Shown: positions 1 to 64,000 of the stretch, in pieces
Numbering within the stretch: the first letter of the stretch is position 1
Layout of the letters: every line of letters starts with the position of its first letter
Virus record (IMG/VR): IMGVR_UViG_2974647559_000001
Coordinates: 1 to 64,000 of that record
Direction: 5' to 3' (one strand)
DNA from: a virus
Lineage: Duplodnaviria > Caudoviricetes
Length of the DNA stretch: 64,000 bases
Position numbers and translations under genes: made by a program
Notes under the pieces: generated by a model
What the model saw: the letters and a program-made list of their open reading frames with translations, nothing else
The model's database searches: none
What the model was told of the DNA's origin: nothing

Positions 1-1002
1 TTAATTTATAGCTTTTGCATATTTTGTGTAGTCAACTTTACCTGTAAGACCATTATGACTATAATCTACTACACGACTCTCAAAGAAGTTAGTATGTGTT
101 GATCCTGTTAAAATGTAATCAATCCACTCTAAAGGGTTGTCACCTACTTCTGCGGCTGTGATAAGTCCTAATTGGTACAGTCGTAAGTTCCCCAAATAAT
201 CAATAAAAGATTTAGCACTTTCCTTAGTCAAACCCTCCTGATTACTCATGCTGAATACTAAGTCAAAAAACCGCTTTTCAGCAGAACAATACTGATTAGT
301 GGTATCAACTATAAACTTATCTAACTCAAGGTTCTCGACTTCAGACAACTCTTTACGAACTTCATTTAGTACCCGAATATTGAACCTAACATGCTCTTGT
401 TCATCTTTTAGGCTCCATTCGTTGACGGTATTAAAATTCTGCATCAGGCCAAAACGTTTTAGGTTTAGTAAACAAGCAAATGCTCCAAACAGTGCAATAC
501 CTTCACCGAGTAATACAACCGATAAGTGTTTTGCGAAGTTTAACTTATTAGACAAATCACCACAATCCTGTGTCAACAGGTCTATCTTTTCTTGCATTTC
601 TGCATACTGTTTGAACTCACTCCAATCCGAATTAGTGTAGCCGAATGTTTCAGCAGCAAGCGCATAAGCGCGTTGATGAACCACTTCTCTGGCAGCAGAT
701 GCAAACAAGCCTGTGCGTATTTCATTATTCTTTACGTGGGCTAGTAATTTCGCATAACCGCTGCCCACCTGAACATCCATTTCGGTAAAAAGCATAATAA
801 GCTTCTCTAACATAAACTTATTCTGCTCATGTGTAACATTTTTAGTTGTCAGCCCATCCGTGGTTGTATACTGACGAAGGTCATCCTGCATTTCCACTTG
901 ACCTTCATGCCAAACCATATCAACCCTGTGCTTTTTCTCGTATTCAACTGCCCAAGGGTATGTGAACGGACGATATGCTAAATTATCTTTAAAAATACTC
1001 AT
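1..1002 (-). CDS. nrdB: Ribonucleotide reductase class Ia beta subunit
   Basis: Di-iron motifs EVVHQRAY and DEQEH, C-terminal TNFFE; adjacent to nrdA. Confidence 0.95.
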   Translation of the reverse strand: MSIFKDNLAYRPFTYPWAVEYEKKHRVDMVWHEGQVEMQDDLRQYTTTDGLTTKNVTHEQNKFMLEKLIMLFTEMDVQVGSGYAKLLAHVKNNEIRTGLFASAAREVVHQRAYALAAETFGYTNSDWSEFKQYAEMQEKIDLLTQDCGDLSNKLNFAKHLSVVLLGEGIALFGAFACLLNLKRFGLMQNFNTVNEWSLKDEQEHVRFNIRVLNEVRKELSEVENLELDKFIVDTTNQYCSAEKRFFDLVFSMSNQEGLTKESAKSFIDYLGNLRLYQLGLITAAEVGDNPLEWIDYILTGSTHTNFFESRVVDYSHNGLTGKVDYTKYAKAIN

Positions 1003-1020
1003 ACTACTCCTTATGAAACA

Positions 1021-1039
1021 GAGGGCTTTTTAGCCCTCA
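1021..1039 (-). terminator. Hairpin between nrdA and nrdB (weak terminator or processing site)
   Basis: GAGGGC-ttttta-GCCCTC overlapping the nrdA stop. Confidence 0.35.
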
Positions 1040-3882
1040 CAGCTAAGACACTCATTAAACTCAATTTTAGCACGTACCGGTACACTGTTCAATGGTTTGT
1101 CACCACCAGTCCCAAGATTTGCTCTTGTCGCAGGTTTACTACGGCAGTAGTAAAAGGTCTTAACACCACTCAACCAACCTTTAATGTGTATATCAACCAT
1201 CTCTTGTAATGTAATGTCGTTAGGTACAAAAATGTTCAAACTTTGACTTTGGCATACATACTTCTGTCGTGCTGCTGCCAGTTCTACAATCCAAGAAGGA
1301 TTTATTTCTGTCGCTGTCTTAAACACTTTCTTGGCTTCATTATCCAACCAATCTAAGTGCTGTACACTACCTTCGTTCACAATTATGTCTTTCCATACCT
1401 CTGGTGTATTCTTGCCATAAGCATCCAGAACTTTCTCAAGATATTTATTCTTGATTAAGAAGCTACCTGCCCTGCCTTGTGCATTAAACGCATTAGCTGC
1501 CCAAGGTTCTATGGATGGGCTAGTACCCACCATACTACTACTGCTTGCATTTGGTGCGATGGCCAATAAGTGGCTATTCCTCATACCACTACCGTAACAA
1601 TCGTCGCACTCCCCTCGCTCTTTCGCAAGTTGTTTACTAGCCTCTACAGCACGTTCCTTTATTGCGCCGTACAGCCTATGTGTCCATTGTATAGCAGAAT
1701 TAAACCCCCCTGTCTCAAAAGCAATATCTTTGCTTTGTAAGAAAGAGTGCCAACCCAATGTACCTAAACCTATTGCACGTTCTTTACTTGCAGAGTGTAC
1801 CGCACGTTTAAGGTGTGGTGGGGCTAGGCGGATAAAATACTCTAACACGTTATCCAGCAACCTCACCAAGTCTTGCACAATCGTAGTGTCTTTCCATTCC
1901 TCATACTTCTCTAAATTAATAGAAGATAAGCAACACACTGCTGTGCGTTTGTCTGTAGTCCTTAATGTAATTTCAGAACACTGCCCTGTTAGAATACCGT
2001 TGAATACTCCCATACCGCGTTTGCTCTCGGTGAAGCAGTATGTATCATCATAACGACCATCATCCACCACTTCAGTAATCTTAACAAACTGTGTACTTTC
2101 CCTGTTAGGTTTGTGGTCGGTGATTACTAACCGTTTAGGGTTAAAACCTAAAACATGTAAGTTGTTTATACCTGTCTGCCCTATAAGTAACCTGTAAGCT
2201 TGTTTACAGTAAAACATTCCCAACTCGCCGCTACCATCGTTCAAAGGCATCAATCGTTCACCAGCTTCAGTAGATGCTGTTACCTTTGAAGATACACCTA
2301 ACGTCTGTAACATCATTTGCACTTCTTGTAAGAAACCTTGCTCAACACTTCCAACCTGAATGGATTGGGTTTGGCCGTTCCTAGCAATTGTTCCGTCTGA
2401 ATCACACAAACCTTCAAACCACTTGATGCGACTCTCAACATCATAATCTGAACTAGGGACAAAGAACTTATCTTTTAGTAAGTGACTATGACCATACTCA
2501 CGATCTAAGTTGTCTTGCACAGACCAGTTGTGAAAAATGTCACCTAGATACCGCTTCAATTCGCGCTTATCCCCGTACAAATAAATACGTTTACCTTGTT
2601 TTGTTAAGCAACCATCGCCTGAGTAAAAACCGTTAGCATATGGATGTAGCAACGATTCATTCCCTTCAATAACAGGGAAGTCACACTTAATCAGCTTATC
2701 TCCTGCTTTCAATTCATTAGCACGTTTCTCAACAACCCATCGATTACCAGAAGTAGGGTGGCGACAAGCGATGTAAAACTTGTGGTAAGGTGTGCAAGTT
2801 AATTCAAAACCAGCATTGGTTTTAATACTTAGTAATTTCTGGTTCTCACCAGTTTTTACTACAACCGTATCACTCCACTCTTGACCATTCCAAACTGTAA
2901 CTTTTTCACCTTCTAGTTCAGATATAACCTCATAACCATTAGTAGTAAGAATTTTAGTCTCTGGAGCAACACATAAATTACTTTGACTCACACTGTATAG
3001 TGGGTGTGTAATCCAATTTGGAATATTTCGGTTAACTGTGTCTTTGAACATGATATAAGGTTCCCCTGTCTCATATCGAATGTTCATTAATTCTTCCCAC
3101 ACTTCTCTTGCATTTAGAAATCGACCTGTAGCTCCATGTTTGGGATCTATCAGTTCGTAATCTTCCCCGTTTATAACCGACATCATAAACTTATCTGTAA
3201 TGTTTACAGCATTGTTTAAATTAAAACACTTTTTATTACTATCACCACCTACGGGGTTACGCATTTGCATAAAAGCTGCAATTTCTGGGTGGTCAATATC
3301 TAAATATGCTGCCATACTACCTCTGCGAGTGGCAGTCTGCTTATAACTAAGGGTATCAGCATCGTAACCCCTCAAGTGTGCCATAACCCCTGTAGACTTC
3401 TCATCGGGAGATCGATTGGATGCGTACACACCGACACCACCACCCATCATGCTGAGCCAAGCGGCTTCACTACGAGCTTCAACTAGACCTTCTTTTGTAT
3501 CCGGTATATAACTTAAGAAACAACTTATCGGCATACCATCAGGTTCTACATTCTCTTGTAGCCACTCAGAAGCATATTCAAAATTCTCTTTATCAAAAGA
3601 AGGCCATTCCACATTTACGGCATTACTAAGCACTGGGCTTGCAAAAGTAAACCAACCCTTAGAAGCGTAGTCATAAATACGTTGTGCAAAATCATAATCA
3701 CCAAAAGAGAAACATGTTGCTGCCCTAGCGAAACCCTCTTGAGGGGAAGTTTCATGGGATTTCTTGTAGAAGCCTTTTCCTGTTAAAAGAGCAAGTCCTT
3801 GCTCTGGAATAAACTTGTCTCGGCTATAATCAATGATAATACCTAGATACTCTTGTACCGGACTATAATCTTTAGCTACCAA
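1030..3882 (-). CDS. nrdA: Ribonucleotide reductase class Ia alpha subunit, intein-containing precursor
   Basis: ATCF, SCFL, GGGVG, SNL/CSEI, AIAPNASSS, KTFYY and C-terminal CLSCEG motifs. Confidence 0.95.
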   Translation of the reverse strand: MVAKDYSPVQEYLGIIIDYSRDKFIPEQGLALLTGKGFYKKSHETSPQEGFARAATCFSFGDYDFAQRIYDYASKGWFTFASPVLSNAVNVEWPSFDKENFEYASEWLQENVEPDGMPISCFLSYIPDTKEGLVEARSEAAWLSMMGGGVGVYASNRSPDEKSTGVMAHLRGYDADTLSYKQTATRRGSMAAYLDIDHPEIAAFMQMRNPVGGDSNKKCFNLNNAVNITDKFMMSVINGEDYELIDPKHGATGRFLNAREVWEELMNIRYETGEPYIMFKDTVNRNIPNWITHPLYSVSQSNLCVAPETKILTTNGYEVISELEGEKVTVWNGQEWSDTVVVKTGENQKLLSIKTNAGFELTCTPYHKFYIACRHPTSGNRWVVEKRANELKAGDKLIKCDFPVIEGNESLLHPYANGFYSGDGCLTKQGKRIYLYGDKRELKRYLGDIFHNWSVQDNLDREYGHSHLLKDKFFVPSSDYDVESRIKWFEGLCDSDGTIARNGQTQSIQVGSVEQGFLQEVQMMLQTLGVSSKVTASTEAGERLMPLNDGSGELGMFYCKQAYRLLIGQTGINNLHVLGFNPKRLVITDHKPNRESTQFVKITEVVDDGRYDDTYCFTESKRGMGVFNGILTGQCSEITLRTTDKRTAVCCLSSINLEKYEEWKDTTIVQDLVRLLDNVLEYFIRLAPPHLKRAVHSASKERAIGLGTLGWHSFLQSKDIAFETGGFNSAIQWTHRLYGAIKERAVEASKQLAKERGECDDCYGSGMRNSHLLAIAPNASSSSMVGTSPSIEPWAANAFNAQGRAGSFLIKNKYLEKVLDAYGKNTPEVWKDIIVNEGSVQHLDWLDNEAKKVFKTATEINPSWIVELAAARQKYVCQSQSLNIFVPNDITLQEMVDIHIKGWLSGVKTFYYCRSKPATRANLGTGGDKPLNSVPVRAKIEFNECLSCEG
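1981..2973 (-). mobile_element. Intein (331 aa) with LAGLIDADG homing endonuclease in NrdA
   Basis: SNL|CVAPETKIL...GVFNGILTGQ|CSEI; LAGLIDADG-like GFYSGDG and GLCDSDG. Confidence 0.93.
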
Positions 3883-4257
3883 CTACTGACCCTCCATTTG
3901 CTTAATCAGTTCTTCCACACCTTCTTGTGTATACAGAAACTTCTGTAGATTCTTAATACCACTTTTACGCCATACGTTGTCAGTACGTTCAAATCCTACA
4001 TACAACCAACCACCTTTCACTACATCACCTGTAATAGGGCTACGCATTGCTGTACTACTGTCTAATTCTTCTATATCATTCTTACGTGCCACATCTATAC
4101 CGTACAGATACAGCAAGGCTTTTGTTTGGCTATCTGTCAATGCCTTACCTGACTTGTTGAACACTTTAGCAAACAAACTATCTGCAATATCTCCGATATG
4201 TACTGAATAATCGTATGGTAAGAAGTCATCATCGTTAAATTGTTTATGTTTTGTCAT
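3883..4257 (-). CDS. Hypothetical protein
   Basis: 124-aa ORF tightly packed between thyX and nrdA. Confidence 0.75.
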   Translation of the reverse strand: MTKHKQFNDDDFLPYDYSVHIGDIADSLFAKVFNKSGKALTDSQTKALLYLYGIDVARKNDIEELDSSTAMRSPITGDVVKGGWLYVGFERTDNVWRKSGIKNLQKFLYTQEGVEELIKQMEGQ

Positions 4258-4912
4258 TGTTGTTCCCCGTTAAAGCTTTCCAAGATACAGGGAATAGCGG
4301 TGCAATTATACCACCAACCTGTAATGCTAAATCTTGTATCTCTTTTTGTGCGTGACTATCAATACGTAAATTATAAAACCTAGCAAATGCCGCCAAACTT
4401 CCTGTCCAAATCCAATTAACATAGACACCTTGTGGTAGGACTAAACGTGCTTGCTCTGGTGCAACTTTTGCTTTAATCATATCATTATATACAGATATTG
4501 CTTGATTGCATATAATTTCATACATGTTTAACCAGACATGATTAGCAGGGTGTTTACCATCACTACCTTGCTTCTTATTACCACTTGGGGCTAATCGGAA
4601 ACTATCTGGAATAAATAGCTCAGGCTCGGACTCAATATAACGACGACTTTCTTCATTCTCAACAAAACCTTGTTTATGTTTAAAGCATTGTGTACGAATT
4701 GGCACTGGAGCTTTCATTCGTAATTGGATCTGTGGATGCCCAAAAGGAGTCCAATGATTCTCTCTTGCTAAGTATTCAATAATACCTTCATCACTACCTT
4801 TTGGTTTATCTTTACGCCAAGTAAACTCTTTACTCTCTTTCTGGAATGAGACACGGGCTGTGTTAGCCACCATTAAGTCATCACCCATTACACTGATTAA
4901 TTCTGCTTTCAT
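4244..4912 (-). CDS. thyX: FAD-dependent thymidylate synthase
   Basis: HWTPFGH, QCFKHK...NEESRRY, PEQARLVLPQ, HAQKEI. Confidence 0.92.
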   Translation of the reverse strand: MKAELISVMGDDLMVANTARVSFQKESKEFTWRKDKPKGSDEGIIEYLARENHWTPFGHPQIQLRMKAPVPIRTQCFKHKQGFVENEESRRYIESEPELFIPDSFRLAPSGNKKQGSDGKHPANHVWLNMYEIICNQAISVYNDMIKAKVAPEQARLVLPQGVYVNWIWTGSLAAFARFYNLRIDSHAQKEIQDLALQVGGIIAPLFPVSWKALTGNNNDKT

Positions 4913-5049
4913 TTATTCTCCTTTACTACAAATCATAAGCGGGAACATATATTTTAACATATTCCCTTCTCCAATACAATATCTAAACTTTTATTCTTTA
5001 AATGTAGCAATAAACTCTTTTAAGAATTGTACATTCTTACTACCAATTC

Positions 5050-5256
5050 CTACTCCTTTTCTTTCAAGATACTTTTCAAATTTTCAACACAACACTCATC
5101 TGGATAAAACTGACCTGTAATGGTAATCCCACCTTTCAAGGTGAAAGACATTTCCATCGAGATTCGTTCCTCTATGGTGGGGTGTTCATCCGATTGAAAA
5201 CCAACCAAATCAGAGCCACCTACCGATAATTTAACTTTGTTTGGGTCATAATTCAT
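5050..5256 (-). CDS. Small protein whose N-terminus resembles the tail tube protein
   Basis: YDPNKVKLSVGGSDLVGFQSD vs tail tube YDPKKVSLSIGGVNPTGYAPD (11/21 identical). Confidence 0.6.
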   Translation of the reverse strand: MNYDPNKVKLSVGGSDLVGFQSDEHPTIEERISMEMSFTLKGGITITGQFYPDECCVENLKSILKEKE

Positions 5257-5259
5257 TCC

Positions 5260-5508
5260 CTACTCCTTAATCAACTCTTTAAACAAATCTAACCAGAAAA
5301 CCTTATTCTTACAACCCACCTCAACCAACCTAATGTTCTCTGTAGTGATTATTGTGGTCGGTAAACTGCGTATGCGATTCTGTTGTGTCAACTCTGGTTG
5401 TGCATCAATATCAATTATATCGTAATCAATATTAATTTCATTAAATATTTTCTTCAATGTATCACAATTACTGCAAAAACTTGCAGAGTAAAGTTCAACT
5501 TTCATCAT
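5260..5508 (-). CDS. Glutaredoxin/NrdH-like redoxin
   Basis: CSNC motif, RSLPT cis-Pro loop, 82 aa. Confidence 0.85.
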   Translation of the reverse strand: MMKVELYSASFCSNCDTLKKIFNEINIDYDIIDIDAQPELTQQNRIRSLPTTIITTENIRLVEVGCKNKVFWLDLFKELIKE

Positions 5509-6077
5509 TTACCTCCAATAAATCCACTTAATTCTGGTTCTCGGTAAGTGCGGGGGTTCTTCATTATCTTACCATTTCCATCCTTGAACACAATCCACTC
5601 ACCATGACGTTGCCAACCAACCCCTTTGTAACGTCCTTGAGCTTCAATCTCTTTGCAGATAGCGTTTAAATCTTCCCATTCGTGGTCTGACAAATCGCCT
5701 ACACCAGCATAATAGTATTTTGATTCGTTTGATTGTGCTACTTCTTTTAATGCGCCAAATATATCAATACCTGCCATTTTAGCCATACCAACCAAAGTCA
5801 CTATAGAATCTGCGATTCCGTCCGCTAATAGTGTCTTATTCACACATTCATTAAATGCTTCGTTCGTTTCTTCATCAGAAGTGTTATTTGCATCTCGTAT
5901 TAGCTCGGATTTTGCAACAAGTAATGTCTTAAATAATTCACTCTCCTTGCCACCAATAGCTTCAATAACCTCAGACCATTCCTCCAAGTTGTAAGCTGTC
6001 TGCAAGTAGAAGTTCTTAGCTGTGGGGTTAGGGGTTGCAACATCAAACCAATTTTCAATACGTTTGATTGTGTCCAT
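5505..6077 (-). CDS. MazG/PRA-PH-like NTP pyrophosphohydrolase
   Basis: LEEWSE...LADGIADSIVT...EVAQSNESK and DGNGKIMK motifs. Confidence 0.8.
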   Translation of the reverse strand: MDTIKRIENWFDVATPNPTAKNFYLQTAYNLEEWSEVIEAIGGKESELFKTLLVAKSELIRDANNTSDEETNEAFNECVNKTLLADGIADSIVTLVGMAKMAGIDIFGALKEVAQSNESKYYYAGVGDLSDHEWEDLNAICKEIEAQGRYKGVGWQRHGEWIVFKDGNGKIMKNPRTYREPELSGFIGGK

Positions 6078-6091
6078 TTATTTCTCCTTAT

Positions 6092-6235
6092 TTATCTGCC
6101 TTGTAGCATCTTGATAACATCATCTTTTTCAGTAATAATCATATTCAGGTCACGACACAAATCATTCAGCTTGGCAATCTCATCTTCAAGTTCTTCAATA
6201 TAAGTTAGTTTAGCTTGTGTATAGAGTTCTGTCAT
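6092..6235 (-). CDS. Small coiled-coil hypothetical protein (47 aa, not in ORF track)
   Basis: MTELYTQAKLTYIEELEDE...; follows a sigma70 promoter and purine-rich RBS. Confidence 0.6.
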   Translation of the reverse strand: MTELYTQAKLTYIEELEDEIAKLNDLCRDLNMIITEKDDVIKMLQGR

Positions 6236-6268
6236 AATCGTTTACCCTTTCTTTTGTTTGGTATACAA

Positions 6269-6297
6269 ATAGTAGACTTCCCTGTCTGTGCTGTCAA
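6269..6297 (-). promoter_or_regulatory. Sigma70-type promoter
   Basis: TTGACA-17-TACTAT on minus strand. Confidence 0.8.
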
Positions 6298-6314
6298 TAA
6301 CTTTTTAAGCTATT

Positions 6315-6944
6315 TTAAACCTTAGTCCAATCTTTATCAGGGGCATACATCTCACGTAAGCGAGAAGCAACACGTTCGTCAGTTTGTAGGTCTGCTAACA
6401 AACAAGCATACGTGTGTTTTTTAGTTTGCCAAGCAAGATGAGCTTCTAGCTCTGTTGGGAATAACCCTACACGTCTACTGCCACCGAAAGGGTTAGAGCA
6501 TTGAGCTAAATAAGGGTTTTTCTTACTCCTAGGTTCACAACTAACCCCTATCATATAGTCACCCCTCTTATTAATGCTATCTATAATAAAATTGTTAACC
6601 TTTCTAGGTACAAATACTACAGTGTCAGGTGAATAATGTTTGTTACCAACAGATAAAAAGTCCTTATCTGGTTCACAATTTTGCCAATCCTTGTTATGTT
6701 GAGAATCAACCCATTTAATAAAATTAGATAAATACCTCCAATCTTCTGTTACAGTACAACCTTTATAAGTAGGGTTCCTAGCTTGTTTCTTAGGACACAA
6801 GCATCTTTCAAGAATACCTATCCACTTTTGATAGTAAGGACACCTCCACACTACTTTCTGTTTACCATTCACTACTTCAGTTCTATAAACATCATATTCA
6901 GCGTCATTCCTACCCACCCCGTATACTAAACCTTTACGTGCCAT
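6315..6944 (-). CDS. HNH-like free-standing homing endonuclease, paralogue 1
   Basis: YxxWxxxLxRC...PTYKGCTV...WRYLSNF...DKD...YSPDTVVFVP..VN; three more copies in window. Confidence 0.75.
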   Translation of the reverse strand: MARKGLVYGVGRNDAEYDVYRTEVVNGKQKVVWRCPYYQKWIGILERCLCPKKQARNPTYKGCTVTEDWRYLSNFIKWVDSQHNKDWQNCEPDKDFLSVGNKHYSPDTVVFVPRKVNNFIIDSINKRGDYMIGVSCEPRSKKNPYLAQCSNPFGGSRRVGLFPTELEAHLAWQTKKHTYACLLADLQTDERVASRLREMYAPDKDWTKV

Positions 6945-7950
6945 ACCTCTCCTTTAAATATTCCAAGCTAACAAACATAGGGTTGAAGCTGCCATCCTTG
7001 ACATTATGCTGAACCACGATACCACGCCAATGATGATTACCTTGATAACCTTTGTAACCCTCATCATGTTCATAGTAAGCACCTGCAATAATAGCCCACT
7101 GTTGTTTACCCGATGATGGTAAGAAGCGCGTAGCTGTGTCTAAGCACTGCTTATGTCCCATGCAAAAACTTTCACCAACATTCTTAAGGATGTTTAACGC
7201 AGTGCCGCCATATGGTTTACCTGTCATTGGGTTTGCCATGAAGTGTACATAGGCTACGCCGTTTATAACTACTGGTTGCAAATAGTCATAAACTTCCCAA
7301 CCCATCTCTTTATATTTTAAACTATCATAACTCAGAAAGCCATACAATTCTGGATTAGCATTAACATGTCGCTCAATACGCTGCTCATGATTACCAAGGG
7401 TAATAACCATTTTAGGTTTGTACAACACCTTACCATGCTCTACCATTTGTTTTCGTTGTAAGTCGTGCAAAGGTTTGAGTAGTCGGTTCATACCCTCGAT
7501 TGCAGACTCAATGTCTTTGTGGACACGCTTCCCTTCTGCACTACGTTGACCTTTATCATAACTAGATAATGATTCCATGTCAGCATGATCTCCAATGTGG
7601 ACAATCACTTCTGGTTGTTTATCTACAATATATTGACCTAACCAATCCATATATCCTAAGTCAATGTCTGGTTTACATTGAGTGTCAGGTATCATTAAAT
7701 GTGTGACATTCTCGCCTACAGATTTAGCAGTCTGTATGGTGTAATAAGAAACCCCATCTGTAGGCAATACCTTAGCCCCAAGTACCTTATCTAAATCACT
7801 CACAGGGGCTTCCGCAGCGTTTAAATAACGGTTATATGTGTCGTTGACTGTTGATTTGCCGACACTCAATACTTTTGCAATATGACGACTAGAAAAACCT
7901 TCTTGCTTAAGTCGAATCATTTCTAACTGTGTTTCTGTGAAATCACTCAT
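6934..7950 (-). CDS. Calcineurin-like metallophosphoesterase with N-terminal HTH
   Basis: IPDTQ, IGDHAD, LGNHE, GHKQ motifs; SSRHIAKVLSVGKSTV HTH. Confidence 0.8.
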   Translation of the reverse strand: MSDFTETQLEMIRLKQEGFSSRHIAKVLSVGKSTVNDTYNRYLNAAEAPVSDLDKVLGAKVLPTDGVSYYTIQTAKSVGENVTHLMIPDTQCKPDIDLGYMDWLGQYIVDKQPEVIVHIGDHADMESLSSYDKGQRSAEGKRVHKDIESAIEGMNRLLKPLHDLQRKQMVEHGKVLYKPKMVITLGNHEQRIERHVNANPELYGFLSYDSLKYKEMGWEVYDYLQPVVINGVAYVHFMANPMTGKPYGGTALNILKNVGESFCMGHKQCLDTATRFLPSSGKQQWAIIAGAYYEHDEGYKGYQGNHHWRGIVVQHNVKDGSFNPMFVSLEYLKERYGT

Positions 7951-8273
7951 TCTTCATCTCCATCTAATTCTCTAACAATATCATCAAAATCACTATCAGT
8001 GAGTAGTCCAGACATGATATCCCGTTCAATATCAGATATTGTCTCACCGTATTCTTTGATAAACTCAACTAAATCTTTAGCTGATGCACCAGAGCTATCA
8101 CTGAAATTCTTAATCAGATAATAAGCTTGCATTACAGCGAAATATCTAGCTTGCTCACTGAGAAATACAGAACTATTGGGTGGGAATGATTTACCATAAA
8201 TCAATTCACCTTGACCTGTCTCTAATAATTGTTGATATGATGTGATGTTTAAATGGTATACAGGACTCATCAT
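7947..8273 (-). CDS. Hypothetical protein
   Basis: 108-aa ORF with 4-bp overlaps to both neighbours. Confidence 0.7.
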   Translation of the reverse strand: MMSPVYHLNITSYQQLLETGQGELIYGKSFPPNSSVFLSEQARYFAVMQAYYLIKNFSDSSGASAKDLVEFIKEYGETISDIERDIMSGLLTDSDFDDIVRELDGDEE

Positions 8274-8584
8274 ACAGGTCTAGCTCTAAATATCAGTTTT
8301 ACAGTGGGACAATCTTCTGTAAATTGTATTGAAAATGGTTGTAATTCTAACCTAATATTCTCAAATTTAGCAGCGGCGCAAGCCAGATTAGTCGATACAA
8401 TATACCTACTGCCTGCAATCATTTTTACCTTTTCAAAAATTGGGGAGTTGCATAAAAGATTCAATACAAATTGTACTTCTCCACCGTATCTAGAATGAAA
8501 CTCAAGCTTAGTATCTGGTGCCCAACCTGTAACAAATTCATTGTTAATTGTGATACTTTGTTCTTTGATGTCATATAACTTCAT
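8270..8584 (-). CDS. Tail-tube-like paralogue lacking the central hairpin
   Basis: 14/28 ungapped identities to the tail tube N-terminus (TGWAPDTKLEF vs TGYAPDTKIVF); also LLCNS/LLHNS and ELQP/ETQP. Confidence 0.7.
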   Translation of the reverse strand: MKLYDIKEQSITINNEFVTGWAPDTKLEFHSRYGGEVQFVLNLLCNSPIFEKVKMIAGSRYIVSTNLACAAAKFENIRLELQPFSIQFTEDCPTVKLIFRARPV

Positions 8585-8861
8585 TTATTTTCTCCTTGTT
8601 GTTTAAAATATTCGACAAGCTGCTCTCTACGCCCTTTGGAGTTGGATCTGAAGGTGACTGGTTTGATTTACACAACAACAATTCGTGTGTTATTTGGGCA
8701 AACTCACTCACCAATTCCCCATGTGCTTGTTGTAGTGTCATTTCACCAAACCTTAACCTAGCTAATACATGACCAATATTGTCTAACTGCGAACCACTAT
8801 AGAAAGGTTCTGAAATGCAACCACAACTAATAGTCTTGTCTTTTGGATTATAAATAATCAT
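8571..8861 (-). CDS. Hypothetical protein
   Basis: 96-aa ORF in operon, overlaps neighbours. Confidence 0.65.
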   Translation of the reverse strand: MIIYNPKDKTISCGCISEPFYSGSQLDNIGHVLARLRFGEMTLQQAHGELVSEFAQITHELLLCKSNQSPSDPTPKGVESSLSNILNNKEKINEVI

Positions 8862-9463
8862 TTGTTTTCCTCTTGAATTAGTCTAATGAAACATTGCCGC
8901 CTGTCTGTTTCGTTTCCAATGTCTTTGACTTTAAAACCTTTTGATAGTAAGTATTTCTTCTGCCTCGCTGCAACACCTTTACCTTTCCCACCAACATTAT
9001 TCTCCAGTTTAATAGCTTTCTTAATCAACACAGCTTCATCCCAAGATAAGTTATTATCTTCTAGGTAGGTCTTAACCTTGTGGTCTTCAACACAAAGAAT
9101 CTGCAATCCTGTGATCGGAACATTCAACATGTTTTCACAGTAGTTTTCAAAATCAGATAACTTGGTAAAACTGTGACCACCAGATATATGGTCTACATTG
9201 ATATCGTCCAACTTGAACAACTCCCCACATATTGCACACTTCCATAACCACTTAGTTCTGGTTGCTGGGTTCATGTCTGGTATTCGTGTCTGTTCTAAGA
9301 AAGCAAGTTTTTGTGGTGACGACATCCATGTTTTTCTCAAAGATGAACGAATCATATCTAATAACTTTTTCTCTTTGATTCTGCCATCAGAGTCTAAGTG
9401 TTTTAGGTGTTTCTCTAACTCAGCTTCCTTTTTATCTATATCAGCTTTAGATGGTACTGTCAT
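8858..9463 (-). CDS. HNH endonuclease with zinc-binding motif
   Basis: CAIC...VDHI...LQILCVEDHKVKT. Confidence 0.75.
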   Translation of the reverse strand: MTVPSKADIDKKEAELEKHLKHLDSDGRIKEKKLLDMIRSSLRKTWMSSPQKLAFLEQTRIPDMNPATRTKWLWKCAICGELFKLDDINVDHISGGHSFTKLSDFENYCENMLNVPITGLQILCVEDHKVKTYLEDNNLSWDEAVLIKKAIKLENNVGGKGKGVAARQKKYLLSKGFKVKDIGNETDRRQCFIRLIQEENK

Positions 9464-9668
9464 AAATATGTATCACCCATTCATCGGTTTTATCCACCAT
9501 CTCAACACCAAGCTCATCTGCACATTTCTTCATCTCGGAGTAGACTTTATACTCGTCACTATCCTCTGGGTAACTAGCATACCTCAAAGGGAACTTAATT
9601 ACAGGTGTTTTACCTTCTACTGGCTCGAAGTAATAACCGACGTCAAAACATTCTTCATCTTTTCCCAT
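9447..9668 (-). CDS. Hypothetical protein
   Basis: 73-aa acidic ORF in operon. Confidence 0.6.
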   Translation of the reverse strand: MGKDEECFDVGYYFEPVEGKTPVIKFPLRYASYPEDSDEYKVYSEMKKCADELGVEMVDKTDEWVIHIYDSTI

Positions 9669-9852
9669 TAATCACCTCTGGAATTAGCTCCATTAACTGC
9701 ATATATAACTCCTTATTATACTCATACATATTCTCTCCATCCAAGTCAATTAGTCTTGGTATTTCAGAGTCATCATCACCAATATAAAAATAATGGGAGG
9801 TGATTTGTTTTAATACAGTTTCCAGATGTTCTTCTCTGCTGTATTTATTCAT
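9655..9852 (-). CDS. Hypothetical protein
   Basis: 65-aa ORF in operon. Confidence 0.6.
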   Translation of the reverse strand: MNKYSREEHLETVLKQITSHYFYIGDDDSEIPRLIDLDGENMYEYNKELYMQLMELIPEVINGKR

Positions 9853-10879
9853 TGATAATCCCCATCTTATTCATCATACTTCTGACGCACACCTCATCAC
9901 CTTCAAACCGAAGCATCCTAGCACAATTAAAGTAAAGCTGCATTACATCAATATAATCTACTGTATGGACAACATCGTCGTATGCCACATAATCAAATTT
10001 ATCTTTGCCATACCAAGATAAATATAAGTCATGTACCACTTGCATACACTCTTTATCTGATTGTAGTGGGGCTAGTAATGCTACAGCAGTCTTACTACCA
10101 AACCGTTTCAACTTAATACCTAATTGGTTAGCAGTATCTCTTGGGTCATAATTATCCACTGGGTCGCCAGCAATCCATTGATAGTAGAGCCATTTACGAC
10201 CATGCCCATCAGGTTTATCTGTCTTAGAAGATGTATTGACAAATACTTCCCCTAACCCATCAATGAATTGTGGTTCACCATCACCCTTCTCATCATTAAT
10301 ATGGTCATACCACCAACCCATATTCCCAAGACGATCTTTATCCTGTGTGCAACCAATAATCTTCTGACCCGATTTGTAGCCATCGTAAACGCGCATTGCT
10401 AAACGATCATCAGCTTCGTACCCATGTACTACGTCAGCTTTCCAATACTTAATCAAATACTCTTTAACATCGTCAAGTAATATTGGTCGGCTATCGGGGT
10501 CACGCTGCCCTTTATATTGACCAGACTTAGTAGGGTCATTATTCTTTGGTAGTGGTAATGTATCACGGAAATTATTATCACCAGAGATATAAATCTCAAT
10601 ATTCTCAGTCTTAAATTTATTCTGTAACCACAATAATTTCTTCTTAACCGTTGAGAAAGCGTTTTGTTTTGGTTCTGCTACTTTACGAACTTCTGTTGTA
10701 AAGAACCCATCAGGTACTTCCAAACCAGCAGTGAATTTAGCAAACTCTGTTTTGTTCTTGAATCCGTGTTCAAATTCATTTGTCGTATTTTTGTACATCA
10801 ATAATTTTTGTTCTGCTGCGATAGCGTGGACAAAAGCTAATTCATCTCCATCAACAACTAAGACTACCTCATCACTCAT
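9845..10879 (-). CDS. 5'-3' exonuclease (T7 gp6/FEN-like)
   Basis: VDGD, NFR, YKGQR, EADD, DKD, GDPVDN motifs. Confidence 0.88.
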   Translation of the reverse strand: MSDEVVLVVDGDELAFVHAIAAEQKLLMYKNTTNEFEHGFKNKTEFAKFTAGLEVPDGFFTTEVRKVAEPKQNAFSTVKKKLLWLQNKFKTENIEIYISGDNNFRDTLPLPKNNDPTKSGQYKGQRDPDSRPILLDDVKEYLIKYWKADVVHGYEADDRLAMRVYDGYKSGQKIIGCTQDKDRLGNMGWWYDHINDEKGDGEPQFIDGLGEVFVNTSSKTDKPDGHGRKWLYYQWIAGDPVDNYDPRDTANQLGIKLKRFGSKTAVALLAPLQSDKECMQVVHDLYLSWYGKDKFDYVAYDDVVHTVDYIDVMQLYFNCARMLRFEGDEVCVRSMMNKMGIINE

Positions 10880-11094
10880 ACATTCACCTCAATATTAGGC
10901 TCTGGTCTACACTCTGGTTTAGACCAGCCTTTCCCACCTTTGTTGATGTATACAAACCCACCATTAGATGTACATTCCTTTTTGAACGCCTCAATATAAT
11001 TACTATGTCTAACATCATTGTATGCAATTACAGAGAAGAATATAAATATAAAACTCAACATAAAAATTGTGAAGTATTTATCCCAACCAAACAT
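10876..11094 (-). CDS. Small membrane protein
   Basis: N-terminal hydrophobic helix; ATGA overlap. Confidence 0.65.
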   Translation of the reverse strand: MFGWDKYFTIFMLSFIFIFFSVIAYNDVRHSNYIEAFKKECTSNGGFVYINKGGKGWSKPECRPEPNIEVNV

Positions 11095-11140
11095 AACCCC
11101 TCCAATTTAATCAAGCACATCCTTGTGCAATTATCACTAA

Positions 11141-11419
11141 TTAACTAGCTTTAATCTTACCTAATATACTTACTTCAGCCAAAGCATTCTCAACATTACT
11201 TACCTTAGTCTGAGCCTTCAATAATAATTGCTGCCCATCATAAGCTGCATTTAGTAATTCATTGAACACCTTAGCCTTAATTATATCCGTATTTTGTAAT
11301 GTACTAGCAATATCTGCTATATCGCTTTCAGTGATATCAATCAATTCTTTCAATCGCAATGCTCGTTCTAACGCATCTTTTACAGCTAATCGTTTGTTTA
11401 AATCTTGTGGTAAGGACAT
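11141..11419 (-). CDS. T4 DsbA/GapR-like dsDNA-binding protein
   Basis: 92-aa helical protein; KAKVFNELLNAAY resembles T4 DsbA DGKMFNRLLALY (from memory). Confidence 0.5.
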   Translation of the reverse strand: MSLPQDLNKRLAVKDALERALRLKELIDITESDIADIASTLQNTDIIKAKVFNELLNAAYDGQQLLLKAQTKVSNVENALAEVSILGKIKAS

Positions 11420-11628
11420 TAAAAATTCTCCTGAGCATAATTACCTAATTTAATATTTGCAATAGCAAATGCACACATATACACTTCCCGATCATCTTCG
11501 GTTTCAAATGAAGTTATATCTGCAATCCATTTGTTATACAACTCATCTCGCAATTGGTTGTATTTAGCCACTTTCTCTTGCGGCCAATCTAGCATAACCA
11601 TACGTAGTTGTTTTTCTTCTGGTGACAT
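11419..11628 (-). CDS. Hypothetical protein
   Basis: 69-aa ORF with AGGAG RBS. Confidence 0.65.
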   Translation of the reverse strand: MSPEEKQLRMVMLDWPQEKVAKYNQLRDELYNKWIADITSFETEDDREVYMCAFAIANIKLGNYAQENF

Positions 11629-11682
11629 TAGATTGTTTCCTCCTATAAATCAGCCTCAAGCGCCAACTGGCAGCGCTAAATA

Positions 11683-11922
11683 TTAGTAGCCGTTGCCGTC
11701 GCCGTTGCCGTTGCCGTCGCCGTTGCCGTCACCATAGCCGTAGCCGTCACCATAGCCGTCGCCGTCACCATAGCCGTAGCCGTAGCCGTAGCCGTTGCCG
11801 TAGCCGTTGCCGTAGCCGTATCCGTTGCCGTAGCCGTTGCCGTCGCCGTAGCCGTTGCCGTTGCCGTAGCCGTTGCCGTAGCCGTTGCCGGTTATTTTAA
11901 TTGCTAATGATTCAGGCTCCAT
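11683..11922 (-). CDS. Gly-rich (G-N/Y/D)n repeat protein
   Basis: Short leader followed by ~33 G-x dipeptides. Confidence 0.7.
   Translation of the reverse strand: MEPESLAIKITGNGYGNGYGNGNGYGDGNGYGNGYGYGNGYGNGYGYGYGYGDGDGYGDGYGYGDGNGDGNGNGDGNGY
11686..11890. repeat. Degenerate 6-bp tandem repeat (GCCGTA/GCCGTT/GCCGTC)
   Basis: Seen directly; encodes the Gly-x repeat. Confidence 0.9.
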
Positions 11923-11925
11923 AAA

Positions 11926-12240
11926 TCACCATTTTGATCCATTAACATTCATATACATCACTACAGTTAATGGATGCACCATAACATCAGGGCATTTATC
12001 CAAAACTGTTTTAACTGTCGGCCCTTTTTCTGCCAGCTCACCCAATCCCTTAGTTGTACCCCAATTGCGAATAACATAGCAATTACTGATTTTAATTTCT
12101 TCTGGCGTCCTTTCTACGTCGCCAACTACAATCCAGCCGCGCTGTAAAACTACGATTTGCTTTTTGGTTGCAGCAACAGATACTGAATAGGCGCGAACAT
12201 ACTGAACATTGTCGACTTGAATGGTTTTTGGTTGTGACAT
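11926..12240 (-). CDS. Conserved phage protein often adjacent to Gly-repeat genes
   Basis: IVVLQRGWIVVG...RNWGTTKGLGELA motif. Confidence 0.7.
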   Translation of the reverse strand: MSQPKTIQVDNVQYVRAYSVSVAATKKQIVVLQRGWIVVGDVERTPEEIKISNCYVIRNWGTTKGLGELAEKGPTVKTVLDKCPDVMVHPLTVVMYMNVNGSKW

Positions 12241-12250
12241 TTATTTCTCC

Positions 12251-12445
12251 TTATTTAAGTAATGCAACAATAGTTACTAAAACTAACCCAACACTTAATA
12301 TAACAGTAATTGGTAACCACAATGGACTCAACACCCACCACCAACTCCAATCAACATGGTCAGTTAGTTTTAAACCAACAAATAATACTGTTAATAACCC
12401 ACAGAAACCAATACAACCAGAACTTTGTGCTGTAGTGTTGCTCAT
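12251..12445 (-). CDS. Conserved small phage membrane protein (SWWWVLSPLW family)
   Basis: Two hydrophobic helices flanking DWSWWWVLSPLW. Confidence 0.8.
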   Translation of the reverse strand: MSNTTAQSSGCIGFCGLLTVLFVGLKLTDHVDWSWWWVLSPLWLPITVILSVGLVLVTIVALLK

Positions 12446-12467
12446 AGATTCTCCTTATTTCAAATAA

Positions 12468-12488
12468 AGGGCTAAACTAAATTAGCCC
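12468..12488 (-). terminator. Rho-independent terminator after ssb
   Basis: GGGCTAA/TTAGCCC stem, T-rich tail on minus strand. Confidence 0.7.
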
Positions 12489-12511
12489 GATTGTTTATTT
12501 TAAATTACACC

Positions 12512-13246
12512 CTAGAACGGCGATGAATCTTCGTCATCCTCTACGGCTTCCTGTACAACCTTCTGAGCCGTTTTCTTAGAGGGGGTTGGTGTTGGCTCAT
12601 CATCAGTAGGGAAATCGTCTACAGGGTTCTCTACTGCTGTTTTAGCATCACTCTGAACACTAATACCAAGTACATCATCAAACATCTCACCATCTTCACG
12701 ATTATATGCAACATGCTCCTTCACAACAACAGTGTCAAGCATGACCACGAGCATGTTATCAGCATTACGATAAGCGAAAGCTTTAATATCACACACCGAA
12801 CCATTACCAACTTCCTGTGTAAATGGTCGGCCTTTGGCGTCTACCACTTTCAGTGGTGTATATTCCTTAGTGATTGCACCATCCTTGTCACGCTTAACAG
12901 TGTCACGACCTAATTGTGCAGCGAACATACCCCCGTATGGTGCGTTAGCTTCTAAGTCTACAGGGTACTTCACTTTACCACGATTGGCGCCTTTTTTAAT
13001 CTTAGTAACGCCGACTTCACTAAATTCTTTATTTATACCAATTTTTTCCAGCTTTTCCATTGTATCTGCGTTAAGGAACACATTTAACTGGTATGCAGTA
13101 TCCTCAGATTGGTATTTTTTAGCTGGCTCTAACACTTTGGCATATGTTACTGGTACATTTAAAAAGTATAAGTAAGCTAATTCTAAATCCTTACCTTTAG
13201 CTTCTTTGGTTACTCGGTACACTACGTTTGTATTGAACTTTGACAT
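12512..13246 (-). CDS. Single-stranded DNA-binding protein (T7 gp2.5-like)
   Basis: VGNGS motif, acidic tail ending in Phe (EDDEDSSPF), position in replication module. Confidence 0.75.
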   Translation of the reverse strand: MSKFNTNVVYRVTKEAKGKDLELAYLYFLNVPVTYAKVLEPAKKYQSEDTAYQLNVFLNADTMEKLEKIGINKEFSEVGVTKIKKGANRGKVKYPVDLEANAPYGGMFAAQLGRDTVKRDKDGAITKEYTPLKVVDAKGRPFTQEVGNGSVCDIKAFAYRNADNMLVVMLDTVVVKEHVAYNREDGEMFDDVLGISVQSDAKTAVENPVDDFPTDDEPTPTPSKKTAQKVVQEAVEDDEDSSPF

Positions 13247-13279
13247 ATTTATATTTCCTCTTTGTTGTTTAAAATTAAA

Positions 13280-13495
13280 TTATTGTGCCACTACTTGCTT
13301 ACTTGTACGTACCAACATCTTGTCGATCATTAACACCTGTTTGTAATAACCTCGCAAGATTACACTGGATTTACTTTCATAACTACCACCCAATGGTCGC
13401 CAGTTCGTTAAGTCCCCAACAAGGTTATCGTGAAACCGTTTCTGTTGCAACAAATTAAATTGCTCTAAATTTTGCGACTGGTTTAAGTAGTTCAT
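13280..13495 (-). CDS. Hypothetical protein
   Basis: 71-aa ORF with GGAG RBS. Confidence 0.6.
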   Translation of the reverse strand: MNYLNQSQNLEQFNLLQQKRFHDNLVGDLTNWRPLGGSYESKSSVILRGYYKQVLMIDKMLVRTSKQVVAQ

Positions 13496-13507
13496 GGTAT
13501 CTCTCCT

Positions 13508-14185
13508 CTATTTATTTGTCCAATCTGTTTCGAGATTATACATCTCTCGTAAACGTTTTGCAACTCTTTCGTCCGGCTGCTCATCTGCAAGTTTTAAAGC
13601 GTGTTCATACTTCTCAGCCTTCCAACACAAATGAGCATCTAATTGATTAGGAAACCTACCTAAATAATCCCTCTTTCCCGTAAAAGGGTTTTTACAAATA
13701 GCCTGATAGATTTCTTTGTCCCTACTTTTATCGAGTGTGGTGCCAAGTAAAGATTGACCACGGCTTTTTGGTTTGCTGTTGATAAAACTGTTCAAACTTT
13801 TTGGGATGTACACGCACTTAGTTGGGGCATACTCTCTGTTTCCTTCAAATAAGAAATCCTTATCTAACTGACACTTTTGCCAATCTTTATTGGGTTGAGA
13901 ATCCACCCACCTAATAAAATCAGAAAAATATCTCCATTCTTCAGAAACAGAACAACCTTTGTATGTTGGGTAAATGTTTTGGTAATTAACACAAAAACAT
14001 CTTGTCAACATGTTCATCCAATCTGAATAATAAGGACAAATCCAAACATTTTTCTTTTTGCCGTCTATAGTACGACTTTTAGTCACAAAACCACTAGCGT
14101 CATTTATTGCCCATCCATATATCAGATTTTCCAAATTACCTCCTAACTTCCAAATTACCATCCTTGGTTTAGAATGATACACCAA
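13508..14185 (-). CDS. HNH-like free-standing homing endonuclease, paralogue 2 (start uncertain)
   Basis: CPYYSDW..RC..PTYKGCSV..WRYFSDF..LDKD; sits directly downstream of the polymerase gene. Confidence 0.75.
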   Translation of the reverse strand: MVYHSKPRMVIWKLGGNLENLIYGWAINDASGFVTKSRTIDGKKKNVWICPYYSDWMNMLTRCFCVNYQNIYPTYKGCSVSEEWRYFSDFIRWVDSQPNKDWQKCQLDKDFLFEGNREYAPTKCVYIPKSLNSFINSKPKSRGQSLLGTTLDKSRDKEIYQAICKNPFTGKRDYLGRFPNQLDAHLCWKAEKYEHALKLADEQPDERVAKRLREMYNLETDWTNK

Positions 14186-14206
14186 TTACAATCAGATTGC
14201 AAGGGT

Positions 14207-16411
14207 TTATTCTGTTTCTTCCAAACTTTCTTCACCATCAGCAAATTCAATCAACTTCCATGTACGTTCAATGTAATAATCATAATCAATATCCCACTGG
14301 AATTCACTTATGTCATTACATACTTTACATTTCCAGTTTGATTCAACCATGAACCGTCTATATTCGCATGGTGTTTCTACTGTATGACTAAGAGTATAAC
14401 CTTTCTTCTTGTACTTATCAATGTCTGTTTTAGCAGAAATCACAACTTCATCCATTAATTCGTGATTCACCCAAACTTCTTCGGTTTTTGTTTCAGTTAA
14501 CGGTGGCATGACTTTAACTAGATCCATACCTTTAGTGCTAATGTAATATCGACATATATTCTGTGTCTGATGGTCAACACCATTACTACCAACCATAACC
14601 AGTTTGCTACTTCTCGATACTTTTGTGCGGAGCATAAAATCATACTTGTTATCATGTTTACGTATGAATTCTTCTGGATCAGCACCTTCTGATAAGTATT
14701 TTTCAGCAGCAATTTTCACAATCAATGCTGAATGATTCTTATTATTTGGTAAATCTTTCCATTCATATGCACCTTTGGACTTTAAACTACCGTCCAATTT
14801 AACAGCTACATAACTGTTTACATCTCGAATAACCATTTTGTTATAGTCACATCTTTCTAGTGCTAATTTAGTGGTGTCCTCCCACCACTTTACAATGTCT
14901 ATACATTTCTGTTCGTCACTTCGTTTACGTTTAAATGTTAAACCGTCAGTATTGCATTGTATGATCATACAATGGTCTAACTTTAAAAGCTGTTCAACAA
15001 TCATACATAAAGAAAGTTGACCATTTACAGTAATAGCCATCGTAAACTTTGAGTCAAAGAATGGACTGTATTGGTCATTGCTCTTACCATATGTTCCATT
15101 CAGTGCTAGTTTTAACATAGCATTTTCTGCTGACTTCTTATCATAAGATTTACGGAGATTATATAAGTATTCGTATATATCACAAAACTCAACACCTAAA
15201 TGTTCAGGATACACCCTATTCTTAATAGCCAAATTAGGGTAATAAGAACTAACATCTTCGTCCTCTATGATGTATTCATCATCAGAAACTACCACATTCT
15301 TCTCTAATGAAGCATGTAAACCACCTGTGCCGTAGACATAACATAACCCATCAATTACAACATTGAGTGATTCAGCTATTCTATAATTGAACCAATACGC
15401 CTTTTTAAACCCACCACCGTCTTTCTTTGGTAACTTAGCTTTAAGTTCAATTTCTTCAACCCAACCCAAAGGGTACTGTTTTAACATTTCATCAATTTCT
15501 TTTTGTGTAGGTTTGTCCTTAAACTTAACTCTTTTGGTTGCCAGTAAAGCATATTTGGCTACGTCACCAAGTTCATGTTCTGGTATATCTGAAAATACAC
15601 CTTTCGTTTCGGTAATGCGTTGTCGTTTCAACCATTCGAGTATTGCATTGAATTCAGGTCTTTCAAACTTAACATATGGAAATATACAATCAACTAAGTC
15701 AATATAGTTACGCTTAGTCTGTCTAACCTTACCGCTTTCGTAACACTTGATACCAGCTTTTTCTAACTCCATTACAAAGTATTCAGCACCAATCTTGGTA
15801 TCATTATAATTTAGAGCGTTCATACCATAATCAGTTACCATCTTATGTCTGAAGTCAACTTGCTCCATGCTAACTTGAAAGAATTTAATTGTTTCCAATA
15901 CATCATGTTTGTTGTATCGAATCAAAATATCTTTCTCTACATCAGACAGTTTCTTACCTACAGGAAATGGTAAGTCCTCTATGTTATCTGATCGGTTATT
16001 GAACTCAATCATCTTCAGTGATGTAGCTTTAGCTCTGTTGTCGTAATGGTGTATTTTGTACAGGTCTATCTGTTTTAAAAACACATCCTTTTCACGTACA
16101 ACATACTGCCACTTGTTGTCAGTGTTACCTGACTTGATTATCTTACAAGTCATGTTATACAAGTCTAACGCTGTACTTTTCTTATTAGTTAACAAGTGGT
16201 GTAATAAAGGATAGTCGTAGCCAACATTATTGAAGCCAACCATATATCCATTTTTTCTACGTACATCACGTAAATATTCAAACAGTTGTTCACGTTGGTC
16301 TTTTCTATCACTAATTTCAAAAACCTTAATAACCCTTTCTTGCATATCAGCAATACAACAAGTCCAAATATTAGGATAACTTTCTAGGTCGTACACCCAA
16401 TAATTATGCAC
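14207..16411 (-). CDS. Divergent family B DNA polymerase with 3'-5' exonuclease
   Basis: YDLE, FNNVGYD, YNKHD exo motifs; DVSSYYP, KLALNGTYG, NTDG polymerase motifs. Confidence 0.88.
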   Translation of the reverse strand: MHNYWVYDLESYPNIWTCCIADMQERVIKVFEISDRKDQREQLFEYLRDVRRKNGYMVGFNNVGYDYPLLHHLLTNKKSTALDLYNMTCKIIKSGNTDNKWQYVVREKDVFLKQIDLYKIHHYDNRAKATSLKMIEFNNRSDNIEDLPFPVGKKLSDVEKDILIRYNKHDVLETIKFFQVSMEQVDFRHKMVTDYGMNALNYNDTKIGAEYFVMELEKAGIKCYESGKVRQTKRNYIDLVDCIFPYVKFERPEFNAILEWLKRQRITETKGVFSDIPEHELGDVAKYALLATKRVKFKDKPTQKEIDEMLKQYPLGWVEEIELKAKLPKKDGGGFKKAYWFNYRIAESLNVVIDGLCYVYGTGGLHASLEKNVVVSDDEYIIEDEDVSSYYPNLAIKNRVYPEHLGVEFCDIYEYLYNLRKSYDKKSAENAMLKLALNGTYGKSNDQYSPFFDSKFTMAITVNGQLSLCMIVEQLLKLDHCMIIQCNTDGLTFKRKRSDEQKCIDIVKWWEDTTKLALERCDYNKMVIRDVNSYVAVKLDGSLKSKGAYEWKDLPNNKNHSALIVKIAAEKYLSEGADPEEFIRKHDNKYDFMLRTKVSRSSKLVMVGSNGVDHQTQNICRYYISTKGMDLVKVMPPLTETKTEEVWVNHELMDEVVISAKTDIDKYKKKGYTLSHTVETPCEYRRFMVESNWKCKVCNDISEFQWDIDYDYYIERTWKLIEFADGEESLEETE

Positions 16412-16422
16412 TACAAACCTCC

Positions 16423-18294
16423 TTAAAATTTACTGGTAACTACATCGTCGTCACCGTTTAGTATCTCACCAGTAGTATAATCAATATGTTCATCATTTAC
16501 AACGTTGATGTCTTGTTTATAATCTGGATTCAGTTGCCTAGCACCAGAAAAGAAATCATCATAGTCGTATTGCTGTCTGGTTTCTTGGTCATAATACAGT
16601 TTGCATATTTCACCAGTGCTACCCCCTCGACATTTTGGTACATCTACTGTTGTTGTATTGCGCTCTATTGGACACTCTGCCATTTTATTGCGATTCAATA
16701 CAATGTTAATATCAGCAGATTGAACAAATGTACCACTACCTAGTATGTCATATTCACTTACCTTACGAACCTTACCATCTTTATCAGTGGGTGGTTTACG
16801 AGTGTGTAGAACATTGATGAACACAACACCTTCTTTCTTCATAAGTTTTTGCCACATCATAAAGTTTTCTTGTTGGTCAATAGGTAAAGACCTTAACCAG
16901 TCAGTCAATGGGTCAAATATAAACATTCGACTACCATACTTCTTCATGCTTATTTCAACTTGTTTCTTTAATGTTTCAACAGTACCATTACGTTCATCTA
17001 CGATAAGAAATCTACTGACACCATCTTCGGCATATACTAAGTCATTACACATTTCCTTAATGTCTGGTTGGTTCAAGTAACGGATAGCGTCATCACCATC
17101 TTTGAACCAACTAAGGTTTTTCTTCAAGTATAAGGAATAATGATCTGTTAATAACTCACCAGCGGTTCGTTCCAAACTAATGATAGTGGGTACTAATGGG
17201 CTGTTGAAAAACCAATGCTGCTCTAAGTTATCAGTGAAGTAACTCTTACCTATTGACGTGTCACCAATCACGTTAACAATAGCACCAGTGGACTTTATAC
17301 CACCCCTCATTGCTTCTTGCAATCTATGTAAATATGCTGGTAATGTAATCTTTGGTGCTGTTAAGAATTCTTCAACTTCAGCCATTGCTTCAGCGGCAGA
17401 CTTAATACCGTTGTTTACAAAATCTTTGGCGTTAAAGAAATCTCTACTTATTTGTACTTCTTTACCGTCCTCAAGTAGTTTATGTGGGTCCTTATCAGAC
17501 CAAGTAACAATTTTAACTTTATTGGCTGGTAAAACCTTACACACTGCTTCAGTTGCCTGCTTACCTTTTTCGTCATTGTCTAAACCAAGATATATTTCTT
17601 CGTATTGGTCTAACCACTCGTATTGTGCCGCACATTGTTTTGCAGAACTACCTTCACCTGTTGTTGGTGAAACAACGTGTGTGTACTTCTGTAAAGCCTG
17701 ATACGCTGCGGCCTTATCGTTTTCACCACCGACAATTAGTATACGTTTACCAGCAGACTTGTATCTAAACTGACCAGATAGTTGACTACCTCTACCAGTG
17801 CAACCAACCTTATTCCAGCTTTTAGGTAATATACGAATCTTAAAACCAGTTACTTTATCGTCCTCTGTCTCAGGGTAATACACTTCAACAGGAACATTCT
17901 TGTTGTTGCGTTTTACCATATGACCAAAGAACTTCATTACTTCTGGAGTAATACTACGGTATGGTCTGTCAGGAAAACCAACTGTATCTTTCAGTTGCCC
18001 AATTTGTTCAGAGGTGAGTGGTTCAACTTTTGGTGCAAGGATTAATTTAATTTCACTACGAACCTCACCTTCTTCAATACCTAATTCCTTTGCATGTGAA
18101 GAACTATGTACCTGATGTTCAGAGAAGCTTTGGTTACAAGACCAACAATACCCATCATAATAAATATTACCCTGTGCATCTTCTTTTTGCCAAATACTCA
18201 ATGCGTCACTCGAATTACAACTATCCTTATCGTCAAACTCATTAGCTATACAGCTAAACTTCTGGTTGATTCTCTGACCACTTTCTTTACTCAC
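16423..18294 (-). CDS. Primase-helicase (T7 gp4/Twinkle-like)
   Basis: Zn-binding CWSC, TOPRIM GENDK and LDND, Walker A GDTSIGKS. Confidence 0.9.
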   Translation of the reverse strand: MSKESGQRINQKFSCIANEFDDKDSCNSSDALSIWQKEDAQGNIYYDGYCWSCNQSFSEHQVHSSSHAKELGIEEGEVRSEIKLILAPKVEPLTSEQIGQLKDTVGFPDRPYRSITPEVMKFFGHMVKRNNKNVPVEVYYPETEDDKVTGFKIRILPKSWNKVGCTGRGSQLSGQFRYKSAGKRILIVGGENDKAAAYQALQKYTHVVSPTTGEGSSAKQCAAQYEWLDQYEEIYLGLDNDEKGKQATEAVCKVLPANKVKIVTWSDKDPHKLLEDGKEVQISRDFFNAKDFVNNGIKSAAEAMAEVEEFLTAPKITLPAYLHRLQEAMRGGIKSTGAIVNVIGDTSIGKSYFTDNLEQHWFFNSPLVPTIISLERTAGELLTDHYSLYLKKNLSWFKDGDDAIRYLNQPDIKEMCNDLVYAEDGVSRFLIVDERNGTVETLKKQVEISMKKYGSRMFIFDPLTDWLRSLPIDQQENFMMWQKLMKKEGVVFINVLHTRKPPTDKDGKVRKVSEYDILGSGTFVQSADINIVLNRNKMAECPIERNTTTVDVPKCRGGSTGEICKLYYDQETRQQYDYDDFFSGARQLNPDYKQDINVVNDEHIDYTTGEILNGDDDVVTSKF

Positions 18295-18335
18295 AAACCC
18301 TCCTAATTTATCCCATAGCCTTCAGGCTACATCCA

Positions 18336-18587
18336 TCAAGCTATCACTTCACACAACAACCTAACATAATTATTAAGTTGGTGTAGATCCACAGTCTTAC
18401 CAACACAACCTATATGAACTTTACATACATCATAGTTAATAGTCAACATAAAGCTAGGGTCACACACACCCACTTCATGCTTACGGAAATAAACAAATTG
18501 GTCGTCATCTGATGATGAAAATGTTAACCCATATTCGTTAGCTATCTCTTTTAGCTGTGAGATAATTTGTATCTTATTTTCATTCAT
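18336..18587 (-). CDS. Hypothetical protein
   Basis: 83-aa ORF in operon. Confidence 0.65.
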   Translation of the reverse strand: MNENKIQIISQLKEIANEYGLTFSSSDDDQFVYFRKHEVGVCDPSFMLTINYDVCKVHIGCVGKTVDLHQLNNYVRLLCEVIA

Positions 18588-18813
18588 AGCTGATACCTGC
18601 TGCGTCTAACATTGAATGAACGTCTAACGCATCATAAGCATAATAACCACTCTCTGATTTTATTGTAGGTGGCAACTCAACCTTTTTCGCCTTGCTGGAT
18701 GCTTGCCAACATTCGAGCATTAGTTCCTTTTTTACAGCCCAATGCGGCTCGTTAAAATTGTAACCCTCAGACTCGGCCCACTTCTCAAACTCTTCTCTAA
18801 TCTTATCGCTCAT
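18580..18813 (-). CDS. Hypothetical protein
   Basis: 77-aa ORF with strong RBS. Confidence 0.7.
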   Translation of the reverse strand: MSDKIREEFEKWAESEGYNFNEPHWAVKKELMLECWQASSKAKKVELPPTIKSESGYYAYDALDVHSMLDAAGISYE

Positions 18814-18824
18814 TTCTCCCCCTC

Positions 18825-19104
18825 CTACACGACACGTAAGTCTCTAGTGAATACATTTCTACACCAAGGCGCAACACTTAGTCCTTTTATCTCTCCATTA
18901 CAGATATTAATATTGCCCCTTATTACAACAATATCATCATTATAATAGGGTAAGTAAAGTAGGCAATCTGGCGTAACTTCTCCGTTTTTTCCGGTTAAAT
19001 TTCTAACTGCCCATGCCTCATATTCAACTCTTACCGATTCCTGTTCAGCTAAGGTTATTCCGCCAAGTTTTTTTTATTAGTCAGTTTTTAATTTTACCGC
19101 TCAT
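18825..19104 (-). pseudogene. Frameshifted ~93-aa gene (or homopolymer sequencing error)
   Basis: RBS+ATG give MSGKIKN-stop; an ~80-codon open frame follows an A8 run; adding one A to each of the A5 and A8 runs fuses them. Confidence 0.5.
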
Positions 19105-19120
19105 AATTAACCCCTCCTAA

Positions 19121-19285
19121 CTAAAACAATTTAATCTGGTCACTATCTTGACACATTTTAATGTAATTTTCAAGCTGTTTTATTTCATCATTTATCTCAA
19201 ATAATTCAGCTTGTAATTCACGTTTGGTATCTAATCGTAAAGCTAGTAGTGCATTAGCTTCTTGTCGGTTGTTTGGCGTTTTCAT
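19121..19285 (-). CDS. Small coiled-coil protein (54 aa, not in ORF track)
   Basis: MKTPNNRQEANALLALRLD...; ATGA overlap with upstream gene. Confidence 0.6.
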   Translation of the reverse strand: MKTPNNRQEANALLALRLDTKRELQAELFEINDEIKQLENYIKMCQDSDQIKLF

Positions 19286-19527
19286 TCTTCACCTCCTAAA
19301 TGTTCATACATATCACTAACACAATTCTTGCACAGTGTGCATGTTGTTGTCTGCTTATTACGTTCAATCTGCCAAGAGACACTTGGAATAAAATCTTTAT
19401 CTTCTTGTGTTGAGGAATATTTATTGCTACAACATAAGCAACGATAATACTCTACTTTATTAGCACCAATATGTTTGCTTATCACTTTCTTAGTGCGAAA
19501 ATCTACGTTGAATATTTGTGTGCTCAT
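19282..19527 (-). CDS. Putative zinc-finger protein
   Basis: CLCC and CTLC pairs. Confidence 0.6.
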   Translation of the reverse strand: MSTQIFNVDFRTKKVISKHIGANKVEYYRCLCCSNKYSSTQEDKDFIPSVSWQIERNKQTTTCTLCKNCVSDMYEHLGGEE

Positions 19528-19712
19528 TCGTCATCCTCATCCTGATCCCAATGTCTCCAATCCTTGTAATATACAAGACCCAATGCAATAAAGCAAGCAA
19601 TAGCCCCATATAATCCAAAAGTATGTTGCTGTGTAGATATTGCACCAATAATTCCTATCCACCCAATAGCAACACATATAATTATAATAGTGTTTATTAA
19701 ATAATATAGCAT
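19524..19712 (-). CDS. Small two-helix membrane protein
   Basis: Two hydrophobic stretches, acidic tail. Confidence 0.65.
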   Translation of the reverse strand: MLYYLINTIIIICVAIGWIGIIGAISTQQHTFGLYGAIACFIALGLVYYKDWRHWDQDEDDE

Positions 19713-19731
19713 ATTAATTCTCCTTAAAATA

Positions 19732-19751
19732 ATAGGGGCTTACGCCCCTAT
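19732..19751 (-). terminator. Rho-independent terminator ending the NAD operon
   Basis: ATAGGGGC-ttac-GCCCCTAT, T-rich tail on minus strand. Confidence 0.8.
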
Positions 19752-19755
19752 ATAG

Positions 19756-21246
19756 TTAACTCCAAAGTCGATCACGGATAGTTGAGAATGTTTCTTCTTT
19801 GTAGAAGTTACCACTAGAGTAAACTACCTCCAGTAAACCTTCTTGCTCTTGTTCAAACGATTGTTGGTCGTGTAAAATAAAATTGTTACCTTCTTTTTCG
19901 ACACGTAATAGACCTTTGGCAGATTTCTTCATACCATCATCAGTTTTAGGGTCTTTAGATAGCTCATACAACTTACCGTCAACAATAGCAGCAGTGGCTT
20001 TCACGGCCATACCTGCACTATCTCGACTTAAATATTGACTAGTAAAACTTCCAACACCAAATACCACGTTTGTGGAGGCAAAACCTTTGCTTGCTAACCG
20101 TTTGAATATCTCTTTGGCACGTTCCAACGTAATAGAGTCACCATAAATTAAACCCACACGTTCATGTAAATGTTTAAAACCAAGTTCATTCTCAGTGCCA
20201 CCAAACACTTCCCATAAACACTCAACAGCACCTTTATATTCCGGTGAACCTTTTGGTGCGTCAATATCACCACACAACACTTTAACTGGGCAACCAGAGT
20301 CGGGGCGGAATACAACTTTAGCCAAACCAATTTCATTAACCTGCCGGTTAAGAATATCGTCTTTAAGTTCTGTAGCAAACTCAGTGACTACTCGGAAGAA
20401 GTCTAGTGTATCAGCAATAATAGATACAATACCAGTTGGGTAATCCTGTGTAATCCATTTACGATATGTTTCTAATTCACCATTCACCGCGATTCCAGTG
20501 GAAGCTAAACTATGTTCACTCGCGGGGACTGATGTAGCAATAAACTCTTTTGTAATATCAACACCATAGTACTTTTCCAAATATGGCAGTGCTGGAATTG
20601 TATCAGTACCATTACTTGACAGCAAGAACCCTGCTGCACAAGCTGCCGCATCTTCCCATCCACTCATGCCACGAAATTCAAAACCATGTATCTGGAACTG
20701 TGTACCATCAGTCGAACCCGTCGTCTTGGTTGCCCAATCATTAGTAAGCTTCCTGTACTCACGTATAATTGTAGCCACTGTAGCAGGCTTCCACAACTGT
20801 GCAGACAAGTATGTCTCTAGGTAATTAGTCAACCAAGCAAACCGATTGTCCGTGTTGCGAATAGTAAAGAATGGCACTTTAATATCTACGCGACTACCTT
20901 CTGGTAGAGACTTGACCTGAATAGGTAAATAGCCTAAATCATGTAGCTCTGCAAAGTGGTCCATTCCTACAGCACCAACCCCAAGGTAAGCATCAAATAG
21001 ACGCTTAGTTTCAGCTAGCACTTCTTCTTTATTGCGACTGAAAAACTCCTTATCCCATAGGTTATGCATTTGTTTCAGTACAGCTTGCAGACCAAACCAG
21101 ACAATCTTATCATCAAAATCTTCGTGGTTTACTGGTAAATATTTACTAGAACGTGGTGTCATGTTCGAGTAAATGCTTTCAGTACCTTCGGTCATAAAAC
21201 CTTTGTGACTTAGTTTGTAGCTGTCTGTTAAAAATAATGGGTTCAT
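19756..21246 (-). CDS. NAMPT-family protein; probable Namat of NARP1
   Basis: TDSYKLSH, HGFEFRG, PASEHS, FRPDSG, LIYGDSIT, KKSAKG. Confidence 0.9.
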   Translation of the reverse strand: MNPLFLTDSYKLSHKGFMTEGTESIYSNMTPRSSKYLPVNHEDFDDKIVWFGLQAVLKQMHNLWDKEFFSRNKEEVLAETKRLFDAYLGVGAVGMDHFAELHDLGYLPIQVKSLPEGSRVDIKVPFFTIRNTDNRFAWLTNYLETYLSAQLWKPATVATIIREYRKLTNDWATKTTGSTDGTQFQIHGFEFRGMSGWEDAAACAAGFLLSSNGTDTIPALPYLEKYYGVDITKEFIATSVPASEHSLASTGIAVNGELETYRKWITQDYPTGIVSIIADTLDFFRVVTEFATELKDDILNRQVNEIGLAKVVFRPDSGCPVKVLCGDIDAPKGSPEYKGAVECLWEVFGGTENELGFKHLHERVGLIYGDSITLERAKEIFKRLASKGFASTNVVFGVGSFTSQYLSRDSAGMAVKATAAIVDGKLYELSKDPKTDDGMKKSAKGLLRVEKEGNNFILHDQQSFEQEQEGLLEVVYSSGNFYKEETFSTIRDRLWS

Positions 21247-21255
21247 ATATTCTCC

Positions 21256-22062
21256 TTATTTACCTAAATTAAAATTCAACACATCAGTTTGGTTTACATA
21301 ATTACCAACTGTGTGCCAACAATAGATATTATCTATCTTGTCTTTGAAGATGTCAAGCCCTTTTGCTGCAATTAAATGTGTTACGTATAAATCAACAATA
21401 GCTCCTAGCGACTTAAGCTTCTCTGCTAGCGGAATGAAGGTGCCGCCCGCATCCATTAAATCATCTACAATCAACAACTTACAACCAGTTAAGTCAACAT
21501 CAGTGTCTAGTGCTGTCTCAACAATACGTCCCGTAGAAACATCCCGCACCTTAGTTGCAGTGATTACTGGCATACCTAACTCATATATCTTCTTTAATGC
21601 ACCTTTATCTGGTGCAACCACATAGTCATACTGCTTTAAATTATGTACCACTTCACTAATTGCAATATACTGAGGCATATCATTTAAACCACAATAGTCT
21701 ACCCAATCTGGATTATGCGAATCTACAGTTCGTACTTCATCAAACCCTTGAGTAATAATCTCAAGGAACACCTCTAGTGGTAGAGGATTGCCGTGTTCAA
21801 ACACCCTGTCTGCTCTAGCAAAAGGACAGTACGGAATGTTTAAACCAACCTTATATTCTGTGCTGCTATTAGCATAACCTAGCGCACTCCTAACCAGCAG
21901 AACTTCCATCAAGATATCTTTTACTGGTGTAATTGGGTCAACTGTAACCCAAGCAGTTTTAAATTGTGGTGGGCAATCAATTAGTTTACAAGTATTGGCA
22001 CCATCACTAAATTCTAACCAATCTATTTTGATTGGTTTGTTGTCAATTGTTAAACGAATCAT
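21256..22062 (-). CDS. PRPP-synthetase-family protein; probable Adps of NARP1
   Basis: FSDG, PYCPFARADR, VAPDKGA, IVDDLMDAGGT. Confidence 0.88.
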   Translation of the reverse strand: MIRLTIDNKPIKIDWLEFSDGANTCKLIDCPPQFKTAWVTVDPITPVKDILMEVLLVRSALGYANSSTEYKVGLNIPYCPFARADRVFEHGNPLPLEVFLEIITQGFDEVRTVDSHNPDWVDYCGLNDMPQYIAISEVVHNLKQYDYVVAPDKGALKKIYELGMPVITATKVRDVSTGRIVETALDTDVDLTGCKLLIVDDLMDAGGTFIPLAEKLKSLGAIVDLYVTHLIAAKGLDIFKDKIDNIYCWHTVGNYVNQTDVLNFNLGK

Positions 22063-22566
22063 TTAACCCTCCAACTTATAAATAACAACATCTTTAACAT
22101 AAGGAACTACCAGATGCTCAATCAATTCTAACACAATATTCCAATCTCCACCAGCACGATCTGACGCCATTTTGTATGGGACACCAATTGTAACATTAAG
22201 TGGATAGATAGGCCATTCTTCATCCAATTCAAACTGTATTACACGGTAACAATGAGATAATGCAGAAGCTATAGCACCATAACTTACATAGCGCTTTTTA
22301 TTATACCCATAAAACTCTTGCCCTATCAGATTGAGAACTCTCCCACCTTCGATACAATCACCTAAGAAATGCTTAAGTGTCCTGCGTTCTTGTAACATAT
22401 CATAACGTCTACGGTAAGCTAAATAGGCATCTGGAATACGAGCCTTAATCTCCTTAGCTACACCACTTCCCATAACACCTTGTGCGTTACAACAATGTGC
22501 AATAAAGTCCACCTCACCATCAAGCAAAGCATCTACAACATTTCCAGTTCTGTGAATAATACCCAT
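22063..22566 (-). CDS. Macrodomain (ADP-ribose binding/hydrolase) protein
   Basis: AHCCNAQGVMGSGVAKEIK, PYKMASDRAGGDW; ATG at 22566 after GGAG. Confidence 0.85.
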   Translation of the reverse strand: MGIIHRTGNVVDALLDGEVDFIAHCCNAQGVMGSGVAKEIKARIPDAYLAYRRRYDMLQERRTLKHFLGDCIEGGRVLNLIGQEFYGYNKKRYVSYGAIASALSHCYRVIQFELDEEWPIYPLNVTIGVPYKMASDRAGGDWNIVLELIEHLVVPYVKDVVIYKLEG

Positions 22567-22577
22567 ATCACCCTCCA

Positions 22578-22683
22578 ATTTAACCTATCTACAAGCGCCT
22601 ACAATCAATTATACAGTCATACCCTAACCAACGTACTACTTACCCCATAAAACCTCTCATAGACGCTCTACGGTTGTTTAAAT
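22578..22683. repeat. ~106-bp intergenic pseudo-palindrome E1
   Basis: ATTTAAC...CAACGTAC (offset 51)...GTTTAAAT. Confidence 0.65.
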
Positions 22684-22685
22684 GG

Positions 22686-22937
22686 CTATTTCAAGATACC
22701 TTTCACTTTAAGGTAGTCTATAAACTCAGCCAATTTGGTCAAATTCGCCGTCCTTCTACCATGGGAATAGAACTCAAAATCCTCTGGATTACTCATTAAG
22801 ACTTCATTTGCTGTTTCTAGCAAGTCATTTAGTGTCGGTGGTAATCCAATATAAGGAGAACCATCCTTAGTAAAATAACGAGTCTTTCCTTGGTTATCTA
22901 AACTACTGAAACCAACCCATCTGATGTCTGATGACAT
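22686..22937 (-). CDS. Hypothetical protein
   Basis: 83-aa ORF with RBS. Confidence 0.65.
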   Translation of the reverse strand: MSSDIRWVGFSSLDNQGKTRYFTKDGSPYIGLPPTLNDLLETANEVLMSNPEDFEFYSHGRRTANLTKLAEFIDYLKVKGILK

Positions 22938-22948
22938 ATTATTTATCC

Positions 22949-23317
22949 TTATTTCACTAAACTAGCTGCATATTCTAGTAAATAAACGCGAGGTGCTAAC
23001 CAGATTTGTAACCAATCAATTGTAAACATAGGACATGCAACTACATACATCACAATGTTTAGCCCACCAAGAGGTACCAATAGTGCTTCAAGTGTGTCTA
23101 TTTCTTTCCAAAGCCATCTGGTAAATTTATAACTTACAAACAATAGCAAACAAGAACTAAAGAAAGACAACAAACTCTCAGTAAACTTCCATGTTAGTAA
23201 TTCCTGAACAACCAATGGGATTTCATCAAATGCTGCACTACCAATCTCAGCAGCCTTATTAACTAAGTTTAATAATACATCTTCCGCGCGTTGTTGTAAT
23301 TCTGATTTATCACTCAT
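22949..23317 (-). CDS. Membrane protein (start likely at MSDKSE)
   Basis: Two hydrophobic helices; AGGAG before 23317. Confidence 0.7.
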   Translation of the reverse strand: MSDKSELQQRAEDVLLNLVNKAAEIGSAAFDEIPLVVQELLTWKFTESLLSFFSSCLLLFVSYKFTRWLWKEIDTLEALLVPLGGLNIVMYVVACPMFTIDWLQIWLAPRVYLLEYAASLVK

Positions 23318-23327
23318 AACATTCTCC

Positions 23328-23537
23328 TTATTTACCAATTCTAATATAATTAACACCAGTTGCTGATTCTAACTGCACCACAACACCATTGTCAACTCTA
23401 ACATTCACAAAACTGCCATTTATTTTTGCTTCCTGCCAGTCAATGTGTTGATTCACCTGTCTTGAATACTCCCAACTAATCTTCTGGTAGTCTGTACGGT
23501 CTATATGATATCGGAAGTTACCTATAAATGCAAACAT
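23328..23537 (-). CDS. Hypothetical protein
   Basis: 69-aa ORF in operon. Confidence 0.6.
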   Translation of the reverse strand: MFAFIGNFRYHIDRTDYQKISWEYSRQVNQHIDWQEAKINGSFVNVRVDNGVVVQLESATGVNYIRIGK

Positions 23538-23773
23538 TATTTAGCCTCCATTAAAACTATTTCTGTTGTATAACTAACTGAACCAATCTTTTGCGATAAG
23601 CCTAACACACGTTGATAATCTTCGCAAACTTTATCTACCACTTCGTTGTAATTTAATTCCCTATCTGATATTACATCAAACTCCAACACCTTATCGTGGT
23701 TGTCAAACTCATTGAAGTAGTGAGTGAGTGTGCCAGTGTATTTGTACATTTTTTGTGATTTAATTGTTGGCAA
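23537..23773 (-). CDS. Hypothetical protein
   Basis: 78-aa ORF in operon. Confidence 0.6.
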   Translation of the reverse strand: MPTIKSQKMYKYTGTLTHYFNEFDNHDKVLEFDVISDRELNYNEVVDKVCEDYQRVLGLSQKIGSVSYTTEIVLMEAK

Positions 23774-24176
23774 TTTGTTTCTCCTGTAAAACCAATATCA
23801 AACAGCAGGCTATTGCGCGCAGTGGGTTTTTATCACCAAACTGCTCACCATCAGCGCAAATACCGTCAATCTCATCAAATGCGCTAACATCTAAATAGTT
23901 TTCATATTTTACAGCTAAATAGCCATCACGAAGATGAATGGCGCTAATGCCATGCTCAAACACCAGAGGCATTATGTCTGAAACGTCACGGCAATATGCG
24001 GGGCATTCCCTATAGTATGACCCTTCGGGGTATTTTATCACGTTACTATAAATACCATCACCCGTATCAACATAGTGCTGCCCAATAAATTCTGCCTTGG
24101 GGTTTAGTAATAATTCAAGTTCTTTATTTACCTGCGCGTCACTCATACCCCGCAACTGTTCTTTTGTGTGTTTCAT
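23760..24176 (-). CDS. NinX/DUF2591-like protein
   Basis: DIMPLVFEHGIS...NPLRAIACC motifs. Confidence 0.65.
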   Translation of the reverse strand: MKHTKEQLRGMSDAQVNKELELLLNPKAEFIGQHYVDTGDGIYSNVIKYPEGSYYRECPAYCRDVSDIMPLVFEHGISAIHLRDGYLAVKYENYLDVSAFDEIDGICADGEQFGDKNPLRAIACCLILVLQEKQIANN

Positions 24177-24206
24177 AATTAATCTCCTTATTTATCTGTT
24201 GTGGGA

Positions 24207-24235
24207 AGTATGGGCTAATTGGGTTTGGTTGTCAA
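24207..24235 (-). promoter_or_regulatory. Sigma70-type promoter
   Basis: TTGACA-17-CATACT. Confidence 0.75.
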
Positions 24236-24269
24236 TATGGATTGCAGGATAATTTACTGCGGTTCTTCT

Positions 24270-25577
24270 TTATTTCCTTTTAACAACACAGTTATTTCCA
24301 CCAACAACCACTTGGTATGCCTTGTACATATTAGCTTCTGCAATATCTGCATAGTCCTCTTGAACAATAACACTGTCGTGTATTGGTACAAGGAGGCGAT
24401 CATCTTCTACTGCACGCTCTAGCATGTAATCCATAAGACTGGATTCGATATTCATTAAAAATGTAGCTTTCTTGGCAAAGAAGAAGTCCAATAGGTAAGC
24501 ATTCCTATCCATTAACATATCCAACATCTTACGGATAATTGGAAACTCTTGCCACTCACCTCTTTGCTTTGCATCATCAATCTTTGCTTGCATACCAGAG
24601 GATTTTAGTTCCCCTAGTGTGGCGTAGTAAGCTGTATCAAAGTTATCGGCATTAAATAGGCACATTAGACCCACTTTAGCTAAATCTCTCATTACTTTAG
24701 GACAATAACCTTCTATCTGCACACCATAAACATCAAAATCTGGCGCTAATTCTTGTCCAACTAAATCAGCAGCAATTCTAGGCCATAATTGGCTGTAGTC
24801 AATCTCAACAGTCTGTATGTCATTAATAAATATCTGCCTACGATTCTCTTTGTTGAGTAAATCCGACACATCAGAACCAGTCATGAAAACCCTCCCGCCT
24901 TCTTTGAGTGATGAGTTATTAAAGATTTTACGTAATGCTACATGGAATCTATCATCTTGAATGTTTATTTTCCCTTTGTCAAGTGCAGTATTAAAAGCGT
25001 TAAGAACATCAACCAGATGCTTCTCTTTCTCTGTTAACCTGATACCGATAGGTTTACCATTGCTGTCTCTCACCTCTATTACGCTGTCTTTAATAGTAAA
25101 ATCCTTAACATTTTCGGACACTTGTTTAATTATTTTCTCACAAAGGTATAGTTTACTTGTCTCAAACGACTGAGGAACCATCCTAAACTTATCCTTACCT
25201 TCTGAATCGACACCTACATGAGTTAGCCGGTAGTCAGTTGCACCCCCTTTCTCTGTAATCGAATGAGTATAATTCTCCAAGTAACTTAACACTATCTTCA
25301 TGTTTGTATAACTTATTTTCCTACCCGTGTTGTTTCCATTATAAATCACTGGAACTGAGTAAGCATTCTCATCTAATGTAAGTGTTATGTAAGGTCTACC
25401 TTTGTTGACAATGTAGGCAGTATTTAGGATCATGCAGTAGCAACACCTCTTTATGTCTGTCATTCTTTTTGCTGTAATCTTAGTACCCGTGAAGTCAGTT
25501 AGGTACTTAATAACATCCTTGTACAGCGTATCACCAACTAATGAAAGTTTCTTATTTAATTTATAATCTAATATCAT
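24270..25577 (-). CDS. Orphan right-hand polymerase-like protein (T7 RNAP/PolA-like motifs)
   Basis: GGRVF; EIDYSQLWPR (motif A-like); RDLAKVGLMCLFNA (B-like); PIHDSVIV (C-like). Confidence 0.6.
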   Translation of the reverse strand: MILDYKLNKKLSLVGDTLYKDVIKYLTDFTGTKITAKRMTDIKRCCYCMILNTAYIVNKGRPYITLTLDENAYSVPVIYNGNNTGRKISYTNMKIVLSYLENYTHSITEKGGATDYRLTHVGVDSEGKDKFRMVPQSFETSKLYLCEKIIKQVSENVKDFTIKDSVIEVRDSNGKPIGIRLTEKEKHLVDVLNAFNTALDKGKINIQDDRFHVALRKIFNNSSLKEGGRVFMTGSDVSDLLNKENRRQIFINDIQTVEIDYSQLWPRIAADLVGQELAPDFDVYGVQIEGYCPKVMRDLAKVGLMCLFNADNFDTAYYATLGELKSSGMQAKIDDAKQRGEWQEFPIIRKMLDMLMDRNAYLLDFFFAKKATFLMNIESSLMDYMLERAVEDDRLLVPIHDSVIVQEDYADIAEANMYKAYQVVVGGNNCVVKRK

Positions 25578-25679
25578 GTTTATGCCTCTTAAACCAACTA
25601 TAAGAGTTGGGATTCTCCCAATAACGGATAAATATTAAAAATACCAATAACCACAAGGGCTAGAGGTATTGTTTGCTTC

Positions 25680-25889
25680 CTATTCTTTGTCACAAAATAC
25701 CACTGTTTCTTTGTCTAAAATAACATCATAATAATACGATGCTGACAGTAGATACTCCACCCACACAGATCGAGTGAAGTCGTCGCTACCGTAAGGGCAA
25801 ACCTTCTCCATCATCTCAATCCAATCTTTAGGTTGTAAACCACATACTCTCCAAGGTAAAACTTTAGTTGTGTTGTCAATGTATAGCAT
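25680..25889 (-). CDS. Hypothetical protein
   Basis: 69-aa ORF with GAGG RBS. Confidence 0.55.
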   Translation of the reverse strand: MLYIDNTTKVLPWRVCGLQPKDWIEMMEKVCPYGSDDFTRSVWVEYLLSASYYYDVILDKETVVFCDKE

Positions 25890-26031
25890 ATATAGTCACC
25901 TCTCAATTATCACAGCAAGAGAAATTCCCACTGTCTATACCTAATTTTACCACAGGTAACACATAAATAGAAGCCGCATAGACGTCCAAATCAGTCAAGA
26001 AATAATATAAATAAATTTTATCTATTGGTTG

Positions 26032-26060
26032 TTGACACGGTAATTTGGAAGGTGTATTAT
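26032..26060 (+). promoter_or_regulatory. Sigma70-type promoter opening the rightward early region
   Basis: TTGACA-17-TATTAT. Confidence 0.85.
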
Positions 26061-26084
26061 TGGCACATCGAAACGAGATAGGAG

Positions 26085-26285
26085 ATGGTTATGAAAGACT
26101 TTACAGGTAAAGAATTAAAAGTAGGTGATTTAGTTATAGTTGCACATGTGACGGGTTATTCTTTTGATGTTGGTATGAAGGTTACACACGTAATTGCTTT
26201 TTGTGAAAAGACTAATAAGATATTGACAGAGAATGACCAAACTTTTGGGTATTCACCAGAATCGGTTGCCAAGGTTTGGTGTTAA
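26085..26285 (+). CDS. Hypothetical protein (KOW-like N-terminus)
   Basis: MKDFTGKELKVGDLV motif, similar to 49653. Confidence 0.65.
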   Translation: MVMKDFTGKELKVGDLVIVAHVTGYSFDVGMKVTHVIAFCEKTNKILTENDQTFGYSPESVAKVWC

Positions 26286-26296
26286 GGAGAAACCAA

Positions 26297-26497
26297 ATGA
26301 GTATGTTCTGCAAACATAAGTGGGAGATTTTATCTGAATTGAAAACTGACAGTATCTATGATAGAGTGAGGCGAGATGGTGGTAGCCTGTCATCGTCTAG
26401 TGTTTATGGGATGAAAGAAATAATGGGGTGTAGACTTATCCAATTGTGTACATGCACCAAATGCGGTAAGATTAAGAAATTCGTAGAACATATTTAA
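26297..26497 (+). CDS. Small Cys/His zinc-ribbon-like protein
   Basis: FCKHKW...CTKCGK; AGGAG RBS. Confidence 0.65.
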   Translation: MSMFCKHKWEILSELKTDSIYDRVRRDGGSLSSSSVYGMKEIMGCRLIQLCTCTKCGKIKKFVEHI

Positions 26498-26520
26498 AAG
26501 AAGTGGTGACTAAATATAGC

Positions 26521-26626
26521 ATTTAAACAAACACACAGGATTGTGGCGCCATTATCTACAGAAACATAGGTCAACGTATTGACTACAGGATAAAATGGCT
26601 TAGAATTGATTATAGACAGCTTAAAA
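26521..26626. repeat. ~106-bp intergenic pseudo-palindrome E2
   Basis: ATTTAAAC...CAACGTAT (offset 51)...TTAAAA; GCCATTAT/AAAATGGC arms. Confidence 0.65.
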
Positions 26627-26651
26627 GCTAAAGAGAATAAGGGGAATAATT

Positions 26652-26843
26652 ATGTACCATTTAGTTTTACGTCAATATGATGGAACTTATATAAGAATCG
26701 AGAACGAAGAACCATTCGACCAATATGAAATTGCAGGTTATGAAAGTGAATATTGTCAGTATACTGTTGACAATACCAGACCTTACTACGATAATCAGGT
26801 GAGGTACGATGCTGTGGCAGTTAATATCTTTCAATCGGAATAA
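26652..26843 (+). CDS. Hypothetical protein
   Basis: 63-aa ORF with RBS. Confidence 0.65.
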   Translation: MYHLVLRQYDGTYIRIENEEPFDQYEIAGYESEYCQYTVDNTRPYYDNQVRYDAVAVNIFQSE

Positions 26844-26854
26844 GGAGAATAATT

Positions 26855-27184
26855 ATGTTTTTAGTTAAACATTTTCAATATGGGTTAGCGGTTAAGGTAG
26901 ATTTCTTCCATAACTCAAGAGAGACTGTTATTGGTAGTGTTGAATGTTACGAAACACTAGAGGCCAAATGGAGAGAGTTCTTTGCTTTAGGTTATATCAT
27001 GGGGAGTAAAACCAACATGGTGACTGGTTGGGTGAGCAATAGAGACTTGAAAGTTCAAGCTGAAGCTGCTAGAATGCTATCAGAAGTGTTTGATATATTC
27101 GAGGATGATTTCACTAAAGAAGAATTGATTAAACTTGGTTATAAAGAAACTAACACATTACGAAAAGGAGGAGAACTGCAGTGA
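26855..27184 (+). CDS. Hypothetical protein
   Basis: 109-aa ORF with AGGAG RBS. Confidence 0.7.
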   Translation: MFLVKHFQYGLAVKVDFFHNSRETVIGSVECYETLEAKWREFFALGYIMGSKTNMVTGWVSNRDLKVQAEAARMLSEVFDIFEDDFTKEELIKLGYKETNTLRKGGELQ

Positions 27185-27696
27185 CTAAATTACAAAACAT
27201 GAAAATTCGTATCAATAATCCAGAACATTCTAAGGAAGTGCAGGAGTGTTTGTTTAAATTAGGATATATGTGGAACAGTCAACTGTTCCCTACTGTTTGG
27301 AGGGCTGAAGATGCTGACAACCTCTTCACTTATAAAAGTGGTAAGATTTATTGTGCTGCTGATACTGGTCAGGAGTATTTTGTGGAACACAACAACACAG
27401 AAGTTACCCTAGAGGATTTACGAGCTATGCTAGCTGAACAGTGTGCTGGTGCTACTAAGGTGGGTACGGTGGATATCCGTCCATTTTCTATAGATACTAC
27501 AGAGAATCAAATAACATTCCAAGAACTACAAGAACTGGTTAGCACCACCAATATTGAGCTTACATTTCAAACCAACGGTAAAGTTCATATTTATGACTAT
27601 GATACAGACACAGGGAAAGAGTTTGACAGTGTGGAGGATGCTGTATTATTGTTAAAGGCTAAGGCTGAGTACCTAAAGGAGTGGAATAAATTATGA
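27181..27696 (+). CDS. Hypothetical protein
   Basis: 171-aa ORF with GTGA overlap. Confidence 0.7.
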   Translation: MTKLQNMKIRINNPEHSKEVQECLFKLGYMWNSQLFPTVWRAEDADNLFTYKSGKIYCAADTGQEYFVEHNNTEVTLEDLRAMLAEQCAGATKVGTVDIRPFSIDTTENQITFQELQELVSTTNIELTFQTNGKVHIYDYDTDTGKEFDSVEDAVLLLKAKAEYLKEWNKL

Positions 27697-27908
27697 ACCA
27701 ACAACAAGAATTACAAACATTCCTAGCTGCATTACAACAAGCCAGTAAGCAAGCTGTTGGGTTACGTCAGATGAATGTCACAGATAAGTCTAACCGAAGT
27801 GAATGGATTGTTGGGGTAGGAAATCAAATGTTCTCATTGTGGTGTAATCCTGATGACAGTTGGGGTTGGGAGTATTACAACCCGATGCAAAGTAATTTTG
27901 GATTTTGA
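27693..27908 (+). CDS. Hypothetical protein
   Basis: 71-aa ORF with ATGA overlap. Confidence 0.65.
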   Translation: MNQQQELQTFLAALQQASKQAVGLRQMNVTDKSNRSEWIVGVGNQMFSLWCNPDDSWGWEYYNPMQSNFGF

Positions 27909-27920
27909 TTGAAATGGTTA

Positions 27921-27949
27921 TTGACAGGCTAATTTCAGTCTGCAATACT
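27921..27949 (+). promoter_or_regulatory. Sigma70-type promoter
   Basis: TTGACA-17-AATACT. Confidence 0.75.
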
Positions 27950-27979
27950 AGGCACAGCTTACAACAAAGGAGATAAATT

Positions 27980-28972
27980 ATGAAAGGTTACAAAGCTTTT
28001 AATCGTGTAAAGGGTTGCGACAAATCTGGTATGTGTCGTGGCATGTTGTTCGAGGAAGGGGAAATCTATGAAATAACAGGAGAACTCAAGATTTACAGTA
28101 ACGGCCTACATTTTTGTGAATACTTAGTCCAGACCTTTGAATATTATGAGTATGACCATTCAAAGACTATTTATGCGGAAGTAGAGGCAATCGGAGATTT
28201 AGATGTAGAAGATTTGTTGGAGTTTAAGTATGCAACCAACAAACTCAAAGTAGTTAAATTTTTAACACAATCAGAAGTAGAAGCCATGTTCTCTGACGAC
28301 AAACGGAATACTGGTAATCAGAATACTGGTAATCAGAATACTGGTTTTCAGAATACTGGTAATCGAAATACTGGTAATCAGAATACTGGTAATTGGAATA
28401 CTGGTAATTGGAATACTGGTGATTGGAATACTGGTAATCGGAATACTGGTAATCAGAATACTGGTTTTCAGAATACTGGTGATCAGAATACTGGTTTTCT
28501 GAATACTGGTGATCGGAATACTGGTAATCAGAATACTGGTAATTGGAATACTGGTAATCGGAATACTGGTGATTGGAATACTGGTAATCGGAATACTGGT
28601 GATTGGAATACTGGTTATTGGAATACTGGTAATCAGAATACTGGTGATCAGAATACTGGTAATCGGAATACTGGTAATTGGAATACCTCAGATAGAAACA
28701 CAGGGTTTTTCAATACGAAACCTATTAGTACCATTTTAGTATTCAATGTTGAAACTTCCTTAGATGAGTGGGGTAGCTGCGAAAAACCTAATTTTGTTTA
28801 TTTTAACTTAGTGGGTTGTGGTGACTACAAAAAGTCATTCATTGCGAGTTTTAACAAAACAAAAAAATCAGATGTTGAGTTGCTATTAAAACTGCCAAAC
28901 TTTGATTACAAAGTATTTGAAGAAATTTCTGGAATATCTGAGCAAATGATTATGGATAAATTGAGCCAATAG
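27980..28972 (+). CDS. GxxNT pentapeptide-repeat protein
   Basis: KGYKAF..GLHFC N-terminal domain, ~27 xxNTG units, LPNFD C-terminal cap. Confidence 0.85.
   Translation: MKGYKAFNRVKGCDKSGMCRGMLFEEGEIYEITGELKIYSNGLHFCEYLVQTFEYYEYDHSKTIYAEVEAIGDLDVEDLLEFKYATNKLKVVKFLTQSEVEAMFSDDKRNTGNQNTGNQNTGFQNTGNRNTGNQNTGNWNTGNWNTGDWNTGNRNTGNQNTGFQNTGDQNTGFLNTGDRNTGNQNTGNWNTGNRNTGDWNTGNRNTGDWNTGYWNTGNQNTGDQNTGNRNTGNWNTSDRNTGFFNTKPISTILVFNVETSLDEWGSCEKPNFVYFNLVGCGDYKKSFIASFNKTKKSDVELLLKLPNFDYKVFEEISGISEQMIMDKLSQ
28301..28715 (+). repeat. 15-bp coding tandem repeat (core GAATACTGGT)
   Basis: Seen directly, about 27 units with no spacers. Confidence 0.95.
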
Positions 28973-28980
28973 CACTTCCC

Positions 28981-29086
28981 ATTTAAACGCTCTGTAAGAG
29001 CCTCAGAGCAATTCTGAGGCTATCCCTAAGCCAACACACTCATTCAGATAGATAATGGCTTGTAGATGCTTACAGGTATCTTAAAA
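28981..29086. repeat. ~106-bp intergenic pseudo-palindrome E3
   Basis: ATTTAAAC...CAACACAC (offset 51)...TTAAAA; GATAGATAATGGCT shared with E5. Confidence 0.65.
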
Positions 29087-29089
29087 TTG

Positions 29090-29160
29090 AGAACCAGCAT
29101 GGTAAATCTTAGAACCGGATGCAATTTTCATAGAACCAGTCCATCATTCCAAAATACCAA
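29090..29160 (+). repeat. AGAACC(A/G)G boxes at 21-bp spacing
   Basis: Copies start at 29090, 29111, 29132; degenerate fourth at 29153. Confidence 0.5.
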
Positions 29161-29608
29161 CAACGTTCACCGTTGCACCAACGACACTTTTCATAAAGAC
29201 TAGTAGGTAAATCCTTGAAATAGCTAGAAATTTTGAGACTAGAGGTGTTTGCCGATTTTCAGCCAGAAAAATTCAGAAATTTGTACAGAATATGTAAACC
29301 AAAAATTTACAAACAGAAATAACTCATTAACATTCTGTTAATATTTAATATGTAAATTATTTGTTAATGATGTTGCAAAAATGTAAATTGTTACAGGCAG
29401 CCCCCCTGTTTGTCTCCTACCGTATTCAGTAGCCATCACGCATAACAAGAGTATAGCAAACAACTGCAAAGAATTACAAGCAATAAAACAAAATAAATTA
29501 AAAATAACTTTATCCTGATTTTTAAACATTGGCATGTTGTTTGCTACGCGCACAATGCTATATAAGAAAGACAATAAAATTTATTTTAATTATTTTCACA
29601 AAAACAGG

Positions 29609-29637
29609 TTGACAGCCTAAATTAAAACAACTAAGCT
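29609..29637 (+). promoter_or_regulatory. Sigma70-type promoter
   Basis: TTGACA-17-TAAGCT. Confidence 0.75.
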
Positions 29638-29684
29638 TTACGCAAGTTAAGGCAATAGTGCCGGATAATGTAAATAGGTGATTT

Positions 29685-30047
29685 ATGCATAAAAATATAG
29701 GATACCACACCAGATCAATGGAAGACGGTAAAAAATTAGTAGGGGGTTCTTTTGGCGGTGCAATCGACCAGGAGACTGTCGAAAGAATCTCGCGCTTGTT
29801 TACAGTCATTATTAAACCATCAGGCAGGGCTGTTTTTGTTGATGACAAAGGTAATGAAGTATACCTCTATTTTTCTATTGACCCCCAAAATACAGAGAAA
29901 GGTAAGCAGGCAATAAAAGAAGATCGACAAAAACGAGAATTAAAACAAAAAGAAGAACAAGAGCTATTGGAACAACAAGAGAGAGAATTAACCGAAGCTA
30001 TGCAAGGCTTGAGCCACGAGGAAATATTGGAAAAGCTTGCAAAATAA
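29685..30047 (+). CDS. Hypothetical early protein with C-terminal coiled coil
   Basis: 120-aa ORF downstream of promoter. Confidence 0.75.
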   Translation: MHKNIGYHTRSMEDGKKLVGGSFGGAIDQETVERISRLFTVIIKPSGRAVFVDDKGNEVYLYFSIDPQNTEKGKQAIKEDRQKRELKQKEEQELLEQQERELTEAMQGLSHEEILEKLAK

Positions 30048-30090
30048 TTTAAATTAGCGCTTGCATTAGCTGGCGCTATAAACTAAGCTT
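30042..30090 (+). promoter_or_regulatory. Repeated promoter cassette, copy 1
   Basis: AAATAATTTAAATTAGCGC-TTGCAT-17-TAAGCT; TAGCGC/GCGCTA inverted repeat around -35. Confidence 0.7.
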
Positions 30091-30122
30091 TGCTGGAATT
30101 AATCAAACCGGAGTTTTACAAG

Positions 30123-30452
30123 ATGATAGACTACACAGCTTACTTAAAACATAGGCATACAATTGTTTGCCAATATATTATAGGTAATTCTGACCAATTG
30201 CCAGCCAGTTTAAAAATTTCGTCGGCTATGGGGGCAACATCTATTAGAACAAAAAACGGTAAAATGCAAGATCATTACGAAAACGTTTTAGAAGGTTTAG
30301 CTGATGATTTGTTAAATGCTATACAATACCCGCTAAACACTTTTAGCAGTGGTGACCAAGCTTTTCAGATGTTTAGACTACTACCGTTTAAAGTGTATAA
30401 AATGTGCTGGTCTGAAGTTGTAAAACTTTGTATTAAGGAACTAGAAAAATGA
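30123..30452 (+). CDS. Hypothetical early protein (start likely at MIDY)
   Basis: GGAG RBS before 30123; ORF-track start lies next to the -10 box. Confidence 0.65.
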   Translation: MIDYTAYLKHRHTIVCQYIIGNSDQLPASLKISSAMGATSIRTKNGKMQDHYENVLEGLADDLLNAIQYPLNTFSSGDQAFQMFRLLPFKVYKMCWSEVVKLCIKELEK

Positions 30453-30466
30453 TAAGAATAAAGATA

Positions 30467-30515
30467 AAATAATTTAAATTAGCGCTTGCATTAATGGGCG
30501 CTATCAACTAAGCTT
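30467..30515 (+). promoter_or_regulatory. Repeated promoter cassette, copy 2
   Basis: Near-identical to 30042-30090. Confidence 0.7.
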
Positions 30516-30545
30516 AACGCATCAAAACAAACAAGGGCTTTAAAA

Positions 30546-30671
30546 ATGATTACATTAGCTTTATTCTCAATCACTGTACTGGCTACGATTGGATCGGTTA
30601 AATCTGGCCACAGTAAGTTGGCGTTTATGTCTGCAATGTCTTGTGTTGCTGTAATTGCTGGGAGTATATAA
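30546..30671 (+). CDS. Small membrane peptide (41 aa, not in ORF track)
   Basis: MITLALFSITVLATIG...; directly after promoter. Confidence 0.5.
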   Translation: MITLALFSITVLATIGSVKSGHSKLAFMSAMSCVAVIAGSI

Positions 30672-30720
30672 CCCTAACGGGTTATGCCTTCTTTCGTTAT
30701 CACTCAATAAGGTGTTAAAA

Positions 30721-30864
30721 ATGAAAGCTTACTTAAAATTCTTATCATTCGCTGAATGGTTGACAGAAGAAAGATTGCAAAACATTTGCATTGTTTGGCT
30801 ATTTACTGTTATCCTTTGCAGTGGATCAATTGTTGAATCAATTTGTAAATTAATGGGGGTGTAA
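30721..30864 (+). CDS. Small membrane protein, duplicate A (47 aa)
   Basis: MKAYLK..WLTEERLQNIC..VILCSGSIVESICKLMGV; AAGG RBS. Confidence 0.7.
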   Translation: MKAYLKFLSFAEWLTEERLQNICIVWLFTVILCSGSIVESICKLMGV

Positions 30865-30865
30865 G

Positions 30866-31147
30866 ATGCGATTATTTGAATTGCGGGCTGGATGGGTGGA
30901 AGAATATGATTGCCCAGATAACGGGGTCACAGAGATATGCAATAACTACGATGTTATTGCTATGCAAATCAACGGTAATGATAAGCTTGTCGCAATGGCT
31001 GAAGATCTGTCAAAAGGTTTTAACGGTGAGTACTGGTCTTTAAAAAGAGTTACAGAACTGCGTGCGATTTATCCAAATTATGATGATTTTAGGGAAGCAA
31101 AGTACACTATACACGAACTAACTGATCTAGTAATTAATGACGAATAA
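30866..31147 (+). CDS. Hypothetical acidic protein
   Basis: 93-aa ORF lying between the duplicates. Confidence 0.65.
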   Translation: MRLFELRAGWVEEYDCPDNGVTEICNNYDVIAMQINGNDKLVAMAEDLSKGFNGEYWSLKRVTELRAIYPNYDDFREAKYTIHELTDLVINDE

Positions 31148-31151
31148 CAAA

Positions 31152-31295
31152 ATGAGAGCTTATTTGAAGTTGTTAGCTTGTTCTAATTGGTTAACAGAAG
31201 AAAGAATACAAAACATTTGCATGTTTACGGTGTTTGCTGTTATCCTTTGCAGCGGATCAATTGTTGAATTTATTTGTAAATTATTGGGAGTTTGA
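31152..31295 (+). CDS. Small membrane protein, duplicate B (47 aa, not in ORF track)
   Basis: MRAYLK..WLTEERIQNIC..VILCSGSIVEFICKLLGV. Confidence 0.7.
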   Translation: MRAYLKLLACSNWLTEERIQNICMFTVFAVILCSGSIVEFICKLLGV

Positions 31296-31297
31296 TT

Positions 31298-31501
31298 ATG
31301 GTAGATTTTTCTGATTATTTAGGTAAACAAAAAATTGAGTTAAAATCCGATTTTCGTATACGTCTATTGTGCAAACAACATTCAGGTTTTTCAAATTGGT
31401 TTGGGAATAAATTTTTAAAGTGGGAATATGATATGGTTGATAGAGATGAGGTAGAAAACTTAAATAGTTCATTTTGTCGTGCTTATTTAGAATTGAATTA
31501 A
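31298..31501 (+). CDS. Hypothetical protein
   Basis: ORF in operon. Confidence 0.55.
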   Translation: MVDFSDYLGKQKIELKSDFRIRLLCKQHSGFSNWFGNKFLKWEYDMVDRDEVENLNSSFCRAYLELN

Positions 31502-31514
31502 TGACAAATAACCC

Positions 31515-31543
31515 TTGCAAATTATTAATGCCTGTTGTATATT
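31515..31543 (+). promoter_or_regulatory. Sigma70-type promoter
   Basis: TTGCAA-17-TATATT. Confidence 0.7.
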
Positions 31544-31588
31544 TAGTGGGCATTGCTAAGACAGCAAGACAAGAGAGAGGGTTACAAA

Positions 31589-31918
31589 ATGTTTGATAAT
31601 GAAAATATTGAAGCATTAGAAAAAGAAATTGCAGCTTTGAAAATGCAATTAGATTTAATTGGTAAAGTGGATCAGTATAAGGCCAGCTTAATCCACACAT
31701 ACCACTTTGCTGGGGCAGAATTATTAAAATGTAATATTGATCGTTTTACTGGCAGTGGGTTAATAGTAACTATTAAAAGCTTATCGGGTAAAGAATTAGT
31801 AATGCCTTTTATGGTTAAGGATGGTTTAAGCAACACTACAATTAATACTTTACTTGATGACATGCAACGCAGCTTTGATAGTGGTATTGAATTCAAGCCA
31901 GTACAAAAAAGATTATAA
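31589..31918 (+). CDS. Hypothetical early protein
   Basis: GAGG RBS before MFDNEN. Confidence 0.7.
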   Translation: MFDNENIEALEKEIAALKMQLDLIGKVDQYKASLIHTYHFAGAELLKCNIDRFTGSGLIVTIKSLSGKELVMPFMVKDGLSNTTINTLLDDMQRSFDSGIEFKPVQKRL

Positions 31919-32019
31919 AAACAGTTGTTTTATAATAGCCAGTATGGTTTAATTAGCTGGCTATCAACAAGACAATTTTTAACAAGTGGCAATAGTGCCA
32001 ATAACACAAAGGTGATAAT

Positions 32020-32427
32020 ATGAAATACTTAAACAGATTCCGTCAAGAAAGCTCAGATGCTAAATATAACGCACAGAAAAATCTGTCCGGTTTAACTTAC
32101 TATTATGATGACGATACAATGAAGTATCACAAAAGCCGCATATTAAGTTGTAATATAACTCATGAAGGTTTGCTGCTTGGTACAGTTGAAAGCTTTGCTG
32201 ATTACAACGGTAAACGCTTATACCGACCCGTAATATTCAATGTATTAGGGCAAGTAATTCATAGACCCTTACAGATTGAAAGCTGCTTTAACAAGTCGGA
32301 TAAAGCATTGGCGTCTATGTGGGAGGAGTTGAACAAAATTGATGCTGTTTCCCACACTAAACAGGCAGTGATAGAACAGAGAGATCGTGATTTTAAATAT
32401 GCAACTGAATTTTTAGAAGGTTTATGA
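32020..32427 (+). CDS. Hypothetical early protein
   Basis: 135-aa ORF, YYYDDDTMKYHKSR motif. Confidence 0.7.
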   Translation: MKYLNRFRQESSDAKYNAQKNLSGLTYYYDDDTMKYHKSRILSCNITHEGLLLGTVESFADYNGKRLYRPVIFNVLGQVIHRPLQIESCFNKSDKALASMWEELNKIDAVSHTKQAVIEQRDRDFKYATEFLEGL

Positions 32428-32550
32428 TCATGATTACTTTAAAACAACTTATGCCAGAATAAGTTAATTAATGAAACAATAACAGCGCTTACAAGTGTAG
32501 GCGCTAATTATCCAACACAAATTAATGTTTAATAAATAAGGATTAATAAT

Positions 32551-32817
32551 ATGATTACACAACTAGCAAACAATCAAAACGTACTGGCTACAGACAAAGG
32601 GCATTTATTTGTGTCTTATGGTTCGGTCATAGCTTTTAAACCATATAATGGTGATACGCCAACTGTTACAGATAAGTGGGATTATAGCCAGACAACGCTT
32701 AAGTATTTAAAACAATTCTTAGGTTGTAGTTTATCTAAGGCACAGTTGGCTGATAGAATAAAATCGGGCAACATTATCCTAGACAATTCAATTAAAAATT
32801 TCAAGGTGTCATTTTGA
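32551..32817 (+). CDS. Conserved early phage protein
   Basis: FVSYGSVIA...WDYSQTTLKYLKQFL motif. Confidence 0.7.
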   Translation: MITQLANNQNVLATDKGHLFVSYGSVIAFKPYNGDTPTVTDKWDYSQTTLKYLKQFLGCSLSKAQLADRIKSGNIILDNSIKNFKVSF

Positions 32818-32954
32818 AAACATACAACTACAAACAATTTGCAAACGTCCCAACATGGCAAGCTGACAAAGCAGCTAAACAAGCTAAGAAGCAAGCCAAG
32901 CAATTTAAACAGAATCGCAGTGCTAAGCGCTCAGTGTGGGAGTGTATAGGATGA
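32814..32954 (+). CDS. Small basic K/Q/A-rich peptide (46 aa, not in ORF track)
   Basis: TTG start overlaps upstream TGA; its TGA overlaps the next ATG. Confidence 0.55.
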   Translation: MKTYNYKQFANVPTWQADKAAKQAKKQAKQFKQNRSAKRSVWECIG

Positions 32955-33130
32955 ATTTATTACAAAGCTTATTTTGTAAGCCTAAATATATACTAGTGTA
33001 TGTTGACACACTAGACGATCAAGGGAACCCAGTTAGCTACACAAACAAATATAGTTATGAAGTGTGGGAAAAAATAAGAGACTGGCATGCAATACATATA
33101 CCACATAACGGGATAATGCCAATATACTAA
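32951..33130 (+). CDS. Hypothetical protein
   Basis: MNLLQSLF..., ends before a terminator. Confidence 0.6.
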   Translation: MNLLQSLFCKPKYILVYVDTLDDQGNPVSYTNKYSYEVWEKIRDWHAIHIPHNGIMPIY

Positions 33131-33136
33131 CCTAAT

Positions 33137-33161
33137 AGCCAGCCTTTGAGCTGGCTTTCTT
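33137..33161 (+). terminator. Rho-independent terminator ending the early region
   Basis: AGCCAGC-ctttga-GCTGGCT followed by TTCTT. Confidence 0.75.
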
Positions 33162-33203
33162 ATTCCATTAAACAATAACATTCTGTTAACATTTCTAACA
33201 TTT

Positions 33204-33309
33204 TATTAACGCTCATAGAATCCATTGTATAGCGTTATTCAGTAGCTATGCTACCACTTGCTTAGCTTAGTCTTACAACGTCTTATAGGCTCATGCAGAC
33301 AGCCTATAA
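33204..33309. repeat. ~106-bp element E6 (most diverged)
   Basis: Starts TATTAACGCTC (cf. E3), ends AGACAGCCTATAA (cf. E2); central motif not conserved. Confidence 0.4.
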
Positions 33310-34396
33310 TTGATTTTATCCTACCACATAGGCTCAATATAATAAGCTATTACATAATTATGTGAATAATATCTGAATAGATAAAGCATTAGTGGATAAG
33401 GATATAGGCTCAATAGCTGGCTAATTGTCATTAGATGGATGTTATCAGATAGGGCTAATTGTTTAGTAATTGTTAATGGATCATCTGTTTGGATGTCTAG
33501 TGTGGGTGCTAACTTGGTGTTATTGGTTGGTTAATATATTGTTATTTGATTATCTATTCTATTATTGATTGGTTAAACACAAAACTAACATCCTATTAAC
33601 ATAATTAGACTACATACTCTAATTATTAACAATCCATTCACACAAATAATTGTAAATAATCCATTCATAGCATGTTGCATAAATGTAAATAATCTATACA
33701 CAATTAATTTACATACAACATGCAATCAGTATGCCAACATTAAATAAATATAATTATTCATACAGTATGCAATAGGTAATGACACGTCATTTAATTGACA
33801 TTTAACATAATATAGATTATGAGTTATTAGTAATAGAATGAATAGGTTATGCATAATTATGATGAGTAATTGCATACAGTAATTTGTGCTGGATATACAG
33901 TAGTATTGATTTGATGAATAGATATTTTAGAATTATAAGCTAATTGTATAATGGGGTATTGGGTGTGTTAAACCACTCAAACGTTAATTTTAAATATACC
34001 CAACCTAGTACCCCCAAACGATATTTCCACACTACAAATTAGTCAGGTAATCATCAGGGACCACTAGGGGAATATTAACTGGATATTTTCATACTGGATA
34101 TTTTAATCTAACCCTTGTGAAATAAGAGTTGGTGGGTGTATCTGCCTGTTGTATTAGAAATAGGATTAGTAACAAGAATTATAGAGGATATTTCAATAGA
34201 TATTTCTACTAATTATAATTTAGAATAATACACTATGGCATGGTAGTTGCTTTACAGTATAAGCTGGTTTTTTGGAGGGGTTGATTTATGCGGAATTTCT
34301 AACCTACCCTAATACATTTAAAGTATTGGGGTACGATATTTCTATTGTGTAGATATTTTAGATGTGTCATAATGCTTGTATTAGATTGGAGGGTGT
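33310..34396. other. Long AT-rich non-coding tract; candidate origin or genome-end region
   Basis: No ORF in track; GT-rich to CA-rich switch near 33575; GATATTT repeats. Confidence 0.5.
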
Positions 34397-34415
34397 ATGA
34401 TACATATAGATATTT
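33921..34415 (+). repeat. Nine co-oriented GATATTT boxes
   Basis: At 33921, 34020, 34082, 34097, 34187, 34199, 34335, 34352, 34409. Confidence 0.7.
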
Positions 34416-34858
34416 CAGATGTCAGTACAGAGAAAGAGCTTATTGATGTTTGTGTACAGAATAAATGGGATAAGAAGCCTGATGCTTTTGTGAAGCACTC
34501 TACTAAATGCTTTGATTACTTAGAGCATGTTGGGGCTGTTAAGTTTGAGAAGTGGTATAAGATGAGTAAGAACATACAGAGAAGGAATGTGTGGATGTGT
34601 ACTGTTGCTCAGTTATCTGAAGTGACAGGGATTGCTGTTGGTAATCGGTTAAATATATTGCTCAGAGAATTTAGTAATGTGGGGTTATGTGTTGTTGAAT
34701 ATCCAGAAGGGAAGTATGATGGTAGGAGTATTGTGTCTGAAAGAAGGAGGGTTGTTTTCAACCCCCATTTAGTGTGGAAAGGATGTTTGGGTAAGCAGTA
34801 TCAGTATAAGAAAGAATGGGATGTTAGTCGGTATGGGTATGTGCTGAACAAAGAATAA
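34397..34858 (+). CDS. RepL-like winged-helix protein
   Basis: FVK..., TVAQLSEVTG HTH, FNPHLVWKG..KQ like plasmid RepL NPELLMRG..KQ (from memory). Confidence 0.6.
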   Translation: MIHIDISDVSTEKELIDVCVQNKWDKKPDAFVKHSTKCFDYLEHVGAVKFEKWYKMSKNIQRRNVWMCTVAQLSEVTGIAVGNRLNILLREFSNVGLCVVEYPEGKYDGRSIVSERRRVVFNPHLVWKGCLGKQYQYKKEWDVSRYGYVLNKE

Positions 34859-34878
34859 AAGCCCCAATTAAGGGGCTT
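34859..34878. terminator. Bidirectional terminator at convergent junction
   Basis: AAGCCCC-aattaa-GGGGCTT. Confidence 0.75.
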
Positions 34879-34882
34879 CGTC

Positions 34883-35851
34883 TTAATCAAAATAATATTT
34901 CTCCAGCGCCTTAAACATAACAGACAGGTCACTCTGTTCTGGTAAATCACTTTGCTTTAATAGAACCATACACTCTTCGTATAATTCATGTATTGTAGAC
35001 ATCACTTCATCCACATCAGTAACAAAACCACGTTTCACTGCTTTAATGTACTCAGCATTCTTTAAGGGGAATGTAATGTTTCGTTCTAACACCAATTCCT
35101 TTAATTGAACAAGAACCCGCAGTGCATGACTAAGAGATTTAGTGTCCAATCCTTTTGTCTCACCATCTTCTGTACGCTTACCATAACGTGCAATCTCTCT
35201 GCACAGGGCATCTGTTAGTTGTCGCACTTCCCAAGTGTGGATATATTTCTTACCACACACTTCGAGATATTTCTGTTCGTGGTCTGTTACAACAGTGACA
35301 TTTTTAATGTACTTGTATTCTTGTGGTAGATGATTAGCTACATTAGCCACTACATCGTTAATACCAACAGATTCAGCAAACGCTAACAGAGACTTCATTT
35401 CAACTAGACGGTCAATCTTGTTTGAATATTTGTGTGTATGTGTCTTAATGTAACCTACCATACCTCGCATTGTCTTAGACAACAATAACCCACGGTGTTG
35501 TTTGATTGTTTCCCATAATGGTGTGATAGTCATTACCACAGCATCTGGGGCAAACAACAGATCAATACAGTTTGTGTCACAAGATTCCGCGCTAAGTAAG
35601 AAGGATGGGAGTGATTTAAGCTCCAGTTCAATATCCAAATCATCATTCTTATAGTTATATGTCTTGGTAGCTTTGCCTAGCAGTAAATCTGTCTTACTTG
35701 GTGCATAGACAGCCTTCACGTCAATGTCACTCTCAGGTCTATCTAATCCGTACAAATGTGAGCCGTGGAAAGACATAAAGATAATATCTTTGTTCTTTGT
35801 TTGACTCGATAACCAATCTTTTTGTTCTTGCGTTAATTTAGGTACGTTCAT
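34883..35851 (-). CDS. Pol-beta-superfamily nucleotidyltransferase (T4 NrdC.11-like)
   Basis: GSHLYG...SDID motif; KSLSHALR. Confidence 0.8.
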   Translation of the reverse strand: MNVPKLTQEQKDWLSSQTKNKDIIFMSFHGSHLYGLDRPESDIDVKAVYAPSKTDLLLGKATKTYNYKNDDLDIELELKSLPSFLLSAESCDTNCIDLLFAPDAVVMTITPLWETIKQHRGLLLSKTMRGMVGYIKTHTHKYSNKIDRLVEMKSLLAFAESVGINDVVANVANHLPQEYKYIKNVTVVTDHEQKYLEVCGKKYIHTWEVRQLTDALCREIARYGKRTEDGETKGLDTKSLSHALRVLVQLKELVLERNITFPLKNAEYIKAVKRGFVTDVDEVMSTIHELYEECMVLLKQSDLPEQSDLSVMFKALEKYYFD

Positions 35852-35860
35852 CTTTCCTCC

Positions 35861-36280
35861 TTAATTCATTAATCGTTTAGATTGTAACAGTCTTATAAAT
35901 TCTACATCGTTGTTTGTTAAATAGTATTTCTCTAGGTAGTCCCACCATTCATGTCCCTCTACTTTAGGTGCATCATATATCTTAGCTGGCAAGATAACCC
36001 CGACATTGGTTAGTGCCATATTTAAAGCATCTTGTTCTTCCTTAAACCATGCAAAAGGGTATGGTAGTGTGTTCAAACTACTAATCACCTCAAACAAATC
36101 TTTCTGCATGCCCCCATTCAGTACAACAGCGGTTTTGTGATTAATAGCCCAGTCGTATAACATCTCTCTCTCTGGACAAGCATGTTGGTACTTAACAAAC
36201 ATCTCCGCTGTTGTGTGTTGACTCTGGATACCAGCATGAATGCCTTGTAAGTAAAAGTTCTGAAAGAAATAAGCCCTCAT
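35861..36280 (-). CDS. Pth2-like peptidyl-tRNA hydrolase homologue
   Basis: GIHAGIQSQH, WAINHKTAVVL, FKEE..ALN...NVG pattern. Confidence 0.5.
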   Translation of the reverse strand: MRAYFFQNFYLQGIHAGIQSQHTTAEMFVKYQHACPEREMLYDWAINHKTAVVLNGGMQKDLFEVISSLNTLPYPFAWFKEEQDALNMALTNVGVILPAKIYDAPKVEGHEWWDYLEKYYLTNNDVEFIRLLQSKRLMN

Positions 36281-37536
36281 TTTGACCTCCATTTGTTTTG
36301 TATTTTCTTAATTTCTGCTATACGTGTTGACCTAACCAATTCACCAATAATAGCACCTTGTTTTCCTGACTGCAATGCTGGGAGTGTAATTTGTTTTGTA
36401 TCTAACGACAAAACAGCTTGTAAACACTCTCTAATGAAGTCTGCTTGTGGGTAAGGCTTACTCTCATACTCTTTAATTTGCTCTGGGGTGTAACCTCTGC
36501 CTCTTGCATCGGAAATACACACGTTCAAGAACATCTCAAATCGTTCAGGTTGTTGGATTGCCCGTGTATCTTCAAGCATCTTCATCATTGTGTTTGCTTT
36601 CAATGCACCGTTCCCACCCCTACCTAAACAGGAGTGTACTTTTGTGTGATATTTGCTAGAAATAACTGCCAAATCTCTATAATTGTTTGGGACTTTCCAT
36701 GTATCACAGAACTCATGTATCAACTCCACCCCAGCTTCTTCGTGACCATGCAGTTTACCGTATTTCTGGTGCATTATCGGTTTACCAAAATCGTGACAGA
36801 AAGCAGCAAACGTCACAACAGGATTATTGAAGGTTTTAGCTGCATAGTCCATCACCATGTAAGTGTGAACGTCTGTCCAAATTTCTGGATGATGTTCTTC
36901 TGGTTGTGGGGTTCTTTCCATACCATATAAGATTGGAAATATATCAAAACGGGACAACCAACGAAAGAAATTACTAGGCTTATTTTCACCCATAGCTTTT
37001 TCTATTTCAATCCATACACGTTCCGGTGAACACTTAAGTATTTCGTCTGCAACCTCGGAAGAATATTCAATCAACTGTGCGGGCAGATTTCTAAAATCTG
37101 GATACCTTGCAAGAAAACGTCCAGCGCGAAGAACACGAATAGGATCTTCCTTAAAAGCTTCCGATACAGGACGTAGTAACTTCGCTTGTATATCGGTGAT
37201 ACCGTTATGGGGATCAATATACACCTTATTCTCAAGGTCATACGCAATTGCGTTGATAGTAAGGTCACGCCTTAGTAAATCTTCCTCTAACGTAACATCT
37301 TTCCATGCTGTTTCAAACCCATTGTAACCGACACCAACTTTGCGCTCAGTACGGGCTAATGCGTACTCTTCACCTGTAATTGGGTGAAGGAAAACTGGAA
37401 AGTCTAACCCTACTTGCTTGTAACCAAGGGAAACCATTTCTTCAGGGGAAGATCCAACCACAACATAGTCACGGTCTTTTGGTTCCAAACCCATCAGCAT
37501 ATCCCGCACAGCGCCGCCAACTAAATATATCTTCAC
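36277..37536 (-). CDS. cca: Class II tRNA nucleotidyltransferase (CCA-adding) with HD domain
   Basis: VGGAVRD..DRD, RRDLTINA, EDPIRVLR, HDFGK HD motif. Confidence 0.92.
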   Translation of the reverse strand: MKIYLVGGAVRDMLMGLEPKDRDYVVVGSSPEEMVSLGYKQVGLDFPVFLHPITGEEYALARTERKVGVGYNGFETAWKDVTLEEDLLRRDLTINAIAYDLENKVYIDPHNGITDIQAKLLRPVSEAFKEDPIRVLRAGRFLARYPDFRNLPAQLIEYSSEVADEILKCSPERVWIEIEKAMGENKPSNFFRWLSRFDIFPILYGMERTPQPEEHHPEIWTDVHTYMVMDYAAKTFNNPVVTFAAFCHDFGKPIMHQKYGKLHGHEEAGVELIHEFCDTWKVPNNYRDLAVISSKYHTKVHSCLGRGGNGALKANTMMKMLEDTRAIQQPERFEMFLNVCISDARGRGYTPEQIKEYESKPYPQADFIRECLQAVLSLDTKQITLPALQSGKQGAIIGELVRSTRIAEIKKIQNKWRSK

Positions 37537-37545
37537 AAATCCTCC

Positions 37546-37851
37546 TTATAATCTATCACTCATATATTGTGCCATCCTCACTAACCATACAGGGTAGTCA
37601 TTATCGAGTATATCGTAGAAGCTACCAGCCTGCAAGTGAGATTGTGTAACCAAATGAGATAACTTTGAATGCTTTGATAAAGTATCAAAATTAGACAAAA
37701 GGTATTTACACATCTTATCAAAACATGCATCACTCAGGAGTGGTGTTCTGTGTGGTTCATGGTAATAGAGATATGAAGCAGCCAATAGCCAGAAATAGAT
37801 GGATTTTGGACTACTCCTATAATCTTCTCTGGCTTGTTGGTCGTAGTTCAT
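37546..37851 (-). CDS. Stand-alone NAD-dependent ligase domain Ia-like protein
   Basis: ASYLYY...PLLSDACFD matches LigA YY...P.ISD.EYD pattern. Confidence 0.55.
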   Translation of the reverse strand: MNYDQQAREDYRSSPKSIYFWLLAASYLYYHEPHRTPLLSDACFDKMCKYLLSNFDTLSKHSKLSHLVTQSHLQAGSFYDILDNDYPVWLVRMAQYMSDRL

Positions 37852-37852
37852 T

Positions 37853-38089
37853 CTACATTATCCTCCCTATCTTACCAATCTTGTTTTGCAGTTCATAGAT
37901 TTCTTTTTGTTTTTCTTCTATGCACTTTTGTGTATGCTTAAAGAATTCAATAAACATAGCATCTTGTGTTGAGTATTTCTCAATCTTACCCCACCCTACT
38001 ATATTACTGATATCAACTCTCTCGTTGTTGGTACAAGCAGCTTGGAATAATCCTTCATTGAGGCTTAGTATTTCCACTGATTTTCTCAT
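37853..38089 (-). CDS. Hypothetical protein
   Basis: ORF in operon. Confidence 0.6.
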   Translation of the reverse strand: MRKSVEILSLNEGLFQAACTNNERVDISNIVGWGKIEKYSTQDAMFIEFFKHTQKCIEEKQKEIYELQNKIGKIGRIM

Positions 38090-38390
38090 TCTTCGCCTCC
38101 ATAAATAATCCTAAATAATCTTCCACTTCTTTGTCAGTATTACACATCCAGACAATAGAGTCAACATAAAAATCATCATCAGACATCATGTACATGATTT
38201 GGGATAATTTATACATATTGTTTGGAACGTGTATAAATTTCTTGTTATTTTGTACATCAATAATGTAACCATCTGCTGTCTTGTAGGGAAGATTTTGTTT
38301 AGATAAACTCCATTGTAAGGAGTCTACAAAATATCCCCATTCTGGTAAGTTATTGCACACCACTACTATGTTCTTAATCATGTACCTCAC
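38055..38390 (-). CDS. Hypothetical protein
   Basis: ORF in operon. Confidence 0.6.
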   Translation of the reverse strand: MRYMIKNIVVVCNNLPEWGYFVDSLQWSLSKQNLPYKTADGYIIDVQNNKKFIHVPNNMYKLSQIMYMMSDDDFYVDSIVWMCNTDKEVEDYLGLFMEAKNEKISGNTKPQ

Positions 38391-38607
38391 CTCTTAAATC
38401 TGAGAACCATCCAACTAAATCTGAGAACCATTCAGCATTGAAGAACCACCTCCAAATATATCTAGGTTTTCTTATTTGTAGCTCACCATGTGAATCTATA
38501 AATGGTTTGTGTACACGTATGCGCTGAAAACTTCCATTTCCGCTGTAGTTATGTTTGTACCTACTGGATAAGAATTGCTTGTTGCGCTGGATCAGTTTAC
38601 GTTTCAT
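38374..38607 (-). CDS. Hypothetical basic protein
   Basis: ORF in operon. Confidence 0.55.
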   Translation of the reverse strand: MKRKLIQRNKQFLSSRYKHNYSGNGSFQRIRVHKPFIDSHGELQIRKPRYIWRWFFNAEWFSDLVGWFSDLRGEVHD

Positions 38608-39041
38608 ACCTTCTCCGCAGTCTTATTCAAACAATCAATCAAAACACTATCACTAAACTTCTTAATCACATCGAGCTTATCCTGAATCTTATTATAGATT
38701 GGCACTTGATACGCTTGAGCAATCAGATTAGTGAATACTGGCTTAGCAGCTGCTGGAATATCTTTAGATTGTTCTAACCTTGTAGATATTTCTGCCAAAC
38801 TCATGTGCTCTTGCCTAACAGTCATAATCTTCTCTGCTTGATTAGCCCAACCATTGCACAGTTCAGATGAATTAACTGTAGTAGAGTACAGCAATAAGAA
38901 TAGCATAATACCAAAGGCAATAATCAACTCGTTTTTTACATAACTAAGAAAGCTCTCCCTACGTTGCTCTCTTGGTGGAGGTGGTTTTGGTAGAGGTTGA
39001 TAACCATTCCCATCCCTACCGTTATAATTATTTTTCATCAT
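38604..39041 (-). CDS. Membrane-anchored hypothetical protein
   Basis: GYQPLP-PPPP leader then a transmembrane helix. Confidence 0.7.
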   Translation of the reverse strand: MMKNNYNGRDGNGYQPLPKPPPPREQRRESFLSYVKNELIIAFGIMLFLLLYSTTVNSSELCNGWANQAEKIMTVRQEHMSLAEISTRLEQSKDIPAAAKPVFTNLIAQAYQVPIYNKIQDKLDVIKKFSDSVLIDCLNKTAEKV

Positions 39042-39213
39042 TACTCTCCTTAATTAATTTCATTACAAGTTCTTGTCTATATTTACATTCCAATGGTCGA
39101 TTGCATTCCCCTGAGTCATCTGATGTGTCACACTCCAATGAGGCGTAACACCAACCCTCACTCCATACAGGGCAGCGGAAGATTAAGTTCTCAGAAGCTA
39201 TTAGTGTGTTCAT
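39028..39213 (-). CDS. Small Cys-rich hypothetical protein
   Basis: Five Cys in 61 aa. Confidence 0.55.
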   Translation of the reverse strand: MNTLIASENLIFRCPVWSEGWCYASLECDTSDDSGECNRPLECKYRQELVMKLIKESNDEK

Positions 39214-39216
39214 AAC

Positions 39217-39603
39217 TCACCACCCTGCCTGCTGGCGTAGTTGGTTGGCGTATTCGTTAGCGTGACTCTCAATCTCATCTGCGGAAAACGTTCCTGCAAC
39301 TGTGTTTATTAAGTGAGCGCCATCAATAAATCCATCACGACCAGCCTGCGCCTCAACTTCTGCTAGGCACTGGGCTGGTGTTCCTGATAGCGTATCTTTA
39401 ATTCTCCCTTTCCAAACATCACAATCGCTTTCTGACAGTTCCATGCTAAGCTGCATATCTTCAAGAATGTCATCTAGGCTAGTTCGCAACAACTCAACCT
39501 GCGCTTGCAACTTATTATTTCTTTCTGTACTCTCTTGCCAACCAATTTTATGTGCAATAAGGGCTTGCTCTAGCTCCGAAATCCGTTTTTCTATTTCACT
39601 CAT
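39217..39603 (-). CDS. Coiled-coil hypothetical protein
   Basis: TPAQCLAEVEAQAGRDGF motif; GC-richer codons than neighbours. Confidence 0.7.
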   Translation of the reverse strand: MSEIEKRISELEQALIAHKIGWQESTERNNKLQAQVELLRTSLDDILEDMQLSMELSESDCDVWKGRIKDTLSGTPAQCLAEVEAQAGRDGFIDGAHLINTVAGTFSADEIESHANEYANQLRQQAGW

Positions 39604-39604
39604 C

Positions 39605-39919
39605 TTATTTACCCTCCATCATCAAAGCCACTAATAAACCACCTACAGCCTCATGTATAGCAATCTGCCTATCGGTGGCCTTAAATAACTTATGATAGTT
39701 TCCCCAAAATTCCTCATAATATACCCACCCATCAGCAGTGATGCCATCATAATGGCTATATATTTCTTGCTTGCGTAAATCCTCAAGGAATTGTATTGGG
39801 TCTACAAATATATCTTCTAGATGTTGTGGTTTCACCCCTTTAGTTTTGATTCGTTGCATCTTGCTCGTCCTTGATGATTTTATCTGCCTGCTTGAGTACG
39901 CCATAGAAGAATAATTCAT
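39605..39919 (-). CDS. Hypothetical protein
   Basis: ORF in operon. Confidence 0.6.
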   Translation of the reverse strand: MNYSSMAYSSRQIKSSRTSKMQRIKTKGVKPQHLEDIFVDPIQFLEDLRKQEIYSHYDGITADGWVYYEEFWGNYHKLFKATDRQIAIHEAVGGLLVALMMEGK

Positions 39920-40000
39920 ATCGGTCTACTTTCTGCTGCAATTGTTTGTTCTTCTTGACCAGTGCTAAGTATTCATCTTCGTTCACTTCTATTGTGTTAA

Positions 40001-40354
40001 TCATTTTATCTCCTGAACATAATCAACTTCTAATTCTTGTTCTTCTATGAGGATAATAACACCATACTCATCCGTATCAGAAATAAATTGCCATGTCCAA
40101 CAATCACCAGTCCATATTTCATGTCGGATGAATTTATCAAAACCTTCAATGAACTTCATCCATTTACCATCCTCATAATAAGTTGAGCATAGATTAAAGG
40201 TGTAAGACAAGTGCTTGGCTACTTCAGAAAGGTGTTCTGATTCAAAGAACACTGTAGCATGTTCTGCATCTTCTCCAACAAAATACTTCTCAGCTAGTTC
40301 CAAGTCTTTAAATTCAACATGCACAACTTGTTTTAATTCCACTTCAAATTTCAT
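40001..40354 (-). CDS. Hypothetical acidic protein
   Basis: 117-aa ORF with strong RBS. Confidence 0.7.
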   Translation of the reverse strand: MKFEVELKQVVHVEFKDLELAEKYFVGEDAEHATVFFESEHLSEVAKHLSYTFNLCSTYYEDGKWMKFIEGFDKFIRHEIWTGDCWTWQFISDTDEYGVIILIEEQELEVDYVQEIK

Positions 40355-40362
40355 AACCCCTC

Positions 40363-40578
40363 CTATTTATTAAACAGATAACCTTTGCTATCTACCACAC
40401 CATTTGTCACAATCACACGTTTACCGTCCTTACCAACAACCTCCCATGTTCTCGTGGGGTATTCCTTACAACTATTTGTATTGCTCAATATGTAATATTC
40501 CTGTTGTGTTGGTGGTAACTGTTGTAACTCTAACAAATGAGTCAGCAGAAAGCAAATGATCATATTAAATTTCTCCAT
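40363..40578 (-). CDS. Hypothetical protein
   Basis: ORF in operon. Confidence 0.55.
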   Translation of the reverse strand: MEKFNMIICFLLTHLLELQQLPPTQQEYYILSNTNSCKEYPTRTWEVVGKDGKRVIVTNGVVDSKGYLFNK

Positions 40579-40828
40579 TCTCCAGATAAATTAACATATC
40601 TGTATATTCTTTTTCAGTTAGGTGAGACTTAATCACCTCAAGATATGCAGAGTATAGTGCTTTATCTTCCTCAGTGTCAAGTAGGTCAATACCATATTTA
40701 CAATTTAGTAGGTTGTCAAAAGCCATACCTACAAATAATGTTTCCATATCCTCGCGTAATGAATAACCATCATCAAGGAATGGCATGTTGTTATATTTAA
40801 GTTCTGGTGTTAATAATTTGTGTTTCAT
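40565..40828 (-). CDS. Hypothetical protein
   Basis: ORF in operon. Confidence 0.6.
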   Translation of the reverse strand: MKHKLLTPELKYNNMPFLDDGYSLREDMETLFVGMAFDNLLNCKYGIDLLDTEEDKALYSAYLEVIKSHLTEKEYTDMLIYLENGEI

Positions 40829-40831
40829 ACC

Positions 40832-41071
40832 CTACCCCTTAGCACTAATTTTATGACCTTCAAATTTATTCTTTGGTTGCTGTAATTTAGAAGCCCTGAT
40901 TGTATATTTACCCTTACCATATTCTTCGTCTACGAAGCTCTGAGCCACTCCACGTTCTTTAGTGTGGATATATACGTAATACATTGCAGTACGTACATAG
41001 AACGTTGCAGGGTGTTCAAAATCAATATCAGCGAATTGTTCAAACTCTACAGTTGTTGTCTTAATTGTCAT
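40832..41071 (-). CDS. Hypothetical protein (start MTIKTT)
   Basis: GGAG RBS; ATGA overlap. Confidence 0.65.
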   Translation of the reverse strand: MTIKTTTVEFEQFADIDFEHPATFYVRTAMYYVYIHTKERGVAQSFVDEEYGKGKYTIRASKLQQPKNKFEGHKISAKG

Positions 41072-41406
41072 ATTTTCTCCTCCATCACAAGCTCCCCCCA
41101 AAGACTTGCATAGCTAATCTTATCAATAACACTATCGTTATGTAAGCCCTCTTGACTATAAAATCTAACATCTTTTAAGATACTTAGTATCAGTGCAATA
41201 TCTGATGGTTGTAATTCGGTATTACGTAGTGTATTAAATATTGTTGCTATCTTAGCAAATGATCGCTCACCGCCCTCTTGTTCATATTCTGCTGCACGCT
41301 CAAGTTGGATAGACTTCACTTGGTCTAATAACATTGTTGACGTTAATTTGGATATTTCTTGTTCTAATTGTTTTTGCTGTAATTGTGAATACATGCAATC
41401 TTCCAT
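41068..41406 (-). CDS. DUF6378-like protein
   Basis: ER..Y...ERSFAKIA...DIAL...LK..R...H.DS.ID..SYA pattern. Confidence 0.65.
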   Translation of the reverse strand: MEDCMYSQLQQKQLEQEISKLTSTMLLDQVKSIQLERAAEYEQEGGERSFAKIATIFNTLRNTELQPSDIALILSILKDVRFYSQEGLHNDSVIDKISYASLWGELVMEEKI

Positions 41407-41699
41407 TATTTATCCTCCAACTCTTTAACAATAGTGTTTGTACAATAATGATAAGCACTAATCAAGTCACCAATATCCCCTTCAACACCCTCTGAGACTT
41501 CGTGTAACACTTTCTTAGCCACTTGCTGCAGTGTACTATGGAAAGATGTATGGTACTTCTCATATTCCTCGCCAGTGTCCTTACGCTTGGCCATATACTT
41601 AGTGTGCAGGTTAAACCCGTGTAGCGATTTCTCGAAACTAAATTTATCATTGATTTTAATTGCCATGTTATTTCCATCCTCTAATATCTTTAATGTCAT
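41406..41699 (-). CDS. Hypothetical protein
   Basis: ORF in operon. Confidence 0.6.
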   Translation of the reverse strand: MTLKILEDGNNMAIKINDKFSFEKSLHGFNLHTKYMAKRKDTGEEYEKYHTSFHSTLQQVAKKVLHEVSEGVEGDIGDLISAYHYCTNTIVKELEDK

Positions 41700-42216
41700 T
41701 TAAACTGGTTGGTTTGTAGTTTACTTGTTCACAAGATACACAAAAATACCTTTGATCTGTTAATTCATCATCAGTAGCTACATCGTAGTGGTCTAATACC
41801 GATAAATCTTGTACAACCTTACTATGTAAATGCCCATGAATACAATTCCCGCGATATAGCTCATAATCTGGCACTGGTACGTGTGTGAGCCACAACCCCC
41901 AACGCTGCTCTACACCCATCACACAAACATTCTTATGCTGTAAAGCATATCGCGGTAATGACTTAGCATCGTGATTACCTAATATCAAGTACACTTGTTG
42001 AAACTTCTTAGCATAAGCACTAATACGCCAGAATTCACTCTCTTTAAATATTATATCACCTAGCAGCCAGATGTAATCTTGTTTGTTACCACAAGTCATA
42101 ATATTTTCATGGATAGTCTCGTTGTGTTCTTCTTGTGAGGAAAACTCCTTACGAAACTTCATGTGGATGTTGCTGTGACCAAAATGCGTGTCAGCTATAA
42201 AATAATGTTTAGTCAT
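41668..42216 (-). CDS. Calcineurin-like metallophosphoesterase
   Basis: ADTHFGH, LGD, GNHD, THVP, HGHLH. Confidence 0.88.
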   Translation of the reverse strand: MTKHYFIADTHFGHSNIHMKFRKEFSSQEEHNETIHENIMTCGNKQDYIWLLGDIIFKESEFWRISAYAKKFQQVYLILGNHDAKSLPRYALQHKNVCVMGVEQRWGLWLTHVPVPDYELYRGNCIHGHLHSKVVQDLSVLDHYDVATDDELTDQRYFCVSCEQVNYKPTSLNDIKDIRGWK

Positions 42217-42217
42217 A

Positions 42218-43030
42218 TTATTCTCCTAAATAAACCACAACACATTCTTGAACTTTCTTTCGATTACCACCGTCACAACTTATTGTACGCTGTACATCAA
42301 ACAAGTGTATTTCGTCTGCGTCTGAATATAGTTCTTCGGTGTATGGTGTCCAGTGGTTACTTATAATCGACGTACACGTACTCTCTTTAGATAACTTTTT
42401 CAGTAATTCATGTTCTGCCTTACCAAAACCTTCTGCTGTATATTTGAAATCAGAGGTTAATGGTACATATGGTGGATCAGAGTAGATTAATTCTTCTTTG
42501 TGTGATAACTTAAATAATACGTCGAATCCAGTATTGTATAATGTTGTATTATACTGGTGACGTTCATTTAAAAACCTTATGGCCTTTTCTGGCACACTCT
42601 TAGGTTTTGTTGTAACTGTACCAACGGGTACATTAAAACTACCTTTACTGTTGTATCTACACAGACCATTGAATCCGTGTTTATTTAGGTATTGAAATAA
42701 CGCAGCCCTCACAACGGATGCGTCAGATTTACTATTAAAACGTTTTCTGAGGTCTGTATACGCATCAGAGCCGCAGTTGAAGAATGCCTCGCAAAAACTC
42801 AAATATGTATCTGGACAATCCAACATGATTCGGTAACTACCCATCAAGTCTCTATTTAAATCATTCCAAATATAGTATTCAGCATCAAAATTTAAACTTA
42901 CGTTTGCAGCACCAACAAAAGGTTCAACAAAAATAGGTTTACGGTGTTTTTCTAATATTGGTAGCAAATGATTTAGTGCCTTACCTTTACCGCCAGCCCA
43001 TTTCAATGGGCTGGTATTATAATTACTCAT
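42218..43030 (-). CDS. dam: Dam-family DNA adenine methyltransferase
   Basis: LKWAGGK, EPFVGA, NDLN, FNGLCRYN, DPPY. Confidence 0.9.
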   Translation of the reverse strand: MSNYNTSPLKWAGGKGKALNHLLPILEKHRKPIFVEPFVGAANVSLNFDAEYYIWNDLNRDLMGSYRIMLDCPDTYLSFCEAFFNCGSDAYTDLRKRFNSKSDASVVRAALFQYLNKHGFNGLCRYNSKGSFNVPVGTVTTKPKSVPEKAIRFLNERHQYNTTLYNTGFDVLFKLSHKEELIYSDPPYVPLTSDFKYTAEGFGKAEHELLKKLSKESTCTSIISNHWTPYTEELYSDADEIHLFDVQRTISCDGGNRKKVQECVVVYLGE

Positions 43031-43054
43031 ATTTTCTCCTTAAATTTTAATCAT

Positions 43055-43091
43055 AAAAATGCCCGACCAACTAATAATAGCAGATCGGGCA
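43055..43091 (-). terminator. Rho-independent terminator
   Basis: TGCCCGA/TCGGGCA stem with T5 tail on minus strand. Confidence 0.65.
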
Positions 43092-43101
43092 AGTAAGTCA
43101 A

Positions 43102-43827
43102 TTAATTATTTTCATTATTTTCTACTTCGACAATAGAAATTTTACCACCCTCCGCTACATCAACCATAACCCTACCACCGATATAATCAATCAGTTGTTT
43201 TTTGGTTAATTTAGCCAACACTTCGTCTGGTAATTCCTCAATGAAGTCATCCATCATATCAGCAAGGGCTTCTTCTTGTTTGACCTTGTGTTCTGTTTCA
43301 AGCGCCTCTTGCCGCTTCTCCAATCGAGTGATAATTTCTTGTTCATATAACCATATCTGCTTACCATTCAGAAGTTCATCAATCTCTTTATCTGACAGGA
43401 AATGTTTGTATGTGTCATTAACTAAATCTCTTTCTTCTTTGTCAATGTGTTCCACCATAGCTTTAACTTCATGGTGAGATCCACCCGTACCGTAACTAAC
43501 TACGTGGCACAGCATTGATACGTGCCTACCAACATGGCACACATCACAGTTGAGGAAAAGATAACTTCCTGCACTGTGTGCGCTACTCATTAAGTAGCCA
43601 TGAATTTCGGCACGACAATTCCGCATCAAATTCATCAGGGTGATCATAGACTCCCCATTACCCCCTCTAGTTGAGAAGTAAATCTCAACAATATCTTCCT
43701 CATTTGCTGCAAGAAGAACGTCACAGAAGTAGCTGTAGTTATCTGGTTCGTCTATTTGTGAATCAAATTTAAGTATATGTGTCATACTTCGCGGGTAACT
43801 GTACGGTAATGTTTTTTCTTTGTACAT
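43102..43827 (-). CDS. ClpP-like serine protease
   Basis: FSTRGG, AHSAG (catalytic Ser), MLCH, WLY motifs. Confidence 0.75.
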   Translation of the reverse strand: MYKEKTLPYSYPRSMTHILKFDSQIDEPDNYSYFCDVLLAANEEDIVEIYFSTRGGNGESMITLMNLMRNCRAEIHGYLMSSAHSAGSYLFLNCDVCHVGRHVSMLCHVVSYGTGGSHHEVKAMVEHIDKEERDLVNDTYKHFLSDKEIDELLNGKQIWLYEQEIITRLEKRQEALETEHKVKQEEALADMMDDFIEELPDEVLAKLTKKQLIDYIGGRVMVDVAEGGKISIVEVENNENN

Positions 43828-43838
43828 ATATATGCTCC

Positions 43839-44624
43839 TTAAATTTCGTCAAAGGCTTTAACAAACAACTTAGCCAATCCAGAACGAACTACATCATCCC
43901 TATCGAAATAAACCATACCTATGTTGTTAGTAAGCTCAGCATAATCGTCACCATCCAAATAACTCGGAGTTTCTTTTCGTAATGAATGGATCAGGTTTAG
44001 GATAAAAGTCAAACCACTATCACCTTTTATGTCTTGCTGCCAAGGTTTAGTGTCCCCACAAACGATCATCTGACTACCTTCGTCAATCCTTGTGACTAAT
44101 GTTTGCATAGTCTTAATGTCAGTATTGGAACCTTCATCTACAACAATCACCGACCTTTTATAACTCCGTCCTCGGCAATCCTCTAAGGCTTCCATTACAA
44201 TCTGCCCATTCTCCAGAGCATATTCAAATTGACCATTACCAAGAATTTGCTTAATGGGGTCTAGCATTGATTGCATAATTGGCATCAATTTTTCAGTTGT
44301 TGTTCCCGGTCTTAGTCCAATACTCCGACCCACTGATTCGTAGGGACGGATAAGTACAATGCGATCTACTTCACCTTTCAAGAAGCGATTGACTGCATGC
44401 ACACAAGCTACGAATGTTTTCCCAGACCCACTAGCACCTACACTATATACCAACTGCTTAGTTTTGAGCATTTCAATATACTTTGCTTGATTTGCTGTCT
44501 TTGCAACCAGCGGGTAAACCTTGGCTTGTTTTTCTTCTACGAACTTCTGCCGTACAGGTTTAATTGCAGTTTCATCGTCTACTTTTCGCCGACGAGTGCG
44601 GGGTGAGTTGTTTGCACCTTTCAT
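43839..44624 (-). CDS. phoH: PhoH-like ATPase
   Basis: GASGSGKT, LIRP, RGRS, VDEGSN, CGD. Confidence 0.9.
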   Translation of the reverse strand: MKGANNSPRTRRRKVDDETAIKPVRQKFVEEKQAKVYPLVAKTANQAKYIEMLKTKQLVYSVGASGSGKTFVACVHAVNRFLKGEVDRIVLIRPYESVGRSIGLRPGTTTEKLMPIMQSMLDPIKQILGNGQFEYALENGQIVMEALEDCRGRSYKRSVIVVDEGSNTDIKTMQTLVTRIDEGSQMIVCGDTKPWQQDIKGDSGLTFILNLIHSLRKETPSYLDGDDYAELTNNIGMVYFDRDDVVRSGLAKLFVKAFDEI

Positions 44625-45001
44625 ACTTCCTCCAATGTAATTTTCATCTTTAGTTCAACCCAAGGGTAATATTTAACCGTCATATTGTGATAATAAAAAG
44701 AAAAACCTTTCAACTCTAATTTGTGTACCAATTGTTTTATGTTATCAAATAAAAACCTATCCTGCGCCATAAAACCAGACTCTCTGACCTTCACGTTTCT
44801 GCTGGGGTGTTGCATACACTCTGCAATTATACCAAGGGCAACCCCAGTAGATTTACCTGTGCAACGATCTTCTAAATTGATCCCTTGTTGTATATAATTA
44901 ACAACACACTCTGGGTTATTCTCCCATAACCATCTACTTACACGTATTGACATATTACACCTCCTCAAAATACGGAGATAAGAAATCAACTTCGTAATCA
45001 T
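44621..45001 (-). CDS. Hypothetical protein (P-loop-like RCTGKST; start uncertain)
   Basis: ORF in operon. Confidence 0.55.
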   Translation of the reverse strand: MITKLISYLRILRRCNMSIRVSRWLWENNPECVVNYIQQGINLEDRCTGKSTGVALGIIAECMQHPSRNVKVRESGFMAQDRFLFDNIKQLVHKLELKGFSFYYHNMTVKYYPWVELKMKITLEEV

Positions 45002-45173
45002 CTAAGTCAACACTTGTAACAAAATTATATGCCTTAGATTTCAACACATCATACAATCTTTGCACAACTTCTCGATCAATATACCAAGAATTTTCATCCT
45101 TATTCTTTTCGTCTTGTAGGTATTTAACACAAGCATTTAGCACGATAAGTTTATCAACTTTGAAAACTGCCAT
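44955..45173 (-). CDS. Hypothetical protein
   Basis: AGGAG RBS. Confidence 0.65.
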   Translation of the reverse strand: MAVFKVDKLIVLNACVKYLQDEKNKDENSWYIDREVVQRLYDVLKSKAYNFVTSVDLDDYEVDFLSPYFEEV

Positions 45174-45201
45174 ATTATTTCTCCTTATTTAATTAACGAA
45201 G

Positions 45202-45603
45202 TTAATGTACCACTTTATTCTTCTGAGCCTTCTCTTGCTCAATACCACCATCAATCAATTTAAGGATATTCTCAGCATGTTTTTGTAACACATCATCAAT
45301 TGCTCCATAGAATACTTGATAATTATCGGATGTCAACACATTTAAAATCTTAGCTACTTCTTTGTCAGTCATTACAGTGAGTAGATTATCATATACACGT
45401 TGAGCCAGAGGGTTACTCTTCTCTAATTCATATTGTAACTCCAACCCACGTTGGTTAGCTGTATAGAAAGCTAATTCATCTTCGTCCATATTATCTGAAT
45501 TTGTGTTAATGAATGTTTTAATTTCATTAAGTTGATTCAATACAGGCTTCGATGATAAGTCGAAAAATTCCTCAAGTTGTTTTATAGCTTTAGTTGTCAT
45601 CAT
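45202..45603 (-). CDS. Hypothetical protein
   Basis: 133-aa ORF with AGGAG RBS. Confidence 0.7.
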   Translation of the reverse strand: MMTTKAIKQLEEFFDLSSKPVLNQLNEIKTFINTNSDNMDEDELAFYTANQRGLELQYELEKSNPLAQRVYDNLLTVMTDKEVAKILNVLTSDNYQVFYGAIDDVLQKHAENILKLIDGGIEQEKAQKNKVVH

Positions 45604-45706
45604 ACTCTCCTTCTAAATCCAAGTTAAATTCATCACTACGTTCAAGTAGGTCATATATATCACACATATCTAAGTTAATCAATATTATTCTCCTTTAATT
45701 TTTATA

Positions 45707-45735
45707 AGTATCTCACAATATATTGCTAGAGTCAA
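45707..45735 (-). promoter_or_regulatory. Sigma70-type promoter
   Basis: TTGACT-17-GATACT. Confidence 0.65.
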
Positions 45736-45752
45736 GATAAATATTAATTTAT

Positions 45753-46076
45753 CTACATGAATATCGAGAAATCTCTATTATGTTCTAGCACAATATCGTC
45801 ATAATCAGCTTTCTTGTAATGACCGGAATTGATCTTATGCACCATTGTGTGATAACTCGCCTCAACCCCACCATCCATAATAGTCATAGGAATATCTAAT
45901 ATGTAACAGTCTACACCTATAGCTTTGGTATCTTTTGGTGTACTTAGACGGTAAGAGCAATATATCAGTTTTTGTCTATCAATGTCAACTAACACATTCT
46001 CATATTTGCGATAATTACCAGCACTGGTGTACGCATATACAGTTTTTAATTTGAAGTCTTTAAATTTGTTTGACAT
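45753..46076 (-). CDS. Hypothetical protein
   Basis: 107-aa ORF. Confidence 0.65.
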   Translation of the reverse strand: MSNKFKDFKLKTVYAYTSAGNYRKYENVLVDIDRQKLIYCSYRLSTPKDTKAIGVDCYILDIPMTIMDGGVEASYHTMVHKINSGHYKKADYDDIVLEHNRDFSIFM

Positions 46077-46079
46077 AAA

Positions 46080-46514
46080 TCACTCCTTACAGTATTTCTT
46101 GATATCTCTTTCACTTTTACGTTGGTCATCCCTAGCCTTACGTTGTGATCTGATTAATCTTAACTTATCTCCCCTAGCTTGGAATATTGGTTTTAGCTGT
46201 TCATAAATATATTCACGCTCGTCACCTGTCAGGTAACTAACACTTTCATCACTAATAAAACGAGGGGCATCAAAACTACATAAGTTGATATCAAGAACAC
46301 CTAATACATTTTGTTGTTTAAACTGTTTATCCAATAATATATAAAGGTTATAACCCCACTTATAATTGTCACGTAGATATTCCTTACTAGCTTTGCTGTC
46401 CAAATTCAACCTAAACCTATCTGGATTATTCTTCACCAACTCAACAAAACTAATCACTGGCTCAGAAATATCTGGTGGTGTTTTCTTAAACAAACTCTTA
46501 ATCCAATTAATCAT
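46080..46514 (-). CDS. Hypothetical protein
   Basis: 144-aa ORF with AGGAG RBS. Confidence 0.7.
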   Translation of the reverse strand: MINWIKSLFKKTPPDISEPVISFVELVKNNPDRFRLNLDSKASKEYLRDNYKWGYNLYILLDKQFKQQNVLGVLDINLCSFDAPRFISDESVSYLTGDEREYIYEQLKPIFQARGDKLRLIRSQRKARDDQRKSERDIKKYCKE

Positions 46515-46538
46515 ATATTCTCCTTATTATAATTTCAA

Positions 46539-46645
46539 TTTTAAGCTGCCTGTAGAAGCCTACAAGACGTTATATCACATTACCTAATACGAACGTACTG
46601 CTATGGTGCTATAAATCCTTGTAGGCACTTACAGGCACTCCAAAT
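46539..46645. repeat. ~106-bp intergenic pseudo-palindrome E4
   Basis: Arms GCCTGTAGAAGCCTACAAG / CTTGTAGGCACTTACAGGC (16/19 complementary); centre GAACGTAC. Confidence 0.7.
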
Positions 46646-46862
46646 ATTCATCAATCTCACTTACTAAAAAATCATCCATACCACATGACCAAACTCTATC
46701 ACGAACACGACCAGTCCACAACACCTTAGCTGAATTTTTATCACCAGTAGCTAGATTGGCTAGGAAGTCACCAACAACCCTAGGATTGATAGTTTGTTTA
46801 TACATATTAGTCAGTACAGATATCTCTGATAGTGCTTCGTGGATGGTTGAATTATTTAACAT
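46629..46862 (-). CDS. Hypothetical protein (ORF track gives the wrong strand)
   Basis: MLNNSTIH... reads from the reverse complement at 46862; stop TAA = tta at 46629. Confidence 0.7.
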   Translation of the reverse strand: MLNNSTIHEALSEISVLTNMYKQTINPRVVGDFLANLATGDKNSAKVLWTGRVRDRVWSCGMDDFLVSEIDEYLECL

Positions 46863-47001
46863 TTTTCTCTCCTAACGCATAAGCTAATCCTGTAATACAT
46901 GATGATAAGAATACACCTAATAAAGATGATGGTGCCTGTGGTACAGTAACCCACCATACAGTAGCCTGAGCAAACGCCAATAACATTAATGTTTTGTTCA
47001 T
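46852..47001 (-). CDS. Small membrane peptide (49 aa, not in ORF track)
   Basis: MNKTLMLLAFAQATVWW...; AGGAG RBS. Confidence 0.55.
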   Translation of the reverse strand: MNKTLMLLAFAQATVWWVTVPQAPSSLLGVFLSSCITGLAYALGEKNVK

Positions 47002-47031
47002 TTATTTTCTCCTTCTCACTTAACTTCCGTC

Positions 47032-47125
47032 ATTATTACCCATATAAATCCACCTGTCAACACAGAAACACAAATATTTTAAATATATTTAGTTGTTGAC
47101 AGGGTGGTGTTCAGTGTTCTAATAT
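47032..47125. promoter_or_regulatory. Back-to-back sigma70-type promoters at the strand switch
   Basis: Minus: TTGACA (47060-55)-17-AATAAT; plus: TTGACA (47096)-18-TAATAT. Confidence 0.65.
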
Positions 47126-47246
47126 GTTCAGGAATGTTGAACGTTGTAGGTAAATGAACGGACTAACGCAAATAAAGTCTTTAGTTTCCTTGACAACTGT
47201 AATATATATGCTATACTTAAGTGGATTTAAACAGAACGGAGTGAAT

Positions 47247-47459
47247 ATGTTACAAAAAGAGATGATAACACAACACTTGGCTAAGCAACTTAGACACCAC
47301 CTTTTGGATCAAGGTATCTCAGTTAATGAGTTTGCTAAACAGCAAGGTAAGACACGGCAGACTATTAGTTTGTATCTGAATGGTAAGGTCAGCATTGATA
47401 GTCTGGTAGATATGCTGGATGAATTGGGTTGTGGAGTTACTGTATTGGTGCGGAGGTAA
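47247..47459 (+). CDS. Cro/CI-type HTH regulator
   Basis: ISVNEFAKQQGKTRQTISLYLNG; GGAG RBS; TTGACA-16-TATACT upstream at 47190. Confidence 0.8.
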   Translation: MLQKEMITQHLAKQLRHHLLDQGISVNEFAKQQGKTRQTISLYLNGKVSIDSLVDMLDELGCGVTVLVRR

Positions 47460-47469
47460 GTATGTAACC

Positions 47470-47725
47470 GACAAATTGTCTTATAGACCACCAGACATTT
47501 TGTCCAACAACCAACCGACAAATTGTCTTGCTAATAAGATAGAGTAAAGTAAGATAGAAAATAAATAAAATAGAATTAAAGAAAGATGACACCAACAGAC
47601 TTTTTGTCTGATACAAGACTTTACACTAAAAGCTAAAAAGCTTGTTGTTTTGTGTGTATTCTTAATCTTTTATTCTGTTTTGGTGTATAAACAAGTTAAA
47701 TAGATAAACCACCCGACTTTTTGTC
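47470..47725. repeat. Five GAC-N5-GTC boxes (iteron/operator-like)
   Basis: At 47470, 47494, 47517, 47598, 47715; purine/A-rich tract between copies 3 and 4. Confidence 0.75.
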
Positions 47726-47897
47726 TGTTGGTTAATGGAGGTGTTAATGTTTATTCTTATACCAAAGGAACTACTCTTGTGGATAGATGAGAACAGAGGT
47801 TCTTTATCAAGACAAGCTTTTGTCATTGAGTGTATGTTCTCCTTAAAGAAAGGTTAACTTTAACCCTAGTCTAATACTAAAATACTAAGGACTAACT

Positions 47898-48416
47898 ATG
47901 ATTAAAAATACATTTACAAAAATAGGCGATCATCTGCTGATGTGTGGTGCTGTTGTATCACCAGATGGTGAGGTGATTAAAGTAACTGCTGCTGACAAGC
48001 TAATCCTAGCCTTTATGCACCACAGGTGGAACTACTTTGTTGTGGAAGAAAAACAAGAGTATTGGGATTCTATGGAATATATAGCACTCCGTACAGGTAA
48101 CAACGTAAAAACCGTTGAGCGTTGCGTGTCTAAGTTCACTAAAGCTGGTATACTGTTAGCAGAGAAGCGTTTTGACAAAAAGAAGAAACATAACAAGTGG
48201 TTTTGGTTGGGTTTTTCTGAGGTGAAATATATGGTTACTAAGAAAGACGGTGGTATGGAATTTGTTAAGGAGGGTATGGAAGCATATAAACCGAAACCAC
48301 ACTACAAAGAAGATAACACTGCCGCAAAACCAGCACTAGAGGATTTTGATATGTTGGTTCCATATAGTGACTATGACCATGATGTAACAATGAGTATGTG
48401 GGAGGCAGGTTTATGA
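47898..48416 (+). CDS. Winged-helix DNA-binding protein (initiator-like)
   Basis: ADKLILAFM...SMEYIALRTGNNVKTVERCVSKFTKAGIL. Confidence 0.65.
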   Translation: MIKNTFTKIGDHLLMCGAVVSPDGEVIKVTAADKLILAFMHHRWNYFVVEEKQEYWDSMEYIALRTGNNVKTVERCVSKFTKAGILLAEKRFDKKKKHNKWFWLGFSEVKYMVTKKDGGMEFVKEGMEAYKPKPHYKEDNTAAKPALEDFDMLVPYSDYDHDVTMSMWEAGL

Positions 48417-48456
48417 ATGGTTACTATGTTGATGTGGGTTAGGAGTGAAATAACCA

Positions 48457-48485
48457 TTGACAATCACAATAACCTCTGCCACAAT
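48457..48485 (+). promoter_or_regulatory. Sigma70-type promoter
   Basis: TTGACA-17-CACAAT. Confidence 0.65.
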
Positions 48486-48516
48486 TAGCGCAGATCAATA
48501 ATTAAGGAGATAAATT

Positions 48517-48987
48517 ATGAAAGAGTTAGAGTTTTTTGAAAAATATTTTTCATTTAGACTTAAAATGGAAAAAGAGAACAACGTAATGTTACAAGTGACA
48601 CCAAGTTGCGGTATGTGGATGGATAAATCTTCAATGAAAGACGTACAGCGTTTTGGGGCTGAGATCATGAAAAACACACTTGAAAAAGCCTTTCCGAACC
48701 TAATCATAGGCGTTTATCACCCAGAGCAATTAGATGTTTGGGTTAACAATGGTAGTCAAATGTCACTTGGTAAGTGTCACATATCTGATTTAAAAGAGTT
48801 AAACGAGAAAGCATCTGAAATAATAAATGGTAGGTTGTTTTGGTGCAGCGGTTGCAACCAATTCTTGGGTAAGGTTCTTCACAGTGCATCTGTGTTCTCT
48901 GGACACTACTGTAGTGATTGTGTAACCAACAATCCAAAAATTAAAGCTTTAGTTAATGAAAGCAAAAGACCAAACTTTTACGATTAA
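48517..48987 (+). CDS. Hypothetical protein with C-terminal zinc ribbon
   Basis: CSGC...CSDC. Confidence 0.7.
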   Translation: MKELEFFEKYFSFRLKMEKENNVMLQVTPSCGMWMDKSSMKDVQRFGAEIMKNTLEKAFPNLIIGVYHPEQLDVWVNNGSQMSLGKCHISDLKELNEKASEIINGRLFWCSGCNQFLGKVLHSASVFSGHYCSDCVTNNPKIKALVNESKRPNFYD

Positions 48988-48999
48988 GGAGAATAAATT

Positions 49000-49254
49000 A
49001 TGATAATCACAACAACAGACAATCAACGCATTAAAGTGGATAGCTTTAGTCAATATCAACTTGTAGAACGTAAGAAGGTTAATCGTGGATGCTTCCGATG
49101 GCTTGCAGTATTACTATTGTTTTGGCCTGCATTGATCCTTTGGTTCTTTGTCGGTGATAATGCAATGTATGTCCGTATAGACGGGACAATGTATCTGATT
49201 AATGAGTTTCAATATAATCGTTTGGTGGACTTTTTGGATGGTGGTGAGATATGA
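49000..49254 (+). CDS. Small membrane protein
   Basis: Central transmembrane helix; AGGAG RBS. Confidence 0.7.
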   Translation: MIITTTDNQRIKVDSFSQYQLVERKKVNRGCFRWLAVLLLFWPALILWFFVGDNAMYVRIDGTMYLINEFQYNRLVDFLDGGEI

Positions 49255-49493
49255 AAACAGTTAGTGAGTTGAAGGTTTCCTTAAAATCTGGTGAATATCA
49301 TGGTGTTAATATTATGGAAGCTTTGTGTACAATAGAAAATCAGCAAAGACAAATTGCAGAACTTACTCATACACTGAATGAGTTGTATGAAATAACCGAT
49401 GAAGTTTGGTGCAATGAAGGTTTAGAGTTAGTTAGACATTTAAAACTTAGAAATGTCTTAAAGAAAGTAGATAAAATTTTGGAGGGTAATTAG
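49251..49493 (+). CDS. Hypothetical coiled-coil protein
   Basis: ATGA overlap. Confidence 0.65.
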   Translation: MKTVSELKVSLKSGEYHGVNIMEALCTIENQQRQIAELTHTLNELYEITDEVWCNEGLELVRHLKLRNVLKKVDKILEGN

Positions 49494-49518
49494 TATGAAT
49501 GGTGTTCTTACAAGGCAA

Positions 49519-49625
49519 GTTTAACCACTCTACAGAAGCCTACAAGCTACTTTAGTAGCCACCATAAGTCAACATATTACTTAGGATAGATAATGGCTCA
49601 GAAGTGGCTGTAGGGTTGTTTAAAT
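49519..49625. repeat. ~106-bp intergenic pseudo-palindrome E5
   Basis: GTTTAAC...CAACATAT (offset 51)...GGTTGTTTAAAT (end shared with E1). Confidence 0.7.
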
Positions 49626-49652
49626 TGATTTTAATTGTATAGGAGAATTGTA

Positions 49653-49865
49653 ATGAAAGATTGTTTAGGAAATGATGTAAAAGTCGGAGATAAAATCCTA
49701 GTCGCAGAATCAATACAAGATTATGCCGAGATGAAAGTTAAGTATGTGTTGGAAATTCAGACTAAAAACAATTACCTTGGACAAGGGTTTCATCTAGCAA
49801 GGGTGAGTGAGAATCCTTATGACACACATTACAGCGATGCAATTTACTTGCTAGAGCGTGTATAA
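49653..49865 (+). CDS. Hypothetical protein (KOW-like N-terminus)
   Basis: MKDCLGNDVKVGD; AGGAG RBS. Confidence 0.65.
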   Translation: MKDCLGNDVKVGDKILVAESIQDYAEMKVKYVLEIQTKNNYLGQGFHLARVSENPYDTHYSDAIYLLERV

Positions 49866-50082
49866 CATGGATTATTTCAAAGTAGAGGATGTACAAGAAG
49901 GTAAATTTTTAAATCTAGCCATTGGGGAAACCGGAGATATTTCGTTCTCTTGGTCGCCTAACCATGAGCTAGCTAGGCCAATATTAGATATATTTTCCAG
50001 AAGGAATTTATTAGAGAAATATGGTCTTTGTAAACCAGATTATATTTGGCATAAGTGTGATCAATTTGGGAGGTTTTTGTAA
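49858..50082 (+). CDS. Hypothetical protein
   Basis: ORF in operon. Confidence 0.55.
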   Translation: MYNMDYFKVEDVQEGKFLNLAIGETGDISFSWSPNHELARPILDIFSRRNLLEKYGLCKPDYIWHKCDQFGRFL

Positions 50083-50285
50083 TGCTTAATTTATTTAGAA
50101 AGGAACATAAACGGAGCGAATGGTTTGAAGGATTACTACGTGCTGAACTCGTTCAACAGAACTTTAGTTACGAGAGTAATTATAGTTATTTTGTTTTTGA
50201 GATCCAAAACCGTAGAGCTGATGAGCTTATACTTGGATACAAGAATTACTTGGACTATTACCAAGACGTTTTGAGCAAGGTTTGA
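50082..50285 (+). CDS. Hypothetical protein
   Basis: TAATG overlap. Confidence 0.6.
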   Translation: MLNLFRKEHKRSEWFEGLLRAELVQQNFSYESNYSYFVFEIQNRRADELILGYKNYLDYYQDVLSKV

Positions 50286-50313
50286 TTTATTTTGAAAATA
50301 ATTAAAATAAAAT

Positions 50314-50342
50314 TTGACTTTTGAATTTATATAGACTACATT
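50314..50342 (+). promoter_or_regulatory. Sigma70-type promoter of HNH paralogue 3
   Basis: TTGACT-17-TACATT. Confidence 0.65.
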
Positions 50343-50373
50343 TAGTTGAATTGGATTGATTTAGGATAATAAT

Positions 50374-51033
50374 ATGAAAAATGTTAGACGAGAAGATTGG
50401 GAGTCCTTACAGCCAACTGTTTTCGGTTGGGGAATAAATGATGTTGAATATAATGTTCATAAAACAAAGATGGTAAGTAATAAACAGGAGATAGTGTGGA
50501 GATGCCCTTACTACAGGAAGTGGGTAAAGATAATTGAAAGGTGCTTGTGCCCTAAATTCCAAGAAAAGTACCCAACCTACAGAGGTTGTACAGTGGCCGA
50601 AGATTGGAGATACTTTAGCAATTTTATTAAGTGGGTTGATTCTCAGCCCAATAAAGACTGGATAAATTGCGAACCCGATAAAGACATTTTGTTTGAAGGT
50701 AATAAGCATTATTCCCCTGAAACTGTTGTTTTTGTTTCTAGGGGAGTTAATGTGTTTATCGTAGATAGCGCGAAAGACAGAGGAGACCATATGATTGGGG
50801 TTAGTTACGTACCGGACAATAGCAAAATAAACCCCTATCAAGCTAGGTGCAGCAACCCCTTTGGGAAAGGTAGGCACATAGGATCATACCCTACAGAGCT
50901 AGAAGCTCACAAAGCTTGGCAAGCTAAGAAACATGAATATGCTTGTATGTTAGCTGATTTACAAGAAGATGAACGTGTGTCGAAATTACTCTATGAGCGT
51001 TACACTCCATATAAAGATTGGACAAATAGATAA
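50374..51033 (+). CDS. HNH-like free-standing homing endonuclease, paralogue 3
   Basis: CEPDKD, HYSPETVVFV, YPTELEAHKAW; very close to paralogue 1. Confidence 0.75.
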   Translation: MKNVRREDWESLQPTVFGWGINDVEYNVHKTKMVSNKQEIVWRCPYYRKWVKIIERCLCPKFQEKYPTYRGCTVAEDWRYFSNFIKWVDSQPNKDWINCEPDKDILFEGNKHYSPETVVFVSRGVNVFIVDSAKDRGDHMIGVSYVPDNSKINPYQARCSNPFGKGRHIGSYPTELEAHKAWQAKKHEYACMLADLQEDERVSKLLYERYTPYKDWTNR

Positions 51034-51048
51034 ATTTAAATAAAATGC

Positions 51049-51077
51049 TTGACGTATTTTAAATACCGAGGTATACT
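51049..51077 (+). promoter_or_regulatory. Sigma70-type promoter
   Basis: TTGACG-17-TATACT. Confidence 0.75.
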
Positions 51078-51111
51078 TAGTAAAATCCAATATAAATAAA
51101 AAGAGTTCATC

Positions 51112-51312
51112 ATGAAGTCCCGTTGTAAGGCTTGCAATGAACCCTTCTCCCCTACCTTGCACACTGATTTAGGGGGAAGGTTCATTCGCTTCGAAGATAT
51201 GTGTAGTGAATGTATATCACTTTGCCATCAAGAAGAAAATTACCAAGATATATTTGAACATCTTTGGGTAAAACCTATTGATAACTTTTCTTCTTATGAA
51301 GAAACTGAATAA
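51112..51312 (+). CDS. Small zinc-finger protein
   Basis: CKAC...CSEC. Confidence 0.6.
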   Translation: MKSRCKACNEPFSPTLHTDLGGRFIRFEDMCSECISLCHQEENYQDIFEHLWVKPIDNFSSYEETE

Positions 51313-51326
51313 CTTGTGGATAGCTA

Positions 51327-51355
51327 TTGCATTTATTATTAATACATGTTATAAT
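51327..51355 (+). promoter_or_regulatory. Sigma70-type promoter
   Basis: TTGCAT-17-TATAAT. Confidence 0.75.
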
Positions 51356-51390
51356 ATAGTATAAGACTATAAATTATTAAGGACATACAA

Positions 51391-51819
51391 ATGTCTGAAG
51401 AAATCAAATCTGTAGATACCGACGATATTGAAGAAGATAAGCCAGTTGTTGTCCGTAACGAAAAAGGACAGTTCATAAAGGGTGTGTCAGGTAATCCCAA
51501 CGGAAGGGGTAAAGGTAATCAGTCTAAGCTCAACAAGACTAAGTTAATTACCCAATATAATAAGTATGGTACAAAATCCTTTGAAGATATTGTACGTCTT
51601 GGCAAGAAAGCTGAGAAAGCTGGTCAACTAACCACAGCACTAAAAGCTGCCATGTTTATAGCAGAAAAACACTTGCAGATGGTTTTACAGCAAGATAAAA
51701 CAGCATTAGAATTACAAAAGCTTCGCATGAAAGAATCTAAAGATGATGGTGATTCTGATGAAGAAGATAAGGACCTGACACAAGCCATTTTCGAGTGGCA
51801 ACGTGCAGAGAATGATTAA
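51391..51819 (+). CDS. Probable terminase small subunit
   Basis: RNEKGQFIKGVSGNPNGR (DUF5681-like) motif; upstream of terL. Confidence 0.55.
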   Translation: MSEEIKSVDTDDIEEDKPVVVRNEKGQFIKGVSGNPNGRGKGNQSKLNKTKLITQYNKYGTKSFEDIVRLGKKAEKAGQLTTALKAAMFIAEKHLQMVLQQDKTALELQKLRMKESKDDGDSDEEDKDLTQAIFEWQRAEND

Positions 51820-51844
51820 AGATTTCATAACTACAACAACATCC

Positions 51845-51960
51845 TAGCTAACTCGCACACCACTGAATATTAGGTTGAGAACATCAGTGCATTCCCTGTT
51901 AGCATTATCTCCAGCCCCATTTAATGTCCCTCCTTTCATTACTTGGGGTTTATTTTTTGT
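51845..51960 (+). other. Structured intergenic element sharing a hairpin with the large ncRNA
   Basis: GCTAAC/GTTAGC and CACTGA/TCAGTG stems; AATATTAGGTTGAG identical to 52549-52562. Confidence 0.45.
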
Positions 51961-51991
51961 TGTAAAATAATTAACATACAGGAATAAAATT

Positions 51992-52246
51992 TTGAGTAAA
52001 GAAATTAAAGTATATCAGTCACGCAATCTTAGCGACTATAGCAAGAAGTTGGTCGAGCTGGTTAAAGCTGGTAATGAAGTGTTATTAGACCAGTGTATCA
52101 GTATGCTCGGTAAAATATATACGATTAAGTATTATGAGCCAGAAGCTGTTGTAGAAGAGACTGTAGAAGAAGCTGCTGTATCCTCAGAGGGTGTAACAAC
52201 GAAAGCTGTTAAGAAGCCCCGTGGTGGTTCCGCTTCCACAAAGTAA
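51992..52246 (+). CDS. Hypothetical protein
   Basis: 84-aa ORF, TTG start after AGGA. Confidence 0.65.
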   Translation: MSKEIKVYQSRNLSDYSKKLVELVKAGNEVLLDQCISMLGKIYTIKYYEPEAVVEETVEEAAVSSEGVTTKAVKKPRGGSASTK

Positions 52247-52259
52247 TATTTAAGGTTAT

Positions 52260-52620
52260 GATTGGTTGGCTACACCAAGCTCAGGTGAGTGAAGTAGCAA
52301 TAATTAATATAAAAATCCTGAACCGTCCCTAGTAATAGGTTGGATTTCTCCCTGTAATAAGGGCAAGCCAAAGTGCTGAGAAATGTTTTTAATTCGGATT
52401 AATTTGAGGCGAAAGCCCACTACGTGATGACCCAGCCGAAAGGTAAGGTTCCTGCTCTGCAATAATTTAAGTTGCATCAGGTTTCGTGGTGTATTCTAAC
52501 GCTAGTAATAGTATTGATATGGCACGTTATGTATTTCACAGCCCACTCAATATTAGGTTGAGGTATCCCTGTGATGACACTGGGAAAGACTAGATTATTC
52601 TACTTTTAGCAGAGTGGAAT
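52260..52620 (+). ncRNA. Candidate large structured non-coding RNA, family unassigned
   Basis: Many nested stems, GAAA loops, three GTAATA-containing loops, long-range helices; no coding capacity. Confidence 0.6.
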
Positions 52621-52629
52621 TAAAACTAA

Positions 52630-52815
52630 AAGTTTGCAAAAGTTTCAGATGAGTGTATATTAGAAATACTCTACAAGGCTCACAAACTAAACACACCTCA
52701 AAAATTAATATGCAATGAATATGGACTATCCCCTGCACAAGTCAGCAGGATAGTCAATGGAAGTAGACGTAAAGATTTACATGATCAATTCTTTGCAAAA
52801 GCGCATTCCCAGTAG
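52630..52815 (+). pseudogene. Startless HTH fragment like HNH-endonuclease C-termini
   Basis: AKVSDECILEI...QKLICNEYGLSPAQVSRIVNGSRRK; in-frame TAA at 52627. Confidence 0.5.
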
Positions 52816-52841
52816 TGCGCTCTCTCGAAGGAGTAACAAGT

Positions 52842-54556
52842 ATGGCAAGACCAAGCAGCAAGAAAGTCTCAAACGTACAACCAAAAATGGAAGTGTCACC
52901 ACAACCAGTACAGATGAAATTTTTAAAAGCCACCGAATCTATAGTATTCTTTGGCGGTGGAGCTAAACCAAAACTGGTTCCACTTTAATCAACCCCTCTA
53001 ATTCGATGAAACCCTAACGTGCAGACGAGGGCAATATCGAGCAAGGCGAAAGCCGTGTGTAGAGACTATCGAAAGACACTTAATGTGAATCTAGTAGAGT
53101 AGGCAACAAGCGTTGTCGAAACGGGGGGCTACGAAAGTAGAAGATATAGTCCGACACTGAGGGAAACCTCAGAGAGTGTAGCGAACTCTATAACAGAAAG
53201 GGTGGTGGTAAAACTTGGTCAATATTGATAGATAACTTACAATTCTGTCACGACCCGCAATATTTTAGTGTGTTTGTTCGTACAACAAACGTAGAGATTG
53301 ATAATGGTCTTTGGCCAGAAGCCAAAAGAATGTATCTTCCATACTTGGTAGATAGTCAAGGCAGATTCTTAGGCAAAGCCCACATATCAGAAAAGAACAA
53401 AACCATAACTTTCCCCTCTGGTGGTAGAACAAAGTTCACCTATTGCGCGACGGATAAGGATGTTGATGCGTGGTACGGATCGGAGATAACTCGTATATAT
53501 CTGGATGAATGCCAGCACCGTACCGAATATCAATTTGACTTATTCAAATCTCGTAACCGTTCTATGGCTAAAGTGCCAAAAGGTATGAGATGTACGCTGA
53601 ACCCATCACCAGATAGCTTTATTTATAAATACGTAGAGCCTTTCCTAGACGACGATAAGTACCCAATACCGGAGTTATCTGGTAAGACACGTTATTTTAC
53701 CATACTGAATGGTATCCTCATATCATCTTGGGATGCAGACGACATACGTAATGATACAGGGAAAGAACCAGAAACTTACACGTACATACCCGCAGTTCTT
53801 GGGGATAACGAAAAGTTAATGGAGATCGACCCTGCGTACAAGAATAAGCTAGACGCATTGCCTGAAGCTAAACGTAAACAACTCCTGTTAGGGTGTTGGG
53901 CATCTACCGATGAAGATGGTTTGTATTTCAAGCGGGAATACTTAAAAAGAGCCAACTCTATACCACTCCATAGTGTTTATTGCAGAGCATGGGACTTAGC
54001 ATCTTCTGCTGGTGACACACCTAATACGGTTGGTTGTGATGCTACACAAGGTATGTTAATGGCTCGTTGCCCACAAGGTTATTTCTATCTCGTAGGTAGT
54101 AAGCGATTCAGAAAACGTGCTGGTGAGCGAGATCAAGAGATACTTAGAACAGCCAAACAAGATGGGCAAGATGTTACTGTTGTTATACCAAAAGATACTG
54201 GTGCTGGCGGTGCTGCTCAATATGAATACCTCTCAAAACTGTTAATAACAGAGGGTTTCATTGTTAAGCAAGATACTGCTGTTGCAACAACAAGCAAACT
54301 TAGTAAAGCATCCCCATTCTTCAGTGCATGTGAAAATGGTTTAGTGTATTTGGTTGAAAAGAGTTTTGAGACAGAAGAATTAGAACTCTGCATGAGAGAA
54401 CTTGAAGTGTTTGATGGTGTATCAAGGTCTACAAGATTGCGCCACGATGAAACAGTTGATACATGCGCGACTGGGTTCAACTACCTATCAAAGAGACAAT
54501 CAATACCACAAATAAATCTACCAAACTTAACCAAATCAAATGAGTTTTCATTTTAA
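52842..54556 (+). CDS. terL: Terminase large subunit, join(52842..52964,53201..54556), ~492 aa
   Basis: Splicing rebuilds Walker A FFGGGA|GGGKT; Walker B YLDE; TLNP; RAWDLA; HDETVD; AAGGAG RBS. Confidence 0.9.
52965..53200 (+). mobile_element. Group I self-splicing intron (236 nt, no ORF)
   Basis: P1 GGAGCU/GGUUCC with U-G at the splice site; P7 GACUAU (53064)/AUAGUC (53146); AAGAUAUAGUCC; terminal G. Confidence 0.92.
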
Positions 54557-54568
54557 CAGGAATCCTTA

Positions 54569-56041
54569 ATGGAAGAAGAAAATTTAAACCTTGAGAAAGG
54601 GGATAATCCTGTTCCAAGGATCCGTATGTCTGAGTATGGTACAACCGGACTTAAAGTATTTTCAGACCAAATCTTTGAAGAAGATAGACCTGAATTACGC
54701 GGCACTGGTTGGATTAAAGAAGTAAGGAAGATGCGTAATGACCCAGTAGTTAGTGCTGGTGTTGAATTATTGCAAATGTGGATGCAGCGCGGCATACCAG
54801 AGATAGTCCCTTACTCAGAATCAGAAGAAGATGTAAAACGTGCCAAGTTCATAGAACAGTGTATGTACGATATGGAACATACATTTGACGACTTGATGAA
54901 AGATATTACATCTAATGTTTGGTACGGTTACGCACCAATAGAAAAAGTATTTAAAAAACGTTTAGCAAATCAGTCTAAGTATAATGACGGTTTGATTGGC
55001 TGGAAGAAGTTACCCATTCGCTCTCAGGATACAGTGGTCGAGTGGAAAACAGACGATACTGGTAGAAACATTACCCATTTAATTCAGGATATCAATTCAG
55101 TTACATCTGGGGAGAGATTGAATAGATTATTATTCACTTATCCAGCAGGTGAAGTTGAAATCCCTATGGAAAAGGTACTGAATTTTAGGTACAACGGTAC
55201 AAGAGGTAATCCAGAAGGTCGTAGTCCCTGCAAGTCTATATGGGGTGCATACAAATACCGCTGTCAGATTGAATTAGATGAAGCTATTGGTGTTCAACGA
55301 AACTTGAACGGTGTCCCAGTATACTATGCTCCAGCACAGTACATGTCACCAGATGCTAAACCACATGAAAAAGCGGTTTATGAATCAATCAAAAATCAGA
55401 TACGCAACTACCAGAATAATGAACAAGCTGGTTTTGTAATTCCGAATATATATGATGAACACAGTAAGCAGAGATTATTCAGCTTAGAGCCATTAGAAGT
55501 TAAAGGGTCTAATCAATATAACACAAACGACATCATCAAGCGTTATGACTTGAAGATATTAACAATGTTGTTTGCTGATATCCTTATGATGGGTCAAACG
55601 TCCACTGGTAGTTTTGCTTTATCTGGGTCTAAGACAAATCTAGTTGAAATGAATATTCAGCGCAGGCTAAAAGAGATTGCAACTGTATTTGAGCAAGACC
55701 TATTTAAACAGACATTTGAGCTTAATGGGTGGGATTCAAAACGCTTACCTACCATTAAGTTTACATTCCCCGAAGATCACAACCCTGACGAGTTTGGTAA
55801 GTTAATACAACGTATTGGCAGTATTAATTTCATTCCACGTACACCAGACATGGTTGGTTGGGTTGCTAAAGCAATGGGTTATCCAGACTGGAAAAAGTTT
55901 GCTGAAATGGAACAAAAAGAATTAGACGAACTTTTCACTGATAATGAAAGTGGTTCTGGTGAGGGCCAAGGTTCAAGTGGTACAGGAACCACACAGTCTG
56001 GTGGATCTTCCAGTGCAACCAATTCAAATAATGCCTCGTAG
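54569..56041 (+). CDS. Portal protein
   Basis: 490 aa after terL; GYAPIEKV, NPEGRSP, GSFALS motifs. Confidence 0.88.
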   Translation: MEEENLNLEKGDNPVPRIRMSEYGTTGLKVFSDQIFEEDRPELRGTGWIKEVRKMRNDPVVSAGVELLQMWMQRGIPEIVPYSESEEDVKRAKFIEQCMYDMEHTFDDLMKDITSNVWYGYAPIEKVFKKRLANQSKYNDGLIGWKKLPIRSQDTVVEWKTDDTGRNITHLIQDINSVTSGERLNRLLFTYPAGEVEIPMEKVLNFRYNGTRGNPEGRSPCKSIWGAYKYRCQIELDEAIGVQRNLNGVPVYYAPAQYMSPDAKPHEKAVYESIKNQIRNYQNNEQAGFVIPNIYDEHSKQRLFSLEPLEVKGSNQYNTNDIIKRYDLKILTMLFADILMMGQTSTGSFALSGSKTNLVEMNIQRRLKEIATVFEQDLFKQTFELNGWDSKRLPTIKFTFPEDHNPDEFGKLIQRIGSINFIPRTPDMVGWVAKAMGYPDWKKFAEMEQKELDELFTDNESGSGEGQGSSGTGTTQSGGSSSATNSNNAS

Positions 56042-56049
56042 GAGCAATA

Positions 56050-57456
56050 ATGGCACACAAACTATCGAGGCTGTTAGCCGAGAAGATTTACAATAAACCC
56101 CTCTTGATTACTATGGGCAGTCTAAATGCTGTCCTAGATTATCTGGAACACCGTACAGATTCAATCACATCAAAAGAAGTAGAAGCATCCCTTGTTGAAA
56201 TGGGCGTAGAACGCTCTGAGAAGATGCTGACAGACACACTAGCTGTCATCCCTATCACTGGTTCACTCTCATATGAAAAAACCTTCTTAGGCGCTTTGTG
56301 TGGAATGACATCTTATGAAGGTTTAATCGAAGACGTCTCTGAAGCATTATCAATGGGATTAAAAACCATTGTGTTTCGTGCTGATAGTGGCGGGGGTGAA
56401 GCATATTCTATGATGTCTTGCGCTAAAGATATACGTGAAATGGCTGACCAAGCTGGTGCAAAGATAATCACATATATTGATGGGATGGCTGCTTCAGCTT
56501 GTTATGGCTTGATTGCAGTATCTGATGAAATCATAGCTCATTCTGACTCACAAGCTGGTTCAATCGGCGTTGTTATTCAATTGATGAATAACTCAGGTAA
56601 ATTAGAGAAAGAAGGCTACAAACGTAAGTTTATCACTTCTGCTGATTCCAAAGTGCCAGTTGATGATGATGGTGAATTCAAAGCTGAATGGCTTGCCGAT
56701 TTAAAAGAATCTGTTGATACATTACACGCTAAATTTGTTAACCATGTTGCAGCTTACCGCCCAATGAGTGCTGAACAGGTTGATAGTCTAAAAGCGAAAG
56801 TATTTGGTTCAGATAAAGCCTTGAGTCTTGGTTTGATTGATAAAGTCATGGATCACATGGAATTCCAAGAATACTTAGAACAAATATCAGAGGAAGTGAA
56901 GGAACCTAATATGTCACTGTTTGGTTTATTTAAAAAGAACACTAAGGCATCTGCCGATGTGTCTCAGATTATGTCTGAGCAACAACAAGAAGCTGCGCTT
57001 GCAGTAAACCCAGAGGAAAATGTAGATATGGCTGAACAAGCCCTAATGCAAGAGTTGCAAGCTAAGCTAGATGCTTTACAGACTCAGTATGACGCTGACG
57101 TAGTAGAGGCGTTAGCTGCTCTTGATGAAAAAGATGCAGAGTTGAATGCAGCATTAAAAGAGTTGGCTGATATGAAGCAAGCTCAAGCTGAACAACTTTT
57201 AGCGGATAAAAAAGCTAAGTTAACTGCTGTAGTTGGTACGGAACAAGCTGACAGTTTGTTTGCTCATCTGTCAACACTAGAAGATTCAGCGTTCAATGCT
57301 GTAGTTGATTCATACAAAACGGCTAATGCTAAATTCGATAAATCTGAATTAGCATCAGAAGTCGGTGTTGAAGCTGACGGTTCTGCTAACACAGTAGAAG
57401 CTGAATCAAAGTTAGTTCAACGTTTAAAAGCTCGTCAACAAAAACAATCTAAATAA
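56050..57456 (+). CDS. S49-family prohead protease with C-terminal scaffold
   Basis: DSGGGE, AASACY, GSIGV; acidic coiled-coil tail. Confidence 0.88.
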   Translation: MAHKLSRLLAEKIYNKPLLITMGSLNAVLDYLEHRTDSITSKEVEASLVEMGVERSEKMLTDTLAVIPITGSLSYEKTFLGALCGMTSYEGLIEDVSEALSMGLKTIVFRADSGGGEAYSMMSCAKDIREMADQAGAKIITYIDGMAASACYGLIAVSDEIIAHSDSQAGSIGVVIQLMNNSGKLEKEGYKRKFITSADSKVPVDDDGEFKAEWLADLKESVDTLHAKFVNHVAAYRPMSAEQVDSLKAKVFGSDKALSLGLIDKVMDHMEFQEYLEQISEEVKEPNMSLFGLFKKNTKASADVSQIMSEQQQEAALAVNPEENVDMAEQALMQELQAKLDALQTQYDADVVEALAALDEKDAELNAALKELADMKQAQAEQLLADKKAKLTAVVGTEQADSLFAHLSTLEDSAFNAVVDSYKTANAKFDKSELASEVGVEADGSANTVEAESKLVQRLKARQQKQSK

Positions 57457-57474
57457 TATAAAGGAAATAAATAA

Positions 57475-57819
57475 ATGGCTATTGGTGTAACAAAAGTCGC
57501 AAGCGATTTCACTAACGAATCTGATTTAATCAAGCATGAGTCTGGTAAGATTTGGGGTTATTGTCGCGGTAACGTAACTGTGGCTGCTGCCAAAGTACGT
57601 GGTGATTTAATCCAAGCAGACGGTGCATTAGCTGCAACTGAAGCTGCAATTGTTGGTGTAGTAATCAACGACACAGCCGCTGGTGAATCAGCGCAATATC
57701 TGAAACGTGGCGAGTGTGGTGTATTGAAAACCGCATTAGTTTATGCAGCACTTACTCCAGCTACCGTTGATGCTCGTTTAGAAGCATTAGGTATCCAAGT
57801 AATCCGCGAATACGTTTAA
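57475..57819 (+). CDS. Head decoration protein
   Basis: Position before the major capsid gene, 114 aa, Ala/Val-rich. Confidence 0.7.
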   Translation: MAIGVTKVASDFTNESDLIKHESGKIWGYCRGNVTVAAAKVRGDLIQADGALAATEAAIVGVVINDTAAGESAQYLKRGECGVLKTALVYAALTPATVDARLEALGIQVIREYV

Positions 57820-57850
57820 TCAACCAGACTAATAATAGGAAATATAGTAC

Positions 57851-58906
57851 ATGGCTAACGCAATTTCTCCAGTGAATTTTAACCAACTGGTTGACTTAAC
57901 TACCGCAATTAATTTAATCCCTAACAGCTACCGCCGTCTAGGTGACTTGGGCTTATTCACCACTGAAGGTGTATTCCAAGACACAGTAGTATTTGACCGC
58001 ACTTCACAAGAAATCCACTTGTTAGGTGACACTAAAGGTCAAGGCAACAAGCAGTTATCAAGTAAAGATTGGGAACGTGAAGTATTCTCAATGGTTGTTC
58101 CTGAGTTTCACTACTCTGACTACTTAACTCCTTCAGATGTTCGTGGTATTCGTCAAGCTGGTCCTGCTGACCAAGAAGAAGCTCTGACAGACATCCAAGA
58201 GCGTAAACTTACTAAGTTACGTGACCTGCACGAAGCTACCCACGAATACCTACGTTGGGGTGCAATCAAAGGTATCACCATTACCCCAGATGGTAAAGTA
58301 TACGCCAACATGTTCACCGCTTTCGGTGTTACTGAAAAGGTTGTAAACTTTGATTTCCGCGCATCAAACTTATCTGGCTTCTTAGCAGATTGCCGTGAAA
58401 TCTTACGTCACATGGAAGATAACCTGCTGACTGCTGGTATGTGGGCCGGTGCTGCACACGCTTTCGTGTCTCCAGAGTTCTTTGACGCTCTGACCACTCA
58501 CCCAACTACTTTTGAAGCATACAACATGTTTGTTGCTAACAACCAAGTAGCACAGGCTCAGCCAAACCGTGACGATTTAGGTCGCATGTACGCTGGTCGT
58601 CAGTTCTATCATGGTGGTGTATTGTTTGAAGAACATCGTGGTGGTTTCCCTTACAATGGCGTAATGCAGAAGTTCATTACCGCAACAGAAGGTCGTGCTA
58701 TCCCAGTGGGCGTGCCTGACCTGTTTGTAACTTATGCTGCACCAGCACTTAAGTTCTCTTACTTAGGTAGTCGTGGTGTACCTACATACGCATGGCAACG
58801 TGCTATGGAAAATGATGAGCAAGTTGAAATTGAGTCTTTCTCATCTGTACTTCCAGTATGTAAGCGCCCTGCTGCATTAGTTCGCGTTACAGGTACTTAC
58901 TCTTAA
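57851..58906 (+). CDS. Major capsid protein (lambda gpE/Felix O1-like)
   Basis: DLTTAINLIPN..LGDLGLF; HEYLRWGAIKG; strong codon bias. Confidence 0.92.
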   Translation: MANAISPVNFNQLVDLTTAINLIPNSYRRLGDLGLFTTEGVFQDTVVFDRTSQEIHLLGDTKGQGNKQLSSKDWEREVFSMVVPEFHYSDYLTPSDVRGIRQAGPADQEEALTDIQERKLTKLRDLHEATHEYLRWGAIKGITITPDGKVYANMFTAFGVTEKVVNFDFRASNLSGFLADCREILRHMEDNLLTAGMWAGAAHAFVSPEFFDALTTHPTTFEAYNMFVANNQVAQAQPNRDDLGRMYAGRQFYHGGVLFEEHRGGFPYNGVMQKFITATEGRAIPVGVPDLFVTYAAPALKFSYLGSRGVPTYAWQRAMENDEQVEIESFSSVLPVCKRPAALVRVTGTYS

Positions 58907-58925
58907 TTTGATTGAGTGATTTATA

Positions 58926-58956
58926 GGGGAGCATCCTTCGGGGTGACTCCCCTTTG
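58926..58956 (+). terminator. Terminator after the capsid gene
   Basis: GGGGAG..CC-TTCG-GG..CTCCCC-TTT. Confidence 0.85.
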
Positions 58957-58978
58957 TCAGTAGATAAGGAGGGAGTTT

Positions 58979-59374
58979 ATGGCTTATACAGATAACCCGT
59001 TAGATCCAACAGATAGAATAAGATTAACCATTGGCGATGTAGACCCAGAATTTCCTTTAATCTCAGACCAGTGGTACGGGTATTACTTATCACTAGAGTA
59101 TACCGAAAATGCTGTAGCTATTGAGATTGCCAAGAAGATACTAGCCCAATATGCCAACGATGCCTCAAGGCAGCGTGAGGGGATGGTTGAGATTTACGGA
59201 AAAGAACGTTTTGACGCATATTTAGCTTGGTTAAAAGACATTGTAAATAATGGTCTTACTTCTGCACCAATGCCTTATGCTGGTGGTCAATCAGTAGCTG
59301 ATATGTTAGAAAACGATCAAAACCTAGATAACGTAAGACCTTGGCGTAGGTATAACTATGAAGATTTCTTCTAA
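58979..59374 (+). CDS. Head-tail adaptor protein
   Basis: DRIRLTIGD, PYAGG motifs; synteny. Confidence 0.7.
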   Translation: MAYTDNPLDPTDRIRLTIGDVDPEFPLISDQWYGYYLSLEYTENAVAIEIAKKILAQYANDASRQREGMVEIYGKERFDAYLAWLKDIVNNGLTSAPMPYAGGQSVADMLENDQNLDNVRPWRRYNYEDFF

Positions 59375-59855
59375 AGTTAAATCAGACCAATCCGCCATAA
59401 ACAATCTAATGAAACGTCTGAAAGCTTTAGATGAAAGAGAGGTTGAATATGGTTATTATGATTCAGACCAACATCCCTCTGGAAAGTCAATGGCTGAAAT
59501 AGCCTCCATAAACAATTATGGTGACGATGAACAAAATATCCCTGCAAGACCATTCATGGAACAAACAGTTGATTATGTAACACAACGATATGAAGTTGAT
59601 AATAGCTGGAAAAGAGATTTATGGCAATACTTCTGTTATGGGGGTGGTGTCATACCCTTCTTAAACAAGCAAGCATCTGAGTACGGTGTTGACAGTATTC
59701 AAGTTGTAATGAATAGACAAGACTTTGAAGATAACGTAGCTTGGTGGGAAAAGGCCAAACAATCTAAATATGGTTTTACACAAATCCTATGGGAAACTGG
59801 TGCATTATATGATGGCGCTAAAACTAAAGTAGTTAAGAAAACGAGGGATACATGA
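59358..59855 (+). CDS. Neck/tail-completion protein (HK97 gp10-like)
   Basis: NNYG...IPARPFM, ETGAL. Confidence 0.7.
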   Translation: MKISSKVKSDQSAINNLMKRLKALDEREVEYGYYDSDQHPSGKSMAEIASINNYGDDEQNIPARPFMEQTVDYVTQRYEVDNSWKRDLWQYFCYGGGVIPFLNKQASEYGVDSIQVVMNRQDFEDNVAWWEKAKQSKYGFTQILWETGALYDGAKTKVVKKTRDT

Positions 59856-60220
59856 TAAAACGCAGAAACGGAGCTATCCCCCGCAAGACATTAGACGCTA
59901 GACACAAACAAGATGTGCTAGACGAATTTGAAAGACCATTAACTCCCGTTACAATACCATTTAAAATCTACAAATGCACAGTTCAACCTTATGTTGGTGA
60001 TACATTCCAATTAGCTCCTGATGGTTTTCAAGGTAAAGATGTGTTTACTTTATTTACTGAAACACTACTTACTAGAGGTAAGGAAGGTAGTTTGATTAAA
60101 CCCGATGAAGTGAATATTAATGGTGTTTGGTTCCGTGTTGTTAAGGTCAAGCCTTGGCAAGTGGGATTGATACCACATTATGAGTGTATTGTTGTAGAGC
60201 TAGATGAGGGGTTAGTATGA
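59852..60220 (+). CDS. Head closure protein
   Basis: Synteny; VQP and D.V.ING.WFRV pattern. Confidence 0.6.
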   Translation: MIKRRNGAIPRKTLDARHKQDVLDEFERPLTPVTIPFKIYKCTVQPYVGDTFQLAPDGFQGKDVFTLFTETLLTRGKEGSLIKPDEVNINGVWFRVVKVKPWQVGLIPHYECIVVELDEGLV

Positions 60221-60777
60221 GTTATATTGATACCCTTAAAGATTTTGAAACAAGACTTGGTAGGTTTTGTAAAGATGTTACTGACTTAAAAGTCACATTC
60301 AGAAATGCAAGTAATCAGAAGATAACCGAACAACACATTCAGTTACACGTTGACAGAGTTAATGAGAACGGTTGGGAACACCTCAACCCTGAATTAACCC
60401 CAAGTGGTAATTTTATCACATCAAAAGAATATGAAGTGTTTGTTGAATGTTCTTGTCATAGAGGGGATTACACCCAAGCGGTGTTAGGTGAGGTACGTCA
60501 CCAATTATCCACTAACTCTGGTTTGTATTATAAATACTTTGGTGATACTAAGTTCTCGTATCTGCGTTCAGCAACAATACAAAAAAGATTCTTTACAGTA
60601 GACGGTATTCAATATGAAGAACGCTCTGTAATGCAATTAGTTTTTAATATGATGGTTAAATCTTCTGACATAGAAGATATTGGCTCTATTGAAACTGTAG
60701 AGATAATTAATCTCAAAACTAAAGTGTCAGAAAATACGGTAGCCGTAGATGATACTCTTACTATTACTTCCCCATAA
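60217..60777 (+). CDS. Tail terminator/neck protein
   Basis: Synteny before the sheath gene. Confidence 0.6.
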   Translation: MSYIDTLKDFETRLGRFCKDVTDLKVTFRNASNQKITEQHIQLHVDRVNENGWEHLNPELTPSGNFITSKEYEVFVECSCHRGDYTQAVLGEVRHQLSTNSGLYYKYFGDTKFSYLRSATIQKRFFTVDGIQYEERSVMQLVFNMMVKSSDIEDIGSIETVEIINLKTKVSENTVAVDDTLTITSP

Positions 60778-60804
60778 AATCCCTACTCAGGAGAGTTATA
60801 AATA

Positions 60805-61881
60805 ATGTCAGTTGATATTACAGAAAGAGTAGATGTTGTCGTATCTCTTGGTACACAACCTATTTCTACAGCTTCTTTCGATTCAGCTATGTTTTTAGCT
60901 GATACAGAAAGCGCCGGTTGGCCCGTAGCCTTTACAGAAGATTATCGTGTATTCACTTCACTGAAATCTGTAGCTGATGCAGGTTTTGCTGAAACAACCT
61001 CAACATATAAATTTGCTGCATTAGTGTTTGGTGGCAACTTTGCTGTTAAATCACTTTATGTAGTTCGTTACACTACAGACGTAGGCGCTCCTGTAACACC
61101 TACAGCAGCATTTAACACTCAGCTTACTGTAGATGACACACCTTACTATGTAGCGTGTGATGTGCACACTGAAGCCGTAATTACACCATTGGTTGCTGCT
61201 GCTGAAGCTGCTTATCGTATGGTTGTAGTTAGTTCACAGGAAGCAGGTATTCTGGTTCCAGCCACTACTACAGATTTAGGTAGTGTACTACAGTCTGCTG
61301 CCTATGACCACGTATTCACATTATACCACCCATCTGCTGATACAACATTTGCTGAAGGCGGTGTAATTGGTGCAATGGCTGCTATCCCTGCTGGTGTATC
61401 TACACTAGAAGATAAGACCATGACTGGTGTTACATCTTATTCTATTGATGGCACAGCAACTACCTCAGTTAAAGATAAGAACGTAGGTTACTACTCCCCA
61501 ATTGCAGGTGTTAAGTCACTATTTAATTCTAGAGTAGCTTCTGGTCAATTCTTCGACACTATTGTATTCAGTGATTGGTTACGTGCACGTATTGGTGAAG
61601 CAGTATATGGATTGATGAAGCGTCGTTCAGACGCAGGTTTAAAAGTCAGCTACGACGAGAATGGCACGAGCTTAATCCGTTCAACTATCTTCGGTGTAAT
61701 CCAAGTGGGTTTAGCTAACGGCGCAATTAGTCCAGATATCTACCCTGTAGTACGTACACCATCTCGTGAAGAAGTGAGTGAAGCAGACCGCACTGGTCGT
61801 GTATTACCAGACGTAGTGGTTGAAGTGTTATATAGCAACGCAGTACATAACGTTCTTGTACGTGCATACGTAAGCGTATAA
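60805..61881 (+). CDS. Tail sheath protein (DUF3383-like)
   Basis: GQFFDTIVFSDWL, KVSYDENG, NAVHNV. Confidence 0.82.
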   Translation: MSVDITERVDVVVSLGTQPISTASFDSAMFLADTESAGWPVAFTEDYRVFTSLKSVADAGFAETTSTYKFAALVFGGNFAVKSLYVVRYTTDVGAPVTPTAAFNTQLTVDDTPYYVACDVHTEAVITPLVAAAEAAYRMVVVSSQEAGILVPATTTDLGSVLQSAAYDHVFTLYHPSADTTFAEGGVIGAMAAIPAGVSTLEDKTMTGVTSYSIDGTATTSVKDKNVGYYSPIAGVKSLFNSRVASGQFFDTIVFSDWLRARIGEAVYGLMKRRSDAGLKVSYDENGTSLIRSTIFGVIQVGLANGAISPDIYPVVRTPSREEVSEADRTGRVLPDVVVEVLYSNAVHNVLVRAYVSV

Positions 61882-61892
61882 GGAGATAATAA

Positions 61893-62354
61893 ATGACAAT
61901 TAAAGCATACGATCCTAAGAAAGTCTCGTTATCTATTGGGGGTGTGAACCCAACAGGTTATGCACCAGATACAAAGATTGTCTTTAGTCGAGCTAACCCT
62001 GTCTCAACTACAACCGTAGGAGTGGACGGAGATATATCGGTAAATGAAGATAATCGTAAGAACGGCACAATGACTATTAGTTTATTACACAACTCATCTT
62101 TCAATGATGTAATAACTTCTTGGTTGCTGACCAAACCAACAGGGTATCCATTCCTACCCTTCGAGTTCAATGACCCGTCAGGTAGTGCCACAACTTCTAG
62201 GTGTTGGGTGGAAACACAGCCTGACTATAGCGTGGGGCAAGAGACTGGTACTCTTGATTGGGTATTTGGTGTAGAAGATACCACACTGAAACCAAACCAA
62301 ACTGTAGCGCGATTAGATAAACTAAAACAGTTTACTGGTGCAGTGTTAGTATAA
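61893..62354 (+). CDS. Tail tube protein (DUF3277-like)
   Basis: YDPKKV..IGG, VGVDG, ISLLHNS; follows sheath. Confidence 0.82.
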   Translation: MTIKAYDPKKVSLSIGGVNPTGYAPDTKIVFSRANPVSTTTVGVDGDISVNEDNRKNGTMTISLLHNSSFNDVITSWLLTKPTGYPFLPFEFNDPSGSATTSRCWVETQPDYSVGQETGTLDWVFGVEDTTLKPNQTVARLDKLKQFTGAVLV

Positions 62355-62445
62355 GTTAATTAAACAATTTGTCATGCTGACTAACAAGGATGTTGGTCAC
62401 ATTTATCTAGTATGATAAGTAGGTATGACGTTAACAGGTGAAAGC

Positions 62446-62895
62446 ATGACAACACAATTATCAAAATCAACACAACAAAAATTTGTAATCGGTGAGGGTA
62501 AAACTTCACGTACATTCCTATCAGACGGCTGGAGTCCTCTACTGGCCGCAAAAAACCTACCTAAGATTGGTAAGACTTTTGCAACACCGATCTCATTTCT
62601 ATTTTCAGCAACCGAGGAAAACTTTGGTACGTTGATACCTCAAGCCTTGTATCTCTTATTCGAAGAAATGGAGCAAGGTGATATTGAGGCACTTTTTAAT
62701 CTTATCCTTAGTAAAGTATGGGCAGAGAATGGTACTAGGTTAGTAGACCTAGACAACGATTTTGCCAACTTAGACGAACTACTCTCGTTAGTGGCTTTAG
62801 TGTTGAAGCAACATTACGGATGTCTAACTTCGGGAAAGTCTTTCGCATCCCTTCTGGAGACTCTGGTGCCAGTCAGTCGAATGACTCAGGCGTAA
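62446..62895 (+). CDS. Tail assembly chaperone (short form)
   Basis: Synteny after the tube gene; carries the slippery site. Confidence 0.7.
   Translation: MTTQLSKSTQQKFVIGEGKTSRTFLSDGWSPLLAAKNLPKIGKTFATPISFLFSATEENFGTLIPQALYLLFEEMEQGDIEALFNLILSKVWAENGTRLVDLDNDFANLDELLSLVALVLKQHYGCLTSGKSFASLLETLVPVSRMTQA
62832..62838 (+). promoter_or_regulatory. Programmed -1 frameshift site G GGA AAG
   Basis: Same heptamer as lambda G/GT, in the correct phase; -1 frame (GKVFRIP...) open to 63119. Confidence 0.8.
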
Positions 62896-63119
62896 GACCG
62901 TCTAAGCAGGCTCTAAGTTATATAGAAAAAACTTCTTCACTTGATTTCATAGACTATATGTTCTTTAGAGCCGTTAAGGAGGGAGGTGAAACTGGTGCAA
63001 GTCTTGAGTCACTAGATTTGAATTACTTAGTTAAACTGAACGAATGGTTGGACATCCAGAGTTACATGGAATCTGACGTAGAGAAACAGATAGAAAGAAA
63101 ACATAAGCAGAAGGGGTGA
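62832..63119 (+). CDS. Frameshift extension of the tail assembly chaperone (GT-like)
   Basis: ORF-track 62820..63119 is the -1 frame. Confidence 0.7.
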   Translation, partial: GKVFRIPSGDSGASQSNDSGVRPSKQALSYIEKTSSLDFIDYMFFRAVKEGGETGASLESLDLNYLVKLNEWLDIQSYMESDVEKQIERKHKQKG

Positions 63120-63131
63120 AATAGCCCCTTG
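63112..63131. terminator. Hairpin at convergent junction
   Basis: AAGGGG-tgaaatag-CCCCTT. Confidence 0.65.
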
Positions 63132-63133
63132 CT

Positions 63134-63772
63134 TTAAAGGTATCTGGTTCTCAAAGCTTCAGCTACTCTTGGATCATCTTGTAAATCGGCAAGCTTTAAA
63201 GCGTGTTCATGTTTCTTAGCCTTCCAAGCTAAATGAGCCTCTAATTCTGTGGGAAACAGACTAATATATTCTGTTTTATTAGTAAAAGGATTACTACATT
63301 TAGATGCGTAAGGGTTCTCTTTACTAGCACCTGAGTGAAAACAAACACCTATTAATAAAGAACCTCTTGAACGTTTTGAATCTAACATGAAGGTGTTTAT
63401 TTTACAAGAGATGTATACACAAGTCTCAGGCGAGTATAATTTACCATTCCCCAGTAAATCTTTATCTAATTGACTATTTTTCCAATCTCTATTAGGCTGA
63501 GAATCAACCCATTTAATAAAATTCGATAAGTATTGCCACTCTTTGAATATTTCACAACCAACATAACTGGAACAGCTACCTGAAGGGTCATTACCAAAAC
63601 ACCTGCGGATCATACTCCGCCAATCAGCATAGTATGGGCAAGTCCACACCAGTTTACTTTTACCTTGAATTGTTACAGTTACTCCAGTGTTATAATTAAC
63701 GTCCACAACACCCCACCCATGTATGGTTGGTTTCAATGATTCCCAATCTTCTCGTCTAATATTTTTAGTCAC
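63134..63772 (-). CDS. HNH-like homing endonuclease, paralogue 4, inverted in the tail operon
   Basis: GTG start after AGGAG; KNIRREDWESL shared with paralogue 3. Confidence 0.75.
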   Translation of the reverse strand: MTKNIRREDWESLKPTIHGWGVVDVNYNTGVTVTIQGKSKLVWTCPYYADWRSMIRRCFGNDPSGSCSSYVGCEIFKEWQYLSNFIKWVDSQPNRDWKNSQLDKDLLGNGKLYSPETCVYISCKINTFMLDSKRSRGSLLIGVCFHSGASKENPYASKCSNPFTNKTEYISLFPTELEAHLAWKAKKHEHALKLADLQDDPRVAEALRTRYL

Positions 63773-63799
63773 ATTACTTCTCCTGTAGGTTAAAAAGTA

Positions 63800-63828
63800 A
63801 AGGTAGCACATAATGAAACAGTTTGCAA
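63800..63828 (-). promoter_or_regulatory. Sigma70-type promoter for the inverted HNH
   Basis: TTGCAA-17-TACCTT. Confidence 0.6.
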
Positions 63829-63860
63829 TAGTTTTAATAACATAAAGGAGGTGTGTCTAA

Positions 63861-64000
63861 ATGAAAGACATTGCCGGTAATGTCACGAATAAAATCTCAT
63901 TTGAAATTGATAGAAGGTCGTGGCAAAACCTAGACAAGTTCCAAAAACGAATAGCTGACGTAAAGAAGCAATTATCTGGTCTTAGTGGGAACATCAAGGT
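63861..64000 (+). CDS. Probable tape measure protein, 5' fragment
   Basis: GGAGG RBS; MKDIAGNVTNKISFEIDR... open to the window end; synteny. Confidence 0.65.
   Translation, partial: MKDIAGNVTNKISFEIDRRSWQNLDKFQKRIADVKKQLSGLSGNIK

Follow-up and report, generated by a model that had tools for sequence, protein, structure and literature searches.

A compact polymerase of predicted family-A fold, belonging to divPolA2 and encoded apart from the replicase of a barbavirus

We analysed 64,000 nt of viral DNA (the window; positions 1 to 64,000 of IMG/VR record IMGVR_UViG_2974647559_000001) and found that a 435-codon gene on its minus strand encodes a member of the divPolA2 family, indeed an archetype of that family. 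The product is very likely an active, template-dependent polymerase of the family-A fold. On balance we favour the reading that it works as a single chain, accessory to the replicase and probably using dNTPs. The family was already described computationally in 2024 from the same phage group, and the window gene is a rediscovery.

Results

DivPolA2, a divergent PolA, was first found in 110 barbaviruses, i.e. Rheinheimera phage Barba18A and its relatives with genomes of 80-85 kb, each of which also encodes a regular PolB, and later in other Caudoviricetes, sometimes in two or three copies (Yutin et al. 2024, Virol J 21:200; PMC11348598). The authors described an active palm, no exonuclease, no thumb homologous to those of known DNA polymerases (DNAPs), an N-terminal globular domain whose affinity they did not recognise and a variable gene neighbourhood, and concluded that the protein may be a repair DNAP or an RNA polymerase (RNAP) (PMC11348598). 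The window protein differs from this account in nothing essential. Using tblastn, it reached the published exemplar AUR84708 (MG592441.1, Vibrio phage 1.063.O) at E 1e-17 over 86% of the query, with the match inside CDS AUR84708.1, and the two proteins align full-length with the invariant residues in common. Its palm preserves the motif A, B and C catalytic residues, and it is extra to a regular replicative DNAP, the PolB encoded at 14207-16411. It is also 100% identical to A0A4P8NBL2 of Rheinheimera phage vB_RspM_Barba31A, the top BFVD match of our structural model, which is named 'DNA polymerase'; a polymerase label is therefore already in the public record. The genome is complete at 84,608 bp with the gene in single copy, which together with the Barba31A match identifies the window as a barbavirus. 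The name divPolA2 appeared in no other paper that we found, and neither did biochemical work on any member.

The protein had been called an orphan in the preliminary description, but it belongs to a large, published family. Scanned exhaustively with HMMER, 1.8 billion cluster representatives (50% identity clusters) yielded 1390 clusters of relatives at E<=1e-3, one of them in Vibrio phage ICP1. PHROG 4756 ('unknown function') matches the polymerase end to end (E 4e-65), and tblastn found homologs in 105 phage records, every one annotated 'hypothetical protein', from Vibrio (every ICP1 isolate included), Aeromonas, Pseudoalteromonas and Shewanella phages. In Rheinheimera barbaviruses, and in many myophages of Vibrio, Aeromonas and Pseudoalteromonas including ICP1, it accompanies a replicative polymerase. 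Searches of Pfam, NCBIfam and PDB sequences with the single protein gave nothing relevant, and neither Pfam DNA_pol_A (PF00476) nor RNA_pol (PF00940) matched it or 65 relatives at E<=10. A word search, which is weak evidence here, brought up no longer or fused relatives, and neither the 811-aa relative P0138 nor relatives of 610-621 aa had any match in their extra regions.

The open reading frame starts with ATG, 6 nt downstream of a ribosome-binding site (AAGAGG), and contains the four motifs of the preliminary description, in the same order (Table 1). To quantify conservation, we aligned 142 relatives with lengths of 340 aa or more, identity being mostly 20-35%. D260, R246 and D401 are conserved in 142/142, R229, K301 and Y284 in 141/142, R297 in 137/142 and D282 in 125/142; with such near-absolute conservation of the motif residues, the pattern cannot be due to chance. 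Paralogs occur, with one copy of each active-site subtype (see below) in Vibrio phage 5P1c and two H-type copies each in phages PhAER-3 and J2-1, and all those examined keep the catalytic residues.

Table 1. Features of the polymerase gene and its upstream region (window coordinates)
Feature	Position	Strand	Remarks
Polymerase CDS	24270..25577	-	435 aa; divPolA2 family; phrog_4756; stop TAA 24270-24272
N-terminal domain, aa 1-165	25083..25577	-	helical hairpin and alpha/beta module
Palm-fingers catalytic core, aa 166-435	24273..25082	-	
GGRVF beta-hairpin, aa 227-231	24885..24899	-	R229; counterpart of Pol I TGR / T7 RNAP RGRVY
Motif A EIDYSQLWPR, aa 258-267	24777..24806	-	D260 at 24798-24800; W265 at 24783-24785
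D282-V-Y284 (family consensus DPY)	24726..24734	-	acidic/aromatic pair opening the fingers
Motif B / O-helix R297-x3-K301-x3-M305-x3-N309, aa 297-309	24651..24689	-	RDLAKVGLMCLFN
Motif C IHDS, aa 399-402	24372..24383	-	D401 at 24375-24377; beta-hairpin aa 397-406
Divergent intergenic region	25890..26084		upstream of leftward operon; candidate host-type promoters

The AlphaFold2 model, built from a 65-sequence alignment, is very confident (pLDDT 95.7, pTM 0.89). Foldseek returned 128 PDB matches at E<=1e-3, the best of which are all Pol I-type enzymes. This prediction and search, which the preliminary description had proposed as a check, thus recovered a Pol I-type palm-fingers core, and its structural inference of a polymerase related to T7 RNAP and PolA was right. 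In the structural comparison, the model scored 14.8 with apicoplast Pol (rmsd 3.8 over 240 residues), followed by Aquifex Pol I (13.8), yeast mitochondrial RNAP (13.1), Pol nu (12.8), Klenow (12.7), T7 RNAP (12.7, rmsd 9.2), T7 DNAP (11.9), DpoZ (11.0), Pol theta (10.7), N4 mini-vRNAP (8.3) and N4 RNAPII (7.2). The only PDB sequence matched by the family profile was Aquifex Pol I (E 0.07), with GGR...DY aligned to TGR...DFSQIELR and HDS to HDE; this alignment provides the residue register for the comparisons below. Profiles of the E-type and H-type subtypes matched no polymerase among PDB sequences. Comparison of the family profile with the single sequences of T7 RNAP and T7 DNAP by hhalign was not significant, only motif C being aligned with T7 DNAP, so that this test of DNAP versus RNAP is uninformative.

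In the model, the N-terminal domain consists of an antiparallel helical hairpin (aa 9-59; H9-30/H36-59) followed by an alpha/beta module (aa 60-165). It occupies the place of the exonuclease and thumb of Pol I and may act as a thumb or DNA-binding head. As had been noted from the sequence, the predicted structure contains neither a 3'-5' nor a 5'-3' exonuclease, and the family-B replicase is a gene of its own. Compared with family-A DNAPs (E. coli Pol I Klenow, Aquifex Pol I, apicoplast Pol, T7 gp5), the window protein is about half the size and lacks an exonuclease domain and a canonical thumb; it falls below all Pfam DNA_pol_A thresholds, yet has the Pol I-type palm-fingers fold nonetheless. 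T7-like RNAPs, including the split minimal N4 RNAPII whose small size it recalls, share the superfamily fold, motif C HDS and the hairpin G-R-x-Y/F. The Arg of Pol I TGR and T7 RNAP RGRVY touches the primer/template; its counterpart R229 aligns with Aquifex Pol I TGR and with R235 of the TV-Pol of phage Ma-LMM01. Motif C IHDS aligns with VHDE of Pol I and T7 DNAP.

Three positions are informative on the choice between dNTPs and NTPs. The gate position is Glu in Pol I (Klenow E710) and Gly in T7 RNAP (G542), and T7 RNAP reads the 2'-OH with Y639 and H784. The equivalences given here come from sequence register rather than 3D superposition. Aligned with DFSQIELR in the Aquifex match, W265 lies at the Pol I steric gate; across the 142 relatives this position is H in 101, E in 29, Q in 4, W in 2 and F in 2, and never Gly. 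Motif B keeps RxxxK, with Leu, Met or Ile at position 305 (Pol I F762) and Asn in 126/142 at position 309 (Pol I Y766 / T7 RNAP Y639). Motif C is preceded by a helix G-x-x-L-Q-N-I-D-S, in which the slot of Pol I Q849 / T7 RNAP H784 holds Gln in 110/142 and Met in the window protein; motif C itself is HDS in the majority of the family and (F/Y)DE in about 15%. Relative to family-A enzymes, the steric-gate Glu, motif B Tyr and motif C Glu are replaced by Trp/His, Asn and Ser, so instead of a gate Glu with motif B RxxxKxxxFxxxYG the window protein has W265, M305 and N309. The Gly gate, Tyr and His of T7-like RNAPs are likewise absent by this register, with W/H/E, N and M/Q in their places. Read in this way, both 2'-OH-reading residues of T7 RNAP are missing, and the DNAP gate position is occupied by a bulky residue.

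Two active-site subtypes, a split not described by Yutin et al. 2024, can be distinguished. The majority, including the window protein, reads 'H/W ... N ... HDS'. About 20%, including the ICP1 copy and the exemplar AUR84708, read 'E ... (F/Y)DE'; some of these also have the motif B Tyr, and the subtype is plainly Pol I-like in appearance. The bulky gate residue, the Asn and Met/Gln counterparts of Y639 and H784, and the dNTP preference of the related CCPol (see below) favour dNTP use, and the enzyme would thus probably make DNA.

The main competing explanation is a minimal single-subunit RNAP that transcribes a subset of middle or late genes or makes an origin RNA primer, in the manner of T7 RNAP at the primary origin of T7. 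It would fill a gap, as barbaviruses and ICP1 have no recognised RNAP or sigma factor; in this genome we found no sigma70_r2 match and no PolA Pfam match, and the control for the genome-wide RNA_pol search was uninformative. We nevertheless consider an RNAP unlikely. Besides the gate that is never Gly and the Asn and Gln/Met at the counterparts of Y639 and H784, no family member has even a weak Pfam RNA_pol match, part of the family has the complete Pol I-like E/Y/DE set, and the model superposes with an rmsd of ~9 Å on RNAPs versus ~4 Å on DNAP cores. A viable ICP1 isolate with a frameshifted copy (see below) also argues against it. Promoters point the same way. A T7-style RNAP uses a long conserved promoter ahead of many genes, but no 12-mer occurred in more than two of 54 upstream regions and only the Shine-Dalgarno sequence recurred, a search that degenerate or N4-like structured promoters would escape. 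Upstream regions of the late module had no common motif, and several carried sigma70-like -35/-10 pairs. The region ahead of the leftward operon contains two candidate promoters of host type, TTGACA-17-TATTAT on the + strand at 26032-26060 (11/12 match) and, read by eye, an extended -10 TGgTAAAAT on the - strand at 25944-25952. Promoter-like sites were not enriched over shuffles (63 found, 60.5 expected), which has little weight either way. The earlier idea of a second nucleotide polymerase therefore holds as far as a polymerase-fold enzyme beside PolB is concerned, but its preference for an RNAP finds no support in the gate, the Y639/H784 counterparts or the promoters.

We also compared divPolA2 with the TV-Pol family (Iyer, Abhiman and Aravind 2008, Biol Direct 3:39; PMC2579912), which includes Ma-LMM01 gp030, Sputnik V13 and SCCmec CCPol and whose members are predicted to be primase-polymerases (PMC2579912). 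Each feature of the TV-Pol minimal core has a counterpart in the window protein: the two-helix antiparallel N-terminal unit in H9-30 / H36-59, the hairpin with an invariant Arg in R229, the palm Asp pair in D260 and D401, and the conserved fingers aspartate plus RxxxK in D282 and R297xxxK301. What it has in addition is the alpha/beta module after the helical hairpin. Searched against the genome of Microcystis phage Ma-LMM01, the family profile had a sole match, TV-Pol gp030, over the GGR-to-motif A segment (E 0.026). By hhalign, it matched gp030 homologs weakly (P 3.6e-4, probability 37%, 86 columns), with R229, R246, D260, the gate His, K301 and N309 in register; the elements shared in register with gp030 are GxRxY, Q..R, (E/N)-x-D-x4-H, K-x7-N and HD(G/S). 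These alignments are suggestive of a weak but in-register link between divPolA2 and TV-Pol. No D5-type helicase fusion or linkage, integrase, resolvase or transposase was found in the window or at 11 related loci.

Among enzymes of this kind, CCPol of staphylococcal SCCmec, studied as CCPol-MP, is the only one with a biochemical characterisation. This pared-down A-family polymerase has no functional exonuclease, and on its mobile element the gene neighbours that of a replicative helicase (Bebel et al. 2020, eLife 9:e55478; Rice 2023, PMC10061031). CCPol is template-dependent, prefers dNTPs, can start DNA chains and has some terminal transferase activity; it primes only with its small OB-fold partner MP, and its preferred priming site adjoins its operon (eLife 9:e55478; PMC10061031). 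While CCPol needs MP, no conserved small neighbour of the window polymerase was detected by sequence at 12 loci, although MP-type partners are reportedly hard to find in this way (eLife 9:e55478; PMC10061031). Further, CCPol retains the Pol I sugar-selectivity residues that the window protein lacks, and no PDB polymerase chain gave a significant sequence match.

In the genome, the polymerase is the second gene past the divergent switch, after a small ORF (25680-25889), which places it near the head of a 43-gene leftward block and confirms its reported position near the 5' end of the leftward arm. The same block encodes a Toprim-DnaB primase-helicase (16423-18294), 6 kb downstream, and the PolB, which is 65.8% identical to that of Vibrio phage 1.084.O. 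This placement is recurrent, with a few small ORFs after a divergent switch and the polymerase heading a block toward the primase-helicase and replicase. At one locus, the homolog (64% identity) is followed by a DnaB-like helicase and by a PolA in place of the PolB, so that the accessory polymerase persists through a swap of the replicase. Neighbour clustering by blastp showed that only the polymerase itself is conserved across 12 loci, with no partner gene, in agreement with the 'variable neighbourhood' of Yutin et al. 2024. Searched against PHROG and Pfam, the six flanking small ORFs matched only families of unknown function and no SSB/OB family. Repeats beside the gene in the window were limited to two-copy matches at chance level, with no iterons. 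GC-skew minima at ~26 kb and ~47 kb were rejected as evidence of an origin, as they coincide with changes of gene orientation.

A published infection transcriptome of Barba18A assigns all of gp001-gp061 to the early/replication cluster. When genes are counted from gp030, the macrodomain gene, gene order equates the window gene with gp036 ('conserved hypothetical protein'), whose abundance is moderate and highest at the first time point (logCPM 11.5 vs 15.4 for PolB). From this correspondence, we infer that the polymerase is expressed early with the replication genes.

Discussion

The reading we prefer, by a modest measure, is that of an active single-chain divPolA2 polymerase of the family-A fold that is accessory to the replicase and probably uses dNTPs. 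It would add nucleotides by a two-metal-ion, template-directed mechanism without proofreading and probably with low processivity. More speculatively, it would carry out auxiliary DNA synthesis tied to replication, being neither the bulk replicase, which is PolB, nor a T7-style general transcriptase. By analogy with the primase-polymerases of the TV-Pol/CCPol type, one tentative role is initiation or priming near the origin; short-patch repair, gap-filling or lesion-bypass synthesis is a slightly fainter prospect.

An extended version of the priming role, also quite tentative, is that divPolA2 enzymes act close to origins as initiator polymerases and constitute a third type of replicative primase, with a family-A fold, TV-Pol-like and with a DNA-binding N-terminal head. 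In barbaviruses, ICP1 and many marine myophages, they would then start theta replication by synthesising its first chain, of DNA or RNA, and the His/Trp 'gate' subtype might be an adaptation to dinucleotide initiation or relaxed sugar choice. Early bidirectional replication of ICP1 begins 'near the 60 kb position' (1-kb bins), and the position of the ICP1 homolog varies among isolates over 57.7-61.8 kb, within ~2 kb of this mapped early origin. A random gene would lie so close with a chance of ~4%, and origins and early genes tend to cluster anyway. An essential initiator role is disfavoured by the Toprim primase that the phage already encodes, by the lack of iterons beside the gene, and by ICP1 isolate 2017_Dha_P, in which a 77-nt insertion after codon 332 causes a frameshift before motif C.

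Doubtful, and more so than the RNAP, is a non-replicative specialist: a template-independent enzyme resembling terminal transferase, or a nucleic-acid-making or -modifying counter-defence enzyme among the early accessory genes. The variable neighbourhood, mostly of small early ORFs without recognised function, would fit such a role, as would paralog numbers that differ among phages, the loss of the gene in one ICP1 isolate and the terminal transferase activity of CCPol. The window polymerase is also 1.7 kb upstream of a macrodomain/PRPS-like/NAMPT-like set, and prs2 directly follows the polymerase in Aeromonas phage PhAER-3, but this linkage to NAD+ genes is not conserved across loci. Nor is there a match to any defence or counter-defence family, and the residues with which templated polymerases contact template and primer (R229, R246 and the O-helix R/K) are invariant in a family retained in long-lived lytic lineages such as ICP1. 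That the protein is a catalytically dead structural or regulatory relic, as the lost exonuclease and canonical thumb, the non-canonical motif B and the lack of a Pfam polymerase match could suggest, is scarcely credible given D260, D401 and R246 in 142/142 and R229 and K301 in 141/142 of sequences 20-35% identical, with the catalytic residues kept in all paralogs examined.

DivPolA2 proteins are very widespread and, among natural polymerases with the Pol I / T7 RNAP fold, some of the smallest, and they occur in ICP1, the best-studied predator of Vibrio cholerae. In the literature the family exists as a computational description only. To that of 2024 we add the two subtypes, the missing ribonucleotide-selecting residues of T7 RNAP and the lack of a repeated T7-style promoter, along with the early-expressed block, the absence of a conserved neighbour, the TV-Pol link, and the origin proximity and frameshifted copy in ICP1. 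Establishing its product, DNA or RNA, and whether it initiates chains would show what the minimal functional core of the polymerase superfamily is. Such knowledge could also account for the start of replication in these phages, and may provide a compact enzyme for biotechnology.

Variant copies of the divPolA2 polymerase

Among the divPolA2 homologs, the copy in ICP1 isolate 2017_Dha_P (MW794164.1) is interrupted by a 77-nt insertion after codon 332, which is apparently a tandem duplication. As a result, the gene is annotated as two CDSs and motif C is lost from the main frame. Either this viable isolate has a natural loss-of-function allele, or the insertion is an artefact of assembly.

Vibrio phage 5P1c (OZ196883.1) carries two divPolA2 paralogs of differing active-site subtypes, one having an E-gate with HDA and the other an H-gate with HDS, and the catalytic Asp residues are retained in both. 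Some metagenomic relatives exceed the family norm by 200-400 aa, namely P0138 (811 aa) and P0117, P0128 and P0144 (610-621 aa); compared with the Pfam, PHROG, NCBIfam and Atlas families, their extra regions matched none.

Genomic surroundings of the polymerase gene

The small ORF is separated from the start codon of the polymerase gene by 102 nt, and this gap contains two short hairpins recognized by eye. These putative elements could act as an attenuator or operator. The polymerase gene is followed, 1.7 kb downstream, by consecutive macrodomain, PRPS-like and NAMPT-like genes, which form a NARP1-like NAD+ reconstitution set. In Aeromonas phage PhAER-3, prs2 immediately follows the divPolA2 gene. 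When neighbours were compared across loci, the linkage of divPolA2 to NAD+-type genes was not kept at other loci. On a metagenomic phage contig, the divPolA2 homolog is followed ~3 kb downstream by an IS605 OrfB/TnpB (Cas12f-like) gene.

Elsewhere in the window, the large subunit of ribonucleotide reductase is split by an intein that carries a homing-endonuclease domain of the LAGLIDADG type. A 330-aa product contains an extended array of pentapeptide-like repeats; in the published transcriptome of Rheinheimera phage Barba18A, gp041, annotated as 'Pentapeptide', is among the top early transcripts by abundance (logCPM ~15). Near an RlaP-like pol-beta nucleotidyltransferase gene lies a gene for an HD-domain enzyme of the CCA-adding/poly(A) polymerase type, suggesting an RNA or tRNA repair cassette at 34883-37536 (-).

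Positions of divPolA2 variants and of neighbouring features (L, loci of divPolA2 relatives)
Feature	Position	Strand	Detail
RNR large subunit with intein	window 1030-3882	-	Pfam Ribonuc_red_lgC, LAGLIDADG_3, Intein_splicing
Macrodomain, PRPS-like, NAMPT-like genes	window 19756-22578	-	
Hairpin 1	within window 25600-25665	-	AATACC...GGTATT, then T-run
Hairpin 2	within window 25600-25665	-	CCAACT...AGTTGG
Pentapeptide-like repeat protein	window 27980-28972	+	NTGN(Q/W/R) repeats
RlaP-like nucleotidyltransferase	window 34883-35851	-	
CCA-adding/poly(A) polymerase-type enzyme	window 36277-37536	-	
IS605 OrfB/TnpB	L006:10029-11114; L007:10062-11114		
prs2, PhAER-3	L011:7271-8044		
Interrupted divPolA2, ICP1 2017_Dha_P	L015:489-1870		
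divPolA2 paralogs, 5P1c	29547-30818; 127371-128669		L016, L023

Follow-up and report, generated by a model that had tools for sequence, protein, structure and literature searches.

A conserved pseudoknotted RNA motif in a probably mosaic terS-terL spacer of a marine phage, with copies in T4 and other phages

Genes and features of the terminase spacer

The window analysed here, a 64,000-nt stretch of an 84.6-kb marine phage genome (IMG/VR record IMGVR_UViG_2974647559_000001, positions 1 to 64,000), holds between its small (terS) and large (terL) terminase genes a spacer whose features are listed in Table 1. The spacer follows a 142-aa ORF (51391-51819), with a weak DUF5681 match and a PHROG of unknown function, which is probably the small terminase. 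ORF84 is 98% identical in the closest relative, L010, and 44% identical to a 93-aa ORF of a more distant one, L004; it has no Pfam or PHROG match.

Judged by its sequence, the open frame at 52630-52818 is not an intact NUMOD4/HNH_3 endonuclease, only the C-terminal helix-turn-helix (the last ~59 codons) being left. It resembles I-HmuI-like NUMOD4/HNH homing endonucleases in its helix-turn-helix domain, which shares 45-56% identity with the C-terminal ~58 residues of NUMOD4+HNH proteins of 232-240 aa, and in its site before terL, but differs from them in having neither a start codon nor a nuclease domain. An exhaustive HMMER search likewise aligned the stump to the C-terminal end (~58 residues) of proteins of 187-239 aa (45-53% identity). 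Syntenic full-length endonuclease genes (235-240 aa) lie directly upstream of terL in L053, L013 and L023, and their products match the window only at 52636-52812 (56% identity). The stump contains no in-frame ATG, GTG or TTG, and no trace of the N-terminal 175 residues of the endonuclease was found upstream of 52630.

The terL gene begins at 52842, with a hidden exon 1, and not at 53225. Its group I intron scores 48.9 bits against RF00028 (E 7.6e-11), slightly short of the gathering score of 50, and the introns at the same terL site in relatives score 63-85 bits. The intron-less L009 aligns contiguously to 52898-52963 plus 53201-53295, which places the intron at about 52965-53200.

Table 1. 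Features of the terminase spacer and adjoining genes (window coordinates).
Feature	Position	Strand	Remarks
Hairpin B1	51853-51890	+	Partial second B-type copy, loop UAUUAGG; follows the DUF5681 (terS-like) gene in the spacer, upstream of ORF84
ORF84 (P0001), 84 aa	51992-52246	+	Conserved beside the spacer
Hairpin H1 (GCUAC/GUAGC)	52269-52298	+	Lineage-specific, outside the conserved motif
Conserved pseudoknotted RNA motif	52310-52397	+	One copy of a family without Rfam match
Motif A-run	52311-52315	+	
Motif P1	52314-52318/52342-52346	+	
Motif J1/2	52319-52326	+	
Motif pseudoknot	52323-52325 with 52395-52397	+	
Motif P2	52328-52331/52336-52339	+	GUAA loop
Motif Px	52347-52349/52379-52381	+	
Motif P3	52350-52353/52360-52363	+	GUAAUA loop
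Motif P4	52366-52368/52375-52377	+	
Motif U-run	52386-52390	+	Followed by linker AAUU
Hairpins GGC-GAAA-GCC, CACUACG/CGUGGUG arm and CUA-GUAA-UAG	52403-52535	+	Unconserved; start of the segment absent from L010
Hairpin B2	52536-52575	+	Orphan copy of a P2 extension
21-23-nt element GAUGACACUGGGAAAGACUAG	52573-52597	+	Exact 21-22-nt matches in Vibrio and Shewanella phages
Hairpin C	52597-52620	+	8-bp stem, loop UUUAGCAG, then UUAAAACU
Endonuclease stump (NUMOD4/HNH_3)	52630-52818	+	Start-less frame of 61 codons plus stop; C-terminal helix-turn-helix
terL exon 1	52842-52964	+	41 codons, ending FFGGGA; 100% identical to a 48-aa call in L010
Group I intron in the terL Walker A motif	52965-53200	+	RF00028; context, outside the candidate

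Folding and coding potential of the candidate stretch

A preliminary description, based on the letters and open reading frames only, had singled out 52260-52620 as a densely paired RNA candidate of about 360 nt just upstream of the large terminase gene. The terL gene does follow, but a 186-nt endonuclease remnant intervenes, ending 26 nt before it. The candidate occupies the gap from ORF84 to the start-less frame (52247-52630), in which six-frame translation gives stops in all frames. A decayed coding sequence was considered and rejected, given these stops and a tblastn search (queries: 16 endonuclease homologues, the three syntenic full-length endonucleases and a DUF723 protein) that found nothing upstream of 52630. 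A short ORF at 52258-52332, supposed to be spliced to the helix-turn-helix frame, was likewise discarded, its ATG being ATA in L010.

The complementary segments reported for the stretch are all present, in place or displaced by 1-2 bases, but the folding energy is no better than chance would give. The minimum free energy of 52247-52640 (394 nt, plus strand) is -98.1 kcal/mol against -92.2 +/- 5.4 kcal/mol for dinucleotide shuffles (z -1.10), and 14 of 100 shuffles fold as well; z is -0.43 for the minus strand and -1.94 for the 3' part (52403-52640, 238 nt).

Comparison with relatives sorted the individual pairings. AATCC/GGATT and TTTCTC/GAGAAA gain comparative support as helices P1 and Px of the conserved motif described below, CACAG/CTGTG and CTCAA/TTGAG together form hairpin B2, both stems of which covary with L023-type copies, and in L010 a G-C pair of GCTAC/GTAGC (hairpin H1) has become A-U by one compensatory change (G52269 to A with C52298 to U). 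The hairpin proposed for TTAAT-tcgg-ATTAA has no such support, and the family alignment indicates that these bases are better read as the U-run, the linker and the 3' strand of the pseudoknot. The possible long-range pairing of TGCTCTGC with GCAGAGTG is also unsupported; it competes with the hairpin at 52597-52620, conserved in L004-L006 with stems that covary. As for the three 'GTAATA loops', one is the invariant GUAAUA hexaloop of P3, whereas the other two belong to GUAA tetraloop hairpins, one of which reads GCAA in L010.

Architecture of the conserved motif

The expectation of a new structured RNA holds for about 90 nt (52310-52397), for which there is covariation and no Rfam family, but not for 360 nt: covariation is strong within the motif family, whereas 52260-52620 is not conserved as one unit. 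Members of the family measure ~90-130 nt. P1 encloses a conserved joining strand, J1/2 (UGAACCGU), and hairpin P2. It reads AAUCC/GGAUU in the window and AACCC/GGGUU, AAGAC/GUCUU, AACAAC/GUUGUU or GCGC/GCGC elsewhere, while P2 is CCUA/UAGG with a loop ranging from GUAA or GCAA up to a 35-nt extension. A three-way junction lies 3' of P1, closed by Px (CUU/AAG, CCU/AGG, CCC/GGG, CCAU/GUGG or UCUC/GAGA), from which P3 and P4 branch. P3, CCU-GUAAYA-AGG, is almost invariant and its GUAAYA loop is invariant; P4 is a covarying 3-bp stem.

The junction is followed by a conserved GGUAA-type strand, a U-run, which co-occurs with a 5' A-run, and a U/A-rich linker (after Px', UUUUAAUU, UUUACAU or UAAAUA). 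In the pseudoknot, the 3' part of J1/2 pairs with the bases directly after the linker (the 3' tail), as CCG/CGG in the window, CGAGU/ACUUG in L036, CCAA/UUGG in L103, GCCC/GGGU in L090, CCCA/UGGG in L072 and GUAG/CUAC in L098. Because it includes G-U pairs, the structure is strand-specific.

Covariation and statistical support

A search with segment 52305-52404 gave the starting matches, in L036/L063 (81%) and L053. A covariance model (R1) of the window, L010 and L036 sequences recovered the motif in L053, L051, L023 and L065 and, after a loose pattern scan of IMG/VR, in about 15 further distinct contigs; its score for the window copy (125 bits) is high by construction, since the window was in the training set. 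Over 16 distinct uncultured phage contigs, 96.4% of the pair cells hold standard pairs, a percentage inflated by the fitting of covariance-model alignments to the model, and 10 of the 16 pairs show changes on both sides. None of 500 shuffles reached the observed pairing and covariation scores, and sliding the partners by 1-3 columns lowered pairing to 27-48%. The pseudoknot strands pair more stably within a sequence than across sequences (-4.39 vs -2.92 kcal/mol; permutation p 0.0002), and an in-register permutation test of Px gave p 0.0004.

A second model (R2), trained on 19 rows, found copies outside its training set in T2, Moonvirus CF1, Klebsiella phage Roth34, Karamvirus Entb_43, Gelderlandvirus CGG4-1, Vequintavirus HeinrichReichert, coliphage Ivi and the marine contig L042 (E 5e-11 to 6e-3). 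P1 covaries at all five pairs in this untrained set, and Px covaries in the copies of cultured phages (CCA/UGG, CCCU/AGGG, CUGG/CCAG and CGCG/CGCG). The window copy has the features of the R1/R2 family, namely P1, P2, Px, P3, P4 and the pseudoknot, in an intergenic position on the gene strand.

Distribution and genomic setting

Cultured carriers of the motif comprise T4, T2, JS98, members of Moon-, Karam- and Gelderlandvirus, a Vequintavirus and coliphage Ivi. The first lead to them was a weak BLAST match (E 0.9) to JS98-type coliphages, confirmed by R1, which scores 33-35 bits on the JS98 spacer upstream of vs.8 and 23 bits on the T4 denV-vs.8 spacer. The JS98 spacer lies after an internal-head-protein gene, which follows denV, and BLAST with it matched 1014 phage records. 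In T4, the annotated vs.8 start falls inside the motif; there T4 and JS98 are in different frames, being homologous only from M(R/K)TFLTG onward, and the vs.8 frame conserved in both begins about 60 nt further on. The denV-vs.8 spacer is therefore most likely non-coding.

The motif precedes a six-tRNA array by about 500 nt in the Vequintavirus, follows the endolysin gene in Ivi, and stands before or after terS, at the entry to the terminase module, in marine phages. Together with the T4-like loci, these placements show it to be independent of its neighbouring genes, and those in T4-like phages, the Vequintavirus and Ivi lend no support to the packaging role, akin to that of phi29 pRNA, that had been suggested as possible for the candidate. 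It always lies in ORF-free gaps, on the strand of its neighbours. Of 22 loci, 10 have a same-strand tRNA gene no more than 500 nt away. The L118 motif begins 2 nt beyond a tRNA-Ser ending in CCA; the other loci are 40-450 nt from a tRNA or have none. Linkage to tRNA genes is thus not universal, the window itself containing no credible one, and ARAGORN and Rfam detect no tRNA or pseudo-tRNA in the candidate.

The motif is present as a single copy in this genome. Its exact 20-nt core pattern has five matches in 185,579 bacterial and archaeal species genomes, about the number expected by chance; none was confirmed by R1, and R2 returned one as borderline (L141, E 0.02).

Mosaic composition of the spacer

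The closest relative, L010 (terL 99% identical), shares 51822-52310 (92%) and 52309-52404 (97%) with the window but carries 120 extra bases between hairpin H1 and the motif and lacks 52405-52827 (423 bp), in place of which it has 74 bases with a terminator-like hairpin and the terL ribosome-binding site. This 120-nt insert was considered as a homologue of 52405-52620 and set aside, the two having only an 11-nt exact match. Segment 52405-52827 is thus lineage-specific and replaced a terminator-like spacer. A single 360-nt unit is at odds with this comparison, about two thirds of it being absent from L010, and the remainder of the candidate, which abuts the truncated homing-endonuclease gene, has no detectable homologue except for two short modules. 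L004-L006 (terL 77%) share only 39 nt, 52597-52635, and other pieces of the candidate recur separately and in other orders in other phage contigs.

The modules differ in their relations. The hairpins at 52403-52535 have no homologue among 64 related loci or in the phage collection. Hairpin B2 corresponds to an extension that replaces the P2 tetraloop in L023/L051/L053-type motif copies: 31 nt of it are 93.5% identical to L023, L024, L050 and L051, and its stems covary (CACAG/CUGUG vs CUUAG/CUAAG; CUCAA/UUGAG vs CUGAA/UUCAG). Hairpin B1 contains a 27-nt repeat, 85% identical to 52536-52562, and its variants in L010 and X3 have a C at 51865 that restores the inner stem. The GAUGACACUGGGAAAGACUAG element recurs in unannotated gaps of Vibrio phages pVco-5, pVco-7 and MS02 and of Shewanella phage 3/49, with E-values of only 0.2-3 in the database search and of 5e-7 to 2e-6 in pairwise comparison; it has no Rfam family, the Vibrio-phage gaps included in the scan. 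A related string, GUGAUGAC...GAAAG, is seen at 52423-52443. In the hairpin C region, the 39 nt shared with L004-L006, where they precede a DUF723 gene, are 87% identical, and the stem shows compensatory change (UUCUACU/AGUGGAA vs UUCUCU/AGAGAA).

A 1.43-kb block (51424-52854) recurs, 98.7% identical and gapless, in contigs of the public runs X2, X3 and X5, where it is flanked on both sides by unlike sequence, which shows the block to be mobile between phage backgrounds. The 17 substitutions listed between the X3 variant and the window all lie outside 52287-52683 (P about 0.004-0.009 if evenly placed), as would be expected either under selection or in a recently recombined tract. The runs X3 and X5 carry an RNA-Seq label but are tiny, with phage contigs of 5.7-38 kb at a depth of 1600-3800, and their contig is identical to that of a DNA run, so that the RNA label is no sign of transcription. 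The metatranscriptome X20 holds one 172-nt contig, covering only 52087-52255, outside the candidate.

Comparison with known RNA classes

At gathering scores, Rfam 15 has no match in the window. At E <= 10 nothing was found in 52260-52565, motif included, and 3' of 52565 the only matches are sub-threshold and to unrelated families (rli22, Flavi_CRE). The families covered include group I introns, group II domains, tmRNA, RNase P and tRNA, whose signatures had by eye seemed to be lacking, and ribozymes. The T4 copy of the motif is equally without an Rfam match, and scans of the window, 14 relatives, the T4 copy and the Vibrio-phage gaps returned only terL group I introns and tRNAs.

T4 encodes two small, structured, stable RNAs, rnaC and rnaD (species 1 and 2), among its tRNA genes. 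The motif resembles them as a small structured phage RNA, and T4 carries all of these; the difference is that neither rnaC nor rnaD matches the motif in sequence or structure. A search of T4 62500-73500 (11 kb including rnaC and rnaD) by R1 with filters off gave matches in the denV-vs.8 spacer only, about 6 kb from the tRNA cluster. GOLLD, ROOL and phi29 pRNA are also structured phage-borne RNAs, the first two often near tRNAs, but they measure 170-800 nt and have Rfam models of their own, which do not match, whereas the motif is ~90-130 nt long and not tied to packaging genes. The literature searched for RNA from the T4 denV-vs.8 spacer or for tRNA-associated phage motifs yielded no description of the motif, only work on theta ribozymes. 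The catalogues of thousands of unnamed candidate viral RNAs may already list it (PMC10690425).

Discussion

The terS-terL spacer of this phage is best read as a mosaic 'RNA island' carrying a real conserved motif, 52310-52397 being one copy of a widespread phage RNA motif without an Rfam match; we assign this joint reading a probability of about 0.8. What the motif does can be proposed more tentatively, at odds that fall short of even. It may be co-transcribed with the neighbouring genes and fold into a compact, nuclease-resistant double-pseudoknot domain that would survive processing as a discrete stable RNA, like the stable RNAs of the T4 tRNA cluster, its invariant loops acting on some factor, of the host or of the phage, that very different phages have in common; it would then not regulate one particular downstream gene. 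Two observations tell against a stable RNA. The model for such an RNA in a tRNA cluster, rnaC/rnaD, is unmatched, and tRNA linkage is not universal, while the terminator-like hairpins close by in L010, L053 and L023 would also fit a cis-acting switch.

That the whole of 52260-52620 forms one ornate RNA of ~360 nt, of a new class that serves in packaging or acts as a decoy or scaffold, is very improbable. It would account for the many GNRA- or UNCG-capped hairpins in a stop-rich stretch, for the lack of substitutions in 52287-52683 between two phage backgrounds and for the somewhat better folding of the 3' part than of its shuffles, but the stretch as a whole folds no better than shuffles (z -1.1), its long-range pairing clashes with the conserved hairpin C, L010 lacks 52405-52827 and has H1 split from the motif by 120 nt, the pieces recur apart and in other orders elsewhere, and the T4 motif lies far from the terminase genes. 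An origin of the region as a decayed group I intron that bore the HNH endonuclease gene is barely credible. HNH/NUMOD4 endonucleases often sit in introns, terL has a true group I intron 150 nt downstream, the AAGACUAG string at 52586-52593 resembles a P7 strand, and an 11-nt string, GGCGAAAGCC, is common to the candidate and the terL intron. Yet no group I core was matched in 52247-52841 at E 10 by the RF00028 search that found the terL intron at 48.9 bits, no host gene is interrupted, since ORF84 has its own stop and its homologues in L010 and L004 end similarly, and the syntenic full-length endonuclease genes stand free in L053, L013 and L023, with terminators on one side and terL on the other; no uninterrupted homologue spanning 52246/52630 and no spliced cDNA was seen.

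Two other readings concern the motif itself. It is rather unlikely to be a cis-acting switch, either a riboswitch-like aptamer or a polymerase-binding antiterminator of the HK022 put kind, controlling downstream read-through or translation, here of the packaging operon. HK022 put and pseudoknotted aptamers of the SAM-II or preQ1-II type are likewise compact, cis-encoded, co-transcribed RNAs with conserved unpaired bases, and a switch would suit the pseudoknotted junction with its near-invariant unpaired nucleotides, the constant orientation along the flanking genes, the position at the entry to the terminase module in marine phages and the terminator-like hairpins that follow within 25-60 nt in L010, L053 and L023, and closely also in L051. 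The motif sometimes overlaps a ribosome-binding site as well: in Ivi, the 3' strand of the pseudoknot (CCGGAG) holds a GGAG, and the next small ORF has its annotated UUG start 9 nt after it. However, it has no sequence relation to these elements, and neither a common regulated gene nor a fixed downstream distance. What follows may be vs.8, tRNAs, homing endonucleases, terS, terL or small ORFs, at about 10 to over 700 nt; in the window, 440 nt of unrelated sequence precede terL, and in T4 and JS98 the conserved vs.8 frame opens about 60 nt further on. That the motif is a self-cleaving ribozyme cutting polycistronic or tRNA-array transcripts, divergent HDV-like (theta-type) or of a new class, is improbable. 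The motif shares with HDV-like and theta ribozymes the nested double-pseudoknot order P1, P2, P3, P1', P4, P2', which its own parts follow as P1, pseudoknot 5' strand, hairpin, P1', branched domain, linker and pseudoknot 3' strand; P1 and the hairpin are supported by covariation and the pseudoknot by the permutation test. Small size, occurrence in phages and frequent proximity to phage tRNAs are further shared traits. Theta ribozymes adjoin phage tRNAs (PMC10879173), tRNAs are enriched near the motif, and in L118 P1 begins 6-7 nt after the encoded CCA end. Against cleavage of this type, P1 opens with A-U (marine copies) or G-C (T4) and not with a G-U wobble, the would-be P1.1 loop has no conserved partners and varies from a GUAA/GCAA tetraloop to 35 nt, and a branched three-way junction with the invariant GUAAYA hairpin replaces P4. 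The first linker base is U instead of cytosine in nearly all copies, which equals the C-to-U change at the J4/2 cytosine used as an inactive control (PMC10879173). Moreover, neither the HDV-type nor any other ribozyme model in Rfam matches, and most copies have no tRNA end beside them.

It would accordingly be a surprise if the motif proved to be a new catalytic or processing RNA, be it an HDV-like fold with different chemistry or a maturation element of tRNA arrays or polycistronic transcripts; were this so, a class common to T4 and many unrelated phages would have been overlooked in the best-studied phage. For the spacer, the mosaic reading means that an 'ornate' intergenic stretch of a phage can consist of accreted, independent RNA modules and endonuclease debris and not of one large RNA. 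Since T4, T2 and Vequintavirus HeinrichReichert (bas58 locus tags) are among the carriers, the function of the motif is directly testable in E. coli. It is found in coliphages of the T4 type, in a Vequintavirus, in a small coliphage and in many marine, uncultured phages, a breadth suggesting that it serves some shared need of very different phages, for example RNA processing, RNA stability or the handling of a host factor.

The terL intron and the adjoining endonuclease remnant

The Walker A motif of terL is interrupted in the window by an ORF-less group I intron of ~236 nt, which scores 48.9 bits against the Rfam cut-off of 50 and leaves a first exon of 41 codons that the ORF calls missed. 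One or two introns lie at or near the same terL site in relatives, with two in the related phage contig L023, and terL of Vibrio phage qdvp001 is annotated in three pieces. The window also carries a homing endonuclease remnant, in which eight substitutions, four of them synonymous, separate it from the X3 variant (a contig from run X3 sharing this block in another phage background). On the strength of these substitutions, some constraint may still act on the remnant, or it may be a recent stump.

The four very small runs X3-X6, from one organism, are labelled as transcriptomic RNA-Seq; their multi-kb phage contigs, at a depth of >1600, are identical to a contig in a DNA run of another study, and the runs look like phage-genome material rather than transcriptome.

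Elements of the non-coding regions

The 21-23-nt string of the window recurs identically in Vibrio phages pVco-5 (Schitoviridae), pVco-7 and MS02 and in Shewanella phage 3/49, always in non-coding gaps. In pVco-5 and MS02 it is preceded by a hairpin with compensatory changes (GUCC/GGAC versus GUGG/CCAC). In the closest relative, L010, whose terL is 99% identical, the terS-like gene is followed by an insert of 700 bp that holds a 91-aa ORF, and a second insert, of 120 nt, lies upstream of the conserved pseudoknotted RNA motif. The last 76 nt (3' end) of the 120-nt insert are also found in the related contig L004, directly before a tRNA gene.

The heptamer GUGAUGA (or GUGAUGG) is repeated in RNA islands of the window, L010, L036 and L065, often on the 5' side of a stem, and could be a k-turn-like or processing signal.

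Positions of the features in the window and in related phage sequences
Feature	Sequence	Position	Basis
terL stretch split in its Walker A motif by the group I intron	window	52842-53295	Rfam
NUMOD4/HNH homing endonuclease remnant, 61 codons, start-less	window	52630-52818	
21-23-nt string	window; L151; L152	52573-52597; 601-621; 601-622	sequence identity
700-bp insert	L010	3076-3779	
120-nt insert	L010	4270-4389	
3' 76 nt of 120-nt insert	L004	414-489	
GUGAUGA/GUGAUGG heptamer	window; L010; L036; L065	52424, 52571; about 4279; about 973, 1031; about 2148	
94-nt tRNA-Val call	window	57218-57311	ARAGORN
468-aa ORF	window	56050-57456	
tRNA-like stretch	L065	about 2420-2500	
RNA motif at denV-vs.8 (phage T4)	L135; L136	1157-1260; 2341-2443	

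tRNA-like calls

The tRNA-Val called by ARAGORN lies within an ORF that is S49 peptidase-like in relatives; Rfam tRNA did not confirm it at the gathering score, and the call is probably false. In L065, the 1.1-kb non-coding island that holds the motif also contains a stretch resembling a tRNA, with a GGTTCGATTCC T-arm. ARAGORN did not call this stretch, which may represent a tRNA carrying an unusual insert.

Annotation of vs.8 in phage T4

At denV-vs.8 of phage T4, the vs.8 start in the reference annotation falls within the RNA motif. Across this stretch the frames of T4 and JS98 differ, and the two come into agreement only at M(R/K)TFLTG; judged from this comparison, the ~40 annotated N-terminal residues of T4 Vs.8 are probably not real.
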